From positions 1-64,000 of the IMG/VR virus record IMGVR_UViG_3300045988_039227: DNA of 64,000 bases. One strand, written 5' to 3'. How positions within the stretch are numbered: position 1 is the first letter of the stretch; the number at the start of each line of letters is the position of its first letter. This document shows positions 1-64,000 of the stretch, piece by piece. The notes beneath the pieces were generated by a model. It worked only from the letters and a program-made list of their open reading frames with translations, was not told where the DNA came from and ran no database searches. Made by a program: the position numbers and the translations under genes. The stretch is from a virus.

Positions 1-101
1 ATTTTTTTTTATTTTACAAGTGTAAAGACGCGAAACAGTGAAATAGCGCTCCCCCGCCCAAGTACGCGATCCGGGATACCCCCGTCAAAGATTCTAGGCA
101 C

Positions 102-138
102 CTAATAAATCATCTACGCCTTTCAAACGATATTAACA
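102..138 (+). promoter_or_regulatory. conserved bipartite upstream box, copy 1 (CTAATAAA-N17-AACGATATTAACA)
   Basis: Sits 18 nt upstream of ATG 156. The same two boxes recur at 631-666 and 1083-1125. Confidence 0.35.
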
Positions 139-155
139 TTTAAAACATAATCATT

Positions 156-347
156 ATGAATAGAACTCTTTGCGCTATTGTTGCAGTGATTATCATTGCA
201 CTTGCTATCATCTTTGATGCATGTATCATTGCATCATATTCACCAACTATGTTCCTTACTATGAGTGATCGCATCCTCCTCTGTGCTATGTGGAGTGTGT
301 TGTTTAGTGGGATAGCATATGGGATATGGGACTGCAGGGCTTTATAA
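156..347 (+). CDS. small hydrophobic (membrane) protein, 63 aa
   Basis: ORF track. Preceded by the conserved upstream box and the leader TTAACATTTAAAACATAATCATT-ATG. TAA stop lies inside a hairpin. Confidence 0.5.
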   Translation: MNRTLCAIVAVIIIALAIIFDACIIASYSPTMFLTMSDRILLCAMWSVLFSGIAYGIWDCRAL

Positions 348-432
348 GCCTTGCTCCCATTTAGTCAAGCAACTAACAAACACATTCTTCATACAGATGA
401 TAATATTAATAACAATTTAAAACATTACAACT

Positions 433-606
433 ATGAATACAAAGACAGTTTACAAAATCGCAGCAGAGACATCAAAGAACTATTGGCAGCACAGTAAGCC
501 ATATAACTCATTTGATGAGTTGATGAAGGACTTTGGTCCTTGGCTTGCTACATGCAAGAATATCAATGTGCGCTTCTATCAAGAGCAGGTAATGATCCCA
601 GAGTAA
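433..606 (+). CDS. small hypothetical protein, 57 aa (below ORF-track cutoff)
   Basis: Hand translation MNTKTVYKIAAETSKNYWQH...VMIPE*. Leader ATATTAATAACAATTTAAAACATTACAACT-ATG resembles those of neighbouring genes. A GTAA-loop hairpin at 597-612 overlaps the stop. Confidence 0.4.
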   Translation: MNTKTVYKIAAETSKNYWQHSKPYNSFDELMKDFGPWLATCKNINVRFYQEQVMIPE

Positions 607-630
607 TCTGGGGTCTTATCCTCTTAACAG

Positions 631-666
631 CTAAGAAATAAATTCATCTATCGAACGATATTAATA
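631..666 (+). promoter_or_regulatory. conserved bipartite upstream box, copy 2
   Basis: CTAAGAAATAAA...AACGATATTAATA, 17 nt upstream of ATG 683. Confidence 0.35.
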
Positions 667-682
667 ATTAAACATAATCAAT

Positions 683-922
683 ATGAAAAAGATCATCATT
701 ATTTCAACATTAGTATGCCTTGTGTCATTTGTTCTTGGTATGTCAGCTGGTTGGCATGGACACAAATCACAATCTCGTGCTGTCTACAAACTTGCTATTC
801 TCAAAGGACAGCTTGCTGATTCTATTATGTCTAACAACAATGTGTATGACATGGACGGATCAGATCAGATGGCATCTTATCTCTATGTTTCAGCTAGATT
901 GGACACATTGCTCGCTAAATAG
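683..922 (+). CDS. small protein with N-terminal TM/signal anchor, 79 aa
   Basis: ORF track with a hydrophobic N-terminus. It terminates with TAG (920-922). Confidence 0.5.
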   Translation: MKKIIIISTLVCLVSFVLGMSAGWHGHKSQSRAVYKLAILKGQLADSIMSNNNVYDMDGSDQMASYLYVSARLDTLLAK

Positions 923-1082
923 CGGGCTTTGTGCCTAATATGCTCTCTAAGGCACGATCTTAGTACACGTGGGATAATTGTACACGCAAGCTATTTGAAC
1001 GCGTTAGAACGCAAATAAAGGGCATTCTAGAGCATATTCTAGTACACGCTGTACTTGGGGCATTCACACTCTCCCTTAGCAT

Positions 1083-1125
1083 CTAATAAACATCTGCTCC
1101 TAACTAACGATAATCAATATTAACA
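1083..1125 (+). promoter_or_regulatory. conserved bipartite upstream box, copy 3
   Basis: CTAATAAA...AACGATAATCAATATTAACA upstream of ATG 1144. Confidence 0.35.
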
Positions 1126-1143
1126 ATTAAATAATTAGCGCAT

Positions 1144-1371
1144 ATGAAAATGAATAAGATTAGAGTAGCAAAAGCTACAGTGAATGGTAAAGAGTCATTA
1201 ATATTTATCGTAGTTAATCCAGACGGAAGAAAGGTGTGCATGACAATGGCTGAGTTGGACGACGAGGGTATGACGGAGGTTATTGTAGCAGACGATGGAT
1301 TCATCACTTCTAAGGATGAAGTAGGCTACGAAGATTCTGAAGATTGCTATAAAGACGAGTGGGACAAATAA
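1144..1371 (+). CDS. small acidic hypothetical protein, 75 aa
   Basis: ORF track. Followed by the hairpin GGGGAGA-ATTGCA-TCTCCCC. Confidence 0.5.
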   Translation: MKMNKIRVAKATVNGKESLIFIVVNPDGRKVCMTMAELDDEGMTEVIVADDGFITSKDEVGYEDSEDCYKDEWDK

Positions 1372-1597
1372 TGGAGTTAGGGGAGAATTGCATCTCTCCC
1401 CAACTTCACATTCTTGCTTGGCAACTAATAAACAAATTCTCCTTAAAGACGAGATTAAACAAATTAAGTTGAGAATTGAGAACAATGGGTATAGATGAGG
1501 GGAACTATCTCACCCGACACACTATTGCTCCTTTTGCTCATCTTCTTTTGTTTATGCCTCATTAATATATAGCGTAATCATCAAAAACTGCAGAATT

Positions 1598-2347
1598 ATG
1601 AATCAGATTATTCCAGGCGCACAGATTGGCGCATTTAAAACAATTAGTCTCTCAATCGGTCAAGCCAAGAAAGCGAACAGAGACGGTAAAATTAGTAAGT
1701 TCTTGGTAATTGGTATGAAGAACAAGAAGTCTCTCTTAGGCAAGAAACAGAATGTCATCTTATTTGATGATGATCTCAGTCCTGAGATATTCGCTGTTCT
1801 TCAGAAGTATGCTACACCATCAGCTGACCCTAATCATCAGGGAGGATTTGATGTTAATCTGGCAAACTTCAAAACTGGACCAGAATTTGCACAAGACCCA
1901 GATACATGGGGTCAGTTGCTCGAATTTCCTGGTGGCTGTTTTGAAGAGTATGAGTTCGCTAAAGGACCGTGCTATGCTAATCAGATTGATGGTAGCCCAA
2001 CACTGGATGGCAACAATCAGAAGGTAATCCGCAGCAGCATTTCAGTCTTTGTACAGATTGACTTCATTGATGCTAACGGAGTTACTCACTACATTGAGCC
2101 ATACAGCAAGAATGCACAGGGTGCTCGCATGGAACAGCGCTTCTTCCGCAATCCTGTTGAAGGTACAGCCACGCAACAAGCTGCATTTGACCCAACATCA
2201 TTGATGGGTGGCGGTCAGCAGCCAACTGCACAGCAACAGCAAGCTCAGCAACCAGCTCCACAACAGCCTGGTATGGCAGCAGCTCAAGTTCCTCCAGCTC
2301 CACAAGCTCCAGGTGCACCCGCAGCTCCAGGCGCTCAAGCGTATTAA
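1598..2347 (+). CDS. hypothetical protein with Gln/Pro/Ala-rich C-terminal tail, 249 aa
   Basis: ORF track. The low-complexity tail is GGGQQPTAQQQQAQQPAPQQPGMAAAQVPPAPQAPGAPAAPGAQAY. Followed by a UUCG-capped hairpin at 2354-2369. Confidence 0.7.
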   Translation: MNQIIPGAQIGAFKTISLSIGQAKKANRDGKISKFLVIGMKNKKSLLGKKQNVILFDDDLSPEIFAVLQKYATPSADPNHQGGFDVNLANFKTGPEFAQDPDTWGQLLEFPGGCFEEYEFAKGPCYANQIDGSPTLDGNNQKVIRSSISVFVQIDFIDANGVTHYIEPYSKNAQGARMEQRFFRNPVEGTATQQAAFDPTSLMGGGQQPTAQQQQAQQPAPQQPGMAAAQVPPAPQAPGAPAAPGAQAY

Positions 2348-2426
2348 CACATTGTCTCCTTCGGGGGACTTTGTGTTTGGAATGGATATAGCGAAATTAA
2401 TATAGTACGCGTTAAGCATAATCAAT

Positions 2427-2555
2427 ATGAAAGGGACAAATTATATCGATCATAGATTTCCATGCAAAGATATGATTAGAGACGTTGTTGTCGGTAGAGG
2501 ATGGATTGCGGCTCTAGATATTAATGGGGATCTATTATACTTGGTTATACGAGAT
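2427..2555 (+). CDS. very small hypothetical ORF, 42 aa
   Basis: Hand translation MKGTNYIDHRFPCKDMIRD.... Preceded by a GCATAATCAAT-ATG leader like the other early genes. Confidence 0.25.
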
Positions 2556-2757
2556 TAAAGACTCCTTAAATAATTGCACAATACGCAAGAATGAAGGTTT
2601 TGCCAAGTGTGGCAAGGCAGTAGATCGTTTCACATATATCACGGTCTGTGAAGATAGTGATATATTTTTAATGCAAGACAAAATAAGACGCATAATAAAT
2701 ATATCAAAAGTGATACGTTTATCTTACAATACAACCATCTATAAAATAGTATCGTAG
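2524..2757 (+). CDS. hypothetical protein, 77 aa (overlaps 2427..2555)
   Basis: ORF track only. TAG stop. Confidence 0.3.
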   Translation: MGIYYTWLYEIKDSLNNCTIRKNEGFAKCGKAVDRFTYITVCEDSDIFLMQDKIRRIINISKVIRLSYNTTIYKIVS

Positions 2758-2764
2758 ACAGTAA

Positions 2765-3068
2765 TGTGGCGGTCATGGTCCCAAGCCCATGCACTACAAC
2801 ACGTGCTTATAGTACTTGCAAAGCTATAAGATGTCGATTGTGGGACACAGAGGGAGTCGCCCGCTTTTATAGGTAACAGTATTACATGTATGCTGAGTAT
2901 CCAACAGGATCTTGAGAACGTATGCAATAAGGGTTGCGGATACTCTACGACAATCTGGAGAGACGGATAGTGGTGATAATGCACACATCCTAAAATGCAG
3001 GGGGCATATGTGAGGGCATTCTAGTGAACATTTAGGTGAGTCACATGGTTCGAGTCCAGTCACCACTC
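2765..3068 (+). ncRNA. ORF-free structured element ending in a T-loop hairpin (candidate ncRNA)
   Basis: No + strand ORF. The 5' GTGGCGG can pair with the 3' TCACCAC. The 3' end carries GGTTCGAGTCC inside a GGTGA/TCACC stem. It does not fold as a canonical tRNA. Confidence 0.35.
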
Positions 3069-3161
3069 AACTATTATGTTTATGGTTTCTTTCCCAGGTA
3101 TATTGGTTCGTGAGAATAGGTATACCATTATGTGTGATTACTAATCAAACATTATATAATT

Positions 3162-3452
3162 ATGGATGAAAATAAACATTCTTTCATGGACCAATTAAAC
3201 TTGTTCTTTGTAGGAGCAGTTATTGGCGCTATTATTGGATCCTGCTTTAGTATTAATGTCTATAAAGGCAGAAATAATAAGGCAGAGAATAAACTGAAAG
3301 CATATGAACAGTACTATAAATGTACTGAGACATTGCTTGACTCTCTCGATGGCACACATGATCTTGACCTCATGGATACAGACCTTGAGACAGATTATGG
3401 TGTAGATTATTTGGAAGCAAAATCTAAGGTAGATGAATTAATTGTAAAGTAA
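3162..3452 (+). CDS. small membrane-anchored protein, 96 aa
   Basis: ORF track. TM segment LFFVGAVIGAIIGSCF. Confidence 0.55.
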   Translation: MDENKHSFMDQLNLFFVGAVIGAIIGSCFSINVYKGRNNKAENKLKAYEQYYKCTETLLDSLDGTHDLDLMDTDLETDYGVDYLEAKSKVDELIVK

Positions 3453-3475
3453 TATGGCTATATCTGAAATTATTT

Positions 3476-3685
3476 ATGAAATCACTACAGACATCTGGTA
3501 CTCATAAAACGTATAAGCCAGGACAACTAGTCACAATTAATCATCGTGTATTTAGAATTGTAAAAAGATATTGGTGTAAAGATGATTGTTTGTGCTGTTT
3601 TGATAGAAATTATGAAAAATATGATTTCTGTATGGAACTACCATTAGGATTAATGATTAAACCAATATTAAAACATAAGGGTTGA
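3476..3685 (+). CDS. small Cys-rich protein, 69 aa
   Basis: ORF track. Cys cluster CKDDCLCCF...FC. The stop lies inside the 7-bp hairpin GGGTTGA/TCAACCC. Confidence 0.5.
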   Translation: MKSLQTSGTHKTYKPGQLVTINHRVFRIVKRYWCKDDCLCCFDRNYEKYDFCMELPLGLMIKPILKHKG

Positions 3686-3827
3686 GTTGCATCAACCCTA
3701 AGTGTTTAATGTAGCCGTAGGGAGTCCAAAGCCTCCAAAGGGAAACCGAATTACAGATGGAACACAAAGCTCAAGTATAGGTGAGAAGTAGTCCTATGCA
3801 AGTAAATAATGTTTAATTATCAAAATT

Positions 3828-4238
3828 ATGAACATTTTAGAGAAATTAATGGGTAATGATTACCCAAAGTTTGAAACATCAGTTTGCGCTGACAGTGACA
3901 AAACAACTGTAACAGTTCATCGTACACTGTCTCCAGATCATGTCGACTTGGATTCTACAACGTATGTAGAGACCAAGTTTAAGAAAGATATCCCAATTCT
4001 CAAAACAATTTGGGTTTCGAAAGACGATGAAACAGACGAACAGACTATCCATGTGACAGTCGAAGTCAATGGTAAGTTTAATAGTTTTAAGTTTATCAAA
4101 GATCTTGTGAATATCGCAGCAGGTATCAATGAGATTGCAGAAGATAAACTCAGTGAGCCTGAGGTTATCAAGAACATTGGGTTGGATTGTAAACCATTCA
4201 TTGCTAATGAGCCAGAAGAAACAAAAGCAGACGCATAA
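3828..4238 (+). CDS. hypothetical acidic protein, 136 aa
   Basis: ORF track. Leader ATTATCAAAATT-ATG. Confidence 0.65.
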   Translation: MNILEKLMGNDYPKFETSVCADSDKTTVTVHRTLSPDHVDLDSTTYVETKFKKDIPILKTIWVSKDDETDEQTIHVTVEVNGKFNSFKFIKDLVNIAAGINEIAEDKLSEPEVIKNIGLDCKPFIANEPEETKADA

Positions 4239-4462
4239 CCAAGCAGTTAAGCCACAATCGGCAAAAGGGAAACCTGATGCTGAGTATCTTAACTACAAGG
4301 TAGTCGCTAAAGAGGGAGGATCTACAATGATCCTCTCTTCAGGGTTAAGTAAAGTCAATGCTAAATCTCTTGAGAATACTTTGAATAGTTATATTAATAA
4401 CAAGCATTCAAATGTTCCAGGAGCTGGCAAGACAAGTGTTAAATTCATAACAATTCATTAGT

Positions 4463-4825
4463 ATGATTGATATTTTTATCGACGATGATAATAAAGTTAC
4501 AATAAAAACCACAAATGGTCTCGCTGAAACAGAAGTTGCAACAGCAGTAGTACTAGAAGCAATGAGAAATCTCAAAAAACCAGAAGAGGCTATCCCAAAG
4601 GTTCATGTATTATACCTACAAAATTGCGGTGATGCAAAATTACAGTGCGTTAAAGCTGTTAAAGAGAACTTGTTGCTAGGTTTAAAAGAGGCTAAAGATC
4701 TTTGTGATGCAGCATCAGGTAATACAAAACCAGAAATCACAAGATCTCTTGACATAAATTATTTGAATAGACTCAAATGTCGCATTGAAGAGAGTGGCGC
4801 TTCTTGTTTTATTGATAAATTATGA
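4463..4825 (+). CDS. ribosomal protein L7/L12 C-terminal-domain homolog, 120 aa
   Basis: [28 protein letters not shown]...RIEESGA aligns by eye with the E. coli RplL C-terminal domain [27 protein letters not shown]...LEEAGAEVEVK. The L12 N-terminal dimerisation/L10-binding region is not recognisable. Confidence 0.7.
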   Translation: [120 protein letters not shown]

Positions 4826-4831
4826 TCAAAA

Positions 4832-5212
4832 ATGGGTGTAAAATTATACGAAAAGCCGGACAAGCATGGTCCTGGCCCATTAATAGCGATAGTCGTAGTA
4901 ATAATATTATTACTCCTGACATCAAAGTGTCACGCACAGCAAAAAGCTGTAATCGACACAGTGGTTTGTAAGGTTGAGTGTATTAAACAAATAGTACAAA
5001 AACCAAGTGTTAACGGTAAAACCGTTAAGTATATGGCTGTATATGTTGATAAATCGGCAGGATTCTCAGAGGTTATTCCAATCTCAAAGAGTGTTGTAGA
5101 TTATATTAGCACGTGCAAGCAATTCTCTATTGCGCCAAACATTGGTATAAGGTTAAGAAATGGTGTAATCACATCAATAGTACGTTATAAAATTAAATTT
5201 GTACACAAATGA
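4832..5212 (+). CDS. signal-anchored or secreted protein, 126 aa
   Basis: ORF track. Hydrophobic segment LIAIVVVIILLLLTSKC. Confidence 0.6.
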   Translation: MGVKLYEKPDKHGPGPLIAIVVVIILLLLTSKCHAQQKAVIDTVVCKVECIKQIVQKPSVNGKTVKYMAVYVDKSAGFSEVIPISKSVVDYISTCKQFSIAPNIGIRLRNGVITSIVRYKIKFVHK

Positions 5213-5664
5213 AATTTCAACCAAATGATGTTGTGCGCCAAATATTGCCAAGTGGTATAAATGTAGGAGGTTTAATGGTTGTAATAAGTAGTACGCGAGA
5301 TAAGTGTACTGCTGTTAGAGACGTGGTAACCGGGAAGTGTTATATGTACAGATCAATAAGTCTTGAAAAAGTTGGAGAAACTACAAAGATTATGGTTAGC
5401 AAAGAAGATATGGATAGAATTATCTCAACAAAAGAAATAGGTATATTCTATCATATAATATCTCCAGTATACGATAAACTATATGCTAATCCATCAAGAT
5501 TTGTATGTTTTGTACTAGCTAGTAAAGGTAATACTGTACGTAGAACATTTCAACTTGGAAAAATATCTAGAGTATTACGAAAAGTTGGAGAAACTCGTAA
5601 AGGTTATCAAATCGTCTCAGTAAAGCAACCAATGTACAAGCTACAATTAATTGGTGAACTATGA
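5209..5664 (+). CDS. hypothetical protein, 151 aa
   Basis: ORF track. Its start overlaps the upstream stop in an ATGA overlap. Confidence 0.65.
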   Translation: MKFQPNDVVRQILPSGINVGGLMVVISSTRDKCTAVRDVVTGKCYMYRSISLEKVGETTKIMVSKEDMDRIISTKEIGIFYHIISPVYDKLYANPSRFVCFVLASKGNTVRRTFQLGKISRVLRKVGETRKGYQIVSVKQPMYKLQLIGEL

Positions 5665-5846
5665 GCAAAAAACTTAGTCCTGGCAGAATCTACAAAATAA
5701 ATGGCATCGTTGTTAGGGCTAAACGTCAAGCGACATGTGAAGGTTGTATCTTTGATAATTTATTCTCTTGCCCAAGAGTTGTAGATGCAAAAAGAGAAAT
5801 AACTATCACATGTCGTGAAGATAGTGTAATATTTACTAATCCGTAA
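5661..5846 (+). CDS. small Cys-containing protein, 61 aa
   Basis: ORF track. ATGA overlap with the upstream gene. Contains CEGC...C...C. Confidence 0.5.
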   Translation: MSKKLSPGRIYKINGIVVRAKRQATCEGCIFDNLFSCPRVVDAKREITITCREDSVIFTNP

Positions 5847-5850
5847 CAAC

Positions 5851-6123
5851 ATGGCAAAACGTAGAAAGAACGGTCAAATGTCTGACAGTGAATTAGAGAC
5901 TAGAAGACATCACTCATCATTACGTAAGCTTAAAGCTCATTGTAGCGATGTAAATGTGGAATTGAAAAATTTTGAATCTGCGACTCCTGATGATATGTGC
6001 GTATTATCATTAGATGATGTAGATTTGGGATCAAGAAGGAATTATTTAACAGTTGACAACGATTCGTGGTTTGTTGATGAAGACAGCTATGAAGAGATAT
6101 CACAAATAGCATTATACTTATGA
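5851..6123 (+). CDS. hypothetical acidic protein, 90 aa
   Basis: ORF track. Confidence 0.55.
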   Translation: MAKRRKNGQMSDSELETRRHHSSLRKLKAHCSDVNVELKNFESATPDDMCVLSLDDVDLGSRRNYLTVDNDSWFVDEDSYEEISQIALYL

Positions 6124-6320
6124 GAAAAGAATATGGAGAGCTATTAGTATCAATAGTGTTAATAATTATTTCAGCATTCCCACTTTTTGACTTACTATAC
6201 AATGTAACAAATATAAATAACATAAGCGATTTTTCGCTGGTGGTAATAATTGTTATGTTGATAGTAATCTTGATCTCCAGTATTATATATTTTATATCCT
6301 ACTGGATGGAAAAATTTTAG
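6120..6320 (+). CDS. small two-TM membrane protein, 66 aa
   Basis: ORF track. ATGA overlap with the upstream gene. TAG stop at 6318-6320. Confidence 0.5.
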   Translation: MRKEYGELLVSIVLIIISAFPLFDLLYNVTNINNISDFSLVVIIVMLIVILISSIIYFISYWMEKF

Positions 6321-6480
6321 TTGCATTTCAAGGGGGCAGTTTATGCTGTCCCCGAGATTTATTAGGTTAAAGGCCTACATAACAGTTCAAGTCTGTATAA
6401 AATCACGCATTATAGCGCACTGGGGAGAGTTTCGGCAGTATCTAAGAAAGGGGTAAAAACAAGACGAAAAACTGCCATTT

Positions 6481-6554
6481 GGACTTGTAGCTCAGCAGGT
6501 TAGAGCAACAGACTCATAATCTGGAGGTCCTAGGTTCAAGCCCTAGCTGGTCCA
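6481..6554 (+). tRNA. tRNA-Met(CAU): tRNA-Met (anticodon CAU; an Ile2-type lysidine tRNA is not excluded)
   Basis: Hand-folded cloverleaf. Acceptor GGACTTG/CTGGTCC; D stem GCTC/GAGC; anticodon loop CTCATAA (CAT at 6515-6517); T arm CTAGG-TTCAAGC-CCTAG; discriminator A. Confidence 0.85.
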
Positions 6555-6625
6555 CAATAGATGATTCCGTATATCTATAAATCCCGGATAGTTAACATTT
6601 GTTAAATCTCTAATAAATTATCAAA

Positions 6626-7117
6626 ATGAAGAGATTATTTGAAAAGCTTAGCATGTGCTTAATCATGCTTATTGTAGCTATCACAGTGTCATCATGTGAC
6701 TATGTGAAGCAAACGAAAAGCGAAATCAGACATGATGATTCGCTTATGGTGTCAAAAATGATGCAGGAAACTGATAATCCTACATTCGCCAACTACTCTG
6801 ATGCGTTAGTGTATCAGAAAGCTGAAGGTCAATGGAGACATCAGGATTCTGTGTTCTTCCGTATACCTGAAAAGGTTATGCGTGATGTGGTGTCGGTCTT
6901 AGAGAAATCTGGGGAACCGATAAACAAGAGAAGTATATCTCATGAGTTCGAAATGAACAAGCATGTGTATCTGAATCTTCCTGATAAACGGGATCAATAC
7001 AGTGCTATTACTCCTCCTGACATACCCAACACGAAAGTCGTTGACACTATTATCGACGGTAAGCATGTGCAGCTCGTGCAGTCCTCCAGTACAAACATTA
7101 TGACAAAGGAGGATTAG
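6626..7117 (+). CDS. putative lipoprotein, 163 aa
   Basis: Signal peptide ending in the lipobox-like VSSC. Leader AAATTATCAAA-ATG. Confidence 0.7.
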   Translation: MKRLFEKLSMCLIMLIVAITVSSCDYVKQTKSEIRHDDSLMVSKMMQETDNPTFANYSDALVYQKAEGQWRHQDSVFFRIPEKVMRDVVSVLEKSGEPINKRSISHEFEMNKHVYLNLPDKRDQYSAITPPDIPNTKVVDTIIDGKHVQLVQSSSTNIMTKED

Positions 7118-7119
7118 CT

Positions 7120-7542
7120 ATGAAGCGATACATCATTATTTCTTTCGATGGCTCAAGCCTTAGCCCAAATGAAGTTATGTCTATAGCTACAGAGTTAAAG
7201 GCTATAAAGCCAAGCGTCGAGAACGTCCATGCAGTAACGATGGATGAGACAGAGGTTAACTCTGTTATTGTGCGCCATGCAGAGAACAAGAATGCTACAG
7301 AATTGTCTGTTGCAGAATCTGCGTGCATCTACGTAAAAGAGAAGTTTGGTAAGTATTTCAACTCTAAGATGAAATTGTTACTTGCATTGTCTGAGGCTGT
7401 AAATAACGAGCCTAATAACGAATCTCTCAAGAACGCTATTAAGGTTATATCTTGTGGAGTTTTTAGTAAGAAACTCCATGACTATTACGAAATCTCTACA
7501 GATGTTATCCAGGTATTTAAAATGGTTCAAAGTAACATGTAA
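7120..7542 (+). CDS. hypothetical protein, 140 aa
   Basis: ORF track. Confidence 0.65.
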   Translation: MKRYIIISFDGSSLSPNEVMSIATELKAIKPSVENVHAVTMDETEVNSVIVRHAENKNATELSVAESACIYVKEKFGKYFNSKMKLLLALSEAVNNEPNNESLKNAIKVISCGVFSKKLHDYYEISTDVIQVFKMVQSNM

Positions 7543-7656
7543 TTATGTGTAGAACACAACGTAATACAAAGAAAGTGTATCGTCCACGTCACGCAGAAGC
7601 TAAAGCAAAGGCTTATAAGCGTGACAAGTTTCAGAACAAGTTAAATCCTCTCGATT

Positions 7657-7890
7657 ATGTGGAAAATTCCAGTATATACGATCAAGGGTAAGGTGAAGGG
7701 TAAGAATACAAAAACATTAGTATTCGAATCCAAATACCCTAACGAGAATCAAGCTAAAGAGGCTAGATCCGCGCTCATTCATTTGGCTAACTGTACCCAC
7801 AAAGCTCCATGCGATATCACCATTAACAACGATGGTGCAGTGTTCGTTAAGAATCCATCCTGGAGTGTGGGTGAAGTAACAATATGTTAA
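7657..7890 (+). CDS. hypothetical protein, 77 aa
   Basis: ORF track. An alternative 48-aa basic ORF (7545..7691) overlaps its start. Confidence 0.45.
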   Translation: MWKIPVYTIKGKVKGKNTKTLVFESKYPNENQAKEARSALIHLANCTHKAPCDITINNDGAVFVKNPSWSVGEVTIC

Positions 7891-7926
7891 TTAATTTTAT
7901 TTACAAACATTTTAAACATTATCAAA

Positions 7927-8421
7927 ATGGCAAAAGCAGAAACAAAAGGCGCTGCTAAAGAGCAGCAGAATGCGTCAGTAGACAACGTGGTAGAGAAGTT
8001 GGTTAAGGGTAATCTCGTAACCGACATCGCAGACAAGGCGGCAGAAGAGATCCGCCAGGACGAAGAGAAACGTAAGATTTCTCAAGTCAAGGAGATCGTT
8101 AAGTGTGCTGACTACTTGAGAATCAAGGAACTTCTCAATGTCCGTAAGGACCGTGCGAAGGCAAAGATCACTCTTGATATTCTGAAGAAGCGTACAGATT
8201 TGCTGGCTCGTCTTCTGGGCAAGGACGAGAATGGTACCGTCGTTCCTGACGACCAGAAGATTACACCAAATCAGTTCCGCGATCTTTCGCAGAAGATCGA
8301 TGAGGATCAGCGTAAGCAGATGAACGAATTGAACCAGGAATACGAGAAGCACGACCGTGAGTTGCGCAGTAAGTATCCTAACAATTGGTATTATGCCAAC
8401 TATCAATTCGATCGCTTCTAA
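7927..8421 (+). CDS. charged coiled-coil-like protein, 164 aa
   Basis: ORF track. Has the strong leader CAAACATTTTAAACATTATCAAA-ATG. Confidence 0.7.
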   Translation: MAKAETKGAAKEQQNASVDNVVEKLVKGNLVTDIADKAAEEIRQDEEKRKISQVKEIVKCADYLRIKELLNVRKDRAKAKITLDILKKRTDLLARLLGKDENGTVVPDDQKITPNQFRDLSQKIDEDQRKQMNELNQEYEKHDRELRSKYPNNWYYANYQFDRF

Positions 8422-8432
8422 TTCTTCTTCTA

Positions 8433-8457
8433 GTACAAGTATCTTCGTATCACGTAC
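8433..8457 (+). repeat. conserved-loop hairpin, copy 1 (loop AAGTATCTTCGTATCAC)
   Basis: The loop is closed by GTAC/GTAC. Confidence 0.6.
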
Positions 8458-8527
8458 ATGGATTCTGAGGTACTGTAGAGGGTCTTAAGAAGACGGGTCA
8501 GTGAAGGAATCTCAGAATGAATTAACA

Positions 8528-8560
8528 TTCTCATCAAGTATCTTCGTATCACGATGAGAA
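8528..8560 (+). repeat. conserved-loop hairpin, copy 2
   Basis: The same 17-nt loop is closed by a perfect 8-bp stem, TTCTCATC/GATGAGAA. Confidence 0.7.
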
Positions 8561-8701
8561 GAAGAGATGTGAACCCACACAGTAAATTGGGACAGTAGAT
8601 CAAACAATATGTTTTGTGCGTATCATTGTATCGGGGAGATTTAATTGCTCTGAGAAAGTTAATTGAACCCTGCAAAATATATCAAAAATGCTGAATATAG
8701 C

Positions 8702-8727
8702 CCTCTAAGTATCTTCGTATCATGAGG
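8702..8727 (+). repeat. conserved-loop hairpin, copy 3
   Basis: Loop AAGTATCTTCGTATCA is closed by CCTC/GAGG. Confidence 0.55.
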
Positions 8728-9222
8728 ATTCCTATATATTTTTAGCCATGTTTTAAGCGCTCTGAGGCAGAGTATGTCACCAAGTGGAGTAATTAACCAC
8801 GAGTGTCGCAAAAATGTCTTAGAGCGCACCTGAAACGGCTTAAACCGAATGTTCTGACTGATCATCGGAACATTTACAAGAATGTACAGTGTGTATGAAA
8901 TAATCTGTTTGGACAGGGGTTCGACTCCCCTCACGTCCACGGTTCCTCCTCTACGCTATTGTGTAGACTCCCTTTGGGCAACCTAGGTATGTTGTAAAAC
9001 TACCTACACGGGCGTGTTTGGTTTTGACAGACAGAGGAGATAAATACATTAAGCACTATACTATAAATTAAACGACAATGTAAATAACATTGTAGACTAT
9101 ACTAACGTAGCGTAAGTTTAGTCTAGGTGTTTCCTACCAAAGTGGAGAGAAGAAAGAAGTTGGTACCGTCGCCTTTTTGGTTTGGGTCTGGGGTTCGATT
9201 CCCCAGCTTCTTCCTATTAGTT

Positions 9223-9744
9223 ATGACAAAGGGATATAAAGCGATGATAAAGGACAGGTGTCCTTATGTCGTCAACCTCGCATTTAAATGGTGTACAGAG
9301 TTTGGTAGATTATCTAATATAGGTAAGGAGCCACATGAAAGAATTAAGTATGCTGTAAAAACGCGATGGATAGACCGTGTATACCAAGAAAACGTAGCAA
9401 TCTATAACACTGGAAGAGGAATACCTCGAACAGATGAAAAGAATGCATCGTTAAGAAAAGCACTTGGAATACATGAGGGGTCTCAAAATTTTAATTTTGC
9501 AGACTCTATAAACCTAGATTGTATCAACAAAACATTTAACTCTGGAGAACGAGCATTTTGGATATGGGTTAATAGCTGGGTAGTATGGTTTCAAGAGAAC
9601 TATAAGTACCTAGAAAACTATTATAACATATCATGTAAATGTGGTAATATGGTTTTATTTGATAATGCATTGTCAGAGAAAGCTAGTTTTCTAGATGAAT
9701 ATTTTGAAGATTTTTCTAGATTTATTAAGAAAACATTTAATTAA
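9223..9744 (+). CDS. hypothetical protein, 173 aa
   Basis: The ORF track entry 9127..9744 starts at a GTG inside the T-loop hairpin. The first ATG (9223, MTKGYKAMIK) is the more plausible start. Confidence 0.6.
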   Translation: MTKGYKAMIKDRCPYVVNLAFKWCTEFGRLSNIGKEPHERIKYAVKTRWIDRVYQENVAIYNTGRGIPRTDEKNASLRKALGIHEGSQNFNFADSINLDCINKTFNSGERAFWIWVNSWVVWFQENYKYLENYYNISCKCGNMVLFDNALSEKASFLDEYFEDFSRFIKKTFN

Positions 9745-9755
9745 ACAAAATAAAA

Positions 9756-10172
9756 ATGGAGTATTTCCCTAAAATGCTAATTTACAGAGCTAGTCTGTTA
9801 GGCTATAAGACTGAAAGTGTAGAAGATGTACTTAACTGGTTCCATAACAACCTTAAAAAAGGATTTGTCTATGATCCACACATATTCTGCGCTGGAGATA
9901 GCCTAGATGAAGATTGTTTGTACGAATACTGTTGTAATGAACATTTACGTAGAGTTGGTGATTGGATTATGAAAACGATGATCCTAAGCAGTCCTATGAA
10001 GTTCAAGACACTTACAACTCGTATGCGTATAGGTTCAGGACTACTTGAAAAAGTAGAAATGAAGACAGGAGGAAAAGATCTTAAGATCATCCTCTTTAAC
10101 AATTTTCTCAACAACGTTTGGTCATTGTATCGTCAAAAGATGATATATGATCTCCCGTTTTATCAGGAGTAG
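9756..10172 (+). CDS. hypothetical protein, 138 aa
   Basis: ORF track. TAG stop at 10170-10172. Confidence 0.6.
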   Translation: MEYFPKMLIYRASLLGYKTESVEDVLNWFHNNLKKGFVYDPHIFCAGDSLDEDCLYEYCCNEHLRRVGDWIMKTMILSSPMKFKTLTTRMRIGSGLLEKVEMKTGGKDLKIILFNNFLNNVWSLYRQKMIYDLPFYQE

Positions 10173-10201
10173 GGTGAGAGAGATCTCCCCTACCCCACAA
10201 T

Positions 10202-10759
10202 ATGGAGTATCAGCGTATCACTCAATCTGAGATTGAGACCATAAAAGAAGCTCAAAAGGGAAATGAGCTTGCGTTTAATAAATTGTTTAACCGTTACAAA
10301 GAGTTTATTGACAACGTACTCTTTTGTTACGTGAATGACATGGATGAAGCTAAGGATCTTACAAATGTTGTATTTCTTAAGGTTCACCAAAAACTCTCGA
10401 CATTCACAGATTATTCGTCTTTTGGCGGATGGCTGAGAATTATAGCTAATCGAACAGCTATAGATTATCTACGAAAAGTAAAGGAAAAATCAATGGAATT
10501 AGGAGAAGATTCAGGCCGACTACCTGTTGAATTAACTAATTCTTCAGAAGAAGAGGATCTTGTCAATCTTCTTGAGTACGAATCTCTTCTAAAGGAGTTT
10601 GAAAAGCTCCCAAAGAAGACACAGAAGATTTTTAATTTATTCTACGTAGAAGATCTTACAGTTGATGAAATTAGCAAAGTGCTAAAAATTCCTACAGGCA
10701 CTATAAAAGCTGCGTTAAGTCGCACTCGTAGGAAAATTAGAAATAACTTAAAAGTTTAA
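10202..10759 (+). CDS. ECF-type RNA polymerase sigma factor (sigma-70 regions 2 and 4), 185 aa
   Basis: Region 2-like: DEAKDLTNVVFLKVHQKLSTF...FGGWLRIIANRTAIDYLRK. Region 4 HTH-like: LPKKTQKIFNLFYVEDLTVDEISKVLKIPTGTIKAALSRTRRKIR. Confidence 0.85.
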   Translation: MEYQRITQSEIETIKEAQKGNELAFNKLFNRYKEFIDNVLFCYVNDMDEAKDLTNVVFLKVHQKLSTFTDYSSFGGWLRIIANRTAIDYLRKVKEKSMELGEDSGRLPVELTNSSEEEDLVNLLEYESLLKEFEKLPKKTQKIFNLFYVEDLTVDEISKVLKIPTGTIKAALSRTRRKIRNNLKV

Positions 10760-10764
10760 CAAAA

Positions 10765-11157
10765 ATGACTTCACTTTTATTATTGATTCTCTCGATTTTT
10801 GTAGCTCTTGGTTTCGCAAGATACAATAAGAGCAACAAGTTGTTCTGGATCATTCTCGTAAGTCTCTTGCTTGGTTTTACTGGTAAGAGTATGGTCAACT
10901 ATGCCTTTGTTGACCATAAAAGTGAAGCTAGTACAGTTAAAGCTACAGCTCCCATGCTGGCACCGACGTGCTCATTTCAGGCTTTGGAACCCTCAGAGGG
11001 CGCCGGTACATGTGCCGAGACAAAACCAGCAGGTAAGGACACAATTGTAGTTGACACTGTTACTATGCTTAACTTGGGTGAAGACGAGCATATTAATGTG
11101 CTCACTAAACCTCCACGAGATTGGTTAAAAACGAACTTCATATTCGACACAAGTTGA
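10765..11157 (+). CDS. two-TM membrane protein directly downstream of the sigma factor (anti-sigma role is speculative), 130 aa
   Basis: 5-nt gap after the sigma gene. N-terminal TM segments LLLLILSIFVALGFA and FWIILVSLLLGF. No anti-sigma motif was recognised. Confidence 0.55.
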   Translation: MTSLLLLILSIFVALGFARYNKSNKLFWIILVSLLLGFTGKSMVNYAFVDHKSEASTVKATAPMLAPTCSFQALEPSEGAGTCAETKPAGKDTIVVDTVTMLNLGEDEHINVLTKPPRDWLKTNFIFDTS

Positions 11158-11226
11158 ATTTAAGTTAGTTGCCCAGAAAAAAGTATTAATTAATTTTAGT
11201 AAATAACATTTAAAAACATTATCAAA

Positions 11227-12738
11227 ATGGCTAACAAAAAGAATAAGGGCAATGTAAGAGTTGCTCAGAATAATAACAATGGTGATAACGGTGCAAATGC
11301 AGCTGTTGATGCTGCAGCTATGCTCACAACAACAGGTGGATCAAGTATGGATCGTAATCACCAGGTAGACTTGTTGAGGATGGCTCATGATCGCTTCTTC
11401 TTGGATGAGAAGGCTGCTGAGCATACTGGTTTCCCACAGGGAACTATCGACAAGCTCAATCATATTAATGCCCTCGGTATCGCTGTATGCGTATGTAATG
11501 AGGTCAAGTATGGTACTAGTGACTTTGCGGTTGTAATCCGTAAGGCTGCTCTTCCAGAGCTTACTGAAGCCTTGAATGAGATCGGTGTAAAATTCGATGA
11601 CACAAAGCTTTTGCCTTCGAAAGACGATCCGAATGCAGTTGAGGTAACAGGTTCAGCTGTAGAGGTGTCAGAAGAGACTTCTAAGAAGCTCGAAGATGAC
11701 GCTAAGGCTCGCGCAGCTACAGCAGGTAAAGTTTTTGATCCTACAAAGATCAAGGACGAAAAAGAGCTTAAGGAGGCTTTGTCTGGTTTCTTGGCTATGA
11801 ATCGTGATTCTAAGCTGATGGATAGCATCATGCAGTGTGTAAACTTCTATAAGGCATATCGCTCTATTGTGGCTAAGCGCGCTATCGAGTCTGCCGAGAA
11901 GACACTTAAGGACACCAAGGACAAGGAGTATAAGGCTAACGCTGAGAAGGCTCTTGCTTCCGCAAAGAATGACCTTGAGCGCATCAAAGACATGAGTTTC
12001 CATGACACATTTCGCAAGATTGTTGAGCTTACGGGTCGTGTCGGAACACTTACTTATGGAATTGGTGCTCACTTCTTCAACGTTACCGCTACGTCAGGAT
12101 CTCCTGTATCTGCGTTCTGTGAGCTTCATGACCATTCTACTGACAAGAACACCGGCGTATGCAAGTATACCGATGATCAGATTGCAGACGCTGTAAAGTG
12201 CCTTGTAATCATTGGTGCAGACGAAGTTCGCTCAAAGGGAAAAGCTTTGCTTGAAGCAGAGAATAAGCTGCCAGAAAAGGATCGTGTTAAGGAGCATATC
12301 GATGCTGCTAACAAGAACATCGCATTCGCAGACAAGGCTACTGCAGCGGTTCTTGCAGCTCCAGGCGAGTTTGTCGAGAACTTGAAGAAGAACTTCTTGG
12401 AGGGTAACAACTTTGCAAAGAAGACTGTTATCGCCATTAAGCGTGCATACTATCGTGACGTTACTCCAGAGATGATGGCTAAAGTTAAGTCTGATTCAAT
12501 GCTTGATAACGCTACCCAGTATGCTGGTATCATCTCTAATATGTTCCGTAATCCTTCTGATCCGCTCGTAGGTTATGCCAAGGAAAATATCATCGACTTG
12601 GAATTCAAGTCCGATGAGGAGATCAAGGCTGAGGAAGAGGCTGTTGCCAAGGCTGCTAAGGAAGCAGCTGATAAGAAGGCAGCTGAGGATAAGAAGAAGG
12701 CAGCTAAGGGTAAAGCCAAGGCTCAGGTAAAAAAATAA
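11227..12738 (+). CDS. hypothetical protein with Lys/Ala/Glu-rich C-terminal tail, 503 aa
   Basis: ORF track. Has the strongest copy of the leader, TAACATTTAAAAACATTATCAAA-ATG. The tail is EEAVAKAAKEAADKKAAEDKKKAAKGKAKAQVKK. Confidence 0.8.
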   Translation: MANKKNKGNVRVAQNNNNGDNGANAAVDAAAMLTTTGGSSMDRNHQVDLLRMAHDRFFLDEKAAEHTGFPQGTIDKLNHINALGIAVCVCNEVKYGTSDFAVVIRKAALPELTEALNEIGVKFDDTKLLPSKDDPNAVEVTGSAVEVSEETSKKLEDDAKARAATAGKVFDPTKIKDEKELKEALSGFLAMNRDSKLMDSIMQCVNFYKAYRSIVAKRAIESAEKTLKDTKDKEYKANAEKALASAKNDLERIKDMSFHDTFRKIVELTGRVGTLTYGIGAHFFNVTATSGSPVSAFCELHDHSTDKNTGVCKYTDDQIADAVKCLVIIGADEVRSKGKALLEAENKLPEKDRVKEHIDAANKNIAFADKATAAVLAAPGEFVENLKKNFLEGNNFAKKTVIAIKRAYYRDVTPEMMAKVKSDSMLDNATQYAGIISNMFRNPSDPLVGYAKENIIDLEFKSDEEIKAEEEAVAKAAKEAADKKAAEDKKKAAKGKAKAQVKK

Positions 12739-12839
12739 TACGGCCAATTAAGAAAGCTAGTTCACAACTAGTTGGTCGTGTTAAGAAAGCCTTCGATATC
12801 CAGTGGCAAAGTGAACGCAAATAATTTAACTATCAAAGT

Positions 12840-13241
12840 ATGAAAAAATTAGTAATTACGTTGCTAGGAGCAGCATTTCTTACTATTGGCATGAATATTG
12901 CCGATCTTAAGAATGTTCCCCTTCCAACGACAGTGCAAACAGTAGCAGCATCTACTGTACAGCAACCAATGGATCATTTATTTGGTCAAGTGAATCGTGC
13001 TAATCCTGATACAGTGCATGATACCGTTAGGGTAGAAAAGCCTGTAGCTTGTAACCATAAACAGTCGCCTGTAAAGACGATTGTTAAACGCACCATAATT
13101 AAGAAGACAGATACGTCGTATGTACCACTTCTGTATATTATGGAACCTGGAGAAAAGGTCGACTCCACTAATCACAACTCTACCATTCGTAAGGGAGAGC
13201 TCCGTGATTATATTCAAATCGCCTCTAATGTATGCAAGTAA
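12840..13241 (+). CDS. secreted or signal-peptide protein, 133 aa
   Basis: N-terminus is MKKLVITLLGAAFLTIGMNIA. Confidence 0.6.
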   Translation: MKKLVITLLGAAFLTIGMNIADLKNVPLPTTVQTVAASTVQQPMDHLFGQVNRANPDTVHDTVRVEKPVACNHKQSPVKTIVKRTIIKKTDTSYVPLLYIMEPGEKVDSTNHNSTIRKGELRDYIQIASNVCK

Positions 13242-15367
13242 ACATAAGAACCCTGTATACCATAATTAGGTAAGTACATATAGTAGATCCCATTAGTCTA
13301 CGTACGAATATTAACTGGATCCGAGAATATGTTAACCCTGTCTTGCAGGGCGAGATCACTCAAAAGGTAGGATGAAATGTATCAAACATTGAAACAGTTT
13401 GATATAGGTAGGAGAAGCGTTGTATCAGCTCCTATAATTGCACAGCTGGACTTGTGAGAACCGTCTGGAGACAAGCTGGATGAGGCTGAATACACCTTAA
13501 AAAGATGTAGTGTAATTAAAAACGCATAAGTCCCAAGAAGGGCGTAATGAACCGTATCGTAATTATATGTGATAATACTAAGCATATACAAACGTTACAC
13601 GAGACGAACTATGTTGGTCCCCAGTAGGTGAACAGAATTGCATACATGGTATGGTGCATGGTGCTGGAAGAACCGAGGATACCCCAAACAACATAGAAGT
13701 ATTATTAGCCGTAGGTAGTGTTTCTAGTGTCCAAAGCTAGTATAAAGGCCGAAAAACTGCATCAATACTGTGGGAGTAATACCACACAGAGTAAACTAAA
13801 TGAGTTTGCTGACTATACCAAAACCTTACTGTTCGATTCAGTACAACTCCGTTGAAGGGGTGCCAGGGATGGGGTAGAAGTGTCTGATTGCGACCGCCAG
13901 GCTTTTCTTGTTTATGCGGTATATAAAAGTGAAACAAGCACAAGGGTTGGGCAGTCCCTTAATCGAAGCTCTACGGGAGTATCGTACGCGGGTGAAGATC
14001 GCGGTGAAAATCTATTCCAGTTATAATTAGGATGTTAGGCCATCCGAACTTATAGCCAATTTCCATGAAAATTAAATCGTTCATGAGATTATGATCGATG
14101 ACTCCGTTACAGTCAAAGAAAGTTGATGGAGAGCTATCCTAGAATAAGAAATAGCAAAAGCAGGTAGAAAGTTGATTCGAGATATATCCAGCCAGGATCG
14201 TTTGACCTCCACTTTCATCCAAAACGATTTAGACTAATAGTTTATTTGCACTATGATATACAATATTACATAGTCTCTACAGAGTAGTAAGCTGGTATAT
14301 TATGTATGCGTATGTTGTATGCAAGAGATATAAGCTATGAAAATCTAGAAAGTTTAAAAGATAACATGTTTAACAAAAATTGATGTCCCTTCATAGAGTG
14401 GATCTTACGTTGTAAGTAAGGGCTTGAGGTGAAGAAATCGAGTGCCAACCGATATGCCAACCATGCTAAAGTGTACTGCGCAACAGTATATGTAAACATA
14501 AAGGTTCGAAGCAATACAGGAAATTAATGGGCAGCTTATATTCTATGTTGTAAAACGACTGTGTATATTATATGTGTATACTGTCTCTATACATGTATAT
14601 TACGTTTATAAGTGGGTGACAAGATGAAATGTATGGGTTGAATTCCCAATATTCGTGCACTATAAATAGGAGGTAGTAATACCGGTACAGAAAAATTGCA
14701 AATATCAGCAAAGATACAAAAAGCCGTAAAGTCTGTGATGGGTTTGATCCTGAGACGTTCCGATAACCAACCGCTGGGTACATGCCATAAGCCGAGTACC
14801 GCAGTAAGGAGACCTAGCTGACAGTCGCTTCTAAGTTAGCAGTAGAGATCATCTGCTTTAATGACAATCGTGTAGGAATATCTTGTAAGTATAGTAAGGG
14901 AAATACGACCGAGATTCTACATATTTTCGTGGGTTATAAAGATTCTATGATTCTATGAGTGTTAGTTGCTCTGCAAAATTTCACCAACGAAGATTAGAAT
15001 AGTTAAGTTAGATAAAAACGTGAACAAAATAGCAGAAAACAGTTCAGCATTTGATTATGCAAAGAAAGCATTCAAAGCTTTAGACGATGGGCCTGGATAA
15101 TCCAGTAAATGTTAATTGCATCTTATGTATGTAATTCCTGTCACAAGCCTATTACCCTATTGTTGTAATAGGAAGAGTGTGACTAAGTCTATTAAAAGCG
15201 TCTACAATAGTAGAACTTTCTTTAGAAACTAAGTAAGCAAAAGCAGTAACCAAGTATCTTCGTATCAGCGTTGCTTTATTCAATAAACAACGGCAAAGGT
15301 GTAGCCAAAATACACCATATTTTTAAAATCATATCGTTAGTTAATCAATAACGATATCAAAAAGGAT
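13242..15367 (+). ncRNA. 2.1-kb ORF-free region, candidate large structured ncRNA(s) and/or replication/regulatory region
   Basis: There is no + strand ORF of 60 aa or more, and the three short - strand ORFs look spurious. Sampled local GC reaches about 45-53 percent. Hairpins include CCCTG-TCTTG-CAGGG (13335-13349) and GGTGAA repeats at 13990-14010. A perfect T arm TACTG-TTCGATT-CAGTA lies at 13826-13842. A conserved-loop hairpin lies at 15245-15275. Confidence 0.4.
15245..15275 (+). repeat. conserved-loop hairpin, copy 4
   Basis: Loop AAGTATCTTCGTATCA is closed by AGTAACC/GCGTTGCT: 7 bp with one G.T pair and one bulge. It lies about 100 nt upstream of ATG 15368. Confidence 0.55.
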
Positions 15368-15961
15368 ATGATTATGTCAGAAATTAATGTAAACATCGTG
15401 GAAACAACAATTAAGTCAAATCGTACCCCACTGAGTATTCTCGGTGGCAAAATGTTTGGTCAGGACGTATTTACTCCTCAGACCCGCTTCTTTAACCCAG
15501 ACCATGATAAGGTCTTGGAGCAGGCTAAGCAGAATTCTAACGTAGACCTTGTGCTCAATCGTTCTCCTCGCCGTTTCGCGATCGGTTATATCACGATCGA
15601 GTCTATGGCGACCAAGCAGAATGCAATCGGTGATGTCGTTTGCCGTCTTAATGAGGGCACAGACCATCAGATTGATATCCCTCTCGGTGAGAGTAGCACC
15701 AAGTTTGGTGAGACTACTGAAGAGGCAGTTCAGAAGGCTCTTAAGGACAAGAACTCTAAGGCAGTGTTCGCAGACCCTAAGGATCTGTGTGGTATCCTTA
15801 ATGACCTTAACCGCGGTGAGATCACTCGCCTTGACGGCATTATTGAGAAGGCTCAGAAGGCTAAGGCGCAGTGCTTGTCTGCCATCGCAGCAAATGAGAA
15901 GATCGTCGCTGATTATGAGCGCGAGAAGGCAGAGTCAAAACCAGCTGATCATATAGCATAA
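15368..15961 (+). CDS. hypothetical protein, 197 aa
   Basis: ORF track. Confidence 0.7.
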   Translation: MIMSEINVNIVETTIKSNRTPLSILGGKMFGQDVFTPQTRFFNPDHDKVLEQAKQNSNVDLVLNRSPRRFAIGYITIESMATKQNAIGDVVCRLNEGTDHQIDIPLGESSTKFGETTEEAVQKALKDKNSKAVFADPKDLCGILNDLNRGEITRLDGIIEKAQKAKAQCLSAIAANEKIVADYEREKAESKPADHIA

Positions 15962-15965
15962 ATTC

Positions 15966-16550
15966 ATGGAGGCTGTTTTAACAGAGAAGAGTGTTAAGCT
16001 TATTGCTGTAATGCTCTCCGAACCGAAGATTAAGGCAGCCGTTTATGAAAAGTTGGATCATACAGAGAAGTACAAAATCTACACCATTAACGATGATGGT
16101 AGTGTTACTCTCGGTTCAACCAGATTCCATTTTTGGAACAAGATAATCGGCTGCGAGCAAACCTTACCATTTGAGAGTTTCGCTCTCAAGGTATGGGATG
16201 CACTAGTGAGTCTTTCCACAGGGCTTAACCAAAAAGCTATTATGGAAGGACTATCACAAGAAATTGTGATGAAAGGAGTTAAAGACAAAAACTTTAACTG
16301 GGTTGTAGAACGACTGTATGATGTTGCGACAAAAGTATGTCAGAATTCTAGTATTGCTGATGGCGTAGGAGCGGACCCTGCGGGGTCCCGGGTGTTAGGG
16401 CCAAGGCTTAACGCTCAGCAAGACTATCCTGATAAAATTGTTATCAATATCAACGGTCGTAAAGAAATTTTTCAGGTGAAAGACTGTATAGGTAAACCAA
16501 TGATTGAGTTGGAGTACGGAATTGTAAACGCTAAACGAGTAATGCCATAA
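15966..16550 (+). CDS. hypothetical protein, 194 aa
   Basis: ORF track. Contains an internal UGCG-capped hairpin at 16373-16388. Confidence 0.7.
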   Translation: MEAVLTEKSVKLIAVMLSEPKIKAAVYEKLDHTEKYKIYTINDDGSVTLGSTRFHFWNKIIGCEQTLPFESFALKVWDALVSLSTGLNQKAIMEGLSQEIVMKGVKDKNFNWVVERLYDVATKVCQNSSIADGVGADPAGSRVLGPRLNAQQDYPDKIVININGRKEIFQVKDCIGKPMIELEYGIVNAKRVMP

Positions 16551-16828
16551 ACAGAAACATTCCTGCGGGAATGGTGTACGAACTGTGCGCAGAAGAGTAC
16601 ACATTCATGCATGCCGTTACCGTTATTGTTTACAAAAGAAGTGCAATAACAATATTATTAGTTTATATTAAAGGGCATCCTTAAAAGTTCTCTGCGGAGA
16701 GCAGGTAATCCGCCCTGCGGGGTAGGATTACCAATGGATACCCTTTTATCCTTTATTACAGTAATATGTAGTATAGGAGCTAGGTAAATGGCTGATTCAA
16801 GTAAATTGTTTAATTTTAATCAAACTAT
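16551..16828 (+). promoter_or_regulatory. structured intergenic region with three UGCG-capped hairpins
   Basis: The hairpins are CATTCC-TGCG-GGAATG (16558-16573), TCTC-TGCG-GAGA (16689-16700), and an 8-bp GGTAATCC/GGATTACC stem enclosing CCC-TGCG-GGG (16704-16732). Confidence 0.4.
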
Positions 16829-17377
16829 ATGAATAAGAAATCAATTAAATTGAACTCAGCAAACATCATTACAATTCGTAAGAACATTGATATTACTATC
16901 AATAAGTATTGGCGAATCATTCGAGCAGAGAACCTTATGTCTAAGAAGGCAATTGCAGCAAAGCAAGGTTCTGGCTTAGATCTCAAGAGCTTGTATAACC
17001 AGATTATGCAGCTTAGTGAGAAGCGTATTATGATTAAGGGTATTTTGGTAGCTCTTAATACAGGTACAACTACATTCTCTTATGAGGATTTTAAGAAGAC
17101 AAATAACTATAGTATTTTCGCAGCATGCGAGGCAAAAGAGGCAATAGCACAACTTAAGATGATCAAGACACTTGATCCATCAACTAAGGCAAAAAAGGGA
17201 TTGAAGGCTATGCCTAAGCGCGAGGTATTCTCATCAGCTAAGATTGCACAGCTTATTCATGAGCAGCAGCTACTAGCAAATAAGTTTGACGCTAATCTAG
17301 AGAAGTTTAATAATGAGACTTCTATTGAGATTAAGGATACTATTGCAGATAAGTTCGAGATGGATCTTGCAGCTTAA
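16829..17377 (+). CDS. hypothetical protein, 182 aa
   Basis: ORF track. Confidence 0.7.
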   Translation: MNKKSIKLNSANIITIRKNIDITINKYWRIIRAENLMSKKAIAAKQGSGLDLKSLYNQIMQLSEKRIMIKGILVALNTGTTTFSYEDFKKTNNYSIFAACEAKEAIAQLKMIKTLDPSTKAKKGLKAMPKREVFSSAKIAQLIHEQQLLANKFDANLEKFNNETSIEIKDTIADKFEMDLAA

Positions 17378-17502
17378 ATGCTATAGGTTCGAGACAAATA
17401 TAAGGGTCGCCGAAAGGAGTAAGATCGAGGCTTACACGAACCACAAATAAGGAATCCCTTGCCTTAAAAATAACATTATTAACACATTAAATTATCAAAA
17501 TT

Positions 17503-18489
17503 ATGTCAAAGAAGAATAAGAAGAACCAGAAAAAGGTTCAGGCTAAGATAGGAACTACACCAGCTAAGGCTGAGGCAGCTAAGAAGGAAGAGTCTAATGC
17601 TGCTAATAAGACAATAGAGAACATTCAGAAGCGTCGTGCTGCTGATGCAGAAAAGGCTAAGAAACATGCAGAACTCAAGGCAGCTAAGAAGAAGGCCAAG
17701 GCTGAGAAGGAAGAGGCTAAGTATGCTGCTTCCAAGGCTCGTATAGAGGCCCGTAAGGCACGCAAAAAGAGCATCATGGATAAATTGATCGACTCCAAGA
17801 AGACAAAGGCTTCAGAGCCTGTTAAAATCACTCTGGAGGACCGTTTGAAGAAGCAGGAGGAACGTCGTAAAGTTGCTCAGGCTCGTCATATCGCATCAAT
17901 TACCCGTCGGTGCAAGCGTATGCATCTCAATGATGCCGACACCAAGAAGGTTGTAGACATCGCAAAGAAACAGTGGGACAACGCTACTGTATACAATATA
18001 ACAGTTGTATGCGACTCTGTTCTGAAAAAGAAGAAAGAGCTTGAGAAGTTGGTAAAAGACTGCGGAATTAAGTCTGCATGTATTACTAACTCAACCGCAT
18101 TCTTTAAGGATGTGCCAGCAAGCGTAGTCGCAAAACTGCGTGACCTCGTAGGTAACGCTACATTCTATCAGTATCGTTCTGATAGCAAGTCTCCATTTGA
18201 GGAGGCTGGGATAGACGTTTCCACAGGTAACCATAACAAGCACAAGAAGGGAGGTGATCCTCATACTATTGAGTGCTCAAAGAACGCTAGTGTTAACTTC
18301 TATAACCTCCGTAAAGCTAAGAAGAAGGCTAAGGAGGATCTTGAGAAGAACACTTACAATTTCCGTCACGGCTCTAAGGCCGAAGGACGTAAGCTTCGTC
18401 GTGGGCTCAAAGTTAAGGCTAAAGCCGTAAACAAGAAGCCTACACAGGTTAAAGAAATTAAACAAAAGTCAGTTAAACAAGCAGCTTAA
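17503..18489 (+). CDS. basic Lys/Ala/Glu-rich (histone H1-like composition) protein, 328 aa
   Basis: The N-terminal 100 aa are KKNKKNQKKVQAK...AKKKAKAEKEEAKYAASKARIEARKARKK. Has the leader ATTAAATTATCAAAATT-ATG. Confidence 0.75.
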   Translation: MSKKNKKNQKKVQAKIGTTPAKAEAAKKEESNAANKTIENIQKRRAADAEKAKKHAELKAAKKKAKAEKEEAKYAASKARIEARKARKKSIMDKLIDSKKTKASEPVKITLEDRLKKQEERRKVAQARHIASITRRCKRMHLNDADTKKVVDIAKKQWDNATVYNITVVCDSVLKKKKELEKLVKDCGIKSACITNSTAFFKDVPASVVAKLRDLVGNATFYQYRSDSKSPFEEAGIDVSTGNHNKHKKGGDPHTIECSKNASVNFYNLRKAKKKAKEDLEKNTYNFRHGSKAEGRKLRRGLKVKAKAVNKKPTQVKEIKQKSVKQAA

Positions 18490-18506
18490 TCATAGGAGGC
18501 AACGTT

Positions 18507-19169
18507 ATGAATACCCAGAATAATCAATATTTGGACGATTATGTTGAAAAATATCGTGACATCAAAGAGAAGTGGCTTAAGGACTTTAATAAGTCTCACG
18601 GAACTACTTCTAAGTTCTGTAAAGAACGCAATATCCATGGTCTTTCCCGGAAGAAACCTTGGTTTATACTGCTAAAGCGTGATTCGATCAAAATTGAATC
18701 TAGCAGAAAGGTTACGAAGTTTAACCATACCGAGCTCATGGAATGGTATGTTCAACACAAGTTGCAGAAATGGGAGCGAAAGCACCCATGCCCGGTTAAG
18801 AAAGACGACTTGTTCTACGCGCAGCAGTTCCCAGTTTGGGAAGCAGAAAAGAATGCTGCAGAAGAACATATTAGAGACTTAGTTGTCGCTAAATATGACA
18901 AATTACAACTTGTTGGACGATTCCAGCATTCAGATGACAAGTTCTCTGAGCAGGAAGTTGCTCAGATAAAAGACAATGGCGAAACTACTAAGTATGGAGG
19001 TGTAAACAAACTTCCAGAAAGTAGTAAAGTCATCAAGATGGCTCGTAAGGAGACAAATAAGGTAAAAGCAAAGCGTGGTAATCTTGTTTGTACAAACCTT
19101 AAAGACCATCGCAAGAAGACGGGACGACTCCTGTTACCAGGCGCAAATAAGATGCGAATGGCAGCTTAA
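18507..19169 (+). CDS. hypothetical protein, 220 aa
   Basis: ORF track. Confidence 0.7.
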   Translation: MNTQNNQYLDDYVEKYRDIKEKWLKDFNKSHGTTSKFCKERNIHGLSRKKPWFILLKRDSIKIESSRKVTKFNHTELMEWYVQHKLQKWERKHPCPVKKDDLFYAQQFPVWEAEKNAAEEHIRDLVVAKYDKLQLVGRFQHSDDKFSEQEVAQIKDNGETTKYGGVNKLPESSKVIKMARKETNKVKAKRGNLVCTNLKDHRKKTGRLLLPGANKMRMAA

Positions 19170-19265
19170 GGCGTACCTTCTTCAAAACCGACCAGGATAC
19201 CACTGGTCACCCTAGTGTGCTCCGAAAGGATATGACTGCGAGGTGCAAACCCTCACTAGGGAACT

Positions 19266-21176
19266 ATGATAGTAAAGGAAAGACCAGTAGTTCTATATGA
19301 CATAGAAGTTTTTCCAAACTGTTTTCATTGTACTTGTAAAGATTCAGAGAGTCATAAACTATATAAATTCGAGATATCCTGTCGTAAAAATCAACTAGAA
19401 GAACTAGTTGACTTCTTCTACACCAACAGAACTGATCATATAATGTGCGGCTACAACAATAAGCATTATGATGACATAATCATAAGTTACATTATACATT
19501 TCTGCAGTAGAATGAAGCGACTAGGATACTCGAGAATTTGTAGTTCTCTCTATTATCTTAGTAAAGAAATAATAAGTTCGGAAAAAACAGGAAATATTGA
19601 TAAAATTAAAGTGTATAAGTATTCAAACTACTTCTACTCATTTGATCTTATGTTGATGCTCTATAGTGCCAAACAGCAGAAAAGCTTAAAAGAAATAGAA
19701 ATACTCTTACATATGCCAAATGTACAAGAGTATGAAGGAAGTTTTGATCTGCAGATCCAGGAATGTGATATTGACGCTATGATAGAGTATAACGTGAACG
19801 ACGTAGAAGCTACTGAAACTTTGCTTAACAAAGTAAAAGAAGATGTAGAACTACGTCTTGAAGTTGAAAAAGAATGGGGGTTTGATGCACTGTCGATGAG
19901 TGGTGTGCGATTTGGAGAAGAAGTGCTCTTGCGCAAAACTCTAGATATTGCCAAAACTACAAAAGATGAATTGAAAACACGTACTCGAAAAGTCGGGAAC
20001 ATTCGTCTAGGTGACATTATACTCCCATTTATACAATATTCTAATCCAAAGTTGAAAGAAGTCTTATTGGATGTAAAGAATGCTACTTGCAATGCAAGTA
20101 AGTCTGATAAGAAACAAGAAAACTATGAGAAGAAGTTTGTTCTCTCAAACATTTGCTACTCTATAGGTGAAGGTGGTATACACACCATCAATGAACCTAG
20201 AGTCTACAAACCTACAGATGAACAGTTTATAGGACACTCCGACGTTACGTCTATGTATCCTTCGTTAGCCATTATAAACCATTGGCTTCCGGTTCACTTA
20301 GGAGAAGATTTTTGGAATGTGTACAGTGCTCTATACGAGGAGCGCTTGGCTGCCAAACGTAATGGAGAGTTATTAAAGTCTAAGGCATTTAAACAGGCTC
20401 TTAATGCTCTTACAGGAAAGATGCAACAAGAAAGTAGCTGGGCTTATGATCCACTTAACGTGTATAAGATACGTATAAATGGGCAACTTATACTACTTAT
20501 GTTAGTGGATAGGCTTCTAGAATTGAATTGTAAGATTGTACAAGTCAATACAGATGGTGTCGTCTACATTGCAGATAAATCCAGCCGTAGCTCCATAATG
20601 GACGCTATTAAGGAAGTTGAGCAATTAACCCAGTTGACATTCGAGTCCGATGATTACGAGTCGTTTTATCAGTACGACGTGAACAATTACTTTGGTGTTC
20701 GCAAAGGATATTCCCAATCTGGAGATCCGAGACTGATAGAAAAGAAAGGCAGGTTTATCACAGAAATTGGTCTTAACAACAGCATGACACCGGTTGTTAT
20801 TTCCAAAGCTGTGATAAACTATTTTTTGAACAATGAACCGATAGACAAGTTTATTAAGAAGGATAGAGATATCCGTGATTTCTTAATGTCACAAAGCGTA
20901 AATAAGGAATCAAAAGTTGAATATGGCGGAAAACAGATTCAACGTATTAATAGATACTACGCGTCAAGCAGTGGATACTATCTTATAAGAATTAAGGACA
21001 AAATGTACGAAAGTCGTTCTGAAACAAAAATAACAGAATATGGAGTACGAATTCTTAATAAGATAGATGCCACACCAATAGATAAACGTCACCTGGATTA
21101 CCAGTACTACATTAGCAAAGCAAAAAAGATAGCTAGTGAGTTTGTTAACCGCCAGTTGACAATATTCGATGATTAA
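19266..21176 (+). CDS. polB: family B DNA polymerase (compact, 636 aa)
   Basis: Exo I-like YDIEVFPN; Exo-like YNVNDVEAT; motif A DVTSMYPSLAI (DxxSLYPS); motif B KQALNALTGK; motif C QVNTDGVVY. Confidence 0.88.
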   Translation: MIVKERPVVLYDIEVFPNCFHCTCKDSESHKLYKFEISCRKNQLEELVDFFYTNRTDHIMCGYNNKHYDDIIISYIIHFCSRMKRLGYSRICSSLYYLSKEIISSEKTGNIDKIKVYKYSNYFYSFDLMLMLYSAKQQKSLKEIEILLHMPNVQEYEGSFDLQIQECDIDAMIEYNVNDVEATETLLNKVKEDVELRLEVEKEWGFDALSMSGVRFGEEVLLRKTLDIAKTTKDELKTRTRKVGNIRLGDIILPFIQYSNPKLKEVLLDVKNATCNASKSDKKQENYEKKFVLSNICYSIGEGGIHTINEPRVYKPTDEQFIGHSDVTSMYPSLAIINHWLPVHLGEDFWNVYSALYEERLAAKRNGELLKSKAFKQALNALTGKMQQESSWAYDPLNVYKIRINGQLILLMLVDRLLELNCKIVQVNTDGVVYIADKSSRSSIMDAIKEVEQLTQLTFESDDYESFYQYDVNNYFGVRKGYSQSGDPRLIEKKGRFITEIGLNNSMTPVVISKAVINYFLNNEPIDKFIKKDRDIRDFLMSQSVNKESKVEYGGKQIQRINRYYASSSGYYLIRIKDKMYESRSETKITEYGVRILNKIDATPIDKRHLDYQYYISKAKKIASEFVNRQLTIFDD

Positions 21177-21197
21177 TCGTTTATCAACGTATATAAG

Positions 21198-21764
21198 ATG
21201 ATTATTGAACTAAACACAAAACTCCTGGATATTCCAGGACTAAATTCAAATCAATTAATATTCCTAAGTTTGGTATTGGATAAGAATCAAAAAACTTATA
21301 ATCAAGACGTCCGCAAAATTGTCAGCCTAGTTAGCGACGAAGAAATATCAAACTTAATTTCTCAGGGACTTATTACCTCGATCGAGAGAGGTAAGTCAAT
21401 TACATATCATGCAACAGACACGCTCAATAATATAGTTCGCCCAAAAAAGGACTATTTCGATCTGTTCTATGAAATGTACCCAATATACGTTCTACGACCA
21501 GATGGTACCAAAAACTATCTGAGAGCCAACGTTAACAAATGTAGACATTTATTTAATGTTTATGTAGGTCAAAGCGAAGCTATGGCTCAACATCTTATTC
21601 AGTGTCTTGACTTCGAAATGAAGAAAAAGACTAACGAAGGTAAACTAAGTTATATGAAGACGATGTGGAGATGGCTCGTAGACCATCAATGGGAAGAATC
21701 TGAGGAAGAAATGCAAGACAACTCTAAAATTGAGGAATCGACTTATGGAACAGAACTTATCTAA
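21198..21764 (+). CDS. hypothetical protein (a replication-initiation or helicase-loader role is possible from position only), 188 aa
   Basis: ORF track. Sits between polB and the helicase. Confidence 0.6.
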   Translation: MIIELNTKLLDIPGLNSNQLIFLSLVLDKNQKTYNQDVRKIVSLVSDEEISNLISQGLITSIERGKSITYHATDTLNNIVRPKKDYFDLFYEMYPIYVLRPDGTKNYLRANVNKCRHLFNVYVGQSEAMAQHLIQCLDFEMKKKTNEGKLSYMKTMWRWLVDHQWEESEEEMQDNSKIEESTYGTELI

Positions 21765-22671
21765 TCTTATACGACCAATGTCAGTTGTAGCCCAAGAGGC
21801 TATAAACTATATATCTGGTCGAAGAGAACACTCTATAACTTCTCTTAAGACTAGATGGGCTAAGTTTAATAAGCAGTGTATGGGAGGTATTGAACCTAAT
21901 ACCGTTTATACCATAGCTGGTATTTCAGGAAGTGGAAAGAGCTCATTCGCTAATGAGATCTCAACTGATATTATTGATTTGAATCCTGGTGAAGAAATAG
22001 TGATTCTGATTTTCTCATTAGAGATGGTTGGATTTAGGCAAGTTGGAAGAACGCTTTCTAGTAAGCTTAGGAAAACGACTTCGACTTTGTATAGTTCGGA
22101 AACGGACCTGGATGACGATACCTTCAGAAAAGTCATCTCAGTATCCAATCAACTAAAGGAGTATCCTATATGGTTTGTAGATAATCCTACAACTCCCAAG
22201 GAAGCAGAAGACATTATTAAGTATTTCTATAATACATATATAAAGGGTACCGATAAGCATTTTGTGATAATGTATGACCATGCTCTATTAACGAAGCCTA
22301 TAGGCAGCGTTATAGAAACCATGCAGGAACTCGAAAGAGTTTTCATAAGTGCTAAAAAGTATCCTATGACATCAGTGTTACAACTAGCACAGATGAATAG
22401 AAATATTGAATCACCAGAAAGAATAAATAATCCTTTGTCGCATTATCCTATGAGAAGCGACATTTCATCTGCTGATGCTTTATTTCAAGCTAGCGATTAT
22501 GTTATAGTTATTCATAGGCCTGAAATTCTTGGAATACAAGAATACGGCCCGAGCCATTTACCTACTCAGAATAAGGTGTATTTACACATCTTAAAGAATC
22601 GAGACGCGGGAAAGCCCTGCATACTTGAATTCCAGAATGACTTAGCATATAACAACTTGATAGAAAGTTAA
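21745..22671 (+). CDS. dnaB: DnaB-like replicative helicase (RecA-fold C-terminal domain)
   Basis: Walker A GISGSGKSSF; Walker B-like FVIMYDHALL; LQLAQMNR. The ORF track start 21730 is a TTG, so the first ATG at 21745 was chosen. Confidence 0.75.
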   Translation: MEQNLSNLIRPMSVVAQEAINYISGRREHSITSLKTRWAKFNKQCMGGIEPNTVYTIAGISGSGKSSFANEISTDIIDLNPGEEIVILIFSLEMVGFRQVGRTLSSKLRKTTSTLYSSETDLDDDTFRKVISVSNQLKEYPIWFVDNPTTPKEAEDIIKYFYNTYIKGTDKHFVIMYDHALLTKPIGSVIETMQELERVFISAKKYPMTSVLQLAQMNRNIESPERINNPLSHYPMRSDISSADALFQASDYVIVIHRPEILGIQEYGPSHLPTQNKVYLHILKNRDAGKPCILEFQNDLAYNNLIES

Positions 22672-22694
22672 GCAATTAAAATTTAGGCTGAATT

Positions 22695-23153
22695 ATGACA
22701 ACATACGATATTAAGTTTACTGACAACAACATTAAGAACACTAACAATGGTAACTTTTATTCTCAGATTCTCGATGATATTATTCTTTCTACTGTAAAGA
22801 AGAACAACTCTTATTTGTTTAACACAAAGAAGAAGGAGGAGGATGATTTGATTGATGCCATGTTCGACGAGTTGGATCATACTTATATCTACAAGCCTCT
22901 GAAGGGCAACGATTTGTTTGCAAAGGCTTGTGATATTCTTGCTAACTATGGCAAGAAGAAGAGTATCATGAAGGGTATTAAGCTCGGTAAGATTTACCGT
23001 CTTGAGAATGGTCTCCCTATCATTTTCTACAATGATGAGATTCAGATTGGTACCGACATTTATAGTTACTCTGATTTTAGTGATTACAACTTTATCTCTT
23101 CACTTAGTCCAGAGGTTAAGAAGACAATCATTAATATTAACATTAAGCTTTAA
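22695..23153 (+). CDS. hypothetical protein, 152 aa
   Basis: ORF track. Confidence 0.6.
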   Translation: MTTYDIKFTDNNIKNTNNGNFYSQILDDIILSTVKKNNSYLFNTKKKEEDDLIDAMFDELDHTYIYKPLKGNDLFAKACDILANYGKKKSIMKGIKLGKIYRLENGLPIIFYNDEIQIGTDIYSYSDFSDYNFISSLSPEVKKTIININIKL

Positions 23154-23178
23154 TTAAAACTTTTAGTATCATTGTATC

Positions 23179-23919
23179 ATGAGTTTAACATTACCTACTA
23201 GTAAAATTCCTGCAGTTTCTGAAAATCCTAGATATCTTATACTCTATGGTCTTCCAAAGGCTGGTAAGACATCCTGTCTTGCACAGCTGGATAATAACCT
23301 TATCATAGACCTTGAGGGAGGCTCTGTCTTCGTTGATGCGATGGCCATCCAGTGTCGTACGATCAATGATTTAGGAGAAGCGGCAAGTGCCATTCGTGCC
23401 AAGAATAAAGAAGTAGGTCATAATTTCTATAAGCATATCACTATCGACAATGCTACACGACTCGAAGATATTTGTATGAGCTATGCTTGTACACTTTATC
23501 GCCAAACTCCAATGGGTAAGAAATGGGACGGCACAGACGTAACGACTCTTCCTAATGGTGCTGGCTATAAGTATCTTAGAGATGCAGTAAAGAAGGTAGT
23601 TGATATGTTCCGAGATTTGTGTGACGAATTTATTCTTGTAGGTCACGTTAAAGACACTGTAACTGAAAAGGACGGTGTTGAAGTTTCTGCAAAAGAACTA
23701 GACTTGGTTGGCAAACTGAGTAAAATCGTGTGTGGATTAGCCGATGCGGTTGGTTATGTATATCGCAAAGGAAATGAAACACATATATCCTTTAAGGGTG
23801 GTACATCTGATACCATTATGGAGGCTCGTGCAAGACACATAGCTGGAAAGGATATCGTTATTGCAGAAGGTAATGAAGATGGGACACTTACAACACATTG
23901 GGATAGAATATTTAAGTAA
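23179..23919 (+). CDS. AAA_24 / Sak4-like RecA-fold ATPase, 246 aa
   Basis: Has the P-loop LILYGLPKAGKTS at the N-terminus. Size and position match phage Sak4-type recombination ATPases. Confidence 0.65.
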   Translation: MSLTLPTSKIPAVSENPRYLILYGLPKAGKTSCLAQLDNNLIIDLEGGSVFVDAMAIQCRTINDLGEAASAIRAKNKEVGHNFYKHITIDNATRLEDICMSYACTLYRQTPMGKKWDGTDVTTLPNGAGYKYLRDAVKKVVDMFRDLCDEFILVGHVKDTVTEKDGVEVSAKELDLVGKLSKIVCGLADAVGYVYRKGNETHISFKGGTSDTIMEARARHIAGKDIVIAEGNEDGTLTTHWDRIFK

Positions 23920-24009
23920 ATTGATATATCGGTTTGTTCGATCAACAGCATATTATGCTGAGAACAAACTAGATATGTTAGCATTACGTATATTAAAATA
24001 ATAGAGATT

Positions 24010-24615
24010 ATGTTTAGTACAAAGACAGCCACAACTAGCAACGAAGAATTTAGTAATAGTAGTTATATGCCAGTAGGCATTAACCAGAATATCACTCTTA
24101 AAGAGGTAAACTGTAACAAGTCTCCTCAGGGTCTCGATTTTCTCGAGATTGTATTTGAGAATGAGAATGGTCAGACAGCTACTATGACTGAGTGGAAGAA
24201 TACAAAGGGAATGTATATTAAGACAGACGAAGACTTGCAGAAGCGTGATAACGCTCAGTTTGGACGAGTTTGTCAGATTCTTGATTGTTTCTATCCACAA
24301 CGACCAGATGCAGAGCTTTCTACATTTAAGGAGATGATCGACTGGACAAAGCAGATGCTTGACCCTATGATCGCTACCAAGAAGAAGCTCCGTTTGAAGG
24401 TTATTTACGATAAGAAGGGTTATACTCAAGTAAGTAAGCTCGGAATTTTCGTTGAAGACATGTCTAATACAGATTCGCAGATTAAGCTCTTTAAGAACGA
24501 TCTTATGGAGCGACCAGTTGTTGCCGACAAGGAGAACAACGATCCGCTTAACGTGCCACCAACAGTTACTCCGGAGACTGCGGATGCAGCAGGCGCATCT
24601 GATCTTCCCTTTTAA
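24010..24615 (+). CDS. ssb: single-stranded DNA-binding protein candidate, 201 aa
   Basis: Has an acidic C-terminal tip, ...ETADAAGASDLPF, comparable to the bacterial SSB tip DDDIPF. Sits in the replication block. Confidence 0.55.
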   Translation: MFSTKTATTSNEEFSNSSYMPVGINQNITLKEVNCNKSPQGLDFLEIVFENENGQTATMTEWKNTKGMYIKTDEDLQKRDNAQFGRVCQILDCFYPQRPDAELSTFKEMIDWTKQMLDPMIATKKKLRLKVIYDKKGYTQVSKLGIFVEDMSNTDSQIKLFKNDLMERPVVADKENNDPLNVPPTVTPETADAAGASDLPF

Positions 24616-25181
24616 GGGGTTTACGCCTGAAGAAATAGAAATACTGCTTGATTGTATGAAATCCGGTAAATGGTTCTTGTACCGTTTACATAGCAGGAGT
24701 GTCAAACTATACAGCAAGTGGATACACCCAGGGGGATAATACCGCCATGAAAGGGTGTTGGTGGAGCTAGGTAATTCAGTTACCCTATGGAGGTGAAATG
24801 CCTCCAATAAGGCTCGCAGGGTGTCGTGAGACACAAGCATGGACGAATGCGAAAACTACTCTAAAATGACGTTTTTAATCAGTGTATTATTTTCATTCTA
24901 AGTTTGTTATATAGACAACAGTCCAGTAGGGTTCGAATCCCTACAGAGCCACAACATTTCTGATGATAAGAAGAGTTACAACTTGCGAAAGTAATAGCTC
25001 TGTCCGCCTGTGAAGGCCGATATTATCTATGATGCACAGCTTACCTGGCATCAGATTTCATACGCGCGTACGCTACGTAAGTGCGGGTTTGAATAACCTA
25101 AAGTCCGAGCTTAGCATCTCCGTAAACTGCTATACGTCCGTCAACGTAGACCCGAGCATGTCATTAAACTGCTCATTTTTA
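24616..25181 (+). ncRNA. ORF-free structured island upstream of the tRNA-like genes (candidate ncRNA)
   Basis: Hairpins include GGAGG-TGAAATG-CCTCC, GTGTC-GTGA-GACAC (GNRA loop), GCAT-GGACGA-ATGC and the T-loop hairpin TAGGG-TTCGAAT-CCCTA (24927-24943). GGCTC (24809-24813) can pair with GAGCC (24946-24950). The palindrome TACGCGCGTA and the hairpin TACGT-CCGTCA-ACGTA are also present. Confidence 0.35.
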
Positions 25182-25285
25182 GGGAAGTTAGTCTAATGGT
25201 AAAACAAGGGCATTGATAGATTGGAATGTGTGCAAGCTTAAAAGAAACACTACCCTGCTTATCGGTTCGAATCCGATACTTTCCA
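25182..25285 (+). tRNA. aberrant tRNA-like gene, 104 nt, with a roughly 35-42 nt insertion in the anticodon region
   Basis: Good acceptor GGGAAGT/ACTTTCC; U8 A9; D arm GTCT-AATGGTA-AAAC; perfect T arm ATCGG-TTCGAAT-CCGAT. I found no 5-bp/7-nt anticodon arm, so isotype and anticodon cannot be assigned. Confidence 0.45.
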
Positions 25286-25300
25286 CTCGTTTTTATATTT

Positions 25301-25381
25301 GGGGTATGTATGTGCGCACTGAGAACGGTGACCTTCTTACGGAAAAGAAGGCAGTACGGGTTCGACTCCCGTATACTCCAC
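25301..25381 (+). tRNA. aberrant tRNA-like gene with Gln-like acceptor start and an expanded anticodon-position loop
   Basis: With T25300, the 5' end reads TGGGGTA as in E. coli tRNA-Gln. Acceptor GGGGTAT/ATACTCC; T arm ACGGG-TTCGACT-CCCGT. The hairpin at the anticodon position is CCTTC-TTACGGAAAA-GAAGG (10-nt loop, or 8 or 6 nt with a longer stem). There is no CTA triplet, and the D arm is non-canonical. Confidence 0.45.
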
Positions 25382-25394
25382 TAACTTATAAGTT

Positions 25395-26366
25395 ATGTAT
25401 AGTACTAGAACAGCAATTACTATGTCCTTGAGAGACATCTTGGACAAGGTAAATGATTTAGACATCTATACGTATTGTTTAGGGCAATTTAAAGTTGGAA
25501 GGCTTATGAATAGTCCTTTAAGGTCTGGAGATAAAAATCCTTCATTTGGAATATTTCATTCCAAAACAGGAGGGTTACTATGGAAAGACCTTGGAACTGG
25601 AGAGTATGGAAATGCTTTAAAGTTCCTAAAAGAATATAAAGGTATAACGACTAGAGAAGAACTTGAACGAGAATTATTGAGAATTGTGCGCAGAATAAAT
25701 CCTAACACAACTGTAAGGACAAATACGTACGATAAACCGAAAGGAGATACCGATATCGGAATAGTTCGACAGCCGTTTACCAATGTAGACAAACAATACT
25801 GGAAACAGTTTGGAATACATATTGATACCTTAAAAAAGTTCAATGTGTTCAGCATTAAATACTTTCTTTGTAATAGTATCGTCAGAAGTATCTACAAAGA
25901 AAATAGTCCTATGTATGCATATAAAGTGTATGATAAGTTTAAGATTTATCGTCCACTTGCTTCCAAGTTTACTAAATGGCGTACCAATCTGACAAATCGG
26001 CACGTACAGGGATTATCCGAATTGCCTAAGGAAGGAGGCGACCTGCTCATAATAACAAAGTCATTAAAAGATGTCATGTGTTGCTACGAGATGGGTTTTA
26101 ATGCAATAGCTGCTGCTAGTGAAACTGTATTTATACCTGAAGACATACTCAAGTCTCTACGATCCAAATGGAAACATATAGTAATACTGTATGATAGAGA
26201 TCAAACCGGTATGCATAAGGCTAGACAATACAGCAAACAATACAAATTAGATGCTTTTTTCATTAATAAGAAATTTAAAGCCAAAGATCTATCAGATGCT
26301 GTTCGTGACAACGGATTTAGCACCATGAAAGACTGGTTAATAAAAACGTTACAGAAATATGATTGA
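25395..26366 (+). CDS. DNA primase (TOPRIM domain), about 315-323 aa
   Basis: TOPRIM-like LLIITKSLKDVMCCYEMGFNAIAAASE...HIVILYDRDQTGMHKA (E...DxD pattern). An alternative start is ATG 25422 (MSLRDILDK). Confidence 0.72.
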   Translation: MYSTRTAITMSLRDILDKVNDLDIYTYCLGQFKVGRLMNSPLRSGDKNPSFGIFHSKTGGLLWKDLGTGEYGNALKFLKEYKGITTREELERELLRIVRRINPNTTVRTNTYDKPKGDTDIGIVRQPFTNVDKQYWKQFGIHIDTLKKFNVFSIKYFLCNSIVRSIYKENSPMYAYKVYDKFKIYRPLASKFTKWRTNLTNRHVQGLSELPKEGGDLLIITKSLKDVMCCYEMGFNAIAAASETVFIPEDILKSLRSKWKHIVILYDRDQTGMHKARQYSKQYKLDAFFINKKFKAKDLSDAVRDNGFSTMKDWLIKTLQKYD

Positions 26367-26673
26367 TGTAGTAATAGGATGCCTACTTGGTGTGCTGGGA
26401 GGTGCAGTAATGTCTCCTCTATTGCATAAATGGCTTACAAAAAAGCTGACTAAGAAAATTCACCTTGAAAAAGGTGGATTTATGCGTATTTGTCTTCCAA
26501 ATAAATTGCAGATGACTATCTGGGATAGTTATAGTGATGATGGATGTATATGCGCATGCGTCCACCATGGAGGTGAACAAAAAGTAACTGACGGCGAAAT
26601 TGTCTATTTTAATAGAACTTCTGTATCCAAGATAAGGGGAAAGAATTTTTATTATGATAGGCAAGAAATCTAA
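26359..26673 (+). CDS. hypothetical protein with N-terminal TM, 104 aa
   Basis: ORF track. Confidence 0.5.
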   Translation: MIDVVIGCLLGVLGGAVMSPLLHKWLTKKLTKKIHLEKGGFMRICLPNKLQMTIWDSYSDDGCICACVHHGGEQKVTDGEIVYFNRTSVSKIRGKNFYYDRQEI

Positions 26674-27040
26674 AGGCAGAGTACGGAATGCGACAAAAGT
26701 CGATAAGTATGGTCTCCATTTTAGGAGCAAACTCGAATGCTATACTTATGAAGCTTTTATGAAAGCTGGAATACCAGTTAAATATGAGCCAAAGCATTTC
26801 GTATTACTGGACAAATTCGAGTATTTAGGCGAAAAAATAAGACCTTTAACATATCTACCTGACTTCATAGGAAAAGGGTTTGTAGTAGAATGTAAAGGCC
26901 TTATGGGAGATTCATTCCCTCTTAGATGGAAATTGTTTAAGTATTATCTTAAGCGACATCGAAGTAAAATGAAGTGTTATCTCGTACGTAACCATAAACA
27001 GGTAGACGAGATGATAGAAGAGATAAAAACCAATATTTGA
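26654..27040 (+). CDS. PD-(D/E)XK nuclease (DUF1064/VRR-NUC-like; resolvase candidate), 128 aa
   Basis: Motif TYLPDF-x8-VVECKG fits the PD...(D/E)xK signature. Confidence 0.55.
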   Translation: MIGKKSKGRVRNATKVDKYGLHFRSKLECYTYEAFMKAGIPVKYEPKHFVLLDKFEYLGEKIRPLTYLPDFIGKGFVVECKGLMGDSFPLRWKLFKYYLKRHRSKMKCYLVRNHKQVDEMIEEIKTNI

Positions 27041-27060
27041 GTATTATAATATCAGTAAAT

Positions 27061-27978
27061 ATGGAAAAGAAATTTTTGAAAGTAGGTAAGAGTATAAACT
27101 TTAAGTTTAACACAGAAGGTCTTGAGTGTGATTTAACTCCAGGAATGGTTTACAGTATTGATGTAGATCGTTATACTGATGCTATTTCGCTCGAGGAAAC
27201 TAGTGGCTTATCTTTACCTTCTAAGGTATATTGTACACAGCGTGACGAACGTTTTATCGATAAGGTTATTAATAGTTATAACCTGTCCGAAAGCGGATTT
27301 ACTGGTGTAATGCTTGCAGGATTAAAAGGATCTGGAAAGACCGTAATGGCTAAAGTAATTGCCAATAAGAGCGGACTCCCAATTATAAATATAGACAAAA
27401 ACATACGTCCATATATCCTTCGAAATCTTGTAGAAAAGCTTGGCGACACAAGTGTTTGTTTCTTGTTTGATGAGCTTGATAAAGTCCTTGAAGATTACGA
27501 TGACTCTGTATTATTACAGGTATTGGATGGTTCTGATACTAAAGGTAAGCATATGATTTTGTTTACTTGTAATGATGACAATGAAATATCAGAGTATCTG
27601 ATAGATCGTTGTTCTCGTATCCGTTATTGGCGTGAGTTTGATGAGATGTCTCCATCTCTTATAATGGAGGTATTGAACGACAAACTTAACGACAAGAAGG
27701 AAGTTAAGTCTTTGACCGACTTTATCAAGGATAACTTCGAGGTATGCAGTTTTGATAACATAGCGTCTTTTGTAAAGGAGGCTAATGATTATCCTACTAC
27801 GACATTTGAGGAGTTGTTCGAGGATATGAATCTTTCCTCTAAAGGTTCTATAAAGCCTCATCCAAGAAATAAGAATAAAAACATCCCTATTGGCTGTAAG
27901 TTAAAGACCAAATCTAATATTGGTGTAGCTGTTGACCGGGGATGCGATTGTGATAAGTGTTGTTGCGCAGGATGCTAA
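27061..27978 (+). CDS. AAA+ ATPase with Cys-rich C-terminus, about 305 aa
   Basis: Walker A LAGLKGSGKTVMAK; Walker B CFLFDELDK. The C-terminus is DRGCDCDKCCCAGC. The ORF track start 27037 is a TTG, so ATG 27061 was chosen. Confidence 0.72.
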   Translation: MEKKFLKVGKSINFKFNTEGLECDLTPGMVYSIDVDRYTDAISLEETSGLSLPSKVYCTQRDERFIDKVINSYNLSESGFTGVMLAGLKGSGKTVMAKVIANKSGLPIINIDKNIRPYILRNLVEKLGDTSVCFLFDELDKVLEDYDDSVLLQVLDGSDTKGKHMILFTCNDDNEISEYLIDRCSRIRYWREFDEMSPSLIMEVLNDKLNDKKEVKSLTDFIKDNFEVCSFDNIASFVKEANDYPTTTFEELFEDMNLSSKGSIKPHPRNKNKNIPIGCKLKTKSNIGVAVDRGCDCDKCCCAGC

Positions 27979-29018
27979 TGATTACACCAGAGTACAAAAT
28001 ACCAGAGTATGATATCCCTTACTACGAGGATTCTACTCGAATCTCAAATTCTGCGATAGGCTGGTTCTTGAATAAGGGGCCAGCCTATTTTCGTAGGATG
28101 TTAGATGGTAAAGAGAAAGGCTTAGATTTGCCACAGTTACGTAAAGGAACCATGATACATGAGTTTTTACTTCAGCCAGATAAATTCTGGGATGATTACG
28201 TGCTGTTCGATGGCGACAAGCCTAAGAGTGCGCAAGCACAAAAGTTCTGTGAAAACTTAATAAATACCGTTGAAATAGAGCTAAATAAACAGCTCTCAGA
28301 CGCTTATCGTAAGTCTTATAGTATAGTTGGCAAGAGTGAAGATAAAATCCTCTCAGAGGCGCTTAAAATAAGCGTAGAGTATAAGGATTATATCGAAGCT
28401 ATCAGGTCTAAAAAAGTACTTATATCTCAGTACGACTTAGATCAACTTATGAAGATTCAGCACAATGTTGGAGAACATAAGTTAGCAAGACAACTAATAC
28501 GAAGAGCAGGTGAGCATGGTAATATTCATGTATACCACGAGTTCCAGATAAACTGGGACTATTTTGCAGAAGACGAATTAAATCATGAAGCGTATACTCC
28601 TATTGCTTGTAAATCATTACTTGATAGTTGTACATTTAACTTCGATACAAGGACGTGTACAATTATGGATATCAAGACTACAGCTAAACTGTGGCATTTT
28701 GAAGACAGTATGAAAGAATTTGATTACTGTAGACAATTATGCTTTTACAAGAAAGCTGTATATTGGTATTTAACCAACATATTGGAATTAAGTACTGATG
28801 AATTCTATAAATGGACATTTAGATATTATATCATAGCTATCGACACAACAGGTAGCAATGAGATAAGAGTGTTCAAATTAGATTCTACTCAAGTTGATTC
28901 AAGAAGTGATACGATACATGATTTTATGACCTTGTATTTGTGGCATTTGGGAACAGATAACTGGGACCATAGCTACGATTATTACACTGGAGACGGTAGT
29001 GAAACTTTAAACCTATGA
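27972..29018 (+). CDS. PD-(D/E)XK superfamily nuclease (RecB/Cas4-like), about 348 aa
   Basis: IMDIKTTAK fits a D-x-K core, and the gene sits next to the replication/recombination genes. The track start 27957 is a GTG; in-frame ATGs are at 27972 and 27978. Confidence 0.5.
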   Translation: MLMITPEYKIPEYDIPYYEDSTRISNSAIGWFLNKGPAYFRRMLDGKEKGLDLPQLRKGTMIHEFLLQPDKFWDDYVLFDGDKPKSAQAQKFCENLINTVEIELNKQLSDAYRKSYSIVGKSEDKILSEALKISVEYKDYIEAIRSKKVLISQYDLDQLMKIQHNVGEHKLARQLIRRAGEHGNIHVYHEFQINWDYFAEDELNHEAYTPIACKSLLDSCTFNFDTRTCTIMDIKTTAKLWHFEDSMKEFDYCRQLCFYKKAVYWYLTNILELSTDEFYKWTFRYYIIAIDTTGSNEIRVFKLDSTQVDSRSDTIHDFMTLYLWHLGTDNWDHSYDYYTGDGSETLNL

Positions 29019-29479
29019 GTAAATTTGCAAAGGTAGTAATACCTTTGATTATGAACGATATTAAGCTAGATGATTTCTCTGAAAAATCAGGGTTTGTAGA
29101 TATCTATACATATGACCCTGACAATCCAGGGGATTATCGTAGTATCTACTTCGTCGTTAATGACGATGTACGGAATGCTTTATCTATAGATAGAGCACGA
29201 CGTTTTGTTAAATCACCTAGTTTGAAAGGCGTTTATACTAAGCGGTGCAATAATATGCCATACATGGTATATAAACTTAGTATGACGCCATCAACATATA
29301 AGATGAAAGATGGAGTAATCTCTCCAACGCTAGAAGAAAGGGCTCGAATTTTGCAGTTTTGGGGTCTTACTTCAGATATAGGGAGATTATTGCTATGTAA
29401 TAGCACCTTGTCTGTAGAAACGGATTACGCTATGCCATTAGCAGACGAGGCTCCACTCTTTTTAGAAAACCTTATATAA
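29015..29479 (+). CDS. hypothetical protein, 154 aa
   Basis: ORF track. ATGA overlap with the upstream gene. Confidence 0.6.
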   Translation: MSKFAKVVIPLIMNDIKLDDFSEKSGFVDIYTYDPDNPGDYRSIYFVVNDDVRNALSIDRARRFVKSPSLKGVYTKRCNNMPYMVYKLSMTPSTYKMKDGVISPTLEERARILQFWGLTSDIGRLLLCNSTLSVETDYAMPLADEAPLFLENLI

Positions 29480-29485
29480 CAATAA

Positions 29486-29518
29486 AGGGGAACAGTACCT
29501 TGTCGGTATTGCTCCCCT
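29486..29518. terminator. bidirectional intrinsic terminator between the convergent modules
   Basis: A 13-bp imperfect hairpin, AGGGGAACAGTACC-TTGTC-GGTATTGCTCCCCT. It is flanked by an A-run upstream and ATTTTGTTTGG downstream. Confidence 0.6.
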
Positions 29519-29560
29519 ATTTTGTTTGGTTTAGTTTATGTGAAATGTCTTAGTACGCGT

Positions 29561-32500
29561 TTAAAATCCAGGCATTGGTGCCATTGGCGCCATTTTTGGC
29601 ATAGGCTGCATTGGAGCCATTTTAAACATATTACTAGAACTAGTTTTCTTTTCTTCGCCACCTTTCCATGTGTAGCCACCCATCTTAAACACAGTTCCCG
29701 TTACAGTATTATCGAAATACCATCTACCAACCTTGTCATTACCTCTGCTAGAGCCCCATGTTTGTATATTGTTGAGGACCCCAGAGGCTGTCATTAAAGA
29801 TCTTTGCCAACGTGGGAAATATTTATACTTCGAGTCAGACGAAATAATGTCAGTTGGGTTATTTCCTGTTAATCCAGCAGCATCGGCAATAGCCGTAGGT
29901 ACTTCTGTGAACTTTTCTACAGCAGATGTTACGGTTGTAGCAGATTTAACCATATCTACAAACTGGTAGACATTATACAGCTAGAATTGCGAGTCAATAG
30001 TTCTAAACATACACTGGTCTATAAGTCTGAGATAAACTTTCTGATCTATAAAATTCTTTATTGTAGGTAAAGAATCTTCGTAGGTCTTAGGTTTAAGATC
30101 CTTTGTTTCTTCCTGTACATATCTATGAAATGCCATCCACCCTACAGAAAGCAATGCAAGACAAAGCCCCCAGGTCAAAAACTCTTTGAGAGACTTTACT
30201 TCGTTTTTATTAAACTTAACTGGATCTGTAATAGTGGCTTGACGATTAAACATCTACTGATTAAACCATTTAAGTTGAGTATGAGCTCCTCTCATAAGAT
30301 TTACCAATACAGCTGGATTAGCTTCACCAGTACTATAGTCATACATACATCTCTATGCTTTCTGCTCATTTGTTAAAGGTTTGCGAACAGTTTTAGTTTT
30401 AATAGTAGTAGTTCCACCTCTCTGTACTGTTTCTTTTACCTATTCGATCTCCCTTACAACATTATCTGGTGTGTATCCAGCAAACCAATGTTCTGCTCTA
30501 CGTATAAAGAAGTTACGCATTAAAAAGAAGAATTTATGCAAGACATTGTTACTAACAGCTGATTGATCATTTTTTGGCGAGTTACCATTAAGCAATGCCA
30601 TAGTTTGCTATATGGTAGCAGATAGCTTACTGTCCTATACCTAAGCATTAGCATATGACGGTTTAATCTTTGCTATGCCATGATCGAAATAGTAAGCATT
30701 CCACATAGATTCTCCATGGTTATCTTTCCATTCTCTATTAATCTGCTTCTATGTAAGATTACTATTAACCATAAGCCTATCAAACTCAGACTTCGTATAA
30801 AACCCTTCTTTGACAATAGGATTTCCAGGATAATATTTCTTTGCATTATACGTAGCCCTTTGAGCGAGCATATTCATCATATAGTCACCCATTGTGTAGC
30901 CTCCTGTAGCAGATTGCTTTAAAGCCTTTGTAATTCTATTGCGATAAATATCTTTAAACGTCTCATCATTTGTCCTAACGAGGCCATCTTTCTACATCAT
31001 GGCTACAGCTTTACAATTAGCTATAGGATTACCAATATTAGCTAAAGCCTTCATGAGACCAAACCCTGTATAAAGGTATGCTTTCATTAGGTCTTTAAAA
31101 CCAAACTAGTCATTTCTAGCAGCTTGTGCTGGCATCTGTGTGAAAGAATCCCATACACCTACAAACATTGATGGAACGTTGGCAGCAAGCATAAGATAAG
31201 CCGAAACTCCTCTTGTCTTATTTACAAGCTTTGCTGCTGCAATAGCTTTCTTTGAAGGTTTTTCTCCAGGATTATCATTTGTTTCTCTAGATTCGTAAAA
31301 CAATTGTTTTAGCATCTTAGCATATCGCTCTTGCTATCTAGTGCCAGTTCCTTGGTGTTCGGAGTCTCTTGTTTCGTCAGACAAGTTATAACCCAATGTC
31401 TCAAGTTTAGCTTGTACTTTAGACTTATTTACAAAGTTGTTAGCCATATTTACAAACATACCAACAGTATAAGCTAGATCAGAACTAATCATAGAAGGAT
31501 CTTCCATTTCGTTTATAAAACGTGTTGGAGCAGTTTTGAGAACCCATTTACCATTACGCTATACGAAATCACCTTCATCCCTCATGTTTGTATCATCAGA
31601 TGTAGCGCCAGTTGCATTTTGAAGTTTATTCTTAATGAACTTTTTAGGGCTACCCAAAGCTCTGGACCTCTTCATGTCAGAAGTTCCCTCCATCTACGGA
31701 AGTTTAAATCTGTTATATGATGGATCGAGTCCAAGCTTATCCCATTGCTATTCCATCGTTTGTACAAGTAGGTTATAGTACTATGCTCTAGCATCTCCTT
31801 TCTAGATGAATTTAACAAACTCTTTGTCTCCATACTTATCGAAGTCTGGTTGCAAACCACTTCTGTCACCATCATAGAACTTATCGTCGTATATAGAAGA
31901 TATAGATGACCCTTTCTTTGTTGTAAAACGACCCTTAGGAATATATCTTGATGTAGGCTAATTGTTGCCAAACGTAGCACGCTTAGGAATTATCTGAGAA
32001 AATATTGTAAGAGGTACTTGCTTTGATTTCATAGAGCCATCCTTACCTTCCCATGTCTTTGTATACATAAGAATATTCTCAGCTATCCATCTCTCTACAG
32101 ACTATCTATTACCACCAAGTGTAGAGAAGTCTATTGCTATCTTACCATCAAGCGATATATATCTAGGCATCCTGCCATCAAGAGCTGCATCTGTATACTG
32201 TTTAAGTATGTATTCAAACCACGACATAGGTTCTACGCCATTTGGATTGTTGCGTGGGTCAAATTTTGTTACTCCATCTTTAGCTAATTGCATTCCAGAA
32301 GGATCTGTATAAGGAACTTCTCTAATATCAAAAGCGTCTCTAAATTCTTCTGGATCTATACCAGTAGCATTATTCTCTTCATTATTTTTAATATCAGCAG
32401 ATCTTGAATAGAACCACATGTCTGGTATCTTTACTGTACCGTCAGGCTACTAAGAAAAGATTACATTACTAAAATCTTTAACAAAGCCATTCTTTGTCTT

Positions 32501-35500
32501 AATAAGCTTCTTCATTGAACTCTAGAACATTCTCTACAAACTTTCTTTAGCAGACTTATTTTTACCAAAGATGTATTCGAGATATTCTGGGTTTATACCA
32601 TATTCTGAATTAGCATCAATAAACTTATACAGATCCTGCGTAGTTTTTTCTCCAGCTTTAATCTAATCTACTATATTCTGGTACTCTTTATCAAACTCCT
32701 CAAAATCTGTAGAATAGTCTGTTTGTTTAGCTAACCAATTATTCCAAGACTGTATCTCAAGAGCCGTCTGTAACTCATCGCCTTCTTTGAGATTACCTTC
32801 TTGATCAAATGGGTTACCTAAGTCTTGTAAGGCATCCTTCCACATCTACAGTTTCTGATAATCGTGAGGATTAAGCTTTTCTGGGTAGGATAAACCAGTC
32901 TACTTATCTGAACATTTCTATAATAAATAGTTAAGTTGGTCTTGTATATACTGCTGCCTAGAAAGTGTTCTTGGAGATAAACCGTGACCAGTTCTAGTCT
33001 TTGGATCGTAAGGTTTACTCAGACGCTCCATAAAGTATATCTTAGAATATCTTCTGTGCGCATGATCACACAGCCATTCCTCATATCTTCTTTGATATGT
33101 TACATAGTTTGGTTCTTGATCTCCGATCCACTACTCTTCTTCTACAGATGATTCTGTGTCGCTTCTTAAAGTCTCTCCAGTTATAGGGTCTTTATAATAG
33201 AAATAGCCATATTTATCTTGCCATTCTTTATTAAGCTTCTCTTTAAAGTTTTCCTAATCTTGTTTAAACTAACCTCTATTAACAGCTGATCTAAACAAGC
33301 CTGTGAACTCTCCCTTCTTAGGACCGTCTGTATACCTCTCCATCAACATTGTCTACCAGTTTCCTGGAGTAAGGTCATCTATGATAGAGTTGGCTTTATC
33401 AAACGCTTTAGCTATCTACTGCATAACAGGAAGAGATTCTTTTCTAGTCTGTTGATCTGCATCCTGTATCATCTAGAATGCTTGGCGAATAATAGGGCTG
33501 TTCTATCTAGAATAGTTAAAGAATAATGTAAGTTTAGACTCATCTCCATACATATCGTTCTTATGAAGCCAATCTTTAGCTACTGTCTTTATTTTATTCT
33601 TCTCTTCCTCTGACTCGTTAATATACTTATCCACATTTTCATCAACTATTTTATCTGCTACAATTTGTGCGGCATCTTTCCATAATTGATTAATCTATCT
33701 TACTGTAGCATTAAGTGTATCAACATCAGCCTAATCTCTAGCATCGAGATCCATCTAGTTATCAGACAATGTTTTGACAAGATCGTTGTAGAAGTCTATA
33801 ATATTAGACTTCATATCGTGTATCTATTCAGCTGTAAGGCTATCGAAATTATTCTTCTAACATTCCTGCAAGAAGCCTAAAATAGTGTCTCTACGAGCCT
33901 ATAAAATAGTATTGTCAATAGGGTCACGCGCAAACACACCAATGGTCTTTAAAGCAGACTGTATAGCTATTCTTGAGGACTCTTTCTTTTCTTGTGACTT
34001 GAGCTCCTATATTGTAGACCACACTTGATCTTCTCTACGCTGTCTATTAGCGCCCTTGTTAAGCTATTTTTTATAATCCTTGTACAATCCCTAGAAAAGC
34101 TCAGTTATTCTATGATGTATCTGATTAATCTTATCTTCAGAAGCTTGTATTGAAGCTAATCTATCTTTGGCTTCCTTATCAGTTATATTGTCTTCTTTCT
34201 ATTCGTTGTGAGACATAACTGTAAACAAATCGCTAACAGCGGCTTCGTATACATTATCTGAACCAATAAATCCTTTATAGCTTGTAAATATCTAAGAATA
34301 TATTTTCTTTATAGTCTGCTTAATCTTTTCGAACAGTGTTTGTTTACGATTATATTGTATAGACTTTAATTTTTCTACAAATTGCGCATTACTTAATTCT
34401 GCTACAAATTCATACACGTCGCTCAAACCGTAGTCCTACGCATCTTCTCCAAGAGCTTTCTTTGTTTTCTCATAGAGATCTGTAAATGACTTTCTTATTC
34501 TAGAATCATTACCAATCGCATGTTCTGTTACAGCATGTAGCATTTCATGGACGATTGTCTATACTTCAGGCGCTTGCGACTTACTTTCGTTTCTGAATCT
34601 AGCATTTTTGTTTATACGGATAACCTTATCGACTCTATCGTAATGTGCAGCCTCTCCTCCAGGAAGATTATCAACTATTTCATATGTAATTCCAGTCTAT
34701 TTATCATTAAAATACCTATTTACGGCAGCCATAACGAGCTTTAAAGCTGTACTAGATATGCCACTTCTATGAGATTTTAAATACTGCTACAATGTTGATA
34801 TGTCGCCCTTAGAAGGTATGTTAGACAACCTAGTTGCTGCTCCCATATTCGATTCTCCTTGAGAAGATGCATATATGTCATCTGGATTAGCAAACTGTCC
34901 ATTGTTGAATACAGATTTTACCTATGAATTATCTATACATTCATATACAGTATGAGGAGAATACGTTTCGGCGGAAGACCCATAATCAACAACGTTGTTT
35001 ATTATTACGCCATCATGATGAAAATCAGGATTGTAAAAGTGTATATTATTTTTCTAGTATTCCTACTTTATTTGATTTATATCTAAATCCAAATACCTTT
35101 TTATAGTAATAATATTATCTTTTATGTAAAAATTAGCATCTCTATTTTTATTTATGCTAACAGTGACTCCATATATATTAAATTTAGAGAAATCTTTATT
35201 CCTATATCTAGTATAAAGATCTGCTCTTGAATCGGATATTTCTGCATCAGAATAATTAGTGGTAAGGTATGTTTTTTCTAAATCCCTAGTTGATAGTGCT
35301 TTCTATCTTTCTTTTGCATAATATATAAGGTCATCTTCTGATATGCCTTTAAATAATGATGAAAGATATCTAGACTCCATAATATTTTCGTATATTGTTT
35401 TAGCCTATTCGGCACTAAAAACATGAACAATACTATAGATTATATCGTCGAAATTAAATTTTGAATCATATTTGTCGTCATCAAATGGAAGAATATCGTC

Positions 35501-36463
35501 AACAAGTCTATCTTTAAATTTATTTAATTTGTCATCAATTTCGTAATATCTTTTTTCATGAATATTGCTCCAACTATGACCATATGCATCAATTATTTTC
35601 GGGTTTTTGATATTTAAATAGTCAACTTTTATATTATCATAAAGATTATTTTCAAATCTGTTTTTATATTTTTCCGGATTAGCGTTATTATGTATATCAC
35701 TAAAATTGTAAAACGACCCTATTATATCTTCATATACAGAAGTAATTAATTTAAAAGGAACATTTGGATCCTAATACTCAACAAATAGTCCATCTAATTT
35801 TAACAAACAATCTTCTGCGTCTTTTATGTTACCATAATTTATCGCTTCTATAATTTTTTTCTTAAGAATATTATTAAACCAATCAAAATTACGTTTATCT
35901 TTAAAATCAGATTCTTCAACATTGTTCAAAATGCTAATAACAGTCCTTTTGGAATCTGTGTACCACTATGAATATTTTTTTAATGTGGCGTCATTAAACG
36001 ACGATAATATATAACTAGTCACATCGTTATAAGTCGATGACATAGTAATGCTATCTGTATGATATATAGCAGTTTTAAAACCTTCTATATTTGTGTCAAA
36101 CTTCTTAAAATTAGGACTATATTTACTGTTTACTGTATGATATGTAACCTACGGCTCTCCATTCTTATCTACAACTTTAGATACATTTTCTTTATCTTCA
36201 GAAGTCCAATCCCCAAACCATTTAAAGAATTCGTCAGAATATACTTTTGCCTTAAGTATAAGGGCTTGTGTTCTGTCGCCGTTTGCAATATGCAATAGCT
36301 CTCCAAATAATATAGAGTCGGCGCCATTTGGCGCCTTATCTATACTATATCCATTATTTTTGCTCCAGAGTAAATACGCAGTATCCTCATCGAACAAATC
36401 TTTTAATTCACCAAATTCTTTGGCTACTTGTTTATTATGTAAATTAGGACATATTTCTTTCAT
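29561..36463 (-). CDS. giant virion-associated protein, 2300 codons, zincin HExxH motif, C-terminal TM and Met/Pro-rich tail (requires TAG as sense)
   Basis: ATG 36463 overlaps the upstream TAA (TAATG). I checked every in-phase triplet by hand: no TAA/TGA occurs until TAA at 29561-29563, and there are about 56 in-frame TAG. Track fragments 36149..36463, 32663..32845, 32102..32419, 31106..31315, 29981..30253 and 29561..29953 are all in this frame. HEMLH lies at 34536-34550. The C-terminus ends MAPMQPMPKMAPMAPMPGF. Confidence 0.75.
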
Positions 36464-39400
36464 TATTTACCTCCTTTGCAATGTTTTCTAATTCTTTCAG
36501 CTTCTTCTATATCTTCCTTAGTAAGATTAATCTATGCCAAAGCCTACTTCTGCTGTTCTTCTTTAATTAGTGTATTAGCGTAATTATCACCTACAACTCC
36601 TTCTATTGATAATCCGTAGCCAGTATAACCTGCTCTAGTATTTTCCTAAACTGTTGATTTTATGTTAAATCTAGAAAGTAATTGTAAACTAAGCCATTCA
36701 GCAGCCTCTCTAGGTAACGCTGCTTTGCCAAGAGCTATAGCGGATGGGAATACAATTGGTTTACTATTGTCTATTCTTGCAAGCATATGGTTAACCCATG
36801 ATTTAAATGCCATTATATCACCTTGATTATCCTAGAAACATCCATCTTTAGCAAGCCATCTACCAGAAGCATCTTGCTGATTAACTTTTACTACAAGACC
36901 AAACGCATTAGGTGTAATTTTGCCATCACTACCAGTTCTGATGCAAGCTTGATTTGTACCAGTAGCACCAGAGCTTACATTTAATACCGGATTCTAATTA
37001 GCAAAACCTTGCATAGACAAACCTTGCGCCTTAGCATAAGCCTAAGCATTATCTGTGAATACGTACTGTACATTTGGGTGTTGTTGAGGCTAGTCTTTAT
37101 AGAATAACTGTTTGCTTATATACACAGTCTATCCAGAAGGACCTTTACCATCAAGATTAATATTAACAGCACTTTGTGTACTTTGTTGTTCTACAGCTTG
37201 TGATATTGTAGGATATTCTGAATTAGCATTATAGTACATCTAATTGAACCACGACATCCAGTTATTGCGCTGCTCGTCAGTAATATTTGGCTTCATCTGA
37301 CTAAGATAAGTCATAAGTTTACTAAGTTGGTTTTCAATAACTTCTTGACTCATAGGAATTCCATTTATATTTAGGTTAATATCACCAGCTTCGTAGATAT
37401 TAAGACCATCTCTATCTGACCAGCCCCTCTTAGGTAATAACGCATATACGGCACGCTTGGATCCATTAATCATAGCCTCTCCAACCTTTTTATACAATGT
37501 GTATGACGTTGGATCGCTATATACTGCTCCATCATTTCGTACTGATATATACAAAGCATCATGTTCGTGAGAGTCCTTGCTAATTATTACAGCAGGAGAA
37601 TACTAAGCATTGAAAGCGTAATAGTAATCTTTGAATGTAGCTCTGCTTACTAAATCGCTATCCATATAGTTGTTCTAAGCTATAAGATCGTGATTAATTT
37701 CTGGGGCTTCAAGTTGTTCCCTAATATAATCAGAGAATGGCACCGTACTTTCGTCGTGTCTAGCTTCAAGCCAACTCATAGGAATGTATTTAGCTATTTT
37801 ATTAAAGCCCTTTGTATCGCCAGATGTAAGCATTGCATACAATATAAGATCATTCGCAAATCTTCTAACATTAGCCTAATGGTCATTAAGAAGCTCCTCC
37901 CAAGACTCTATAAACATATCAGAAGACATCTTACTCTCATCCATACTATTAATAACGCTTATAAACTTAGGTTTGTTAGTAGGTTTTCCGTTTACAAAAA
38001 CATCCTAATCCTAAATATATGGAGCAAGATGTGATAATAGATAGTTATCTTTTAATCTACCTAAACCGTATGCATCACGCTGAATACAAGCCTGTATAGA
38101 GTTCAATCTATCAAATATTGTAGCATTACCGTCAAATAAACCTTTAACATCAATACCTAAAGACTTAGCTAATCTAAGAGCGTATCTAGCTTTAATCTAA
38201 CTACTAGCAGCCTATGATATCTTCTTCATAGTCTTAGCGTTTCTAAGCAAATCGGACTCTCTGTCATTCGTCTTATATTTAAAGTCATCGGATAAATTGA
38301 TAAGCTATTCCATAAACTAAGGTGTACCCTAGAATGATTGTCCAGCCATAACTCTCATAGGCTCTTGAATAGCGTCTCTTGTTTTCTACTCAATCCAAGT
38401 ACCATGTATAAGATTATTGATAGAGTTCGTATCAAACAGCTAATCAGTTTCTGGGTTTGTAAGATTCTCGTAACCTCTAAGATAAGCTTGCATCTCAAGG
38501 AAATTCTTACCTTGCTTACGAGTATCAATCTTAGTATACTGTACCAAACTATTTAATGCGTTAGAATACTTTTCAAGACACTTCCATGCTATGTAGCAAT
38601 TAACCTAGAAGGCTCTAGCTCTTTCTCCCTCTTCGGTCTAAGCATAGACTAAATCTGGGTTCTTAGCAATCTTCTAAAGCATATCCATATTATTGAGTAC
38701 AGAGTTTACTATCTCTGCTCGTCTAGCTGGTTCGCCTTTAGATTTATTTGGTTCAGTAGCGTCTTTAATATACTAATCGTCTATTGTTTTGCCAGTAACG
38801 CTAGGGAATATCTCTGCGAGTCTCTTATCTCTCATTTCGAAAGCTGACCTAAATACCTTAGGATCTCTAGTAAACTGAGACTTTGCATCAATATCTGCTT
38901 TAGCCATCTCTCTAATAATAGGCTAACATAAGAAATAAAGACCTTGTTTACCCTTACCGTTTCTAGCAAGTAAGTTGATCATATTATATGTAAACCCATT
39001 TACATTAAGCTTAGAGATATATGGATCTTTCACAATATCTACGTGGGCATTAATGAATGCTGATAACCAAGATGAAATCTGATTATTATCTTCATCAAGA
39101 ATCTAATCGAAACCGGTAATACCTGTCATCCGTGTAAAGCTAGACTCTTTAAATTTAACACCATACAATGTTGTAAGAATATGGTTTGTTACATTCAACG
39201 CAAATGGACCAATACCAGTCTTACCTGTAATGTAGTCATTTTTACGGGTAACCTGTTCATGCAGTGTACCAAAGTTGTACGCTACGCTCTTTGTGTTACC
39301 CTGTTCTGGAATCTCATCTGCAATGCTTGTTACAAGCTCTGTATCATTATCGATAGATTTATATAAGATATTAAGTGACTTTTTATCCTTAAGTACTGTA

Positions 39401-42400
39401 AGAATACTTTCTATAATGCTATTCTACAATCCTTCTGCGCTTTCTGGATCAAATTCATAACCTCCATTCTCATTAACATTATAACGTGCTAAATAAAGGT
39501 GGTCTATATCAAAATCCGAACCAGTAATCTTGGTAAACTCAGTTGGAAGTATTACTGTAGATTTAACAGCAGGTACAACATCAACAAAACGTAAAGCATG
39601 TATAGATGACTGAGCCTGTGTAGGAATACGATAACCAATCGTATTAGATGTGGCATTTTCTCCGATTATATTATGATCTAAAAGCCATTGTCTAGCTTCG
39701 TTGTAAGATAAGTTCTTTGGAAGTATATCCTAGAAGTAATCAATAGATATTACAGCATCCATAGAGCCTTCTTCGTTTATCATCTACAATCTCTTACCAT
39801 TATAGATCTCCTATCCTTGTATACCGCCTTCGCCATTTTTGCCTTCTATAGCAAATACTGATCTCTGAATAAACGAGCTACCAGGAGTCATAATGTCAAT
39901 AATATCCTTATTAGCCGCAGATATAAGCATAGACTCCATCCAGCTAGCATCAGCAGTAGATGCAATAGGCGCATTCATTGAGCCCGTCTATGGATTATAT
40001 GTAAGAGCGTCTATAAGATTCTTATTAGCATTTCTTGTGCCAAGTTGCTCTATAAGGTACTCGCTAAGCTTCTTTTGGTCTATAATTCCGTTAGAGTAGA
40101 ATCTATCTTTAAATTTGTCTACACCAAGTTTAGAAAGCTTATTAATAGAGCCCATTAACTTGTCTCTAAGCTGTTCTCCAGTCATGTCGCCATACGTTCT
40201 ATCAAGTCGCAAACTAGATAAACAAACCTTAATCATCTGTGTACCGGCTGCTACAACATCACCTTCCTCTGGATCAGTATTAAGCTGTCTACGAAGCGCA
40301 GATAATCTCTGTGTATAAACGTTCAGCGGCTTACTAATAGTCTCTCCATCGAACTCAGAATGGCCTTGTAGACCAACCTTTACAGCAGATGTCATAAGAA
40401 GATTATCAACCTTATTTTCCTTCATCTTATCATACACATTCTTAAGTTTACCTGTGGCTATACAATCAAATATAGGGAACAACGCAAACTTATTATAATA
40501 TGGAACAGATAAGTTAGAAACCTTCTTTCCATTCGTTGTATGATCCCTAAATCCGTATGCTGTATATTTTGTTGTTACAAGATTCACTTTATTATACACA
40601 AGGTCGTATGCATCTTTTTGATCCATCCACGAATATTTATCAGAACTTTCAAGGATATTAATAGCCTTTGCTACGTCGCCGAATAGCGCACCTCTAGAAC
40701 GAAGCATTCTTTTGCACATATCTGCTGTAATGTAAGATGCACCATCGGCTACATTGATTCCACCAGTATAGGCTTTATAGAAGTTGTTAGCTCTAGTTTC
40801 TATCTTCTTAACAGCATCCTCGCCAAAGTCGTCTACAAGCCTAGCTCTTACTGCGCCTATATCTAAATCATCAACACCTTTAAATCCGTAACGGTTTCCA
40901 TAGATTTCCCTAAGTTCACCATCACGCATCTTCTCTTGGAGTTCGCTCATTACATCGGCATTTGAAGCTACTTCATAGTCTGCTATCTCTGCACATCTAT
41001 AAAGTTCTCCATCTGAACCATCATAGTTTGGCAACGATGGGACGTTGTCATCACCTGTAGACACAAGGCCACCGATACGTTTCTGAATATCCTCTACGTT
41101 CTTAAAGAATCCAGGGTTGCCAATATATAATCTCAAGCATTCTTCTGATGAAATCATACCCCTATTTGTAACATCTTGTAATATAGCTGCTATAGCCATA
41201 CTATACGCTGTACGCTGTAAATTTTGTGTATTAGGCGTTATTCCTTTATCGGTGAGATCTTTATACATCTAAGCGTATAAAGTGCGTTCTACAGCATCTA
41301 TTTGGCTCTAATTAAGGTTTATGTTATTAAGGCCAAGGTAACCAAGCTTTTCATCTTTTGACACTATACCAAGACTAACGGCTTTATCTACCTCAAGTTC
41401 GTACTGCTCCTAAAGTGTTAAAGCCATTATCTACTCTTGCTCTTCTCTAGACTTATCAAAGAACTGTTCATTAAGAGTCTTAAGCTATTCGTCAGGAGAC
41501 ATATTGCTTATTTCGTAGCGTTTAATCTAGCCGTCTTCATACACTCTAAGTGTCGTAAGTGATTTAAACTGAATACCACCAGGCTACTTTCCTTTCTTGC
41601 CGATGTGATAATTCATTATCTTGTCTTCATCATTAAGTACGGGTAAGCCCTTAGGGTTATCTACATGTAAACCAAGTTGTTCTCTACAATCAAGTATAGC
41701 TTCACGCTCTGTATAAGCATATTCGATAAACTGATTTAATACAGATTGATTAGGCTGCAAATAGTAGTGAGAGCTATCTAAGAATATCATCTTTGGTGCA
41801 CCGGATACAGTATAAGCACCATTGTCTAACTACCCGAACTACATTCCAGGGATATTTATACCACCAAGAACCATATATGTACCCTTATCGGCAAGGGTTG
41901 GGAATACACAATATCCATTCTGAAGCATTGCGAACTTATTAATATAATCTTCAGCTTCAGCAAGATTGCTATATTTAGAACCATTGTCACCACGATTATC
42001 AGACTTGAAGCCAATAGGAGTATAAATACTAATATTGAAATCTTCTCCGTTCTGCAATTGCTTTGCAACAATAGAACCCATGTTCACGCCATTATTATTC
42101 ATAATGTTGTAACTAGACTACAAAATAGTCCTTACTACCATATTGTTCTTATCATGACTATTAAGGTTCTCTGTAGTATTGCTAATACTATTGTTCTATG
42201 ACTCGTTATACAGCTTAGTACCATCCATACCATTAGACATCTTATCTGTAGTAATCTTCATATAGGCTCCAGCCCAGTTACCTAATTCGCTAACAAAACC
42301 AGTCTTAAATATCTCGTCTACAGCCTTCTGTGTTGTATAACCATTTGTTTGTACGACTTTGCCGACTGCATCAATAAAACTATTAATATTAGATACACCA

Positions 42401-45400
42401 GTAGATGCAATCCACTTTTTAAGGGCTTCTCTACCAACGCCATTATACTTTGTAGATAACATATGATCGAGCATTTCTTTTGTAAAGTTTATACCAAGCA
42501 TATTAAACTCTTTGCATATATCATCTTTAAGTACCTCGATATCACTATTAGATGCTGCGCTTCTAATCCTTCCGTTTATCTTAAATTCACTAGCAGAATC
42601 ATTAAGTATCTACGATTGTAAATCAGAGAAGAACTGAGATATAAATCTAAATGCGTTTCTTGCTACAGTCGTAGGCATATCTACCTAAGTATTCTTTGTG
42701 TTATACTTTGTAGAAAGAAGCAATTGTCCATTCTACCCAACATACCTCTACAATAAGCCAGATTGACCAGAAGATAAGAACGAGTTCCAAAGCTTAGGGT
42801 ACATTCTGGCATCTCTGTCGAAGTTTGCATCAGATATTTTGACTTCAACACCTCCGTTCTTATTACGTATAGACCTACCAATAATAAAGTTGTGTTCATG
42901 GCCCTTTATAGCTGTAAAGATTTGTATCATAAACGCTTCTTTATCGAAGTCTATCTTTTCAAGCTAATTATCGTCGTTGAATGTATAGATAGAATTGTAT
43001 AGATCGCTATACTTCTAATAGATTGCCATATACATAGGGTTCTGCGTAGATAACTCCTGCAGTCTATTTAATAAGTCTAAAGGAGTTTTAACATCATGTA
43101 ACTTGCTAACAACTACATTAAATACCTGCTTAATAGGCATAAATGTAGGAACGCCATATATGTTCTTAGATGTATCAAGAGCAAGTTTACCGTTATCATC
43201 AAACTTATAGTAAGGTATTGTAGCAAAGAACATCTTCACTGGCTTACTTACAGAATCAAGCTTATTGAACTCAAATGCGGACTTATCGTATCTTTCGATA
43301 GACTTTCCATAATCATTCTCTTCCTGGTCACTTGTCTCAGAATCGTCATCATGCTGATATTTGCCGTCATAGGCATCCATTATTTCGGTAAGATACTTCT
43401 ATACTTCTTTTGATATAGCTGAGAAGTTAGGGAATACAACATCACCTTTATCATTTAATTCTGCGTAAAACACTTCTCTAAATGCTTGCTGTGTAGGAGT
43501 AACTGAATCAACAGACATATACTATCCATTCAGAACGGGCTTAACAGAACCTGGCTCGCCAATAAGGTTGTTTATAACCTTCATTGGTATATATTTAATA
43601 GGAAGTTCTGAAGAGCTGTGTACTGCATCATATATATCAGTAGCATCTTTAGCAGACTTTACTATAATATATCCAAGAGCTCTAGCCATATGTTCCTTCT
43701 CAGCGGCAGAGCCTATATGATCGAATTTGCGTCCATTTATTTCATAATGCAAGTCTTCGCCAAACAGCTTTTTAAATCTATCTTGCTGTTCTTTGCTTAC
43801 CTATTTATCTGCATATTTTCCAGACTTAATATCGTTGAACAAAGTAAGAACCGTTTTAGCATTGTTTCTGTAATGCCACAAGATACTTAATCTGTTAGCT
43901 ACTTTCTTTATATTCCTCTTAATCCAGCCTTGTTTCTTTATAGCATTAGCGTCTTTTGTGCCGAGCATATAATCGACGAATAAATCAGCCAATCCCTCAG
44001 CTACATCTCTTTCTGTAGCAGCTTCTGGATGAGCTTTTCTGTATGCAGAATACATCTATTCTCTTACAGATGGCTCTACAAGTAATTCTAATGCCCTATG
44101 GAATCCTTCATGGAAGCCAATAGTATAAGGAACTGAATTAGACATCTAGATAACAGCATCTGTACACCTAGCAAGTACTGCGCTATTCTTTTTATAAGCT
44201 ACATCTGATAACCTTTCGCTTTCTACCCACTATGGAGTAATACCTGTTGTCTTTCTGACCCATTCATCAACGGCACTAGCAAATGATGGCTTTTGTTTCT
44301 AGCCTTCAAACTCTGATAAATCTTGTTCATAGAACAAAGACATAAATGTGTCTTCGGCCTACTTTTGCTGCTATTGAATATCTTGTTTAGCAACTGTTTT
44401 AGATGCTTGCTGAGCGCTTCCATTTGGATGATTTTGTACAAGCTCTACATTATCTACGTATACTGTAGGAGGATCAAGTTTAGCTGCATATGACATTAAA
44501 TAACCATTGCGCAGCATATAACCAAGACCGGTAGTACCTTTGCCATCATGAGTAAAGTCTTCTCTTGTAAACGTAAGACCATTTGGAAGTTCTACTTTAT
44601 CAAGGTTAGGATTTGATGCATATTGCGCATTAAGCTTAGCTAATACACTATTATGTGATGACTATATATATTGCTGCATATTCTACTGAACAAATGCAGC
44701 ATCTTTTGTCATATACATATTACACAGAGCATTGTAGATATTAGCGTAGTCTACACTAGGATTTTGCGTAGGGTAAATAACATTACCTATTATAACTCTC
44801 TTATTAGCCGGATCTAATGTAACAAGACCTTCTATTGAGTTATATTTCTCATTTAATACTTTATTGTCAGCCTTAATATAAAGAACCTGCTTAAGTAAAT
44901 CGTCTATAGAATATCCTTGATACTCATTTAAACCTTGATAACATTTATACCATATAAGGTCTGCAATCTTATTAGCCTAACCACCTTGACCAGCAGTAAA
45001 TTTAGGCTGTATTAACGGCGTACCAATACATCTATTATCTACAGCTTTCTCAGTCTGACCAGTATCATAGAAGTATACAATATTACCAGATTGTGTTATA
45101 GCTGTACGTTTTATATATTCTAGATCAAATCCACTAATTAAAGTTGATAATTCTGGGCCACCATATACCATCTTCGTTACGTCACCAGTGTTTACGTTTT
45201 GTGTAGCCTTAAGGAAACCTATTCTGTTACCAGCGTCGCATGTAATATTGTACAAATCATGCTAATTAAGCGTTCCTGCGAACAAGAATTTACTTACAGG
45301 CTATAATTCACTACCGTTCTTAATTGAACCCTTAGAACGGCTTAATTTCATGCTTATATGGTATCCTGGATGTGTTTTCATAAAGTCGAGCATATACTTA

Positions 45401-48400
45401 ACTTTCTATACAAACACAGCATCTGCAGCTTTCTTTCTAGCAAAATATACCGGATCAACACCCCTTGGACCAGCGTCATTACCCTGGTCGAATGTCATAA
45501 AGATTGTTCTGCCTTTAGAATCTGTAAGCTTAAGCTATACTTCATTATTTCTCCACACAAGCTCAGCATTACCAGATTTTCCAGAAGCATCTGGGTAAAT
45601 CAAATGCGGATCAAGCGCTATAGAGAAGTAATGCGGGTCAAGTTTAGCCCTAAATGCAGGGAAATGTTTAGTAGTATCACTATACAGCTCTCTCCATTGA
45701 TCGTCAATCATATTGATACTCTACGCGCTGTTTGTATCAAGTATATCGTCAACATTTGGATCTACAGGGAATCTCTGGTTATATTCTCTAATGAAGTCTT
45801 CTGCATCATAAATAGTATCAGTAAGCGCATTATCAAGAGCTGTATTTGTTTTCTATACATTCTTTGTATTATCAGTCAAGAACTTAAGCTAATTATTTAT
45901 AACCGTACTCCAGAATCTTTGCAAACTCTTGTTGCCAACAAGGCTATTCATAAACTCGCCATCAAATGTAGCAAGGAATGACTTAATCTTGTTAAAATAA
46001 GTAAAGCTAGGATTACCAATATTAGATGAAAATTGAGTCTGCCACATTTGTAAGGCCTTATTTGCAGCGTCTCCGTACATCATCCTATTGTCTACTAGCT
46101 TATTAATAGCTGCTGCTATAAGCTTCTGCTCTGGAAGGGTATCGCCAACTTCAAACTAATCGCTACCGTAGAATTGGTCAAGAGCTGTCTAGGCATCATA
46201 TATTGAGTAAATAAGCTCATTAACTTGAGCTCGTTCGTCTGCTGTTGTAATATTAAGGTTTGTAATAGAACTTAACAGCGTATCAAGTTTCTTGCAGATT
46301 TCATGAATAGTATCAAGACCCGCCTAATATTGTTCATCTACAATAACGTGATCAAACGCATCTTCTGGGTAGAATCCAGGTACAGTATTCTCGTGCTATT
46401 TAGGCTACATGAGCTAATTTAAGCGCATCTGAGCGTCTTCTTTTAAGCTCTGGATAGATTCTATAGCTGAGTAAAGATCTCTCATCTGAAGTAATAATTC
46501 GTCCTTATTTGAGCCTTCTTTAAATATATCGTAAGATGGTACAGTTTTATGTTCGCCACCAGCTTCAGCAATACTATCGTATATACTTTGCAAATCAGAC
46601 ATAAGATCGTTTACTTTATTCTGCAAAGGTCTGACAACTTCGTTAGAAATATCTTCATTAGATTTATTGTAATATGGTGTTACAGGCTTGTTGAAATCAA
46701 GCATTTCTACTTTAAATACAGGTTCTGCTACAATTCCACTCGCTGTTCTATCATAGTAGAATGGCATTACGTATGTGCCTTCAATATTAGAACCAAATGT
46801 ATCGTAAAGTACCTAATTTAATCTTTGAAGCTATCTCTATTCCTACTGGATCATTGTTTCTTTAGCTCGACTATTGGACTTCTAATTACCAAGCATTCTG
46901 GTTTTTATGTCTGGTTTAAATGAAGATCTAACATCTATAACAAGAAGCTATCCATCATTATCAACAAGTACAATATCAGCCTATGATTGTATAGCTCTGC
47001 CTTTGTCATCATAGCCATAAATAGGAATGTCTGTATCAAGTACTCTATACTGACCGCCGTTGAGCATTCTGTCTCTAACAGACTTAACATACTGCTTAGC
47101 ATCTTCTAGTCCATTCGGATTATCTAACAGCGTGTCGGCAAAACTATCGTCATTTCCTAACATTATAGCCTATGCTAGTTCCCTAATAGTTTCTCCATCC
47201 CTTATAGACTGAGAATTAAAATAAGCTGTATCTATTGATGCTAAATAATGAGCAAATCCCTATAATAATTCCCCTTTATTTGGCTGAGAAAATATTGTGT
47301 CAATTATATCAGAATAATCTTGATCTCCGAATCTATCTGTATTATCTGCAAGATATCCAAGTATCTACTATTTGTCAGAGATGTTTATATTTTCCTCAAT
47401 TTCTGGATAATGAGACTGATATTCAAGTCTGTCTATCTCGTCTATATTTTCAAATACATGTAGATTATTATTATCGTCGTACGCTATTGTTGTATGGAAA
47501 CAATGTACAATAGCTCTGTTCTATTGACGCTTTAAAGCCTTTCTGTATCCATCGAATGATGTATCTTGAGAGGCATGTGTGGCAACTTGTGCTCCATAAG
47601 ATTGTACATCCATAGGAGTATTCATATTCTCCTTTTCTTTACGTGTTGATGTAAGGTAATGGCGAATATACATTGCTTTTGCTAAAGCTAATACTGAAGG
47701 TCCGCCGTCCTAACCAGTCTCTTCTTGAAGAATAGTTTTTATATCATTGTAGAGCTATTCAAACTTATAGAAACCAACCTTAGCGTTCTCCATAAGACCA
47801 TCGAATGACTACATTGCAAGTTCATCAAATCCAAGTAAAAATGATACTCTTGCTTTATTGCGCCTAGCTTTGCGCTTCTTTCTATAATGCTCTCTAGCCT
47901 TATCTCTACGACGTTTATATTCTTCTGCGTGTTTCTAAAGCTCCTCTGTAGTAGCTATATGCTTTTGCTAAGTTTCTGTTGGGTCTACAGCTTGCTTAGC
48001 TTGAGTATTAATGTCTTTTATATCTTCCTATGCAGCTTTAAGTATATCATTCTAGTAATCCTCTGTAAGCTTTGTTACAGCGTCTCCAGAATATATATCG
48101 GATAACATCCAGTCTATATTTTCATTCTGTTTGTTTGCATCGATAATCTTTGTGATACGCTCGTTAAGCTTACTCTTTGACCCGTCTTTAGCCGCAGCTC
48201 TAGTATGTTCTTCTGGCTTATATTTATCACCGAGCTTCTGCTTTAACTCAGCCTGCTTTCTCTGATACCTAAGCTCATCTGGATTATACTCAAGATTACC
48301 ATTATCATCACGTGTAACGCCTTCTGTGTGAATTGATAATGTAGAGTTAAGTAAGGATTCGTTAGCTGTATACATAGCTCTAGCTTGTTCGAGCTCCTGG

Positions 48401-51400
48401 ATCTCGTTATCATTAAATCCAACAGACTCGCTAAAATTGTTCAAGAATTGTAATGTCTATTCGTCTGTAGACTTCTCGTCGAAATTCTTATAAGCTTTAG
48501 CTAAACTTTGCTTTGCGCGAGCAATTTGTTTATCTATATTAGCAGACAACAACTTAGCGTCAGGTCTAACGGTCTTTAATCCAAGCTTATCGTGAGCAAA
48601 CTTAAATATGTCATCAATAGAATTCATCTTTGCTTTAAGTGTAAGCAATGCTTTCATTCTATTGTGAGCTTCAGAATTTCTCTGGAAGTTATTTATATGT
48701 CTATCGTGCTCTTCTTTCTATGAGCGCTCAACAAACTTTTCGCCATATTCGTTTGCTTCATCTTTGATAGATTCTTTGTATTCTACTACAGATTTTTCTA
48801 CTTCCTCTTGAGGCAAAGCTGCTGTATCAAGAGACTTCTTGTACTCATCCACCTTTCTGTTAACATAAGACTCGATTGCCTTAGTCTTTGCTGTAGCTGC
48901 ATTTATAGCAGTTAGCATAGGATCTCTTGACTATTCCTATCTATTTACAGCCTGTTCTACCTGATTTTGATAACCTTGCTGTCCGTAAATCTACTGAAGT
49001 CTAGCCTCGGCTTCCTACTAAGCTTTTCTGTTAGCAGTTAACTATTGCTCGATGTTAGCCCTATCAGCTATAGCTACATTGTATTGTTCTGTACCTTTAC
49101 TGATACCTTTAAGACGATATTGCTGTTCAGTCTACTTATTGTTTACGAGAGCAGAAATACGCTCCACATTAGACTGTAAATCATTCCAATACTGTTCACC
49201 AAAACGTGGTCTCTCTCGCTTCAAATCAGCCTCTCTGAGCTACTATATTTCTGTAGTCAGCTAATTATACCTTCCCTTAGAGATCTGGTCTGAAATAACA
49301 GCATTACTAGCTCTATTCATCTTTCCTTGTTCTCTATCAAGAAGCGCACTGTGCATTATAGCGTCTTTTACTTGTACGGTGTTCTTAATGTCATTAACGG
49401 CATGATAGATGTTCATGGCTACCATAGGATGCATACCACCCATAGCAAAACCACCTCGCCAGTTTGACAACATCTCCATATCGTTATAAAGTTCAGATTC
49501 GCCAAGACCAAACATACCTTTATAGAAGTCTGATACCTCTTTGCTATGAGCCATATCCTGGAATGCAAGACTGAGCAAATCAGCTGATCCGTATCCATAT
49601 GTCTTAGCAAACTCTTCAGCAGCATTAGCATTCAACTGCTGTACAATTTCTTCATTTCCTTCAGACGCTCTATCTATAATACCTTTTCTAACCGTATTGA
49701 TACCGTATTTGTTAAGCATTTTGAGAGCAGTAACTGTATTAGGATTCTTTACGGCTGCTTTCAGTAGTTTTCTCTTCAGCGTTTTAGCTCCAACCATAGT
49801 TGCTAATGCTTCAGCCTTCTTCGCTATAGCCTCACTAGCCATAACTCCTGCGTCTTTTAGAGCTTGCGGCATGACTTCTTTTGCAAGCCCCTTTACTCCC
49901 CTAGCAACTTCTCCTGCGGCAGCACCAACTCCAGCGCCAACATAATGTCCAAGAACACCACCACCAAGTACATCCATTGTTGTTGAGCCAATCTTTGCAC
50001 CAGTTTTGCCAGCTGCACTTGTAAGAGAGTTAACATACTGTCCAGCCTGTGCAAATTTACTTTCAACAGCTCCGTTTAATCCCGCGAGAGCATAGTCTGT
50101 ACCAATAACCAATCTTCCAGCTTTACTAGTGGCAAGCTTTGCCCCAAGTTTTGTTGTAGGAAGTTTATAGATGGCTTGTCTATAAAGACTTGATAGACTA
50201 TTGCCTGGCTATACATATGATATAACGTTTTGAACAACTTCTGTACCCATCGTTCTAGCGTTATCTACCATAAATTGCTATTCAAGACCTTTTGTTGTAC
50301 CGAGTTTAGCTTTAGATAAACGTGGATCATTACTCTTTGTAACGCCCATTAGGTAATCACTAAGAACTTTTTCCTTACCTTGCTGTGTATTAAGATTATA
50401 TCTATCCTCGGCATCTTTCTTAGACATACCATTCTACATTGCAAATTTTACAGACTGCTTTTGCAAATCTTTATACGATGCAGAAATACCTTGTGCTTTA
50501 CCGGAAGCTTCCTACGCTTCGTATTTATTAAGATTCTATTGATAGTTCTAGGTCCAACGTTGAGCAATTTCAGCGTAGTTCTCATCTTCTGCACCTTGCA
50601 GATTAAATGGAAGTGCAGCTGCATTAGCAGCGTTGTACAAAGCAAAACCAGCTTCTGGATGTCCGGCTGCTCCCAAAGCAAAAGAACCGACAGTACCAGC
50701 AGTTGTTATAAGATTACCAATATTACCTGTGTCTGAAGACCAAGAAGAACCCATCTGTTGAGGCAAATTCCACAACCAATAATCAGGTGTTAATAGATCA
50801 TCATTAGCATGTATATTTGCAAGATTCTCAGCATGTTTACTAACGTTCCAGAACTTCTTCCACTTAGACGCTCTACGCATCTAATCGTCAAGAGTTTCTT
50901 TGTAATCCTTAAGATCTTGCTAACGCTTAGCTTTAAATTGATTTGCTTCTATTTCTTTTTGATCCAAACTCATTCCTTGATGAGCCTTTTCAAATCTATT
51001 GGATAGCTACTTATTATAGTTATCAAGCCAATCCCTAGCCATCTACTCTTTGGATCTACCTGTGCCGTCAAACATATCATTTGTGACAGCAAATGCCTTA
51101 GTCATAGCAGCCTGAAATCCTTCCCACATAGATGTATGATCTTTCATCCATGTAGCCTTGTATGCATCGGCGAGTTCATTTAAATCTTTGTCTTGCAGCT
51201 AATCGTATGTTGACAAGATTTCTTTACCAAGTAAATACGTATCTTTCCACGCATCTCCTTTAACCTAAGCTTTAGGATTAGCTTTAAGGTAATTCCATTG
51301 GTCTTCCTTTGATTTAAGATCTCTTTTAAGTCGCTCCCTTTTGGACCATGCATCAGCTTTTGCCTAGTCTGTCTAAGCTAAAGCGATTTTACCCTTTGTG

Positions 51401-51948
51401 CTTTCAATTCCAAGATCGCTAGACTGATTTGAAAACAAACCAATTCTCTAGCCAATCTTCCATAACGTGAATTGAAAACTATCTTTTCCAAGTTCGTTTA
51501 TACCGCCAATATCAGAGCCAACAGAATTTTTGTAGATATCAGTCTTTTTAAAGTCTTCAAACAGCTTATCTTCCTCAAGCTATGTTTGCTTCTCTTTCTC
51601 TGCGTCAGAAAGTATACCTTCCGAGTCATCTTGGGCATCAATCTTTTGTCTGTTTGATCTTTCTTGTTGCTTGTATAAGCTGTCAATATGTTTATTCCAG
51701 TCATATTCAGCTATAGCATTTTTCTATCTCTGAATAGATTTTTGACTAGGCTTATACCAATCCCCGTGCGGCATTATATCAGACTCTAATCTAGAACCAG
51801 ATTGTCTTGATATGTAACTTGGTACATTAGCCTAAGTCCTTTTATTAGGAACGGATTGGCGTTGATTTGGTAGCGTTATACCAAATCTTTTAGCCTATCC
51901 TCTAAAATAGTCCTCTGCTGGGGACTTAAGTAAATTGTAATTTGCCAT
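36463..51948 (-). CDS. giant 5161-codon ORF containing a crAss-type two-barrel virion RNA polymerase module (requires TAG as sense)
   Basis: ATG 51948 follows an in-frame TAA (51952-51954). The hand phase scan found no TAA/TGA until TAA at 36463-36465, and about 124 in-frame TAG. IGYRIPTQAQSSIHALRF...ILPTEFTKITGSDFDIDHLYLA parallels the beta-prime segment NRAPTLHRLGIQAF...NADFDGDQMAVH, with DFDID at 39502-39516. HEGFH lies at 44098-44112. A TAG-free 426-codon block lies at 39988-41268. Confidence 0.75.
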
Positions 51949-51955
51949 AATTTAA

Positions 51956-53401
51956 TTAATTTGCTTTGTTAGGTGCTTTTCCTATATATCCAGGTTTGAC
52001 TTCAACCCAGATTGTTTGTCCAACTGCTCCAGCTGATTGATTATTATTTACAGATACAACGTTAGCCTTGATATAATACCTACCAAGTTTCTTGTTATAT
52101 GTAGGACCAGATGTTACTGTTGCAGTAATCTTCCTTCCAGGTGTTCTATAGAGTCCAAAGTTAACTCTCTTTGATCTACCTTCATTTAACTATCTAAACG
52201 CTCCAGACTTGGCTATATATTGTCCGTCATTAACGGTAATAATCTATTGTTTAGTAGATTGTGTCTATTTATTATCGCTATCACCCTGCGATCGAGACTA
52301 TGTATATTCATTCCATTGAGCATCTGGGTCTGCAAGTGTTACACCGTTAGCTCTAAGGTCATCTATTGATGTTGATACTGGAGTATAAGGCTACTCTCTA
52401 GCTGTATCAAATATAGTCTTATAATTACTTCCGGAGGAACTGTGATCCGGAATACCATTTGCAGCTCTTTTTACATCATCTGCGTATTTGTAATCCAAAA
52501 TAGCCTTTTGATTAGCGAGGTCTCTAGCAGATTTCTTTGCATCAAGCTAATCAGCAAGTATATTCTAATAGTTGAGTAAAGAATATTTATTAGGATCCCA
52601 TGCTATATTCTTCTTTCCTTCCCAAAGTTGCGCAACAGTACTCTACAATTGCTGTTTAACCTAATCGTCTGTAGGATTAGTTACACCAGCCTACTGTAAC
52701 TGCTATTTGGCTTTATCGTAATAATATTCGCCTGCTGCTGTAGACATAACAGACGGGATTGCCTTGCCGGCTGTATCCATGATCATCTAATCTGTAATAC
52801 CAGTGTAATCATTCTTTGGATCATACTTATATCCCATAGCCTCAACTTGTTTCTATGTAAGATTACTAGGTTTGAGTATACTATAAGGAATCTTTGTAAG
52901 ATCTTCTAGTGTGTCCATCTTCGTTGGAGCTAATGTATTCCAACTTTGTGTATATGGGTCAAACTTATCATAATCTAACCCATACTTCTACATTTGCCAA
53001 CCAAGCTAATCCTATGTAAGTTTTCCTTCAGCAACCATAGAAGCAGCTGCTTTCTAAAATGTCTTCATATTGTCAGCGTCAGCTTTCCATTTAGAGATCT
53101 TATCATAAGGTGTCTCTCTAATGATCTTGGCTATATAAGCTCTACCTTCTGCAGATCTAAGTGGGTCTATACCGTTCTAATACAAGTAATTAAGACCAGC
53201 GTTAACCCTGCCCTTTGTCTAATCATAGTAAGCTTTATTTAAACTAGCGCTTGGGCTATATAGGTCTCCGAATTCCTTAGCAAACTCCTTCTATTCTTGT
53301 ACAGCCTAATTATATTGTTCTCTTGCAGCACTAATGTACTACGACATCATACTGCTATCCAGTAGGTCTATAATAGGGACCGCTACTGGTTCATCATACA
53401 T
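51956..53401 (-). CDS. virion module protein, 481 codons (TAG as sense)
   Basis: ATG 53401 (MYDEPVAVPIIDLL...) lies 9 nt after the upstream TAA. The phase-checked reading reaches TAA at 51956-51958 and ends ...VKPGYIGKAPNKAN*. Confidence 0.7.
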
Positions 53402-53409
53402 TCCTATCA

Positions 53410-55011
53410 TTATCTCAATCTTAAGCTAGTTATATTGTATGGGTTGTAATCAAATATACCTCCAGCCCATGTTGGTAAGAATAATCCATTAGGACCAAAT
53501 CCGCCAGTATAATCGCTAGAGAAATTAATTCTCTCATACGGCGTACCAAATGCGCCTCTCTAGTATTGCTCTTTAGATTTAGCCCAATTTCTTGTATACT
53601 TTGCAGAATCGGCAACTTTATCTGGATCTATGTACCAATACTTTCCATATGGTGCCTTTAAATTATTTAAAGAATAATCATCATATTTTAAATCAAGCAC
53701 ACCTCTATTTATTCCTGTGTCCTAATTTGGTACATTAGGTGATCCAGAAAACAACTAATACTTACCAGGAGTCCAACCTGGAGCTATGTTTTTATAATTA
53801 ATAGAGGTTGATCCAGGTGTATTGTCTGCTTTGTTTGTAGATCCGCCCTTTATACCATCTGCACCTATACCGTATATTGCTTTTAAAGCAGCATTCTTAT
53901 TATCTATATCCTATTGATACATATCAAGAATATCGCCATACTGCTTGTTTTTAATACGCTGAGACAGCCATTTCTGACCAATAAGACCAAGGTTAGACAA
54001 GTGTGTTTCAATACCCTTAGTCTTAGCGCCGTGTGCTCTATTATAAGCCTCCCATCCATATTGGTTAGACTGCTGTAATCTCTATGCGTCACTATCACCA
54101 AGTCTAGCAGCCATTTCGGCATAAGCGTTTCTATATGCAGCGTTCTTCTCCTGCACATTCATTAGCGCATCTGCAACGTTTCTCTAATTACCCAAAGCTA
54201 AGGCTACTCTATTAGCCTATCTTTGACCACCTGTATAACCACCAGAATTAGCGAGCTAATAAGCAGCCTATCTATCTTGAGCGTACAGCTTTTCAAGAAT
54301 AGGATTAGCTGATACTCTATTACCAGCCATAGTCTGTAAAGCTATTGGCGCGTATTTATTAGCTGCATATATATTTGGCATTACAGGATTTTCTCTACGC
54401 CAATGATTAAGCATCTGTGTTTCAAGCAGCGCTGGGAATGCATATCCTGCATCAAGCATAAGATTTGACACCTTTCCTTTACCTGATTTAGACCAACTCG
54501 AAATAGCCTATTTTGTTTTATCCCATAAGCTTTTGCCATTATCAAATCTATCTTTGCCACAATTATGCTTAATCTGAGCTGCATAATCCTCGATCTAATG
54601 CTACTTCTCTTGTCTATCTGTAATATTCTTCATAGCCTACAAAATAGGGGCTTTAGCGCGATCCAGCTGATTCTTCTAAAGTTCCATCGTCTATTTTGAT
54701 AAAGAGCTAAGTTCGGATTTCTTTCCAGCTCTTTTCTCAATGTTGTTATACATCTAAAGCTTTGCTGTTAATGGGGCTATTTGATCAGAAAATTTCATAC
54801 CGTTGCTCCAGTCTACATCATTACCAGCTATAACATTATTATCGTTTACACTAACAGAGCTAGGCTAATTATCAACTCCAACCTTTCCTTTGGTTACAAG
54901 AGTTCCTGTGCCATTAGTATAATCTATAATGGACTCCCCTTTGCCAACTAAACTATTTACAGGACCACTCTAATATCCATTAGGTGTCCATACTTTATTT
55001 CCTTTTAACAT
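53410..55011 (-). CDS. virion module protein, 533 codons (TAG as sense)
   Basis: ATG 55011 (MLKGNKVWTPNGY...) follows an in-frame TAA at 55021-55023. The phase-checked reading reaches TAA at 53410-53412. It contains track fragment 54268..54471. Confidence 0.7.
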
Positions 55012-55705
55012 ATCTTGGTTTTATTAAATCTTTTCCTCGGTTGGCGTATAATACATCATCATACGTGTTACCATTATCTAAATAATATTGCTATGTAAGA
55101 CCTTCTGTTGCAGCTGATGATTGATTAACCTAGTTAACAAGATTAACTTTCTATTGCGCATTAAATATTTTTCTACGCTGTCTTTCTCTAGCTTTCTTAC
55201 TTCCAAACAGACCTCCGAATAATCCTGTGATGGCTCCAACCGCTCCACCTATAACAGTTCCAAGTCCAGGGAAACAGGAACCTATAGCAGCTCCTGCAGC
55301 AGCTCCAGATCCAACCATGCCTAACGTTGCGTTTCTGTTTGACTTGGATATATCTTCCATTGCTTTCTGTCTGTTAATATCATTCTACGCTTGGTAGTTT
55401 ACACCAAATGCCTAGTCTGTTCTTTGTCCAGAGTAAGCCATAAGTTCATTTGATCCCTTTACTGCGTCCTACATGGAATTATATCCCTGTATCATTCCTA
55501 TTGTGCCATTAACAGCTCCTGTTACTGCACCAGCGCTTATTCCGCCTCCTCCGAAATTTGTACTGCTAGGAATTTTCATTCCATTTATTTCTTTAATTGT
55601 TGGTAAAGATGTCAGCTATTGCTTATACGTATTAATTCCAGATATATCACCACCAATACTCTTTACACTACTTGATAAGTCTATACCATTATTGTATTTT
55701 GGCAT
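54995..55705 (-). CDS. Gly-rich protein with a glycine-zipper TM segment, 236 codons (TAG as sense)
   Basis: Phase-checked. Contains GMVGSGAAAGAAIGSCFPGLGTVIGGAVGAITGLFGGLFG. An alternative start is ATG 55738. TAA stop at 54995-54997. Confidence 0.6.
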
Positions 55706-55728
55706 ATTATTTATCTTCTTTCTCTATT

Positions 55729-58700
55729 TTAGCTCCATGACTATCTATATTTTGTTATTATATATTGTATTGCCATAGCTGGATTTGGTTTTATATCTTC
55801 TATACTGCAAATCATAACCTTGCCTCTAGCTCTATTGCCAAATAATCCATCAGCCCTAGGTATGGCAAATCTATGATTATTTTCTCTAAGTGTTATCTGC
55901 GCTTCTAGGTTGGATTCTATCTTCTAAGATTCTGTCTACCATACGTATTTATGATTCTTTGAAAAATAATCATCCTAATCAGATATCATTGCCTATAACT
56001 ATAGGTTTTCATATGTAACAATTTCTTGATTATCAAACACCTTTGTAACAAGCGGCTATTGAGCAACAACGTATTTAACGTAGCTTGAAAGCAGCTGCTG
56101 AGTTGTTGATTTAGGTGATCCATCAAGGTAGTCATACTAATATATGCATACGGTATCGTTTTTCTTTACAAGATATTCTCCGTTAAAGAACTGTATAGCT
56201 CCATCAAATGGTATTGTTAATGTTGATGTAAACTTGCCAAGCATTTCGTTGTACACAATCTACATATCATTACTTAAGACATTAAATACAACTTCATTAT
56301 ATCTATTATTGTAGAACACCTTAAAGTTGTAGTCCTTTTTATACTTGTTCAGTATATTCTATACTTTACCTTGCTTTGAAAGCTATGTTACACTCTATCC
56401 ATCAAACAAACAAATTACATTATTATGACTATCAAACCAATACAAACCACCGGTAGTGCATGCTGCACAGAATTGCTGTTTATGCATTCCATAGGTATTG
56501 CTGTAGTAGTCGTATCTATCAAGTACTCCTCCTGTTCCGAGCACTATGTTTTGCCCAGAGTTGTCTGTAGCAACACTACGGTCATTAACACTTAATATGC
56601 CAAACGATTGTTCTTGACAAAATGTAAGAACATTCTTAAATGTGCATATATCAGTTATAGGACCATACTCCTGATCAACATCTATAAAGTTAGAGCTTCT
56701 AAATTTACACCAACTATCTATGATTTCATCATTTTGTTTCAAATCAGAATAATATACTCTTGTATCTATAGTTTTATTATAATCTTGTGGATTAAGATCA
56801 TCGTATACAGCAAGTGGAATACTTGTATTCTATACACTATAGACAGAATTATAAACATACTCTGGCTCCTTTTGTACGTAAGCCTCGGTTATCTCGCATG
56901 GTTCAGCCTATATAAAAGATGCATAGTTATCTCTTGCATTAGAACTGAATGTCCATCCATATTGGAACTTGCACCATATATTTGATTCTGTTGGTATAGA
57001 GTATGTTATCATATGTGTGTTAGGGAACTATAACTCATCTTTTCCGCCCTTTGTATAAGCTCCGTACACTTTGTGCATGGATGTATATTCGAATGTCTCT
57101 ACATGACAATCTCCGTCGAATACGGTATTCCAATCGTTTTTAGACTCGAAGTAGTTACCGTCTCCGTAATATATATTTGTAAGTCTATTTGTAAACGAAT
57201 ACCCGCCATAAGGAGTTATTTGCTATCTAAGATTAGTTAAATAAGTTCCAAGTAGAGTCGGCCTAATTATCTTGAGTATTTCACCAATTTCACCAGGTTC
57301 TGTCTAATATGCTTCCTGTTTAAAACTATCGTAATAATTGCCATTCTCTGGATAATAATAAGAAGTTGCACCAGCTGTACCATTTTCTTTGTACTAGCAG
57401 CTCAACAGTAAACATTTTCCGCCAGTTCCAAAACATGCGTTTTTATTACCATGCTTACCAGTTCCATCGCCTTTAAATCCACCATTATAATTACCAAATG
57501 ATTCAAATATATTGCCATTAGTGTCATTACAAATGCCACCGGTAACCATATTTGCAAACAGCGCTCCTCCAGCAGAAACTGCATAGTTAGGATAAGATTT
57601 TGATGATGCCTATTCGTCATTATCTTTATTAAAGTTTCTTTTGAATGCCTAATCCCATTTTATCTGGTCAACTAACTAAAAGTCTTGTATATACTATGTT
57701 CTCTAAAACGCATTATTCCACCAATCACCTGGATCAAAAACACCAGTACTAAATTCGTATGGCTAAGTGCTCTATTCATACAATTTTATATACGCAAAAG
57801 CTTTCTGTATTATAAATTTACCAGCTTTTTCCTACCTTTTGTCTGCCGACTCATTATCCTTATTGTATAGTCTATCAAAATTTAAAATACAATCTTTAAC
57901 CAAAGAGTATGAATAAGGTCTCACATTTCCCAATCCGCCAATTGTTCCGGAATCTAAAATATTATCTATAATTTCGTTGCCAGTATTACCACCTCGTGCT
58001 TTATGTGATTGTGGATTCACTTTATAGAAGTAGCTAGGATTATATGGTGTATCTAAATAGCATATTGTACTGTCTTTGCTAAAATGGCTATCTACAGTTA
58101 AATCATTAACATAAAATATTCCTCTTGAATCATCACTATCTTTTGGACCAGGAAATAGCTCTACGGCACAGTTTGATATACATGGTATTATAAATTTGAA
58201 GCTTGTCCTACCATTAAAGCCTCTTAAGCTTCCATAATCTGTATTTGTTTCACCATCCCTATGTGAATCATATTGGTTGTCTTTAAACTTATAATCTCCT
58301 CTAGCTCCAAACAAAAAAGACTGTTTTTGCAAATAATATTTTTTGTCTTTTGTAAATTGTTTAAATGATTCTGGCTGATAACAAATTTCTTTTGAGACAA
58401 ATTGCAATAATTTATCATTATCTATATTTGTCATACACTGTGATGAAAGATCGTCTCCGTCTCCAATAAGCTATTTGAGTGAATTATATCCTTCTATAAA
58501 CTTGTTGGTTGTTAAAAATCCGGTTGGGCAAAACATATGATATTTCGTTACCTGATACTCGCCATTTGCTTCATATTGCTTACTATACGTGTTAGACACA
58601 GGAGAGCTAAGTACACCTTGTGATATTGTAGCAATATCAGATTCGTGTCTAGCGCATCTAACTATCTGATAGCCAGTACATCCTTCTGGCAAACTTTTTA

Positions 58701-60441
58701 TCATGAACTATATTCCTAGATTTCTGATAACTAGTTCATAACGTTTACCATTAACAATAGTATTTGATGACATCAACTAAAAGCCTTCTTCTGTAACATT
58801 TGGAGTTCTTATATCAGCGATCCATTTAACTGGGGATGCTTGGCAATATTTATCATACAAAACAATTCCATAACGATAAATCTCGTTTCGTCTAAGTGAC
58901 TTTATTAACCATGTGTTGTTATTTATTCCTGGATCAAATTCTGCTTTCTCTATTTCAGATGGTTTAAAATCTTTATCTATGTAAAAGACGTTGTTCTACT
59001 TTACGTTTTCTTTTTGAGAATAATTGTACAATGTTCCTATTTTTCTTGTATTATTCTCTTTTACGCAGGAGTCTTCAACCTAAGGGCTTATAACAAATCT
59101 CCATTCTATGTTTTTACCAGATCCACCTACCCATCTATATTTTGAATCGAATACAAAATTAGCAGAATATAATGAAGCTTCTTTATTTATGTTATTATAA
59201 GTATCATCATAACAATCGTGATCAAATGGAGGAACGGCAACGGAGTCACTTTCTATGTCGTATTTGTGCGCATCTATTGTAAATGTGTCATTACCATTAA
59301 CATCTGTTACGATACTTTTGTTTTCGTAATTGAACCTAAATGCTCTCGCGTCCCATTTATCGAAATCCTTAATAGTAGTCTGTATTGTCTTTGTGTTTGC
59401 AGCAAACAGGAAACCATCTTTAGACGCTAATGAGTTAGGTATTATTCTAACACCTTGTAATGAATTTAACTCTTCGACACTGATCTATTCTATTGGATCA
59501 TTGCCAACGTCGTTTATTATTAATTCCGAAGAATTATATTCATCAAAATTTATTTTAGCATCGTATATCACAGATACTATTGGCATCTATCCGTTTTGTG
59601 TATACTGTACCCTAAATACTTTGATGTAATCAAGGTGCCAATAATCGCTAGGAATTTGTATAGATATCTTTACTCCACAATTTGATTGCGCGCCCTATTT
59701 GCCACCGCACTTTACATATTTGCTATCGAAGTCATAATTACCAATTGGTATTTGCTGACATTGTATAGATGCTCCCGTATGTATTCCGTACCTATTGTAT
59801 AACTGGTAACAATAGCTTACAACACCAAACTCTATCTTTCCTGGCACATACTCTTCAAATACTGGCGGTTTACAAACCGCTTCTGGATAAGATAAACATT
59901 TGTTAAGATCACTGTATATTAAAGGATCATCTCTATTTATATTAAAAACCATTATCGGATGCTTAGAGTCAGCCAAGTATAGCTTGATATTATTTTCGCT
60001 CTCATAATTAAGCTAAATATCAAACACATCTGGATACTTCTCTCCTTTATCTAAAGGTAATAATTCTGCATCTACAACAAGTTTACTCTTCTATATATCG
60101 TTGAAGTCCTGGTCGTGCACTGTTCCACCTATCGCATTTTTAAAACTATAGACCTTAAGTCTGTTTTCATTTTCATCAACGCAAACAACTACTCCATAAT
60201 CTCTTATTGAACCAGTAGCAACAACTTTGTTACCCTCACCAGCAAGTAATCCAGCTAGCTTTACACCCTAGACTGGCATTAATGATCCATGTCTATTATC
60301 TCTACCTTCTCCACCTCTGTATGATGATATTTTTATATTTCTAGCATCAATATACTAGTTTGTAGCAACAACAGAGAGATCATCATCACTATTTAATCCT
60401 CCTGCGAAACTATTAATTTGTGGTTCAGTATTAGTATCCAT
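55729..60441 (-). CDS. large virion structural protein, 1570 codons (tail hub/nozzle-type role inferred from position only; TAG as sense)
   Basis: ATG 60441 follows an in-frame TAA at 60460-60462. The phase-checked reading reaches TAA at 55729-55731, with about 38 in-frame TAG. It joins track fragments 59695..59976, 58471..58704, 57832..58434 and 56395..56742. Confidence 0.7.
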
Positions 60442-61249
60442 AGCAATAATCGTTAAAGTTTAACTATTTCTTTCCGGTGTTATTGAAGAAGTTCTCATCA
60501 TCATCCCATTCTGGTATAAGCTTAGTCCACTCATTCTTAATAGTGAGCATCTCACTTTCGTTTGGCATCATTGCCTCAGCGTAAGCCTGGTTTCTATAGA
60601 AATTCCACTGCTGCTATATATAGAAGTATGTGTTCTAATTGTATCTAGCTTTTCCTCCAAGTGATCCTCTAAGGAATTTTGGGAAGCTTAACTTCATCAT
60701 TACGTACCAGTATATAGCTTCCTAATATGAAGCTAAGTCTGGAATAAGTGGGTAACCCCTTTCATCTGTAGCTATTGCCTTGTATGACAATTTAACAAAG
60801 CCTTTGTCTTTATTAAAGACTATCCAACCTGGTTTAATCCAGTATGTAGGAACATCTATTTTCTTGTCTCTAATAGCATCCATCAGCGCAGTGCTACCAT
60901 TGATGCCAAGAAGCTATGATCTATGCGTAATCAACGGTACGCCAGCAGGCTACTCTGGATGATGGTGATGCATAGGTTTTGTATCAGCCTTAGACTTAAA
61001 TGAGCTCTCATCTTTTAGTGCCTATACCCAATTTGTTCCATTGTTTGAATAGGCTACAGTTGTCAATGATTCTAAGTCTTCTGGTATTGGAACTTGATGT
61101 TCGTGTATTTCAAATATTGGAACGCAATCTTCACCAGACTCCTTCTATACATACTATACAGGGGCACCAATTTTTTCAACAGCTTCAAAGATCCATTCTC
61201 GTATATCTGTAATACGCATGTTCTTTTCTTGCATGTTTGAGTCAGCCAT
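60431..61249 (-). CDS. virion module protein, 272 codons (TAG as sense)
   Basis: ATG 61249 (MADSNMQEKNMRITDIREW...) lies 20 nt after the upstream TGA. The phase-checked reading reaches TAA at 60431-60433. Confidence 0.65.
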
Positions 61250-61268
61250 AATTTTAGCTATAACTGAC

Positions 61269-61739
61269 TCACATTTTGTATACTTGTATATCATCTATAT
61301 TTATATAATCTTGTTTATTAAATATAAGTTGAGCAAGGTGCCTTTTGTTTTCCCTAACCATACATAGCTAGTATTTATATCTATCAGAAAACATCCTGGG
61401 TATTTTTGACCAATATAATCTATATTTATATCCATTAGAGTGCTCGTTTAAATGATAAACCCTTTTGCCTACTTCTTTAGTTGATTTGTAATCTGTAGAC
61501 AATGACTAACTAGAGTAGCTCTTTGGTTTATATTTTACTATGCATACAGTGCCTAGCCCATAAGGCATTTTAAAGGGCTGTGAGCGCTCTAAAATTTCTT
61601 CCTTGACAACTTTATTAAATTCGTCTATAATGCGCTTATATCGCGCGTAATTAAGCTCTACATCGTTCTTTTTAATGTAGTCTCTATATATATCAGCTAT
61701 TGTGTAGCTTTTCTTATTCTTCCTTATCTTGAGGACCAT
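61269..61739 (-). CDS. IHF/HU-like DNA-bending protein, 156 codons (2 in-frame TAG)
   Basis: The beta-arm-like motif FKMPYGLGTVCIVKYKPK resembles the HU/IHF sequence LPGFGTFxVxxR. After TAG read-through at 61506 the ORF ends at TGA 61269-61271. Confidence 0.55.
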
Positions 61740-62406
61740 TTGGTTTAACGCTTGCTAATGTTGAATTATTGCTATCGTCACTAGGTCTTTTTAACATAAA
61801 TGCCAATTCGTTGGTCATGATAGCTCTTTTTATGTCAGGTATCATCCACCCAGGTATTATTACATCATCTTCACTATCAGCCGTTTGCGTTGGATCAAAT
61901 ATTCCTGTAACGTATATATATTTAAAATTTTCCACACCATCACCATCAACATATATATACTAGTCGTCAAACCAACATATTGGCTCGTTGTATGTATATC
62001 TCCTAAAGTTATGATAATGTTTTCTAGACTTATTCATGATCTAGATAACACAACCGCTAATATCTGCAACATTAACTATGTCGTCGCTACTATCTTCCAT
62101 TGTGTACAATTTCTTTTTTGTTCTCTTCCTTGTACTACAATGACAGCAACAAGAGTCCTCTGATCCAGGAGTTGGATCGTCTATAAGCTCAAGTGGTCCA
62201 ATGGTTGATAGCTAACTATCATCTGGATCTTCATCATCTCCAGTTTCAGAATCTTTATCATTCTACTTCTTGGACAAATAGGCCTTATACTACATTATCC
62301 AAGATAAGATCTAATCCCTAGACATATCCTCGCTCTCGCTTATGTTATTATTTCGTACAATAAGAAGTATGTCATCTATCAATGTACGAGCTGAGAATGT
62401 TTTCAT
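61714..62406 (-). CDS. acidic virion module protein with a CCCHC cluster, 230 codons (TAG as sense)
   Basis: ATG 62406 overlaps the upstream TGA (ATGA). The phase-checked reading reaches TAA at 61714-61716. The track entry 61714..61935 starts at an internal GTG. Confidence 0.6.
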
Positions 62407-63068
62407 ATTGCTTCTATTATTCTTATACTATCTTCTTTAAGTATATCATTTGTATTATGTATCTTATATTTATACACATCTTTCTTTTTCCAGTCAAATG
62501 TTATTAATCTCTTAAAGAAGTTCTTTTTGTTCTTATATTCTCTATGCTTATAAATGTAGAGGTACTAAGTATTCTATACATCTAGCTTAATATTAACACT
62601 ATCTTTACCGATTGTATAGTATACTTTAGTTAGGTTGTTATACTGTAAACTATCTCTGTAAACAGAGTCTTTAAGTATAGTTATAATATTACCCCCTACC
62701 CCCTTACTTTTATTAACGTTTATAATCTACTTCTAAGTTGCTGCTACCTAAATTTCTTTACTCTTTAGCTTCTCTACTTTGCGTACAGAGTCCAACTACT
62801 ATACAAGCTTATCATTATAATCTTTAAGCTTTTTCATGTCTAGCCTTAAAACACCAGAAGCCTACTAGGCACCATTTAAGGCATCCTAATAGGCTTCGAT
62901 GTTATTATTAGCCATTTTAAGCTCCTCTGAGAGCCTATTAGCTTTGTTGTGGTAGAATATACCAGACGCTAAACAAAAGGCTATTAGAAGCCCAGCAATG
63001 GCGTTAAGCAGCGTTTTGTAGTTGTTCTTTATCTTGTTTAATATCTACTACATCAGCATTGCTTTCAT
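62403..63068 (-). CDS. spanin-like protein (N-terminal TM plus coiled coil), 221 codons, 12 in-frame TAG
   Basis: Translation is MKAMLMQQILNKIKNNYKTLLNAIAGLLIAFCLASGIFYHNKANRLSEELKMANNNIEAYQDALNGAQQ.... The phase-checked reading reaches TGA at 62403-62405. It overlaps the holin-like gene by 65 nt. Confidence 0.5.
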
Positions 63069-63309
63069 TATTGTTCAAATATTCTTTTAAATATGTTTTT
63101 ATCTCACCAAACTTACCTTGTATATAAATAGATACTCCATAGATACTAGCTGAATAAACTAATGTTTGGGCTACAAACCCTAGTACACCTGTGGAGATTT
63201 CACCCTACTATAAATACTGTACCCAGGTGAGAACCTAACCGCTCAAGAACGCGAGACATGCGGTTGAATACTAAATTTTCTCGCGCCATGTTCCTGTTAC
63301 TTTGCTCAT
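63004..63309 (-). CDS. holin-like small membrane protein, 101 codons, 4 in-frame TAG
   Basis: ATG 63309 overlaps the lysin-like gene's TGA (ATGA). Hydrophobic segments are YSTACLAFLSGQVLTWV and GVLGFVAQTLVYSASIYGVSIYI. TAA stop at 63004-63006. Confidence 0.5.
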
Positions 63310-63731
63310 TTTATCTCAATAGTTACCTTTCCTTTAGCACAAGCATCCTTTATAATTGGATAGAACTTGTTTATGGTAGCTCTTGAGTTAAGGACCATTC
63401 CAACTTTCTTATTTTCCCCAAGCAGCAAACAACCGGCCGTATCTTCATGTGTTGAGCCAGCGTGTATACGAATACCTTCAAATGATGGTACATTCATCAG
63501 TTGAGGAGTATACTTCTTAAATCTAGGCGAATAGGTCCACTTAATCTCATAAGTTCCGTAAGGTATTGCTGTTTTGGCATATACCTTTTTCTCTCCGTTA
63601 TCAAATTTACCGTTCTTATTAAGATCTCTAACTGTATCTTCAAGTGTGTCGCAAAAATAATTACCATCAATATATAATCGTCCGATGGTATACGTAGAGC
63701 GTAAGGCTATTCTTTTAAGTGTTAATTTCAT
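63306..63731 (-). CDS. DUF5675-like / YkuD-fold-like putative cell-wall hydrolase (endolysin candidate), 141 aa, no in-frame TAG
   Basis: This is an intact ORF in the track. The motif GIRIHAGSTHEDTAGCLLLG resembles the H...GC catalytic signature of L,D-peptidase folds. It lies immediately upstream of the holin- and spanin-like genes. Confidence 0.5.
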   Translation of the reverse strand: MKLTLKRIALRSTYTIGRLYIDGNYFCDTLEDTVRDLNKNGKFDNGEKKVYAKTAIPYGTYEIKWTYSPRFKKYTPQLMNVPSFEGIRIHAGSTHEDTAGCLLLGENKKVGMVLNSRATINKFYPIIKDACAKGKVTIEIK

Positions 63732-64000
63732 TAATAATTAAGCGTATAGGGGCATACGAGTACACCGTTGTCAATATGTATTAAACGCACATGTATATTA
63801 TATTGCAGGTTAAAGCTATCTATAGACGTAAGCTTAGGGCCACCCTAAGTTGTTTTCATCACTTTAAATAAATTTTTGTAGTCTCCTGAAGATAATTTTC
63901 CTCCCATCAAACCACATGGATACATGTCTAAGACATTTCCTATAGAACTATAATCGTACCAATCGGAAATACTATAATTACCTGATGTATCTAATAAAAC
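63731..64000 (-). CDS. C-terminal part of a late gene that enters from beyond the window (1 in-frame TAG)
   Basis: The frame is open from 64000. It ends ...VCPYTLNY* with TAA at 63731-63733 overlapping the next ATG (TAATG). Confidence 0.5.

Follow-up and report, generated by a model that had tools for sequence, protein, structure and literature searches.

A giant late gene of a crAss-like phage that very likely encodes a virion RNA polymerase fused to a cargo module, with an in-cis HExxH domain between them

The window analyzed here is a 64,000-nt stretch, positions 1 to 64,000 of the virus record IMGVR_UViG_3300045988_039227. Its minus strand carries one giant ORF, and the stop codon of this ORF overlaps the start codon of the next gene. 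The features of the two genes are listed in Table 1. In relatives, the genes upstream of the giant ORF encode ring proteins and the muzzle, followed by three small ORFs.

Table 1. Features of the giant ORF and of the gene downstream of it, in window coordinates
Feature	Residues	Position	Strand	Remark
Giant ORF	1-5161	36463..51948	-	15,486 nt = 5,161 sense codons + TAA; 124 TAG read as Gln
Giant ORF start and stop		ATG 51946-51948; TAA 36463-36465	-	stop shares bases with the next ATG (TAATG)
N-terminal cargo module	1 to ~2550	44299..51948	-	positional orthologue of crAss001 gp47 / phi14:2 gp67
PD-(D/E)xK nuclease-like motif SQADIVLVDNDGQLLVIDVRSS	1655-1676	46921..46986	-	sub-threshold profile match
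gp47-type HExxH (zincin-like) domain core	2552-2735	43744..44295	-	model + profile
HEGFH	2613-2617	44098..44112	-	candidate metal ligands + general base
AEGLAD	2650-2655	43984..44001	-	Glu2651, downstream helix, candidate third metal ligand
Virion RNA polymerase module (predicted)	~2790-4860	37369..43581	-	homologue of phi14:2 gp66 / crAss001 gp50 / p-crAssphage gp44 N-terminal half
DFDID catalytic Mg-binding motif	4145-4149	39502..39516	-	DxDxD-bearing barrel; aligns to gp66 1361-DFDID-1365
Empty group I intron insertion site	first Asp codon/Phe codon of DFDID	39513..39514	-	L007/L008 comparison
Bridge-helix equivalent	~4229-4258	39175..39264	-	BLAST alignment to gp66 1529-1559; approximate
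Trigger-loop equivalent	~4290-4328	38965..39081	-	BLAST alignment to gp66 1598-1636; approximate
C-terminal accessory domain	~4935-5115	36604..37146	-	DUF7831-like; PF25176 E=0.002-0.003, under curated cutoff
Conserved C-terminal tail AERIRKHCKGGK		36466..36501	-	near-terminal Cys
Downstream partner gene	2,300 aa	29561..36463	-	orthologue of phi14:2 gp65 / crAss001 gp49
gp65-type zincin-like domain (downstream gene)	529-789	34097-34879	-	
HEMLH; YEFVAE (downstream gene)		34535-34549; 34397-34414	-	

The giant ORF is a single reading frame under TAG-to-Gln decoding. An earlier note on this DNA had described one ORF without TAA or TGA and with about 124 TAG codons, and an exact recount of stops in the minus-strand frame finds no internal TAA or TGA and 124 in-frame TAGs in 5,161 codons. 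TAA and TGA together make up ∼2.8-6.1% of codons in the other frames of the window, so that 145-315 would be expected in a frame of this length; since none is present, chance is excluded as the source of the open frame. A TAA at 51949-51951 directly precedes the ATG, and the start and frame agree with independent gene calls in more than 60 related assemblies (the product P0001 begins MANYNLLK...). The earlier note had also asked whether the contig is chimeric, and it is not: an independent 99-kb contig (L007) is collinear with the window at 94-96% nucleotide identity, and a second one (L010, 86% identical) reads, like the window, without a break through the DFDID site. Within the window, only minus-strand ORFs from 29.5 to 64 kb have TAG codons; this is the late-gene strand, where every gene contains them, whereas the early genes on the opposite strand have none. 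When aligned to a further relative (L008), the TAG codons of the window face CAA, CAG, or TAG at 37-54%, compared with 49-59% for true Gln codons, and metaproteomics has identified TAG-to-Gln decoding in late crAss-like proteins (PMC9523058). A suppressor tRNA(CUA) was not found within the 64-kb window.

The segment around the DFDID motif, at about 39490-39640, had been read in the earlier note as part of a crAss-type two-barrel virion RNA polymerase (RNAP), with an HEGFH motif at 44098-44112, and both motifs lie where that note placed them. Alignment to crAss-like RNAPs, which it had proposed, upholds the reading. A profile of the RNAP module matches phi14:2 gp66, the protein of PDB 6VR4, with E=3.5e-78 (Z set to the PDB sequence count) in four collinear segments covering gp66 residues 169-1795, and matches crAss001 gp50 with E=3.5e-60. 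A tblastn search against phi14:2 gave E=5e-8 and also matched the RNAP genes of crAss001 and p-crAssphage; a PDB sequence search did not return 6VR4. In the BLAST alignment, DFDID matches that of gp66 residue for residue within IGYRIP.Q.QSS...TGSDFDID, and the peptide singled out in the note, GYRIPTQAQSS...DFDIDHLYLARY, begins at residue 4105 (nt 39636). Each Asp of DFDID is essential in gp66 (Drobysheva preprint), a protein with RNAP activity and a virion location (Drobysheva et al.). SAF(I/L)NA.VD..KDPYI is conserved within the trigger-loop equivalent, where, as for the bridge helix, the gp66 boundaries were taken from the Drobysheva preprint. From this homology we infer a two-barrel fold for the module.

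Close relatives in the protein database (>60 clusters) are all recorded as ∼4,180-aa products ending inside DFDID, because the motif is interrupted by a group I intron that carries a LAGLIDADG ORF. Inserts of 912/913 nt are present in L007 and L008 exactly at the position of the empty site in the window; they contain a LAGLIDADG_2 ORF and match RF00028 (E=3e-8 and 1e-5). The inserts follow the splice-site rules, their flanking exon sequences match the window exactly, and the reading frame carries on into exon 2. Most close relatives have the intron within DFDID, and the window represents the intron-free allele.

The HExxH motif is selectively conserved, in keeping with the attention the earlier note had drawn to it. 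It was found in 124/124 long family representatives, and its H, E, and H are the sole invariant columns among 13 sequences with identity down to 13%, with a near-invariant Glu 34 residues downstream (E144/E100; alignments A1, A3, and A5). A profile of the domain detected 3,338 representative clusters at E≤1e-3, and one built without Steigviridae sequences matched residues 2101-2231 of crAss001 gp47 (E=1.4e-26); residues 2510-2695 of the giant ORF match the C-terminal end of a Kehishuvirus gp47 orthologue (E=2e-9). The domain is constantly at a module boundary, and in fusions it precedes DxDxD by a median of 1,473 aa. In split arrangements, it forms the C-terminal end of gp47-type proteins, and natural splits were seen on both sides of it (P0084 and crAss001 gp47). 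The predicted topology is a helix, three strands, the HExxH helix, a helix, the Glu helix, and further helices. An AF2 model of the P0001 segment, 97% identical to the window, is compact with a zincin-like order of elements (pLDDT 89.2, pTM 0.87), and Glu2651 maps to its helix 95-110. Foldseek found no significant match for the model in the PDB (best E=1.3), the nearest structural neighbour being the minimal gluzincin Zmp1 (TM 0.42), and sequence searches of Pfam, PHROGs, and the PDB matched neither the domain nor a characterized peptidase family. A zincin fold is plausible, and we take the domain to be, most probably, a metallo-enzyme with catalytic activity.

The N-terminal cargo module is weakly conserved with few invariant columns, and Pfam, PHROGs, and PDB sequence searches gave no match for the N-terminal 2,500 aa. 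The N-termini of gp47 and phi14:2 gp67 match each other (E=1e-8). Gly/Ala-rich stretches are found at residues 395-460 and 600-700, and Q/E/K-rich, coiled-coil-like stretches around residues 1000-1500. A family profile of the SQADIVLVDNDGQLLVIDVRSS region aligned below threshold (E=0.08) to the catalytic core IDIALVDANGNLDIIEVKK of Shedu SduA (8ps4). This nuclease-like motif is patchy in the family, with DxK kept in 16/32 matches, and is probably degenerate in the window, where Arg replaces the Lys of (D/E)xK.

At the other end of the protein, the position of the DUF7831-like domain varies, homologous stretches being N-terminal of the RNAP in P0087, P0088, and P0090. A Cys lies within the last 8 residues of 70/73 continuous family members, and the last codons of the AERIRKHCKGGK tail double as an AGGAGG upstream of the next ATG. 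The downstream gene matches phi14:2 gp65 by blastp (E=1e-9). The H-E-H and E-F residues of its own zincin-like domain are invariant in alignment A4, and the profile of this domain matches the 'zincin protease' region of p-crAssphage gp45 (E=1.2e-6). Weak matches to PF18818 MPTase-PolyVal (E=0.012) and SprT-like (E=0.08) were also detected in this ORF. It is this gp65-type zincin that has been published, and the in-cis gp47-type domain of the giant ORF is distinct from it.

Together, these homologies make it very likely that the giant ORF is one late gene, from a crAss-like phage (Crassvirales, nearest to Suoliviridae/Oafivirinae), and encodes a fused virion RNAP of ∼590 kDa. By sequence comparison, modules that other crassviruses encode in separate genes are naturally fused in it, in the order gp47/gp67-like cargo, small HExxH...E domain, gp66/gp50-type RNAP, and a variable C-terminal accessory domain, here DUF7831-like. 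The earlier note had regarded the size as exceptional and ∼3,900 codons as additional to the polymerase. The first point does not hold against RefSeq orthologues of 5,801 and 6,386 aa, and the additional codons are mostly the fused gp47-like cargo protein and the non-barrel parts of the RNAP. Continuous fusions account for 73 of the top 150 family representatives (median length 4,641 aa, maximum 6,939), and a review (PMC10136315) names RNAP genes reaching ∼6,000 aa as a hallmark of crAss phages.

The two RefSeq orthologues, cr130_1 YP_010113266.1 (5,801 aa, Chuhaivirus simiae) and cr272_1 YP_010113476.1 (6,386 aa, Buhlduvirus porcinus), are giant RNAP CDSs of Suoliviridae/Oafivirinae and occupy the same gene position as in the window, after the muzzle and small cargo genes and before a ∼2,100-2,300-aa gene and a strand switch. 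They share with the giant ORF HExxH...AE.LAD, GSDFDIDHLY, a ...HCKGGK tail, and in-frame TAGs. The cr130_1 CDS is collinear with residues 337-4888 of the giant ORF at 33.5% identity overall and 46-57% in the RNAP core, but its C-terminal accessory region differs, ending without the DUF7831-like stretch. Since overall identity is only ∼33%, the window represents a different genus-level lineage. The gp66 protein of phi14:2 (2,180 aa; PDB 6VR4; Drobysheva et al. 2021) has an identical DFDID with its flanks and aligning bridge-helix and trigger-loop regions, but stands alone between separate gp67 and gp65 genes in a phage that uses the standard code; a profile search did not detect the gp47-type HExxH domain in phi14:2 gp67. 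In crAss001, the 'RNAP-associated' protein gp47 (2,341 aa) ends in an intact HEAFH...EENMAEGF domain homologous to the in-cis domain, and gp50 (2,412 aa), also 'RNAP-associated', is homologous to the RNAP module, but these are separate genes on opposite strands rather than one polypeptide; mass spectrometry has confirmed gp47, gp49, and gp50 as cargo of the virion (PMC10172136). The p-crAssphage represents another fusion variant of the three-module block, joining RNAP to a gp65-like module, whereas the window joins a gp47-like module to RNAP. The N-terminal half of its gp44 ('RNAP catalytic subunit fused to unknown RNAP subunit', 4,070 aa) is homologous to the RNAP of the window, and the zincin of its gp45 ('RNAP associated protein fused to zincin protease') is gp65-type, not gp47-type.

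Outside the crassviruses, the vRNAP of phage N4 (gp50, 3,500 aa) has HExxH in CTD subdomain C1 (PMC13434306) with a T7-like rather than two-barrel RNAP, and gp96 of Thermus phage P23-45 (5,002 aa) is a tape-measure/RNAP fusion with a metallopeptidase domain (PMC10770324), from a siphovirus in which it forms the tail tape measure. Each is a very large ejected virion protein that combines RNAP with other modules and an HExxH or metallopeptidase domain and transcribes early genes. They are analogies and not members of the family, because no sequence homology to the giant ORF was detected.

By extension from experiments on phi14:2 and crAss001, the giant protein would be packaged, ejected, and used to transcribe early genes. 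The gene would be translated only late in infection, after TAG comes to be read as Gln, and the protein would be packed in the head alongside other cargo proteins. At the next infection it would be extruded through the tail, partly unfolded, before or with the DNA, and after refolding its RNAP module would transcribe the early and middle genes, which have no TAG. We give an even chance to the protein being delivered intact, with its several domains still tethered as in N4, and consider this somewhat more probable than obligatory self-cleavage. Like the giant ORF, the N4 vRNAP contains an in-cis HExxH subdomain, and it is modelled as staying tethered after ejection (PMC13434306). As a whole, the combination of this identity, this architecture, and intact, tethered delivery is the best explanation and a probable one.

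Three other readings were weighed. That the giant ORF is not one translation unit, through assembly artefact, decay or mis-joining of the gene, or termination at TAG into short fragments, might seem to follow from the >60 clusters of ∼4,180-aa products and the missing suppressor tRNA in the window. It is largely refuted and very improbable: those truncations stem from the intron, with exon 2 continuing in frame, the 86%-identical contig is continuous through DFDID, TAG positions show Gln-like substitution, homology to gp66 spans both sides of the junction, and 73 of the top 150 representatives are continuous fusions. A self-processing polyprotein, one of the two readings offered in the earlier note, whose own HExxH domain cuts the gp47-like/RNAP boundary during maturation or after ejection to release and/or activate the polymerase, we regard as rather doubtful. 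It would account for the invariance of HExxH and Glu in all 124 long homologues, including the general-base Glu, which a site of structural function alone would not need, for the fixed placement of the domain at the module boundary and the gene splits on either side of it, and for an acidic, low-complexity stretch downstream (residues ∼2865-2878). Drobysheva et al. call fused forms 'likely cleaved' and describe the gp66 crystal as self-inhibited, a state that might need activation. However, conservation of the domain is just as strong in proteins that lack the junction; crAss001 gp47 keeps it although RNAP is encoded by another gene there, so cutting the junction cannot be its sole role. Cleavage has not been reported for the crAss001 cargo proteins (PMC10172136), the zincin fold match is not significant, no characterized peptidase family is matched, and the N4 ejection model (PMC13434306) has no cleavage step despite the HExxH subdomain. 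We think that the fusion does not need the HExxH domain for obligatory junction cleavage.

Retention of the domain in split architectures also suits an injected effector acting on host targets, possibly directed at cell-envelope or peptidoglycan-associated proteins during penetration, or at host defence or transcription proteins; the giant protein would then be a 'polyvalent' cargo as Iyer et al. 2017 use the term. The C-terminal accessory domains vary among relatives (helicase, NADAR, DUF7831), a neighbouring gene of a 96%-identical relative encodes an ART-PolyVal domain, weak BFVD fold matches are enriched in 'large polyvalent protein-associated domain' entries, and peptidoglycan digestion has been raised for the gp65-type zincin (Drobysheva et al.). 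Against this, no polyvalent-protein Pfam domain exceeds threshold in the window, the PF18818 match lying in the downstream ORF, the structural matches are non-significant, and nothing points to a particular target; an effector role appears unlikely. Neither giant fused RNAPs nor cleavage is a new proposal: the orthologues are already in RefSeq, Drobysheva et al. have published the idea of a cleaved polyprotein, and the modestly new element of the giant ORF is its in-cis HExxH domain. The RefSeq product names of the cr130_1 and cr272_1 CDSs ('DprA-like...' and 'hypothetical') hide their RNAP identity.

An earlier note had read this region as a single ORF, and the frame was found to be uninterrupted: it holds 5,161 sense codons, of which 124 are TAG and none is TAA or TGA, so that no in-frame stop had been missed, and a TAA lies immediately 5′ of the start codon. 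An open stretch of this length is not due to chance, because TAA and TGA together make up 2.8-6.1% of codons in the window's other frames. The HEGFH and DFDID motifs lie where they had been placed, and the peptide quoted in the earlier note begins at amino acid 4105 of the giant ORF.

For the polymerase module, a profile was built from the window sequence together with six relatives of Suoliviridae type. In a local search against the GenBank sequence of phi14:2 gp66, the virion RNAP of PDB 6VR4, it matched with E=3.5e-78, a value calculated for a database as large as the PDB sequence set, in four collinear pieces spanning gp66 169-1795. Within this span lie the cleft-blocking region and both barrels, as well as the connector (1095-1238), bridge helix (1529-1559) and trigger loop (1598-1636), homology being collinear from the second barrel through the connector and the DxDxD barrel to the bridge helix and the trigger loop. 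With the same profile, crAss001 gp50 was matched at E=3.5e-60. We infer from this homology that the RNAP module of the giant ORF has a two-barrel fold. The window sequence IGYRIPTQAQSS...TGSDFDIDHLY aligns residue for residue with IGYRIPNQGQSS...TGSDFDIDKMY of gp66 (1361-DFDID-1365), and the catalytic DFDxD motif and its flanks are also kept in gp50, in p-crAssphage gp44, and in cr130_1 and cr272_1, two genomes with giant orthologues. Every aspartate of the gp66 DFDID is required for activity (preprint 10.1101/2020.03.07.982082); virion presence and Mg-dependent RNA synthesis are known only for phi14:2 gp66 and crAss001 gp50 (10.1101/2020.03.07.982082; PMC10172136). Searches of PDB sequences, by phmmer with the C-terminal 1,265 aa and with a full-family profile, did not return 6VR4, which may be absent from the PDB sequence copy searched.

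Matches to the DFDID region by tblastn were confined to Crassvirales, the best being cr130_1 (46-57% identity), cr131_1 and cr272_1, all Suoliviridae/Oafivirinae, with weaker matches to the RNAP genes of phi14:2, PhiCrAss001 and p-crAssphage. The orthologous CDSs of cr130_1 and cr272_1 encode 5,801 and 6,386 aa and are followed, as in the window, by a gene (2,074-2,281 aa) and a strand switch. Independent assemblies supply relatives of 88-99% identity in >60 protein clusters. A review describes RNAP genes of "up to ~6000 aa" as a crAss hallmark (PMC10136315), and Chaban et al. 2024 noted that the vRNAP is fused to large proteins in both crAss-like and N4-like phages (PMC10770324). The fusion architecture is already known in outline and is very common, and the polyprotein idea has already been published. 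The giant ORF is an example of a known crassvirus hallmark, and its main value therefore lies in correct annotation, as a virion RNAP joined in one chain to a cargo protein of gp47-like type.

The ORF owes its extra length to the joining of modules that other crassviruses encode as separate genes. The stretch at amino acids 2510-2695 is similar to the C-terminus of the Kehishuvirus orthologue of gp47 (E=2e-9), and the N-terminus of gp47 matches that of phi14:2 gp67 (E=1e-8). Similarity links crAss001 gp50 to gp66 and to the N-terminal half of p-crAssphage gp44, and gp49 to phi14:2 gp65 and to the C-terminal part of gp44. The three modules are therefore arranged differently from lineage to lineage: [gp67] [gp66 RNAP] [gp65] in phi14:2, [gp47] ... 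[gp50 RNAP] [gp49] in crAss001, [gp45] [gp44 = RNAP + gp65-like] in p-crAssphage, and [gp47-like + RNAP + C-terminal domain] [gp65-like] in the window. Mass spectrometry has shown gp45, gp46, gp47, gp49 and gp50 to be cargo proteins of the crAss001 virion (PMC10172136).

Coordinates of features in and around the giant ORF, and of the DFDID insert in related contigs (window positions unless a contig is named)
Feature	Position	Strand	Remarks
Giant ORF	ATG 51946-51948 to TAA 36463-36465	-	
PD-(D/E)xK nuclease-like motif QADIVLVDNDGQLLVIDVR	46921-46986	-	aa 1655-1676; Shedu 8ps4 alignment
HEGFH of in-cis HExxH domain	44098-44112	-	aa 2613-2617
DFDID of RNAP module	39502-39516	-	aa 4145-4149
Site of insert in relatives	between 39514 and 39513	-	between first Asp and Phe codons of DFDID
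DUF7831-like C-terminal domain	36604-37146	-	aa 4935-5115, within last ~230 aa; below Pfam threshold
Giant ORF end, ...RKHCKGGK	36466-36501	-	near-terminal Cys
Downstream ORF, gp65/gp49 orthologue	29561-36463	-	2,300 aa; phi14:2 gp65 match E=1e-9
Downstream ORF start, MKEIC	36440-36463	-	near-terminal Cys
gp65-type HExxH domain of downstream ORF	34097-34879	-	HEMLH + YEFVAE
HEMLH of downstream ORF	34535-34549	-	aa 639-643
YEFVAE of downstream ORF	34397-34414	-	3′ of HEMLH
Insert in related contig L007	22451-23362		same DFDID site
Insert in related contig L008	22391-23303		same DFDID site
Insert in related contig L011	~9582-9842		same DFDID site; ~261 nt only

An exhaustive profile search with the in-cis HExxH domain, covering 1.84 billion representative proteins, returned ~3,300 clusters at 50% identity (3,338 at E<=1e-3 and 1,745 at E<=1e-10). 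Among the top 150 matches, HExxH is kept in every one of the 124 proteins that are 2,000 aa or longer; in 73 of the 150, HExxH and GSDxDxD share one continuous ORF (median 4,641 aa, maximum 6,939, with 25 reaching 5,000 aa or more), in 27 this fusion is interrupted within the catalytic motif, and seven are gp47-like proteins ending shortly past the HExxH domain. Spacing from HExxH to GSDxDxD has a median of 1,473 aa in the continuous fusions, compared with 1,532 in the giant ORF. When Steigviridae sequences were left out, the profile still found crAss001 gp47 residues 2101-2231 at E=1.4e-26; a profile of the HExxH alignment run against a 5.8-billion-protein set gave 13 matches only, mostly fragments. 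HEGFH is not a chance pentapeptide: when 13 orthologous segments with identities as low as 13% are aligned, the two His and the Glu of the motif form the sole invariant columns. Glu2651 (AEGLAD), 34 residues past the second His, is near-invariant and lies on a predicted helix downstream of the HExxH helix; it is a candidate third metal ligand.

The domain was modelled with a 97%-identical segment of P0001, a related protein with the same start, in place of the window sequence. A 320-aa model had a pLDDT of 60 and gave meaningless Foldseek matches; the trimmed 184-aa core reached a pLDDT of 89.2 and a pTM of 0.87. Its elements run helix, three strands, HExxH helix, helix, Glu-bearing helix and further helices, which is the zincin order. 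Foldseek of the core against PDB returned nothing at E<=0.001, the best match being the minimal gluzincin Zmp1 of C. difficile (5a0p; TM 0.42/0.40, probability 0.28), with PprI/IrrE and collagenase T among the weak matches. Significant matches in a viral library were crAss giants only, followed by a weak tail of "large polyvalent protein-associated domain", M48 and lethal-factor entries. The domain had no Pfam match even at E<=10 and no PDB sequence match by profile. A zincin fold is plausible but unproven on this model. The domain shows two gluzincin-type features, the conserved HExxH and the Glu on a downstream helix, and has no profile match to a curated peptidase family.

The downstream ORF carries its own gp65-type HEMLH and YEFVAE, and the cargo block therefore has two different HExxH domains. 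The downstream HExxH is conserved in cr130_1, cr272_1 and phi14:2 gp65, and the ORF gave weak Pfam matches to MPTase-PolyVal (PF18818, E=0.012) and SprT-like domains; its tail is Met/Pro-rich (...MAPMQPMPKMAPMAPMPGF). Polyvalent proteins of phages and conjugative elements, with MPTase-PolyVal, ART-PolyVal and other PolyVal-associated domains, were reportedly described by Iyer et al. in 2017. None of the PolyVal-associated Pfam domains was found in the giant ORF, and an ART-PolyVal domain was rejected for the window's downstream ORF, with none at E<=0.01. In the related contig L007, which is 94-96% identical, the gene downstream of the RNAP gene (26413-32546) matches PF18760 ART-PolyVal (ADP-ribosyltransferase); the window stretch ~34883-36136 is not alignable with L007.

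The gp65-type profile matches p-crAssphage gp45 1696-1860 (E=1.2e-6), where the curated label is "zincin protease". No match to the gp65-type HMM was obtained in the in-cis region of the giant ORF, and the in-cis profile had no significant match to p-crAssphage gp45. Since the reciprocal profiles do not match, the in-cis HExxH was rejected as the published crAss gp65-type zincin (Yutin 2018/Drobysheva 2021). Comparison of the two by hhalign gave P=0.0018 and a probability of 15% with the motifs in register, which would make them distant paralogues at best. The literature within reach, to which Yutin et al. 2018 and much other subscription content did not belong, held no paper on the gp47-type domain. 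The domain appears to be an undescribed second, large, zincin-like family at the cargo-RNAP boundary, and a modestly new element: crassvirus cargo blocks have two distinct conserved HExxH domains, of which only the gp65 type is discussed in the searchable literature.

By homology with phi14:2 and crAss001, the giant protein would be synthesised late, loaded into the capsid as cargo and ejected by way of the tail when a cell is infected. The RNAP module would then transcribe early and middle genes, here the TAG-free plus-strand genes, which fit such a role because their translation has to be possible ahead of the code switch. The protein could be an obligatory self-processing polyprotein cut by its own HExxH domain, a reading consistent with the constant position of the domain at a module boundary, with natural gene splits falling either side of it, and with an acidic linker further along the chain. 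The domain is equally conserved, however, in crAss001 gp47, which has no junction to cut, and the unrelated N4 vRNAP (3,500 aa) has an in-cis HExxH subdomain and has been modelled as refolding in the cytoplasm while staying tethered (PMC13434306). Because of the gp47 conservation and the N4 tethering, we rate slightly above self-processing the alternative that the protein is delivered intact and that its HExxH acts on another target than its own junction, or on an additional one.

We also advance, as a less likely reading, that the gp47-type domain represents a hitherto unrecognised, crassvirus-cargo-specific family of gluzincin-like metallopeptidases that cuts the cargo chain beside the polymerase after ejection; such a cut might, for example, remove or release the cleft-blocking N-terminal part of the RNAP. 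If true, the domain would supply the switch, long sought, that activates the self-inhibited virion RNAP. Its position exactly at the polymerase boundary makes it a mutagenesis target for how that RNAP is activated.

In the first ~2,500 aa, Pfam, PHROGs and a family profile against PDB revealed no recognisable domain, and few positions are invariant; both halves of the giant protein were without matches in Pfam and PHROGs searches. A classical transmembrane helix in the N-terminal module was rejected, there being no 19-aa window above a Kyte-Doolittle value of 1.3. The nuclease-like motif was aligned with the catalytic D...EVK core (D...ExK) of the Shedu effector nuclease at E=0.08. The Lys of (D/E)xK is Arg in the window and Arg, Tyr or Leu in its lineage, DxK is kept in other lineages, and the motif is patchy family-wide; an active PD-(D/E)xK nuclease in the giant ORF is at most weakly suggested, as a side note, and the motif there is probably degenerate. 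The DUF7831-like domain is mobile, lying N-terminal of the RNAP in three relatives' proteins (P0087, P0088 and P0090), and some relatives have PIF1/UvrD-type helicase and NADAR domains after the RNAP, alongside or in place of the DUF7831-like domain. Because these accessory domains vary, orthologous giants bear misleading RefSeq names ("DNA helicase", "exonuclease V", "DprA-like"), and the labels "DprA-like", "helicase" and "nuclear pore-like" are wrong for what is an RNAP and gp47-like cargo fusion.

A Cys is present within the last ~8 residues in 70 of the 73 continuous giants and in all seven gp47-like proteins. RNAP and gp65-like proteins that open a new ORF begin with M-x(1-3)-C: MACK in gp66, MSCK in gp65, MSKRC in gp50, MAKKC in gp49, MSCG in gp44, and likewise in the window's downstream ORF. 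These conserved near-terminal cysteines of cargo-chain proteins are a by-product for specialists. The final codons of the giant ORF spell AGGAGG, seven bases 5′ of the overlapping TAATG start of the next gene.

All close database relatives are recorded as ~4,180 aa, ending in ...TGSD and a short unrelated tail, because a 912-913-nt insert separates the first Asp and Phe codons of DFDID. The insert contains a LAGLIDADG_2 ORF and gave two partial Rfam group I intron matches (E=3e-8 and 1e-5); the final base of the 5′ exon is T and that of the insert is G. A group I intron with such an ORF occupies this site in more than 60 close relatives. The exon flanks are identical to the window sequence, exon 2 stays in frame, and one independent IMG/VR contig, 86% identical, is continuous through the site, five others having the intron junction. 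On these grounds the window is a natural intron-free allele, and comparison with the related contigs ruled out a chimeric or misassembled contig. In the wider family, 27 of the 124 long representatives are broken inside GSD/F/D/xD at at least three different positions, so the catalytic codons look like a recurrent insertion hot-spot, for which the window supplies an intron-free reference allele.

With TAA and TGA as the only stops, in-frame TAG is almost absent from plus-strand genes (1-29.5 kb), and many occur in every minus-strand ORF (29.5-64 kb). At window TAG positions, the 70%-identical contig L008 has CAA, CAG or TAG in 37-54%, compared with a match of 49-59% at window CAA/CAG positions, and the substitution spectrum is the same at both. 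TAG is thus confined to late/structural genes and behaves like Gln, as shown by metaproteomics for late crAss-like phage proteins (PMC9523058); this pattern and the gp66 match bear out the reading of the gene as a virion RNAP under code 15. A suppressor tRNA(CUA) was not found in the 64-kb window, about two thirds of a ~100-kb genome; the tRNA-Gln of the cr130_1 locus has the anticodon TTG. The only tRNA that ARAGORN called in the window is a tRNA-Met (6481-6555), and its permuted "tmRNA*" call at 8850-9206 overlaps a plus-strand ORF and is probably spurious.

A sharp genome divide lies at ~29.5 kb, with TAG-free plus-strand sequence at 1-29500 and TAG-rich minus-strand sequence at 29561-64000, and the sign of the GC skew flips there. 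The window's gene order is a muzzle-sized ORF, three small ORFs, the giant ORF, the 2,300-aa ORF and the strand switch. This order, found also in cr130_1 and cr272_1, places the RNAP in a cargo/transcription block adjoining the structural module and preceding the switch; Pfam CrAss_Ring and crAss_MUZ are present in the upstream genes of syntenic relatives. Between the muzzle-sized ORF and the giant gene, a small late minus-strand ORF (54995-55849; 247 aa from the first Met) includes a Gly-rich segment that weakly matches the glycine-zipper and bacteriocin-IIc families of Pfam (E ~0.003), and its product could be a membrane-inserting cargo protein comparable to crAss001 gp45.

Follow-up and report, generated by a model that had tools for sequence, protein, structure and literature searches.

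Can the decoding of a single codon decide when a phage lyses its host? The question is raised by three overlapping genes on the minus strand of a 64,000-nucleotide viral sequence (IMG/VR record IMGVR_UViG_3300045988_039227, positions 1 to 64,000; hereafter the window), in which a putative cell wall enzyme lacks in-frame TAG codons and its two predicted membrane partners contain several. The original prediction read this contrast as regulation: the wall hydrolase would be made independently of a switch to a code in which TAG is sense, and the synthesis of holin and spanin, hence the timing of lysis, would be gated by a suppressor. If true, the locus would show, at the level of single genes, lysis being timed by the genetic code itself.

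The cassette and its phage

The window (G+C = 36.9%) is part of a ~105 kb crAss-like gut phage that reads TAG as glutamine. Its cassette region shares ~90% nucleotide identity and the same gene order with the phages cr7_1 and cr124_1 (NC_055895 and NC_055899; Crassvirales, Suoliviridae, Burzaovirus), and many contigs close to 105 kb in length carry the exact 141-aa protein encoded by the first gene. The plus-strand replication block (1 to 29500) has virtually no TAG. The minus strand from 29561 to 63737 forms a continuous gene block once TAG is read as sense, including open reading frames of 2300 and 5161 aa for which such reading is required. In-frame TAG is confined to these late genes and is aligned with Gln codons of relatives, as expected for code 15; the TAG alignment columns mostly switch with CAA/CAG, and metaproteomics has shown that crAss-like phages decode TAG as Gln (PMC9523058). 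No suppressor tRNA(CUA) was found in the window; the tRNA(CTA) of cr7_1 (9123..9194) maps ~2.6 kb past the window's left end. Of the 660 Gln codons in the other genes of this minus-strand block, 283 are TAG and 377 CAA/CAG, and the resulting TAG share of 42.9% was used as the background rate.

The first gene of the cassette, g1 (63306..63731, minus strand), encodes a 141-aa DUF5675 protein, a candidate endolysin, with no TAG and one Gln codon (CAA). It is followed by g2 (63004..63309, minus strand), a holin candidate of 101 codons with 4 in-frame TAG, the ATG of which overlaps the TGA of g1 as ATGA. The third gene, g3 (62403..63068, minus strand), overlaps g2 by 65 nt; it has 221 codons, 12 of them in-frame TAG, and encodes an Rz-like (i-spanin-like) type-II membrane protein. 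Since third codon positions were the most frequent sites of substitution relative to the relatives in g1, g2 and g3 alike, all three are real coding genes. The original prediction had described this arrangement in the same terms, and its account of the three genes, including the TAG counts, the ATGA overlap, the two hydrophobic segments of g2 and the N-terminal transmembrane (TM) helix and coiled coil of g3, was borne out. The cr7_1 and cr124_1 annotations name the orthologue of g1 a 'putative transpeptidase' (gp23) and that of g3 gp24. The small, putatively two-TM gene g2 is unannotated in the cr7_1 RefSeq record.

The cassette is flanked by a fibre gene upstream and by the CrAss_Ring_2, CrAss_Ring_1 and muzzle protein genes downstream. 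Only the 3' end of the upstream gene (63731..64000, minus strand) lies in the window before the gene runs off its edge; at least one in-frame TAG lies in the visible part, and the gene ends in a TAA that shares bases with the g1 ATG (TAATG). We considered whether g1 might head the operon and rejected this, as the upstream same-strand reading frame reaches and overlaps the g1 start codon. In a contig carrying an identical g1 (L084), the upstream gene encodes a 662-aa tail fibre with Phage_fiber_rpt/Phage_head_fibr domains and 10 TAG, whereas the corresponding protein of cr7_1 has 2497 aa; all eight genes upstream of g1 in L084 contain TAG. A sigma-70 promoter scan was uninformative, with 15 matches where 11 were expected and a model that does not cover Bacteroidota promoters. 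Downstream, the start of a gene with 6 TAG (61714..62406, minus strand) overlaps the g3 stop. It encodes a 230-aa crAss tail Ring_2/virion structural protein (phrog_9863, virion structural protein, E=1e-15), and PF25702 (CrAss_Ring_2) was found at the identical arrangement in L084. The CrAss_Ring_1 gene (60431..61294, minus strand; 287 aa, PF24228) lies ~1.1 kb downstream of g3, with TAG at 9 of its 14 Gln codons.

Predicted functions of the three proteins

The g1 protein is a clear member of DUF5675 (Pfam PF18925, E=1.2e-33; 115.8 bits, gathering score 26.7, residues 4-128), as originally proposed. An initial search for homologues gave only proteins at least 90% identical, and a second, profile-seeded search added diversity. 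Across 29 diverse and 40 closer homologues, residues H90, G92, G100 and C101 are invariant, from which we infer that the histidine and the cysteine form a catalytic pair. An invariant His...Gly-Cys motif is also found in Tlde1a and the YkuD enzymes (MEROPS C82), although the 11 residues between His and Cys in g1 make a closer spacing than canonical YkuD enzymes have. Tlde1a itself is a toxin that acts as an L,D-carboxypeptidase/transpeptidase, its L,D-transpeptidase fold being altered (PMC9638812), and a 2026 preprint has classed DUF5675 as 'C82-like'.

In contrast to Tlde1a and YkuD enzymes themselves, the DUF5675 proteins match the corresponding profiles below the Pfam thresholds throughout. 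Tlde1_dom (PF10908) was matched by 12 of the 29 homologues, at best with 19.9 bits (cut-off 30.1), and YkuD (PF03734) by 5 of the 29, at best with E = 0.0034; among the YkuD matches with listed scores the highest reached 17.4 bits (cut-off 23.4). These matches cover the predicted catalytic region. Support for the label 'YkuD-like' that had been given to g1 comes only from these weak profile matches, which occur in its homologues; the window protein itself gave no YkuD or Tlde1 match in Pfam at E<=1. A second difference from the Tlde1a/YkuD enzymes is that no solved homologue was recovered by Foldseek. An AlphaFold2 model of g1 built with an alignment reached a pLDDT of 92 (40 for single-sequence AlphaFold); searching the PDB with the former gave no solved structure of any kind at E<=0.001 and no peptidoglycan-related fold (the best match, at E=0.14, was irrelevant), and the Foldseek matches of the model were only other viral DUF5675 proteins. 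Likewise, neither phmmer nor the 29-sequence profile produced a significant match for g1 among PDB sequences. The top profile matches, Enterococcus faecium L,D-transpeptidase chains at E ~1.4, were discounted, the alignment lying on their non-catalytic N-terminal domain. Taken together, g1 is a candidate Cys/His peptidase that may be related to the L,D-transpeptidase/Tlde1 superfamily.

The g2 protein has two moderately hydrophobic segments, at approximately residues 12-33 and 38-63, and a C-terminal tail in which 12 residues are charged, for a net charge of -2. The KD values of the segments, 1.08 and 1.38, are below the usual threshold of 1.6, and the Wimley-White octanol value is -5.3 for each; their hydropathy is comparable to that of the canonical holins lambda S and S21. 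The gene is conserved in 17 recoded relatives. Its TAG columns switch with CAA/CAG 42 times out of 47. In its small size, two hydrophobic segments, charged tail and position adjoining the enzyme gene, g2 resembles class II holins. Unlike these, g2 has no homology to any named holin family (PHROG, Pfam and NCBIfam); its sole family match is phrog_8278, of unknown function (E=0.0056), with one sub-threshold Pfam match to the unrelated MciZ (E=0.18) and none in NCBIfam.

The g3 protein combines a TM helix at residues 20-38 (KD 2.25), a coiled-coil-like region at approximately residues 38-115 and a beta-rich C-terminal domain; the heptad score of residues 38-70 was equalled by only 1 of 500 shuffles. 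A type-II N-terminal TM helix followed by a periplasmic coiled coil is the architecture of an i-spanin, and g3 also matched the Rz-like spanin families of PHROG (phrog_739, E=7e-6; phrog_214, E=3e-4) and TIGR03495 LysB (E=0.0065). It differs from the Rz/Rz1 spanins in its extra C-terminal domain of ~105 aa and in having no embedded or nearby o-spanin gene: no lipobox reading frame for an o-spanin was found on the coding strand between 59000 and 64000, nor downstream of the cassette in four related contigs (L002, L003, L006 and L013; ~3.5 kb each).

A lysis module or a virion-associated one

Synteny gives the strongest support for reading these genes as a lysis cassette. The cassette genes remain linked in other crAss-like lineages, including those with the standard code, in which DUF5675 is flanked by g3 homologues and by small TM proteins. 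Unrelated phages with the standard code carry, directly after DUF5675, either a u-spanin-like reading frame (lipobox and C-terminal TM) or one with an N-terminal TM and a coiled coil. The original assignment to lysis has fair support: synteny, the Rz-like matches of g3, the hydrophobic segments of g2, and the His/Cys pair of g1 with the sub-threshold Tlde1/YkuD matches of its homologues speak for it. The lack of a solved peptidoglycan-enzyme fold in the Foldseek search and of an o-spanin speak against, as do the net acidic tail of g2 and its lack of a match to a named holin family.

The same genes could instead serve entry. DUF5675 would then be a virion-associated wall-remodelling enzyme, and g2 and g3 would be tail-assembly or envelope-contact proteins. 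Such a role would suit the location of the cassette, which has a tail-fibre gene on one side and the Ring_2, Ring_1 and muzzle genes on the other, and also the occurrence of DUF5675 as a domain within viral proteins of 868-1251 aa; it would agree, too, with the finding of no o-spanin within 5 kb and with the missing match of g2 to a named holin family. However, DUF5675 is small and stand-alone in the unrelated standard-code phages, and its succession there by u-spanin-like or Rz-like reading frames is a hallmark of lysis cassettes. The match of g3 to several Rz-like spanin families and the small multi-TM proteins that accompany the module also argue against a role in entry, which we regard as unlikely.

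If the module does act in lysis, g1 would be a cytoplasmic DUF5675 Cys/His peptidase without a signal sequence, most likely a Tlde1-like L,D-carboxy/endopeptidase that cuts the peptide stems or cross-links of peptidoglycan. The small two-segment hydrophobic protein g2 would be the likely holin, and g3, a type-II membrane coiled-coil protein, would act at the envelope like the Rz i-spanin. All three would be expressed late from one operon and read through only once the phage tRNA(CUA) decodes TAG as Gln.

TAG codons, glutamine content and lysis timing

The reason that g1 lacks TAG is the single Gln of its protein. With one Gln codon, a count of zero has a probability of 0.57 at the background rate; a cruder null calculated per codon gives P = 0.025. 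Likewise g2, with TAG at 4 of its 10 Gln codons, is average (P = 0.69). The exception is g3, in which TAG occupies 12 of 13 Gln codons (P = 3e-4); it is the only gene of the cassette that is enriched. Conditioned on composition, the TAG contrast between g1 and its two partners is thus no more than chance.

Nor is the TAG-free state of g1 conserved. Among 14 close TAG-recoded relatives (g1 70-92% identical), the g1 orthologue has no TAG in 5, one in 6 and two in 3. One in-frame TAG is present in cr7_1 (L007), against none in the window, and another relative (L008) has TAG exactly where g1 of the window has the CAA of its single Gln, in line with TAG being read as Gln. More distant recoded relatives have 2-5 TAG in the g1 orthologue. 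Pooled over the window and the 14 close relatives, TAG/(TAG+CAR) for g1 is 12/27 = 0.44, which is indistinguishable from the background of 0.43; the corresponding share for g3 is 0.75. Low Gln content could be seen as an adaptation of g1 to recoding, an explanation we rejected: standard-code DUF5675 homologues, with 0-5 Gln in 130-160 residues, are just as Gln-poor. The TAG-free g1 is a by-product of a Gln-poor family composition and has no separate regulatory design.

These counts largely refute the proposal that an ungated enzyme is set by design against gated partners, which we now consider very improbable. In its favour, TAG rises from none in g1 to 4 in g2 and 12 in g3 of this strain, five other close relatives are also TAG-free in g1, and in L084 every gene but g1 contains TAG over a stretch of the late operon longer than 20 kb. 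The logic is also biologically sound, because a cytoplasmic endolysin is harmless without its holin. Against this, zero TAG is expected more than half of the time for a single Gln codon, g1 has 1-2 TAG in 9 of the 14 close relatives and 2-5 in others, TAG use per Gln in g1 is that of the background, and DUF5675 is poor in Gln in phages with the standard code as well. Moreover, g1 is not at the start of its operon: TAATG couples it to an upstream gene that contains 10 TAG in the identical-enzyme strain. Expression of g1 before the switch would thus presumably be lowered too, since termination in the upstream gene would bring polarity and the loss of translational coupling.

A graded version of the idea would make the number of TAG codons a timer. 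The yield of full-length protein would scale as (read-through efficiency)^n, so that the products of one operon appear in sequence, n being roughly 0-2 in the enzyme gene, 2-4 in the holin-like gene and 6-12 in the spanin-like gene, and the outer-membrane step coming last. As suppressor tRNA accumulated, full-length enzyme would appear first, then the holin and finally the outer-membrane-acting protein, and the extreme TAG preference of g3 would be a selected lock on the final, irreversible step of lysis. The order g1 < g2 < g3 in TAG count is seen in the window and in 14/14 close relatives, and the TAG preference of g3 is far above background (12/13 here; 75% pooled versus 43%), in agreement with the bias that Borges et al. 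reported for the spanin (p=9e-6). However, these 15 genomes are closely related and therefore not independent, one contig (L047) breaks the order with 5 TAG in g1 against 4 in g2, and Gln content and length suffice to explain the counts of g1 and g2. We consider a timer of this kind quite unlikely, if somewhat less so than gating by design.

The codon-choice signal that is real, a preference for TAG over CAA/CAG in g3 and in no other gene of the cassette, has already been published. Borges et al. (preprint) applied gene-family TAG statistics to ~105 kb crAss-like phages and reported that TAG is preferred by the spanin, by an enzyme termed 'lysozyme type amidase' and, 1.1 kb downstream of the spanin, by a tail gene. 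The window belongs to the same phage group, with the same genome size and code 15, and has standard-code replication genes, recoded structural and lysis genes, a TAG-preferring spanin family and a TAG-rich tail gene at about that distance. The TAG bias of g3, together with the TAG-rich Ring_1 gene at this distance, reproduces their result, and CrAss_Ring_1 is probably, judged by position, the 'tail tube' family that they flagged. The recoded enzyme differs, as far as the two can be compared by name: it is a 'lysozyme type amidase' in their data, whereas the enzyme here is a DUF5675 protein that shows no TAG preference. The original prediction had matched the locus to the published hypothesis that recoding controls lytic genes and had set apart its visibility gene by gene; that view is not new, because these statistics had been obtained on the same phage group.

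The best explanation of the locus as a whole, and one that we consider probable, is a conserved Crassvirales lysis-type module in a TAG-recoded late operon, with the TAG-free g1 as a by-product of composition. The original interpretation is accordingly supported in part, in that a lysis module is likely and differential gating is not supported. As such, the cassette is an ordinary example of a pattern already known, a late TAG-recoded block of structural and lysis genes with a TAG-rich spanin-like gene. It also means that zero TAG in a gene should be read as regulation only after conditioning on Gln content and checking orthologues. With no lipoprotein partner, g3 may be a single-component disruptor of the outer membrane. 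The adjacency of spanin-like and TM genes in many phages suggests that DUF5675 may be the endolysin of many Crassvirales and other Bacteroidota phages.

An unannotated cassette gene and the cassette border

The conserved 101-codon gene for a two-TM protein, our holin candidate g2, lies at 63004..63309 of the window and has its counterpart at 75156..75392 of the related phage cr7_1 (NC_055895; 12770..13006 of locus L001). The RefSeq record of cr7_1 contains no annotation for g2, leaving a gap between gp24 and gp23, the orthologues of the Rz-like gene g3 and the DUF5675 gene g1, respectively. Similarity to cr7_1 ends exactly where g1 starts (window 63740 onwards), and the gene upstream of DUF5675 varies among close relatives (L002-L014, upstream of position 4001). 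Its versions include one for a tail fibre of 662 aa and one for a 2497-aa 'spore coat-like' protein. Together, this loss of similarity and the variable upstream gene place the cassette, on sequence comparison, next to a hypervariable locus and a recombination breakpoint. The hypervariable locus is probably a host-range locus.

Genes following DUF5675 in other phages

In some recoded relatives the interval between DUF5675 and g2 carries insertions. These are an HNH-endonuclease-like ORF in L037 and L039 (about 4450..5200 in both) and an extra small, TAG-free ORF with two hydrophobic segments in L047 (4450..4680). Phage contigs that use the standard code or recode TGA have, after DUF5675 and joined to it by a start/stop overlap, ORFs of 130-169 aa (L063, 4417..4809; L065, 4387..4779; L067, 4414..4857; L033, 4456..4965). 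These ORFs combine a lipoprotein signal at the N-terminus with a TM helix at the C-terminus, matching the architecture of a unimolecular spanin.

Other reading frames and RNA genes of the window

Two giant ORFs are found on the minus strand, one of 5161 codons with 124 in-frame TAG (36463..51948) and one of 2300 codons with 56 (29561..36463); they probably encode the crAss cargo and virion RNA polymerase-type proteins. On the plus strand, an apparent ORF of 161 codons with 5 TAG (6120..6605) overlaps the tRNA-Met gene (6481..6555); rather than a recoded early gene, it is most likely spurious.

A 104-nt tRNA-like gene (25182..25285, plus strand) matched the full length of the Rfam tRNA model with 40.9 bits. 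Its anticodon arm holds about 33 additional nt, and this insert ends in CUA immediately 5' of the 3' strand of the stem. ARAGORN made no call for this gene, and the equivalent position of cr7_1 is without any annotation. The phage also encodes a permuted tmRNA on the plus strand (8880..9115; ARAGORN span 8850..9206). It scores 64.2 bits with Rfam RF04321, whose cut-off is 47, and ARAGORN predicted DNVNNIVDYTNVA* as its tag peptide. A tmRNA is likewise annotated in cr7_1. The combination of stop-codon reassignment with a ribosome-rescue RNA of the phage's own may be of interest.
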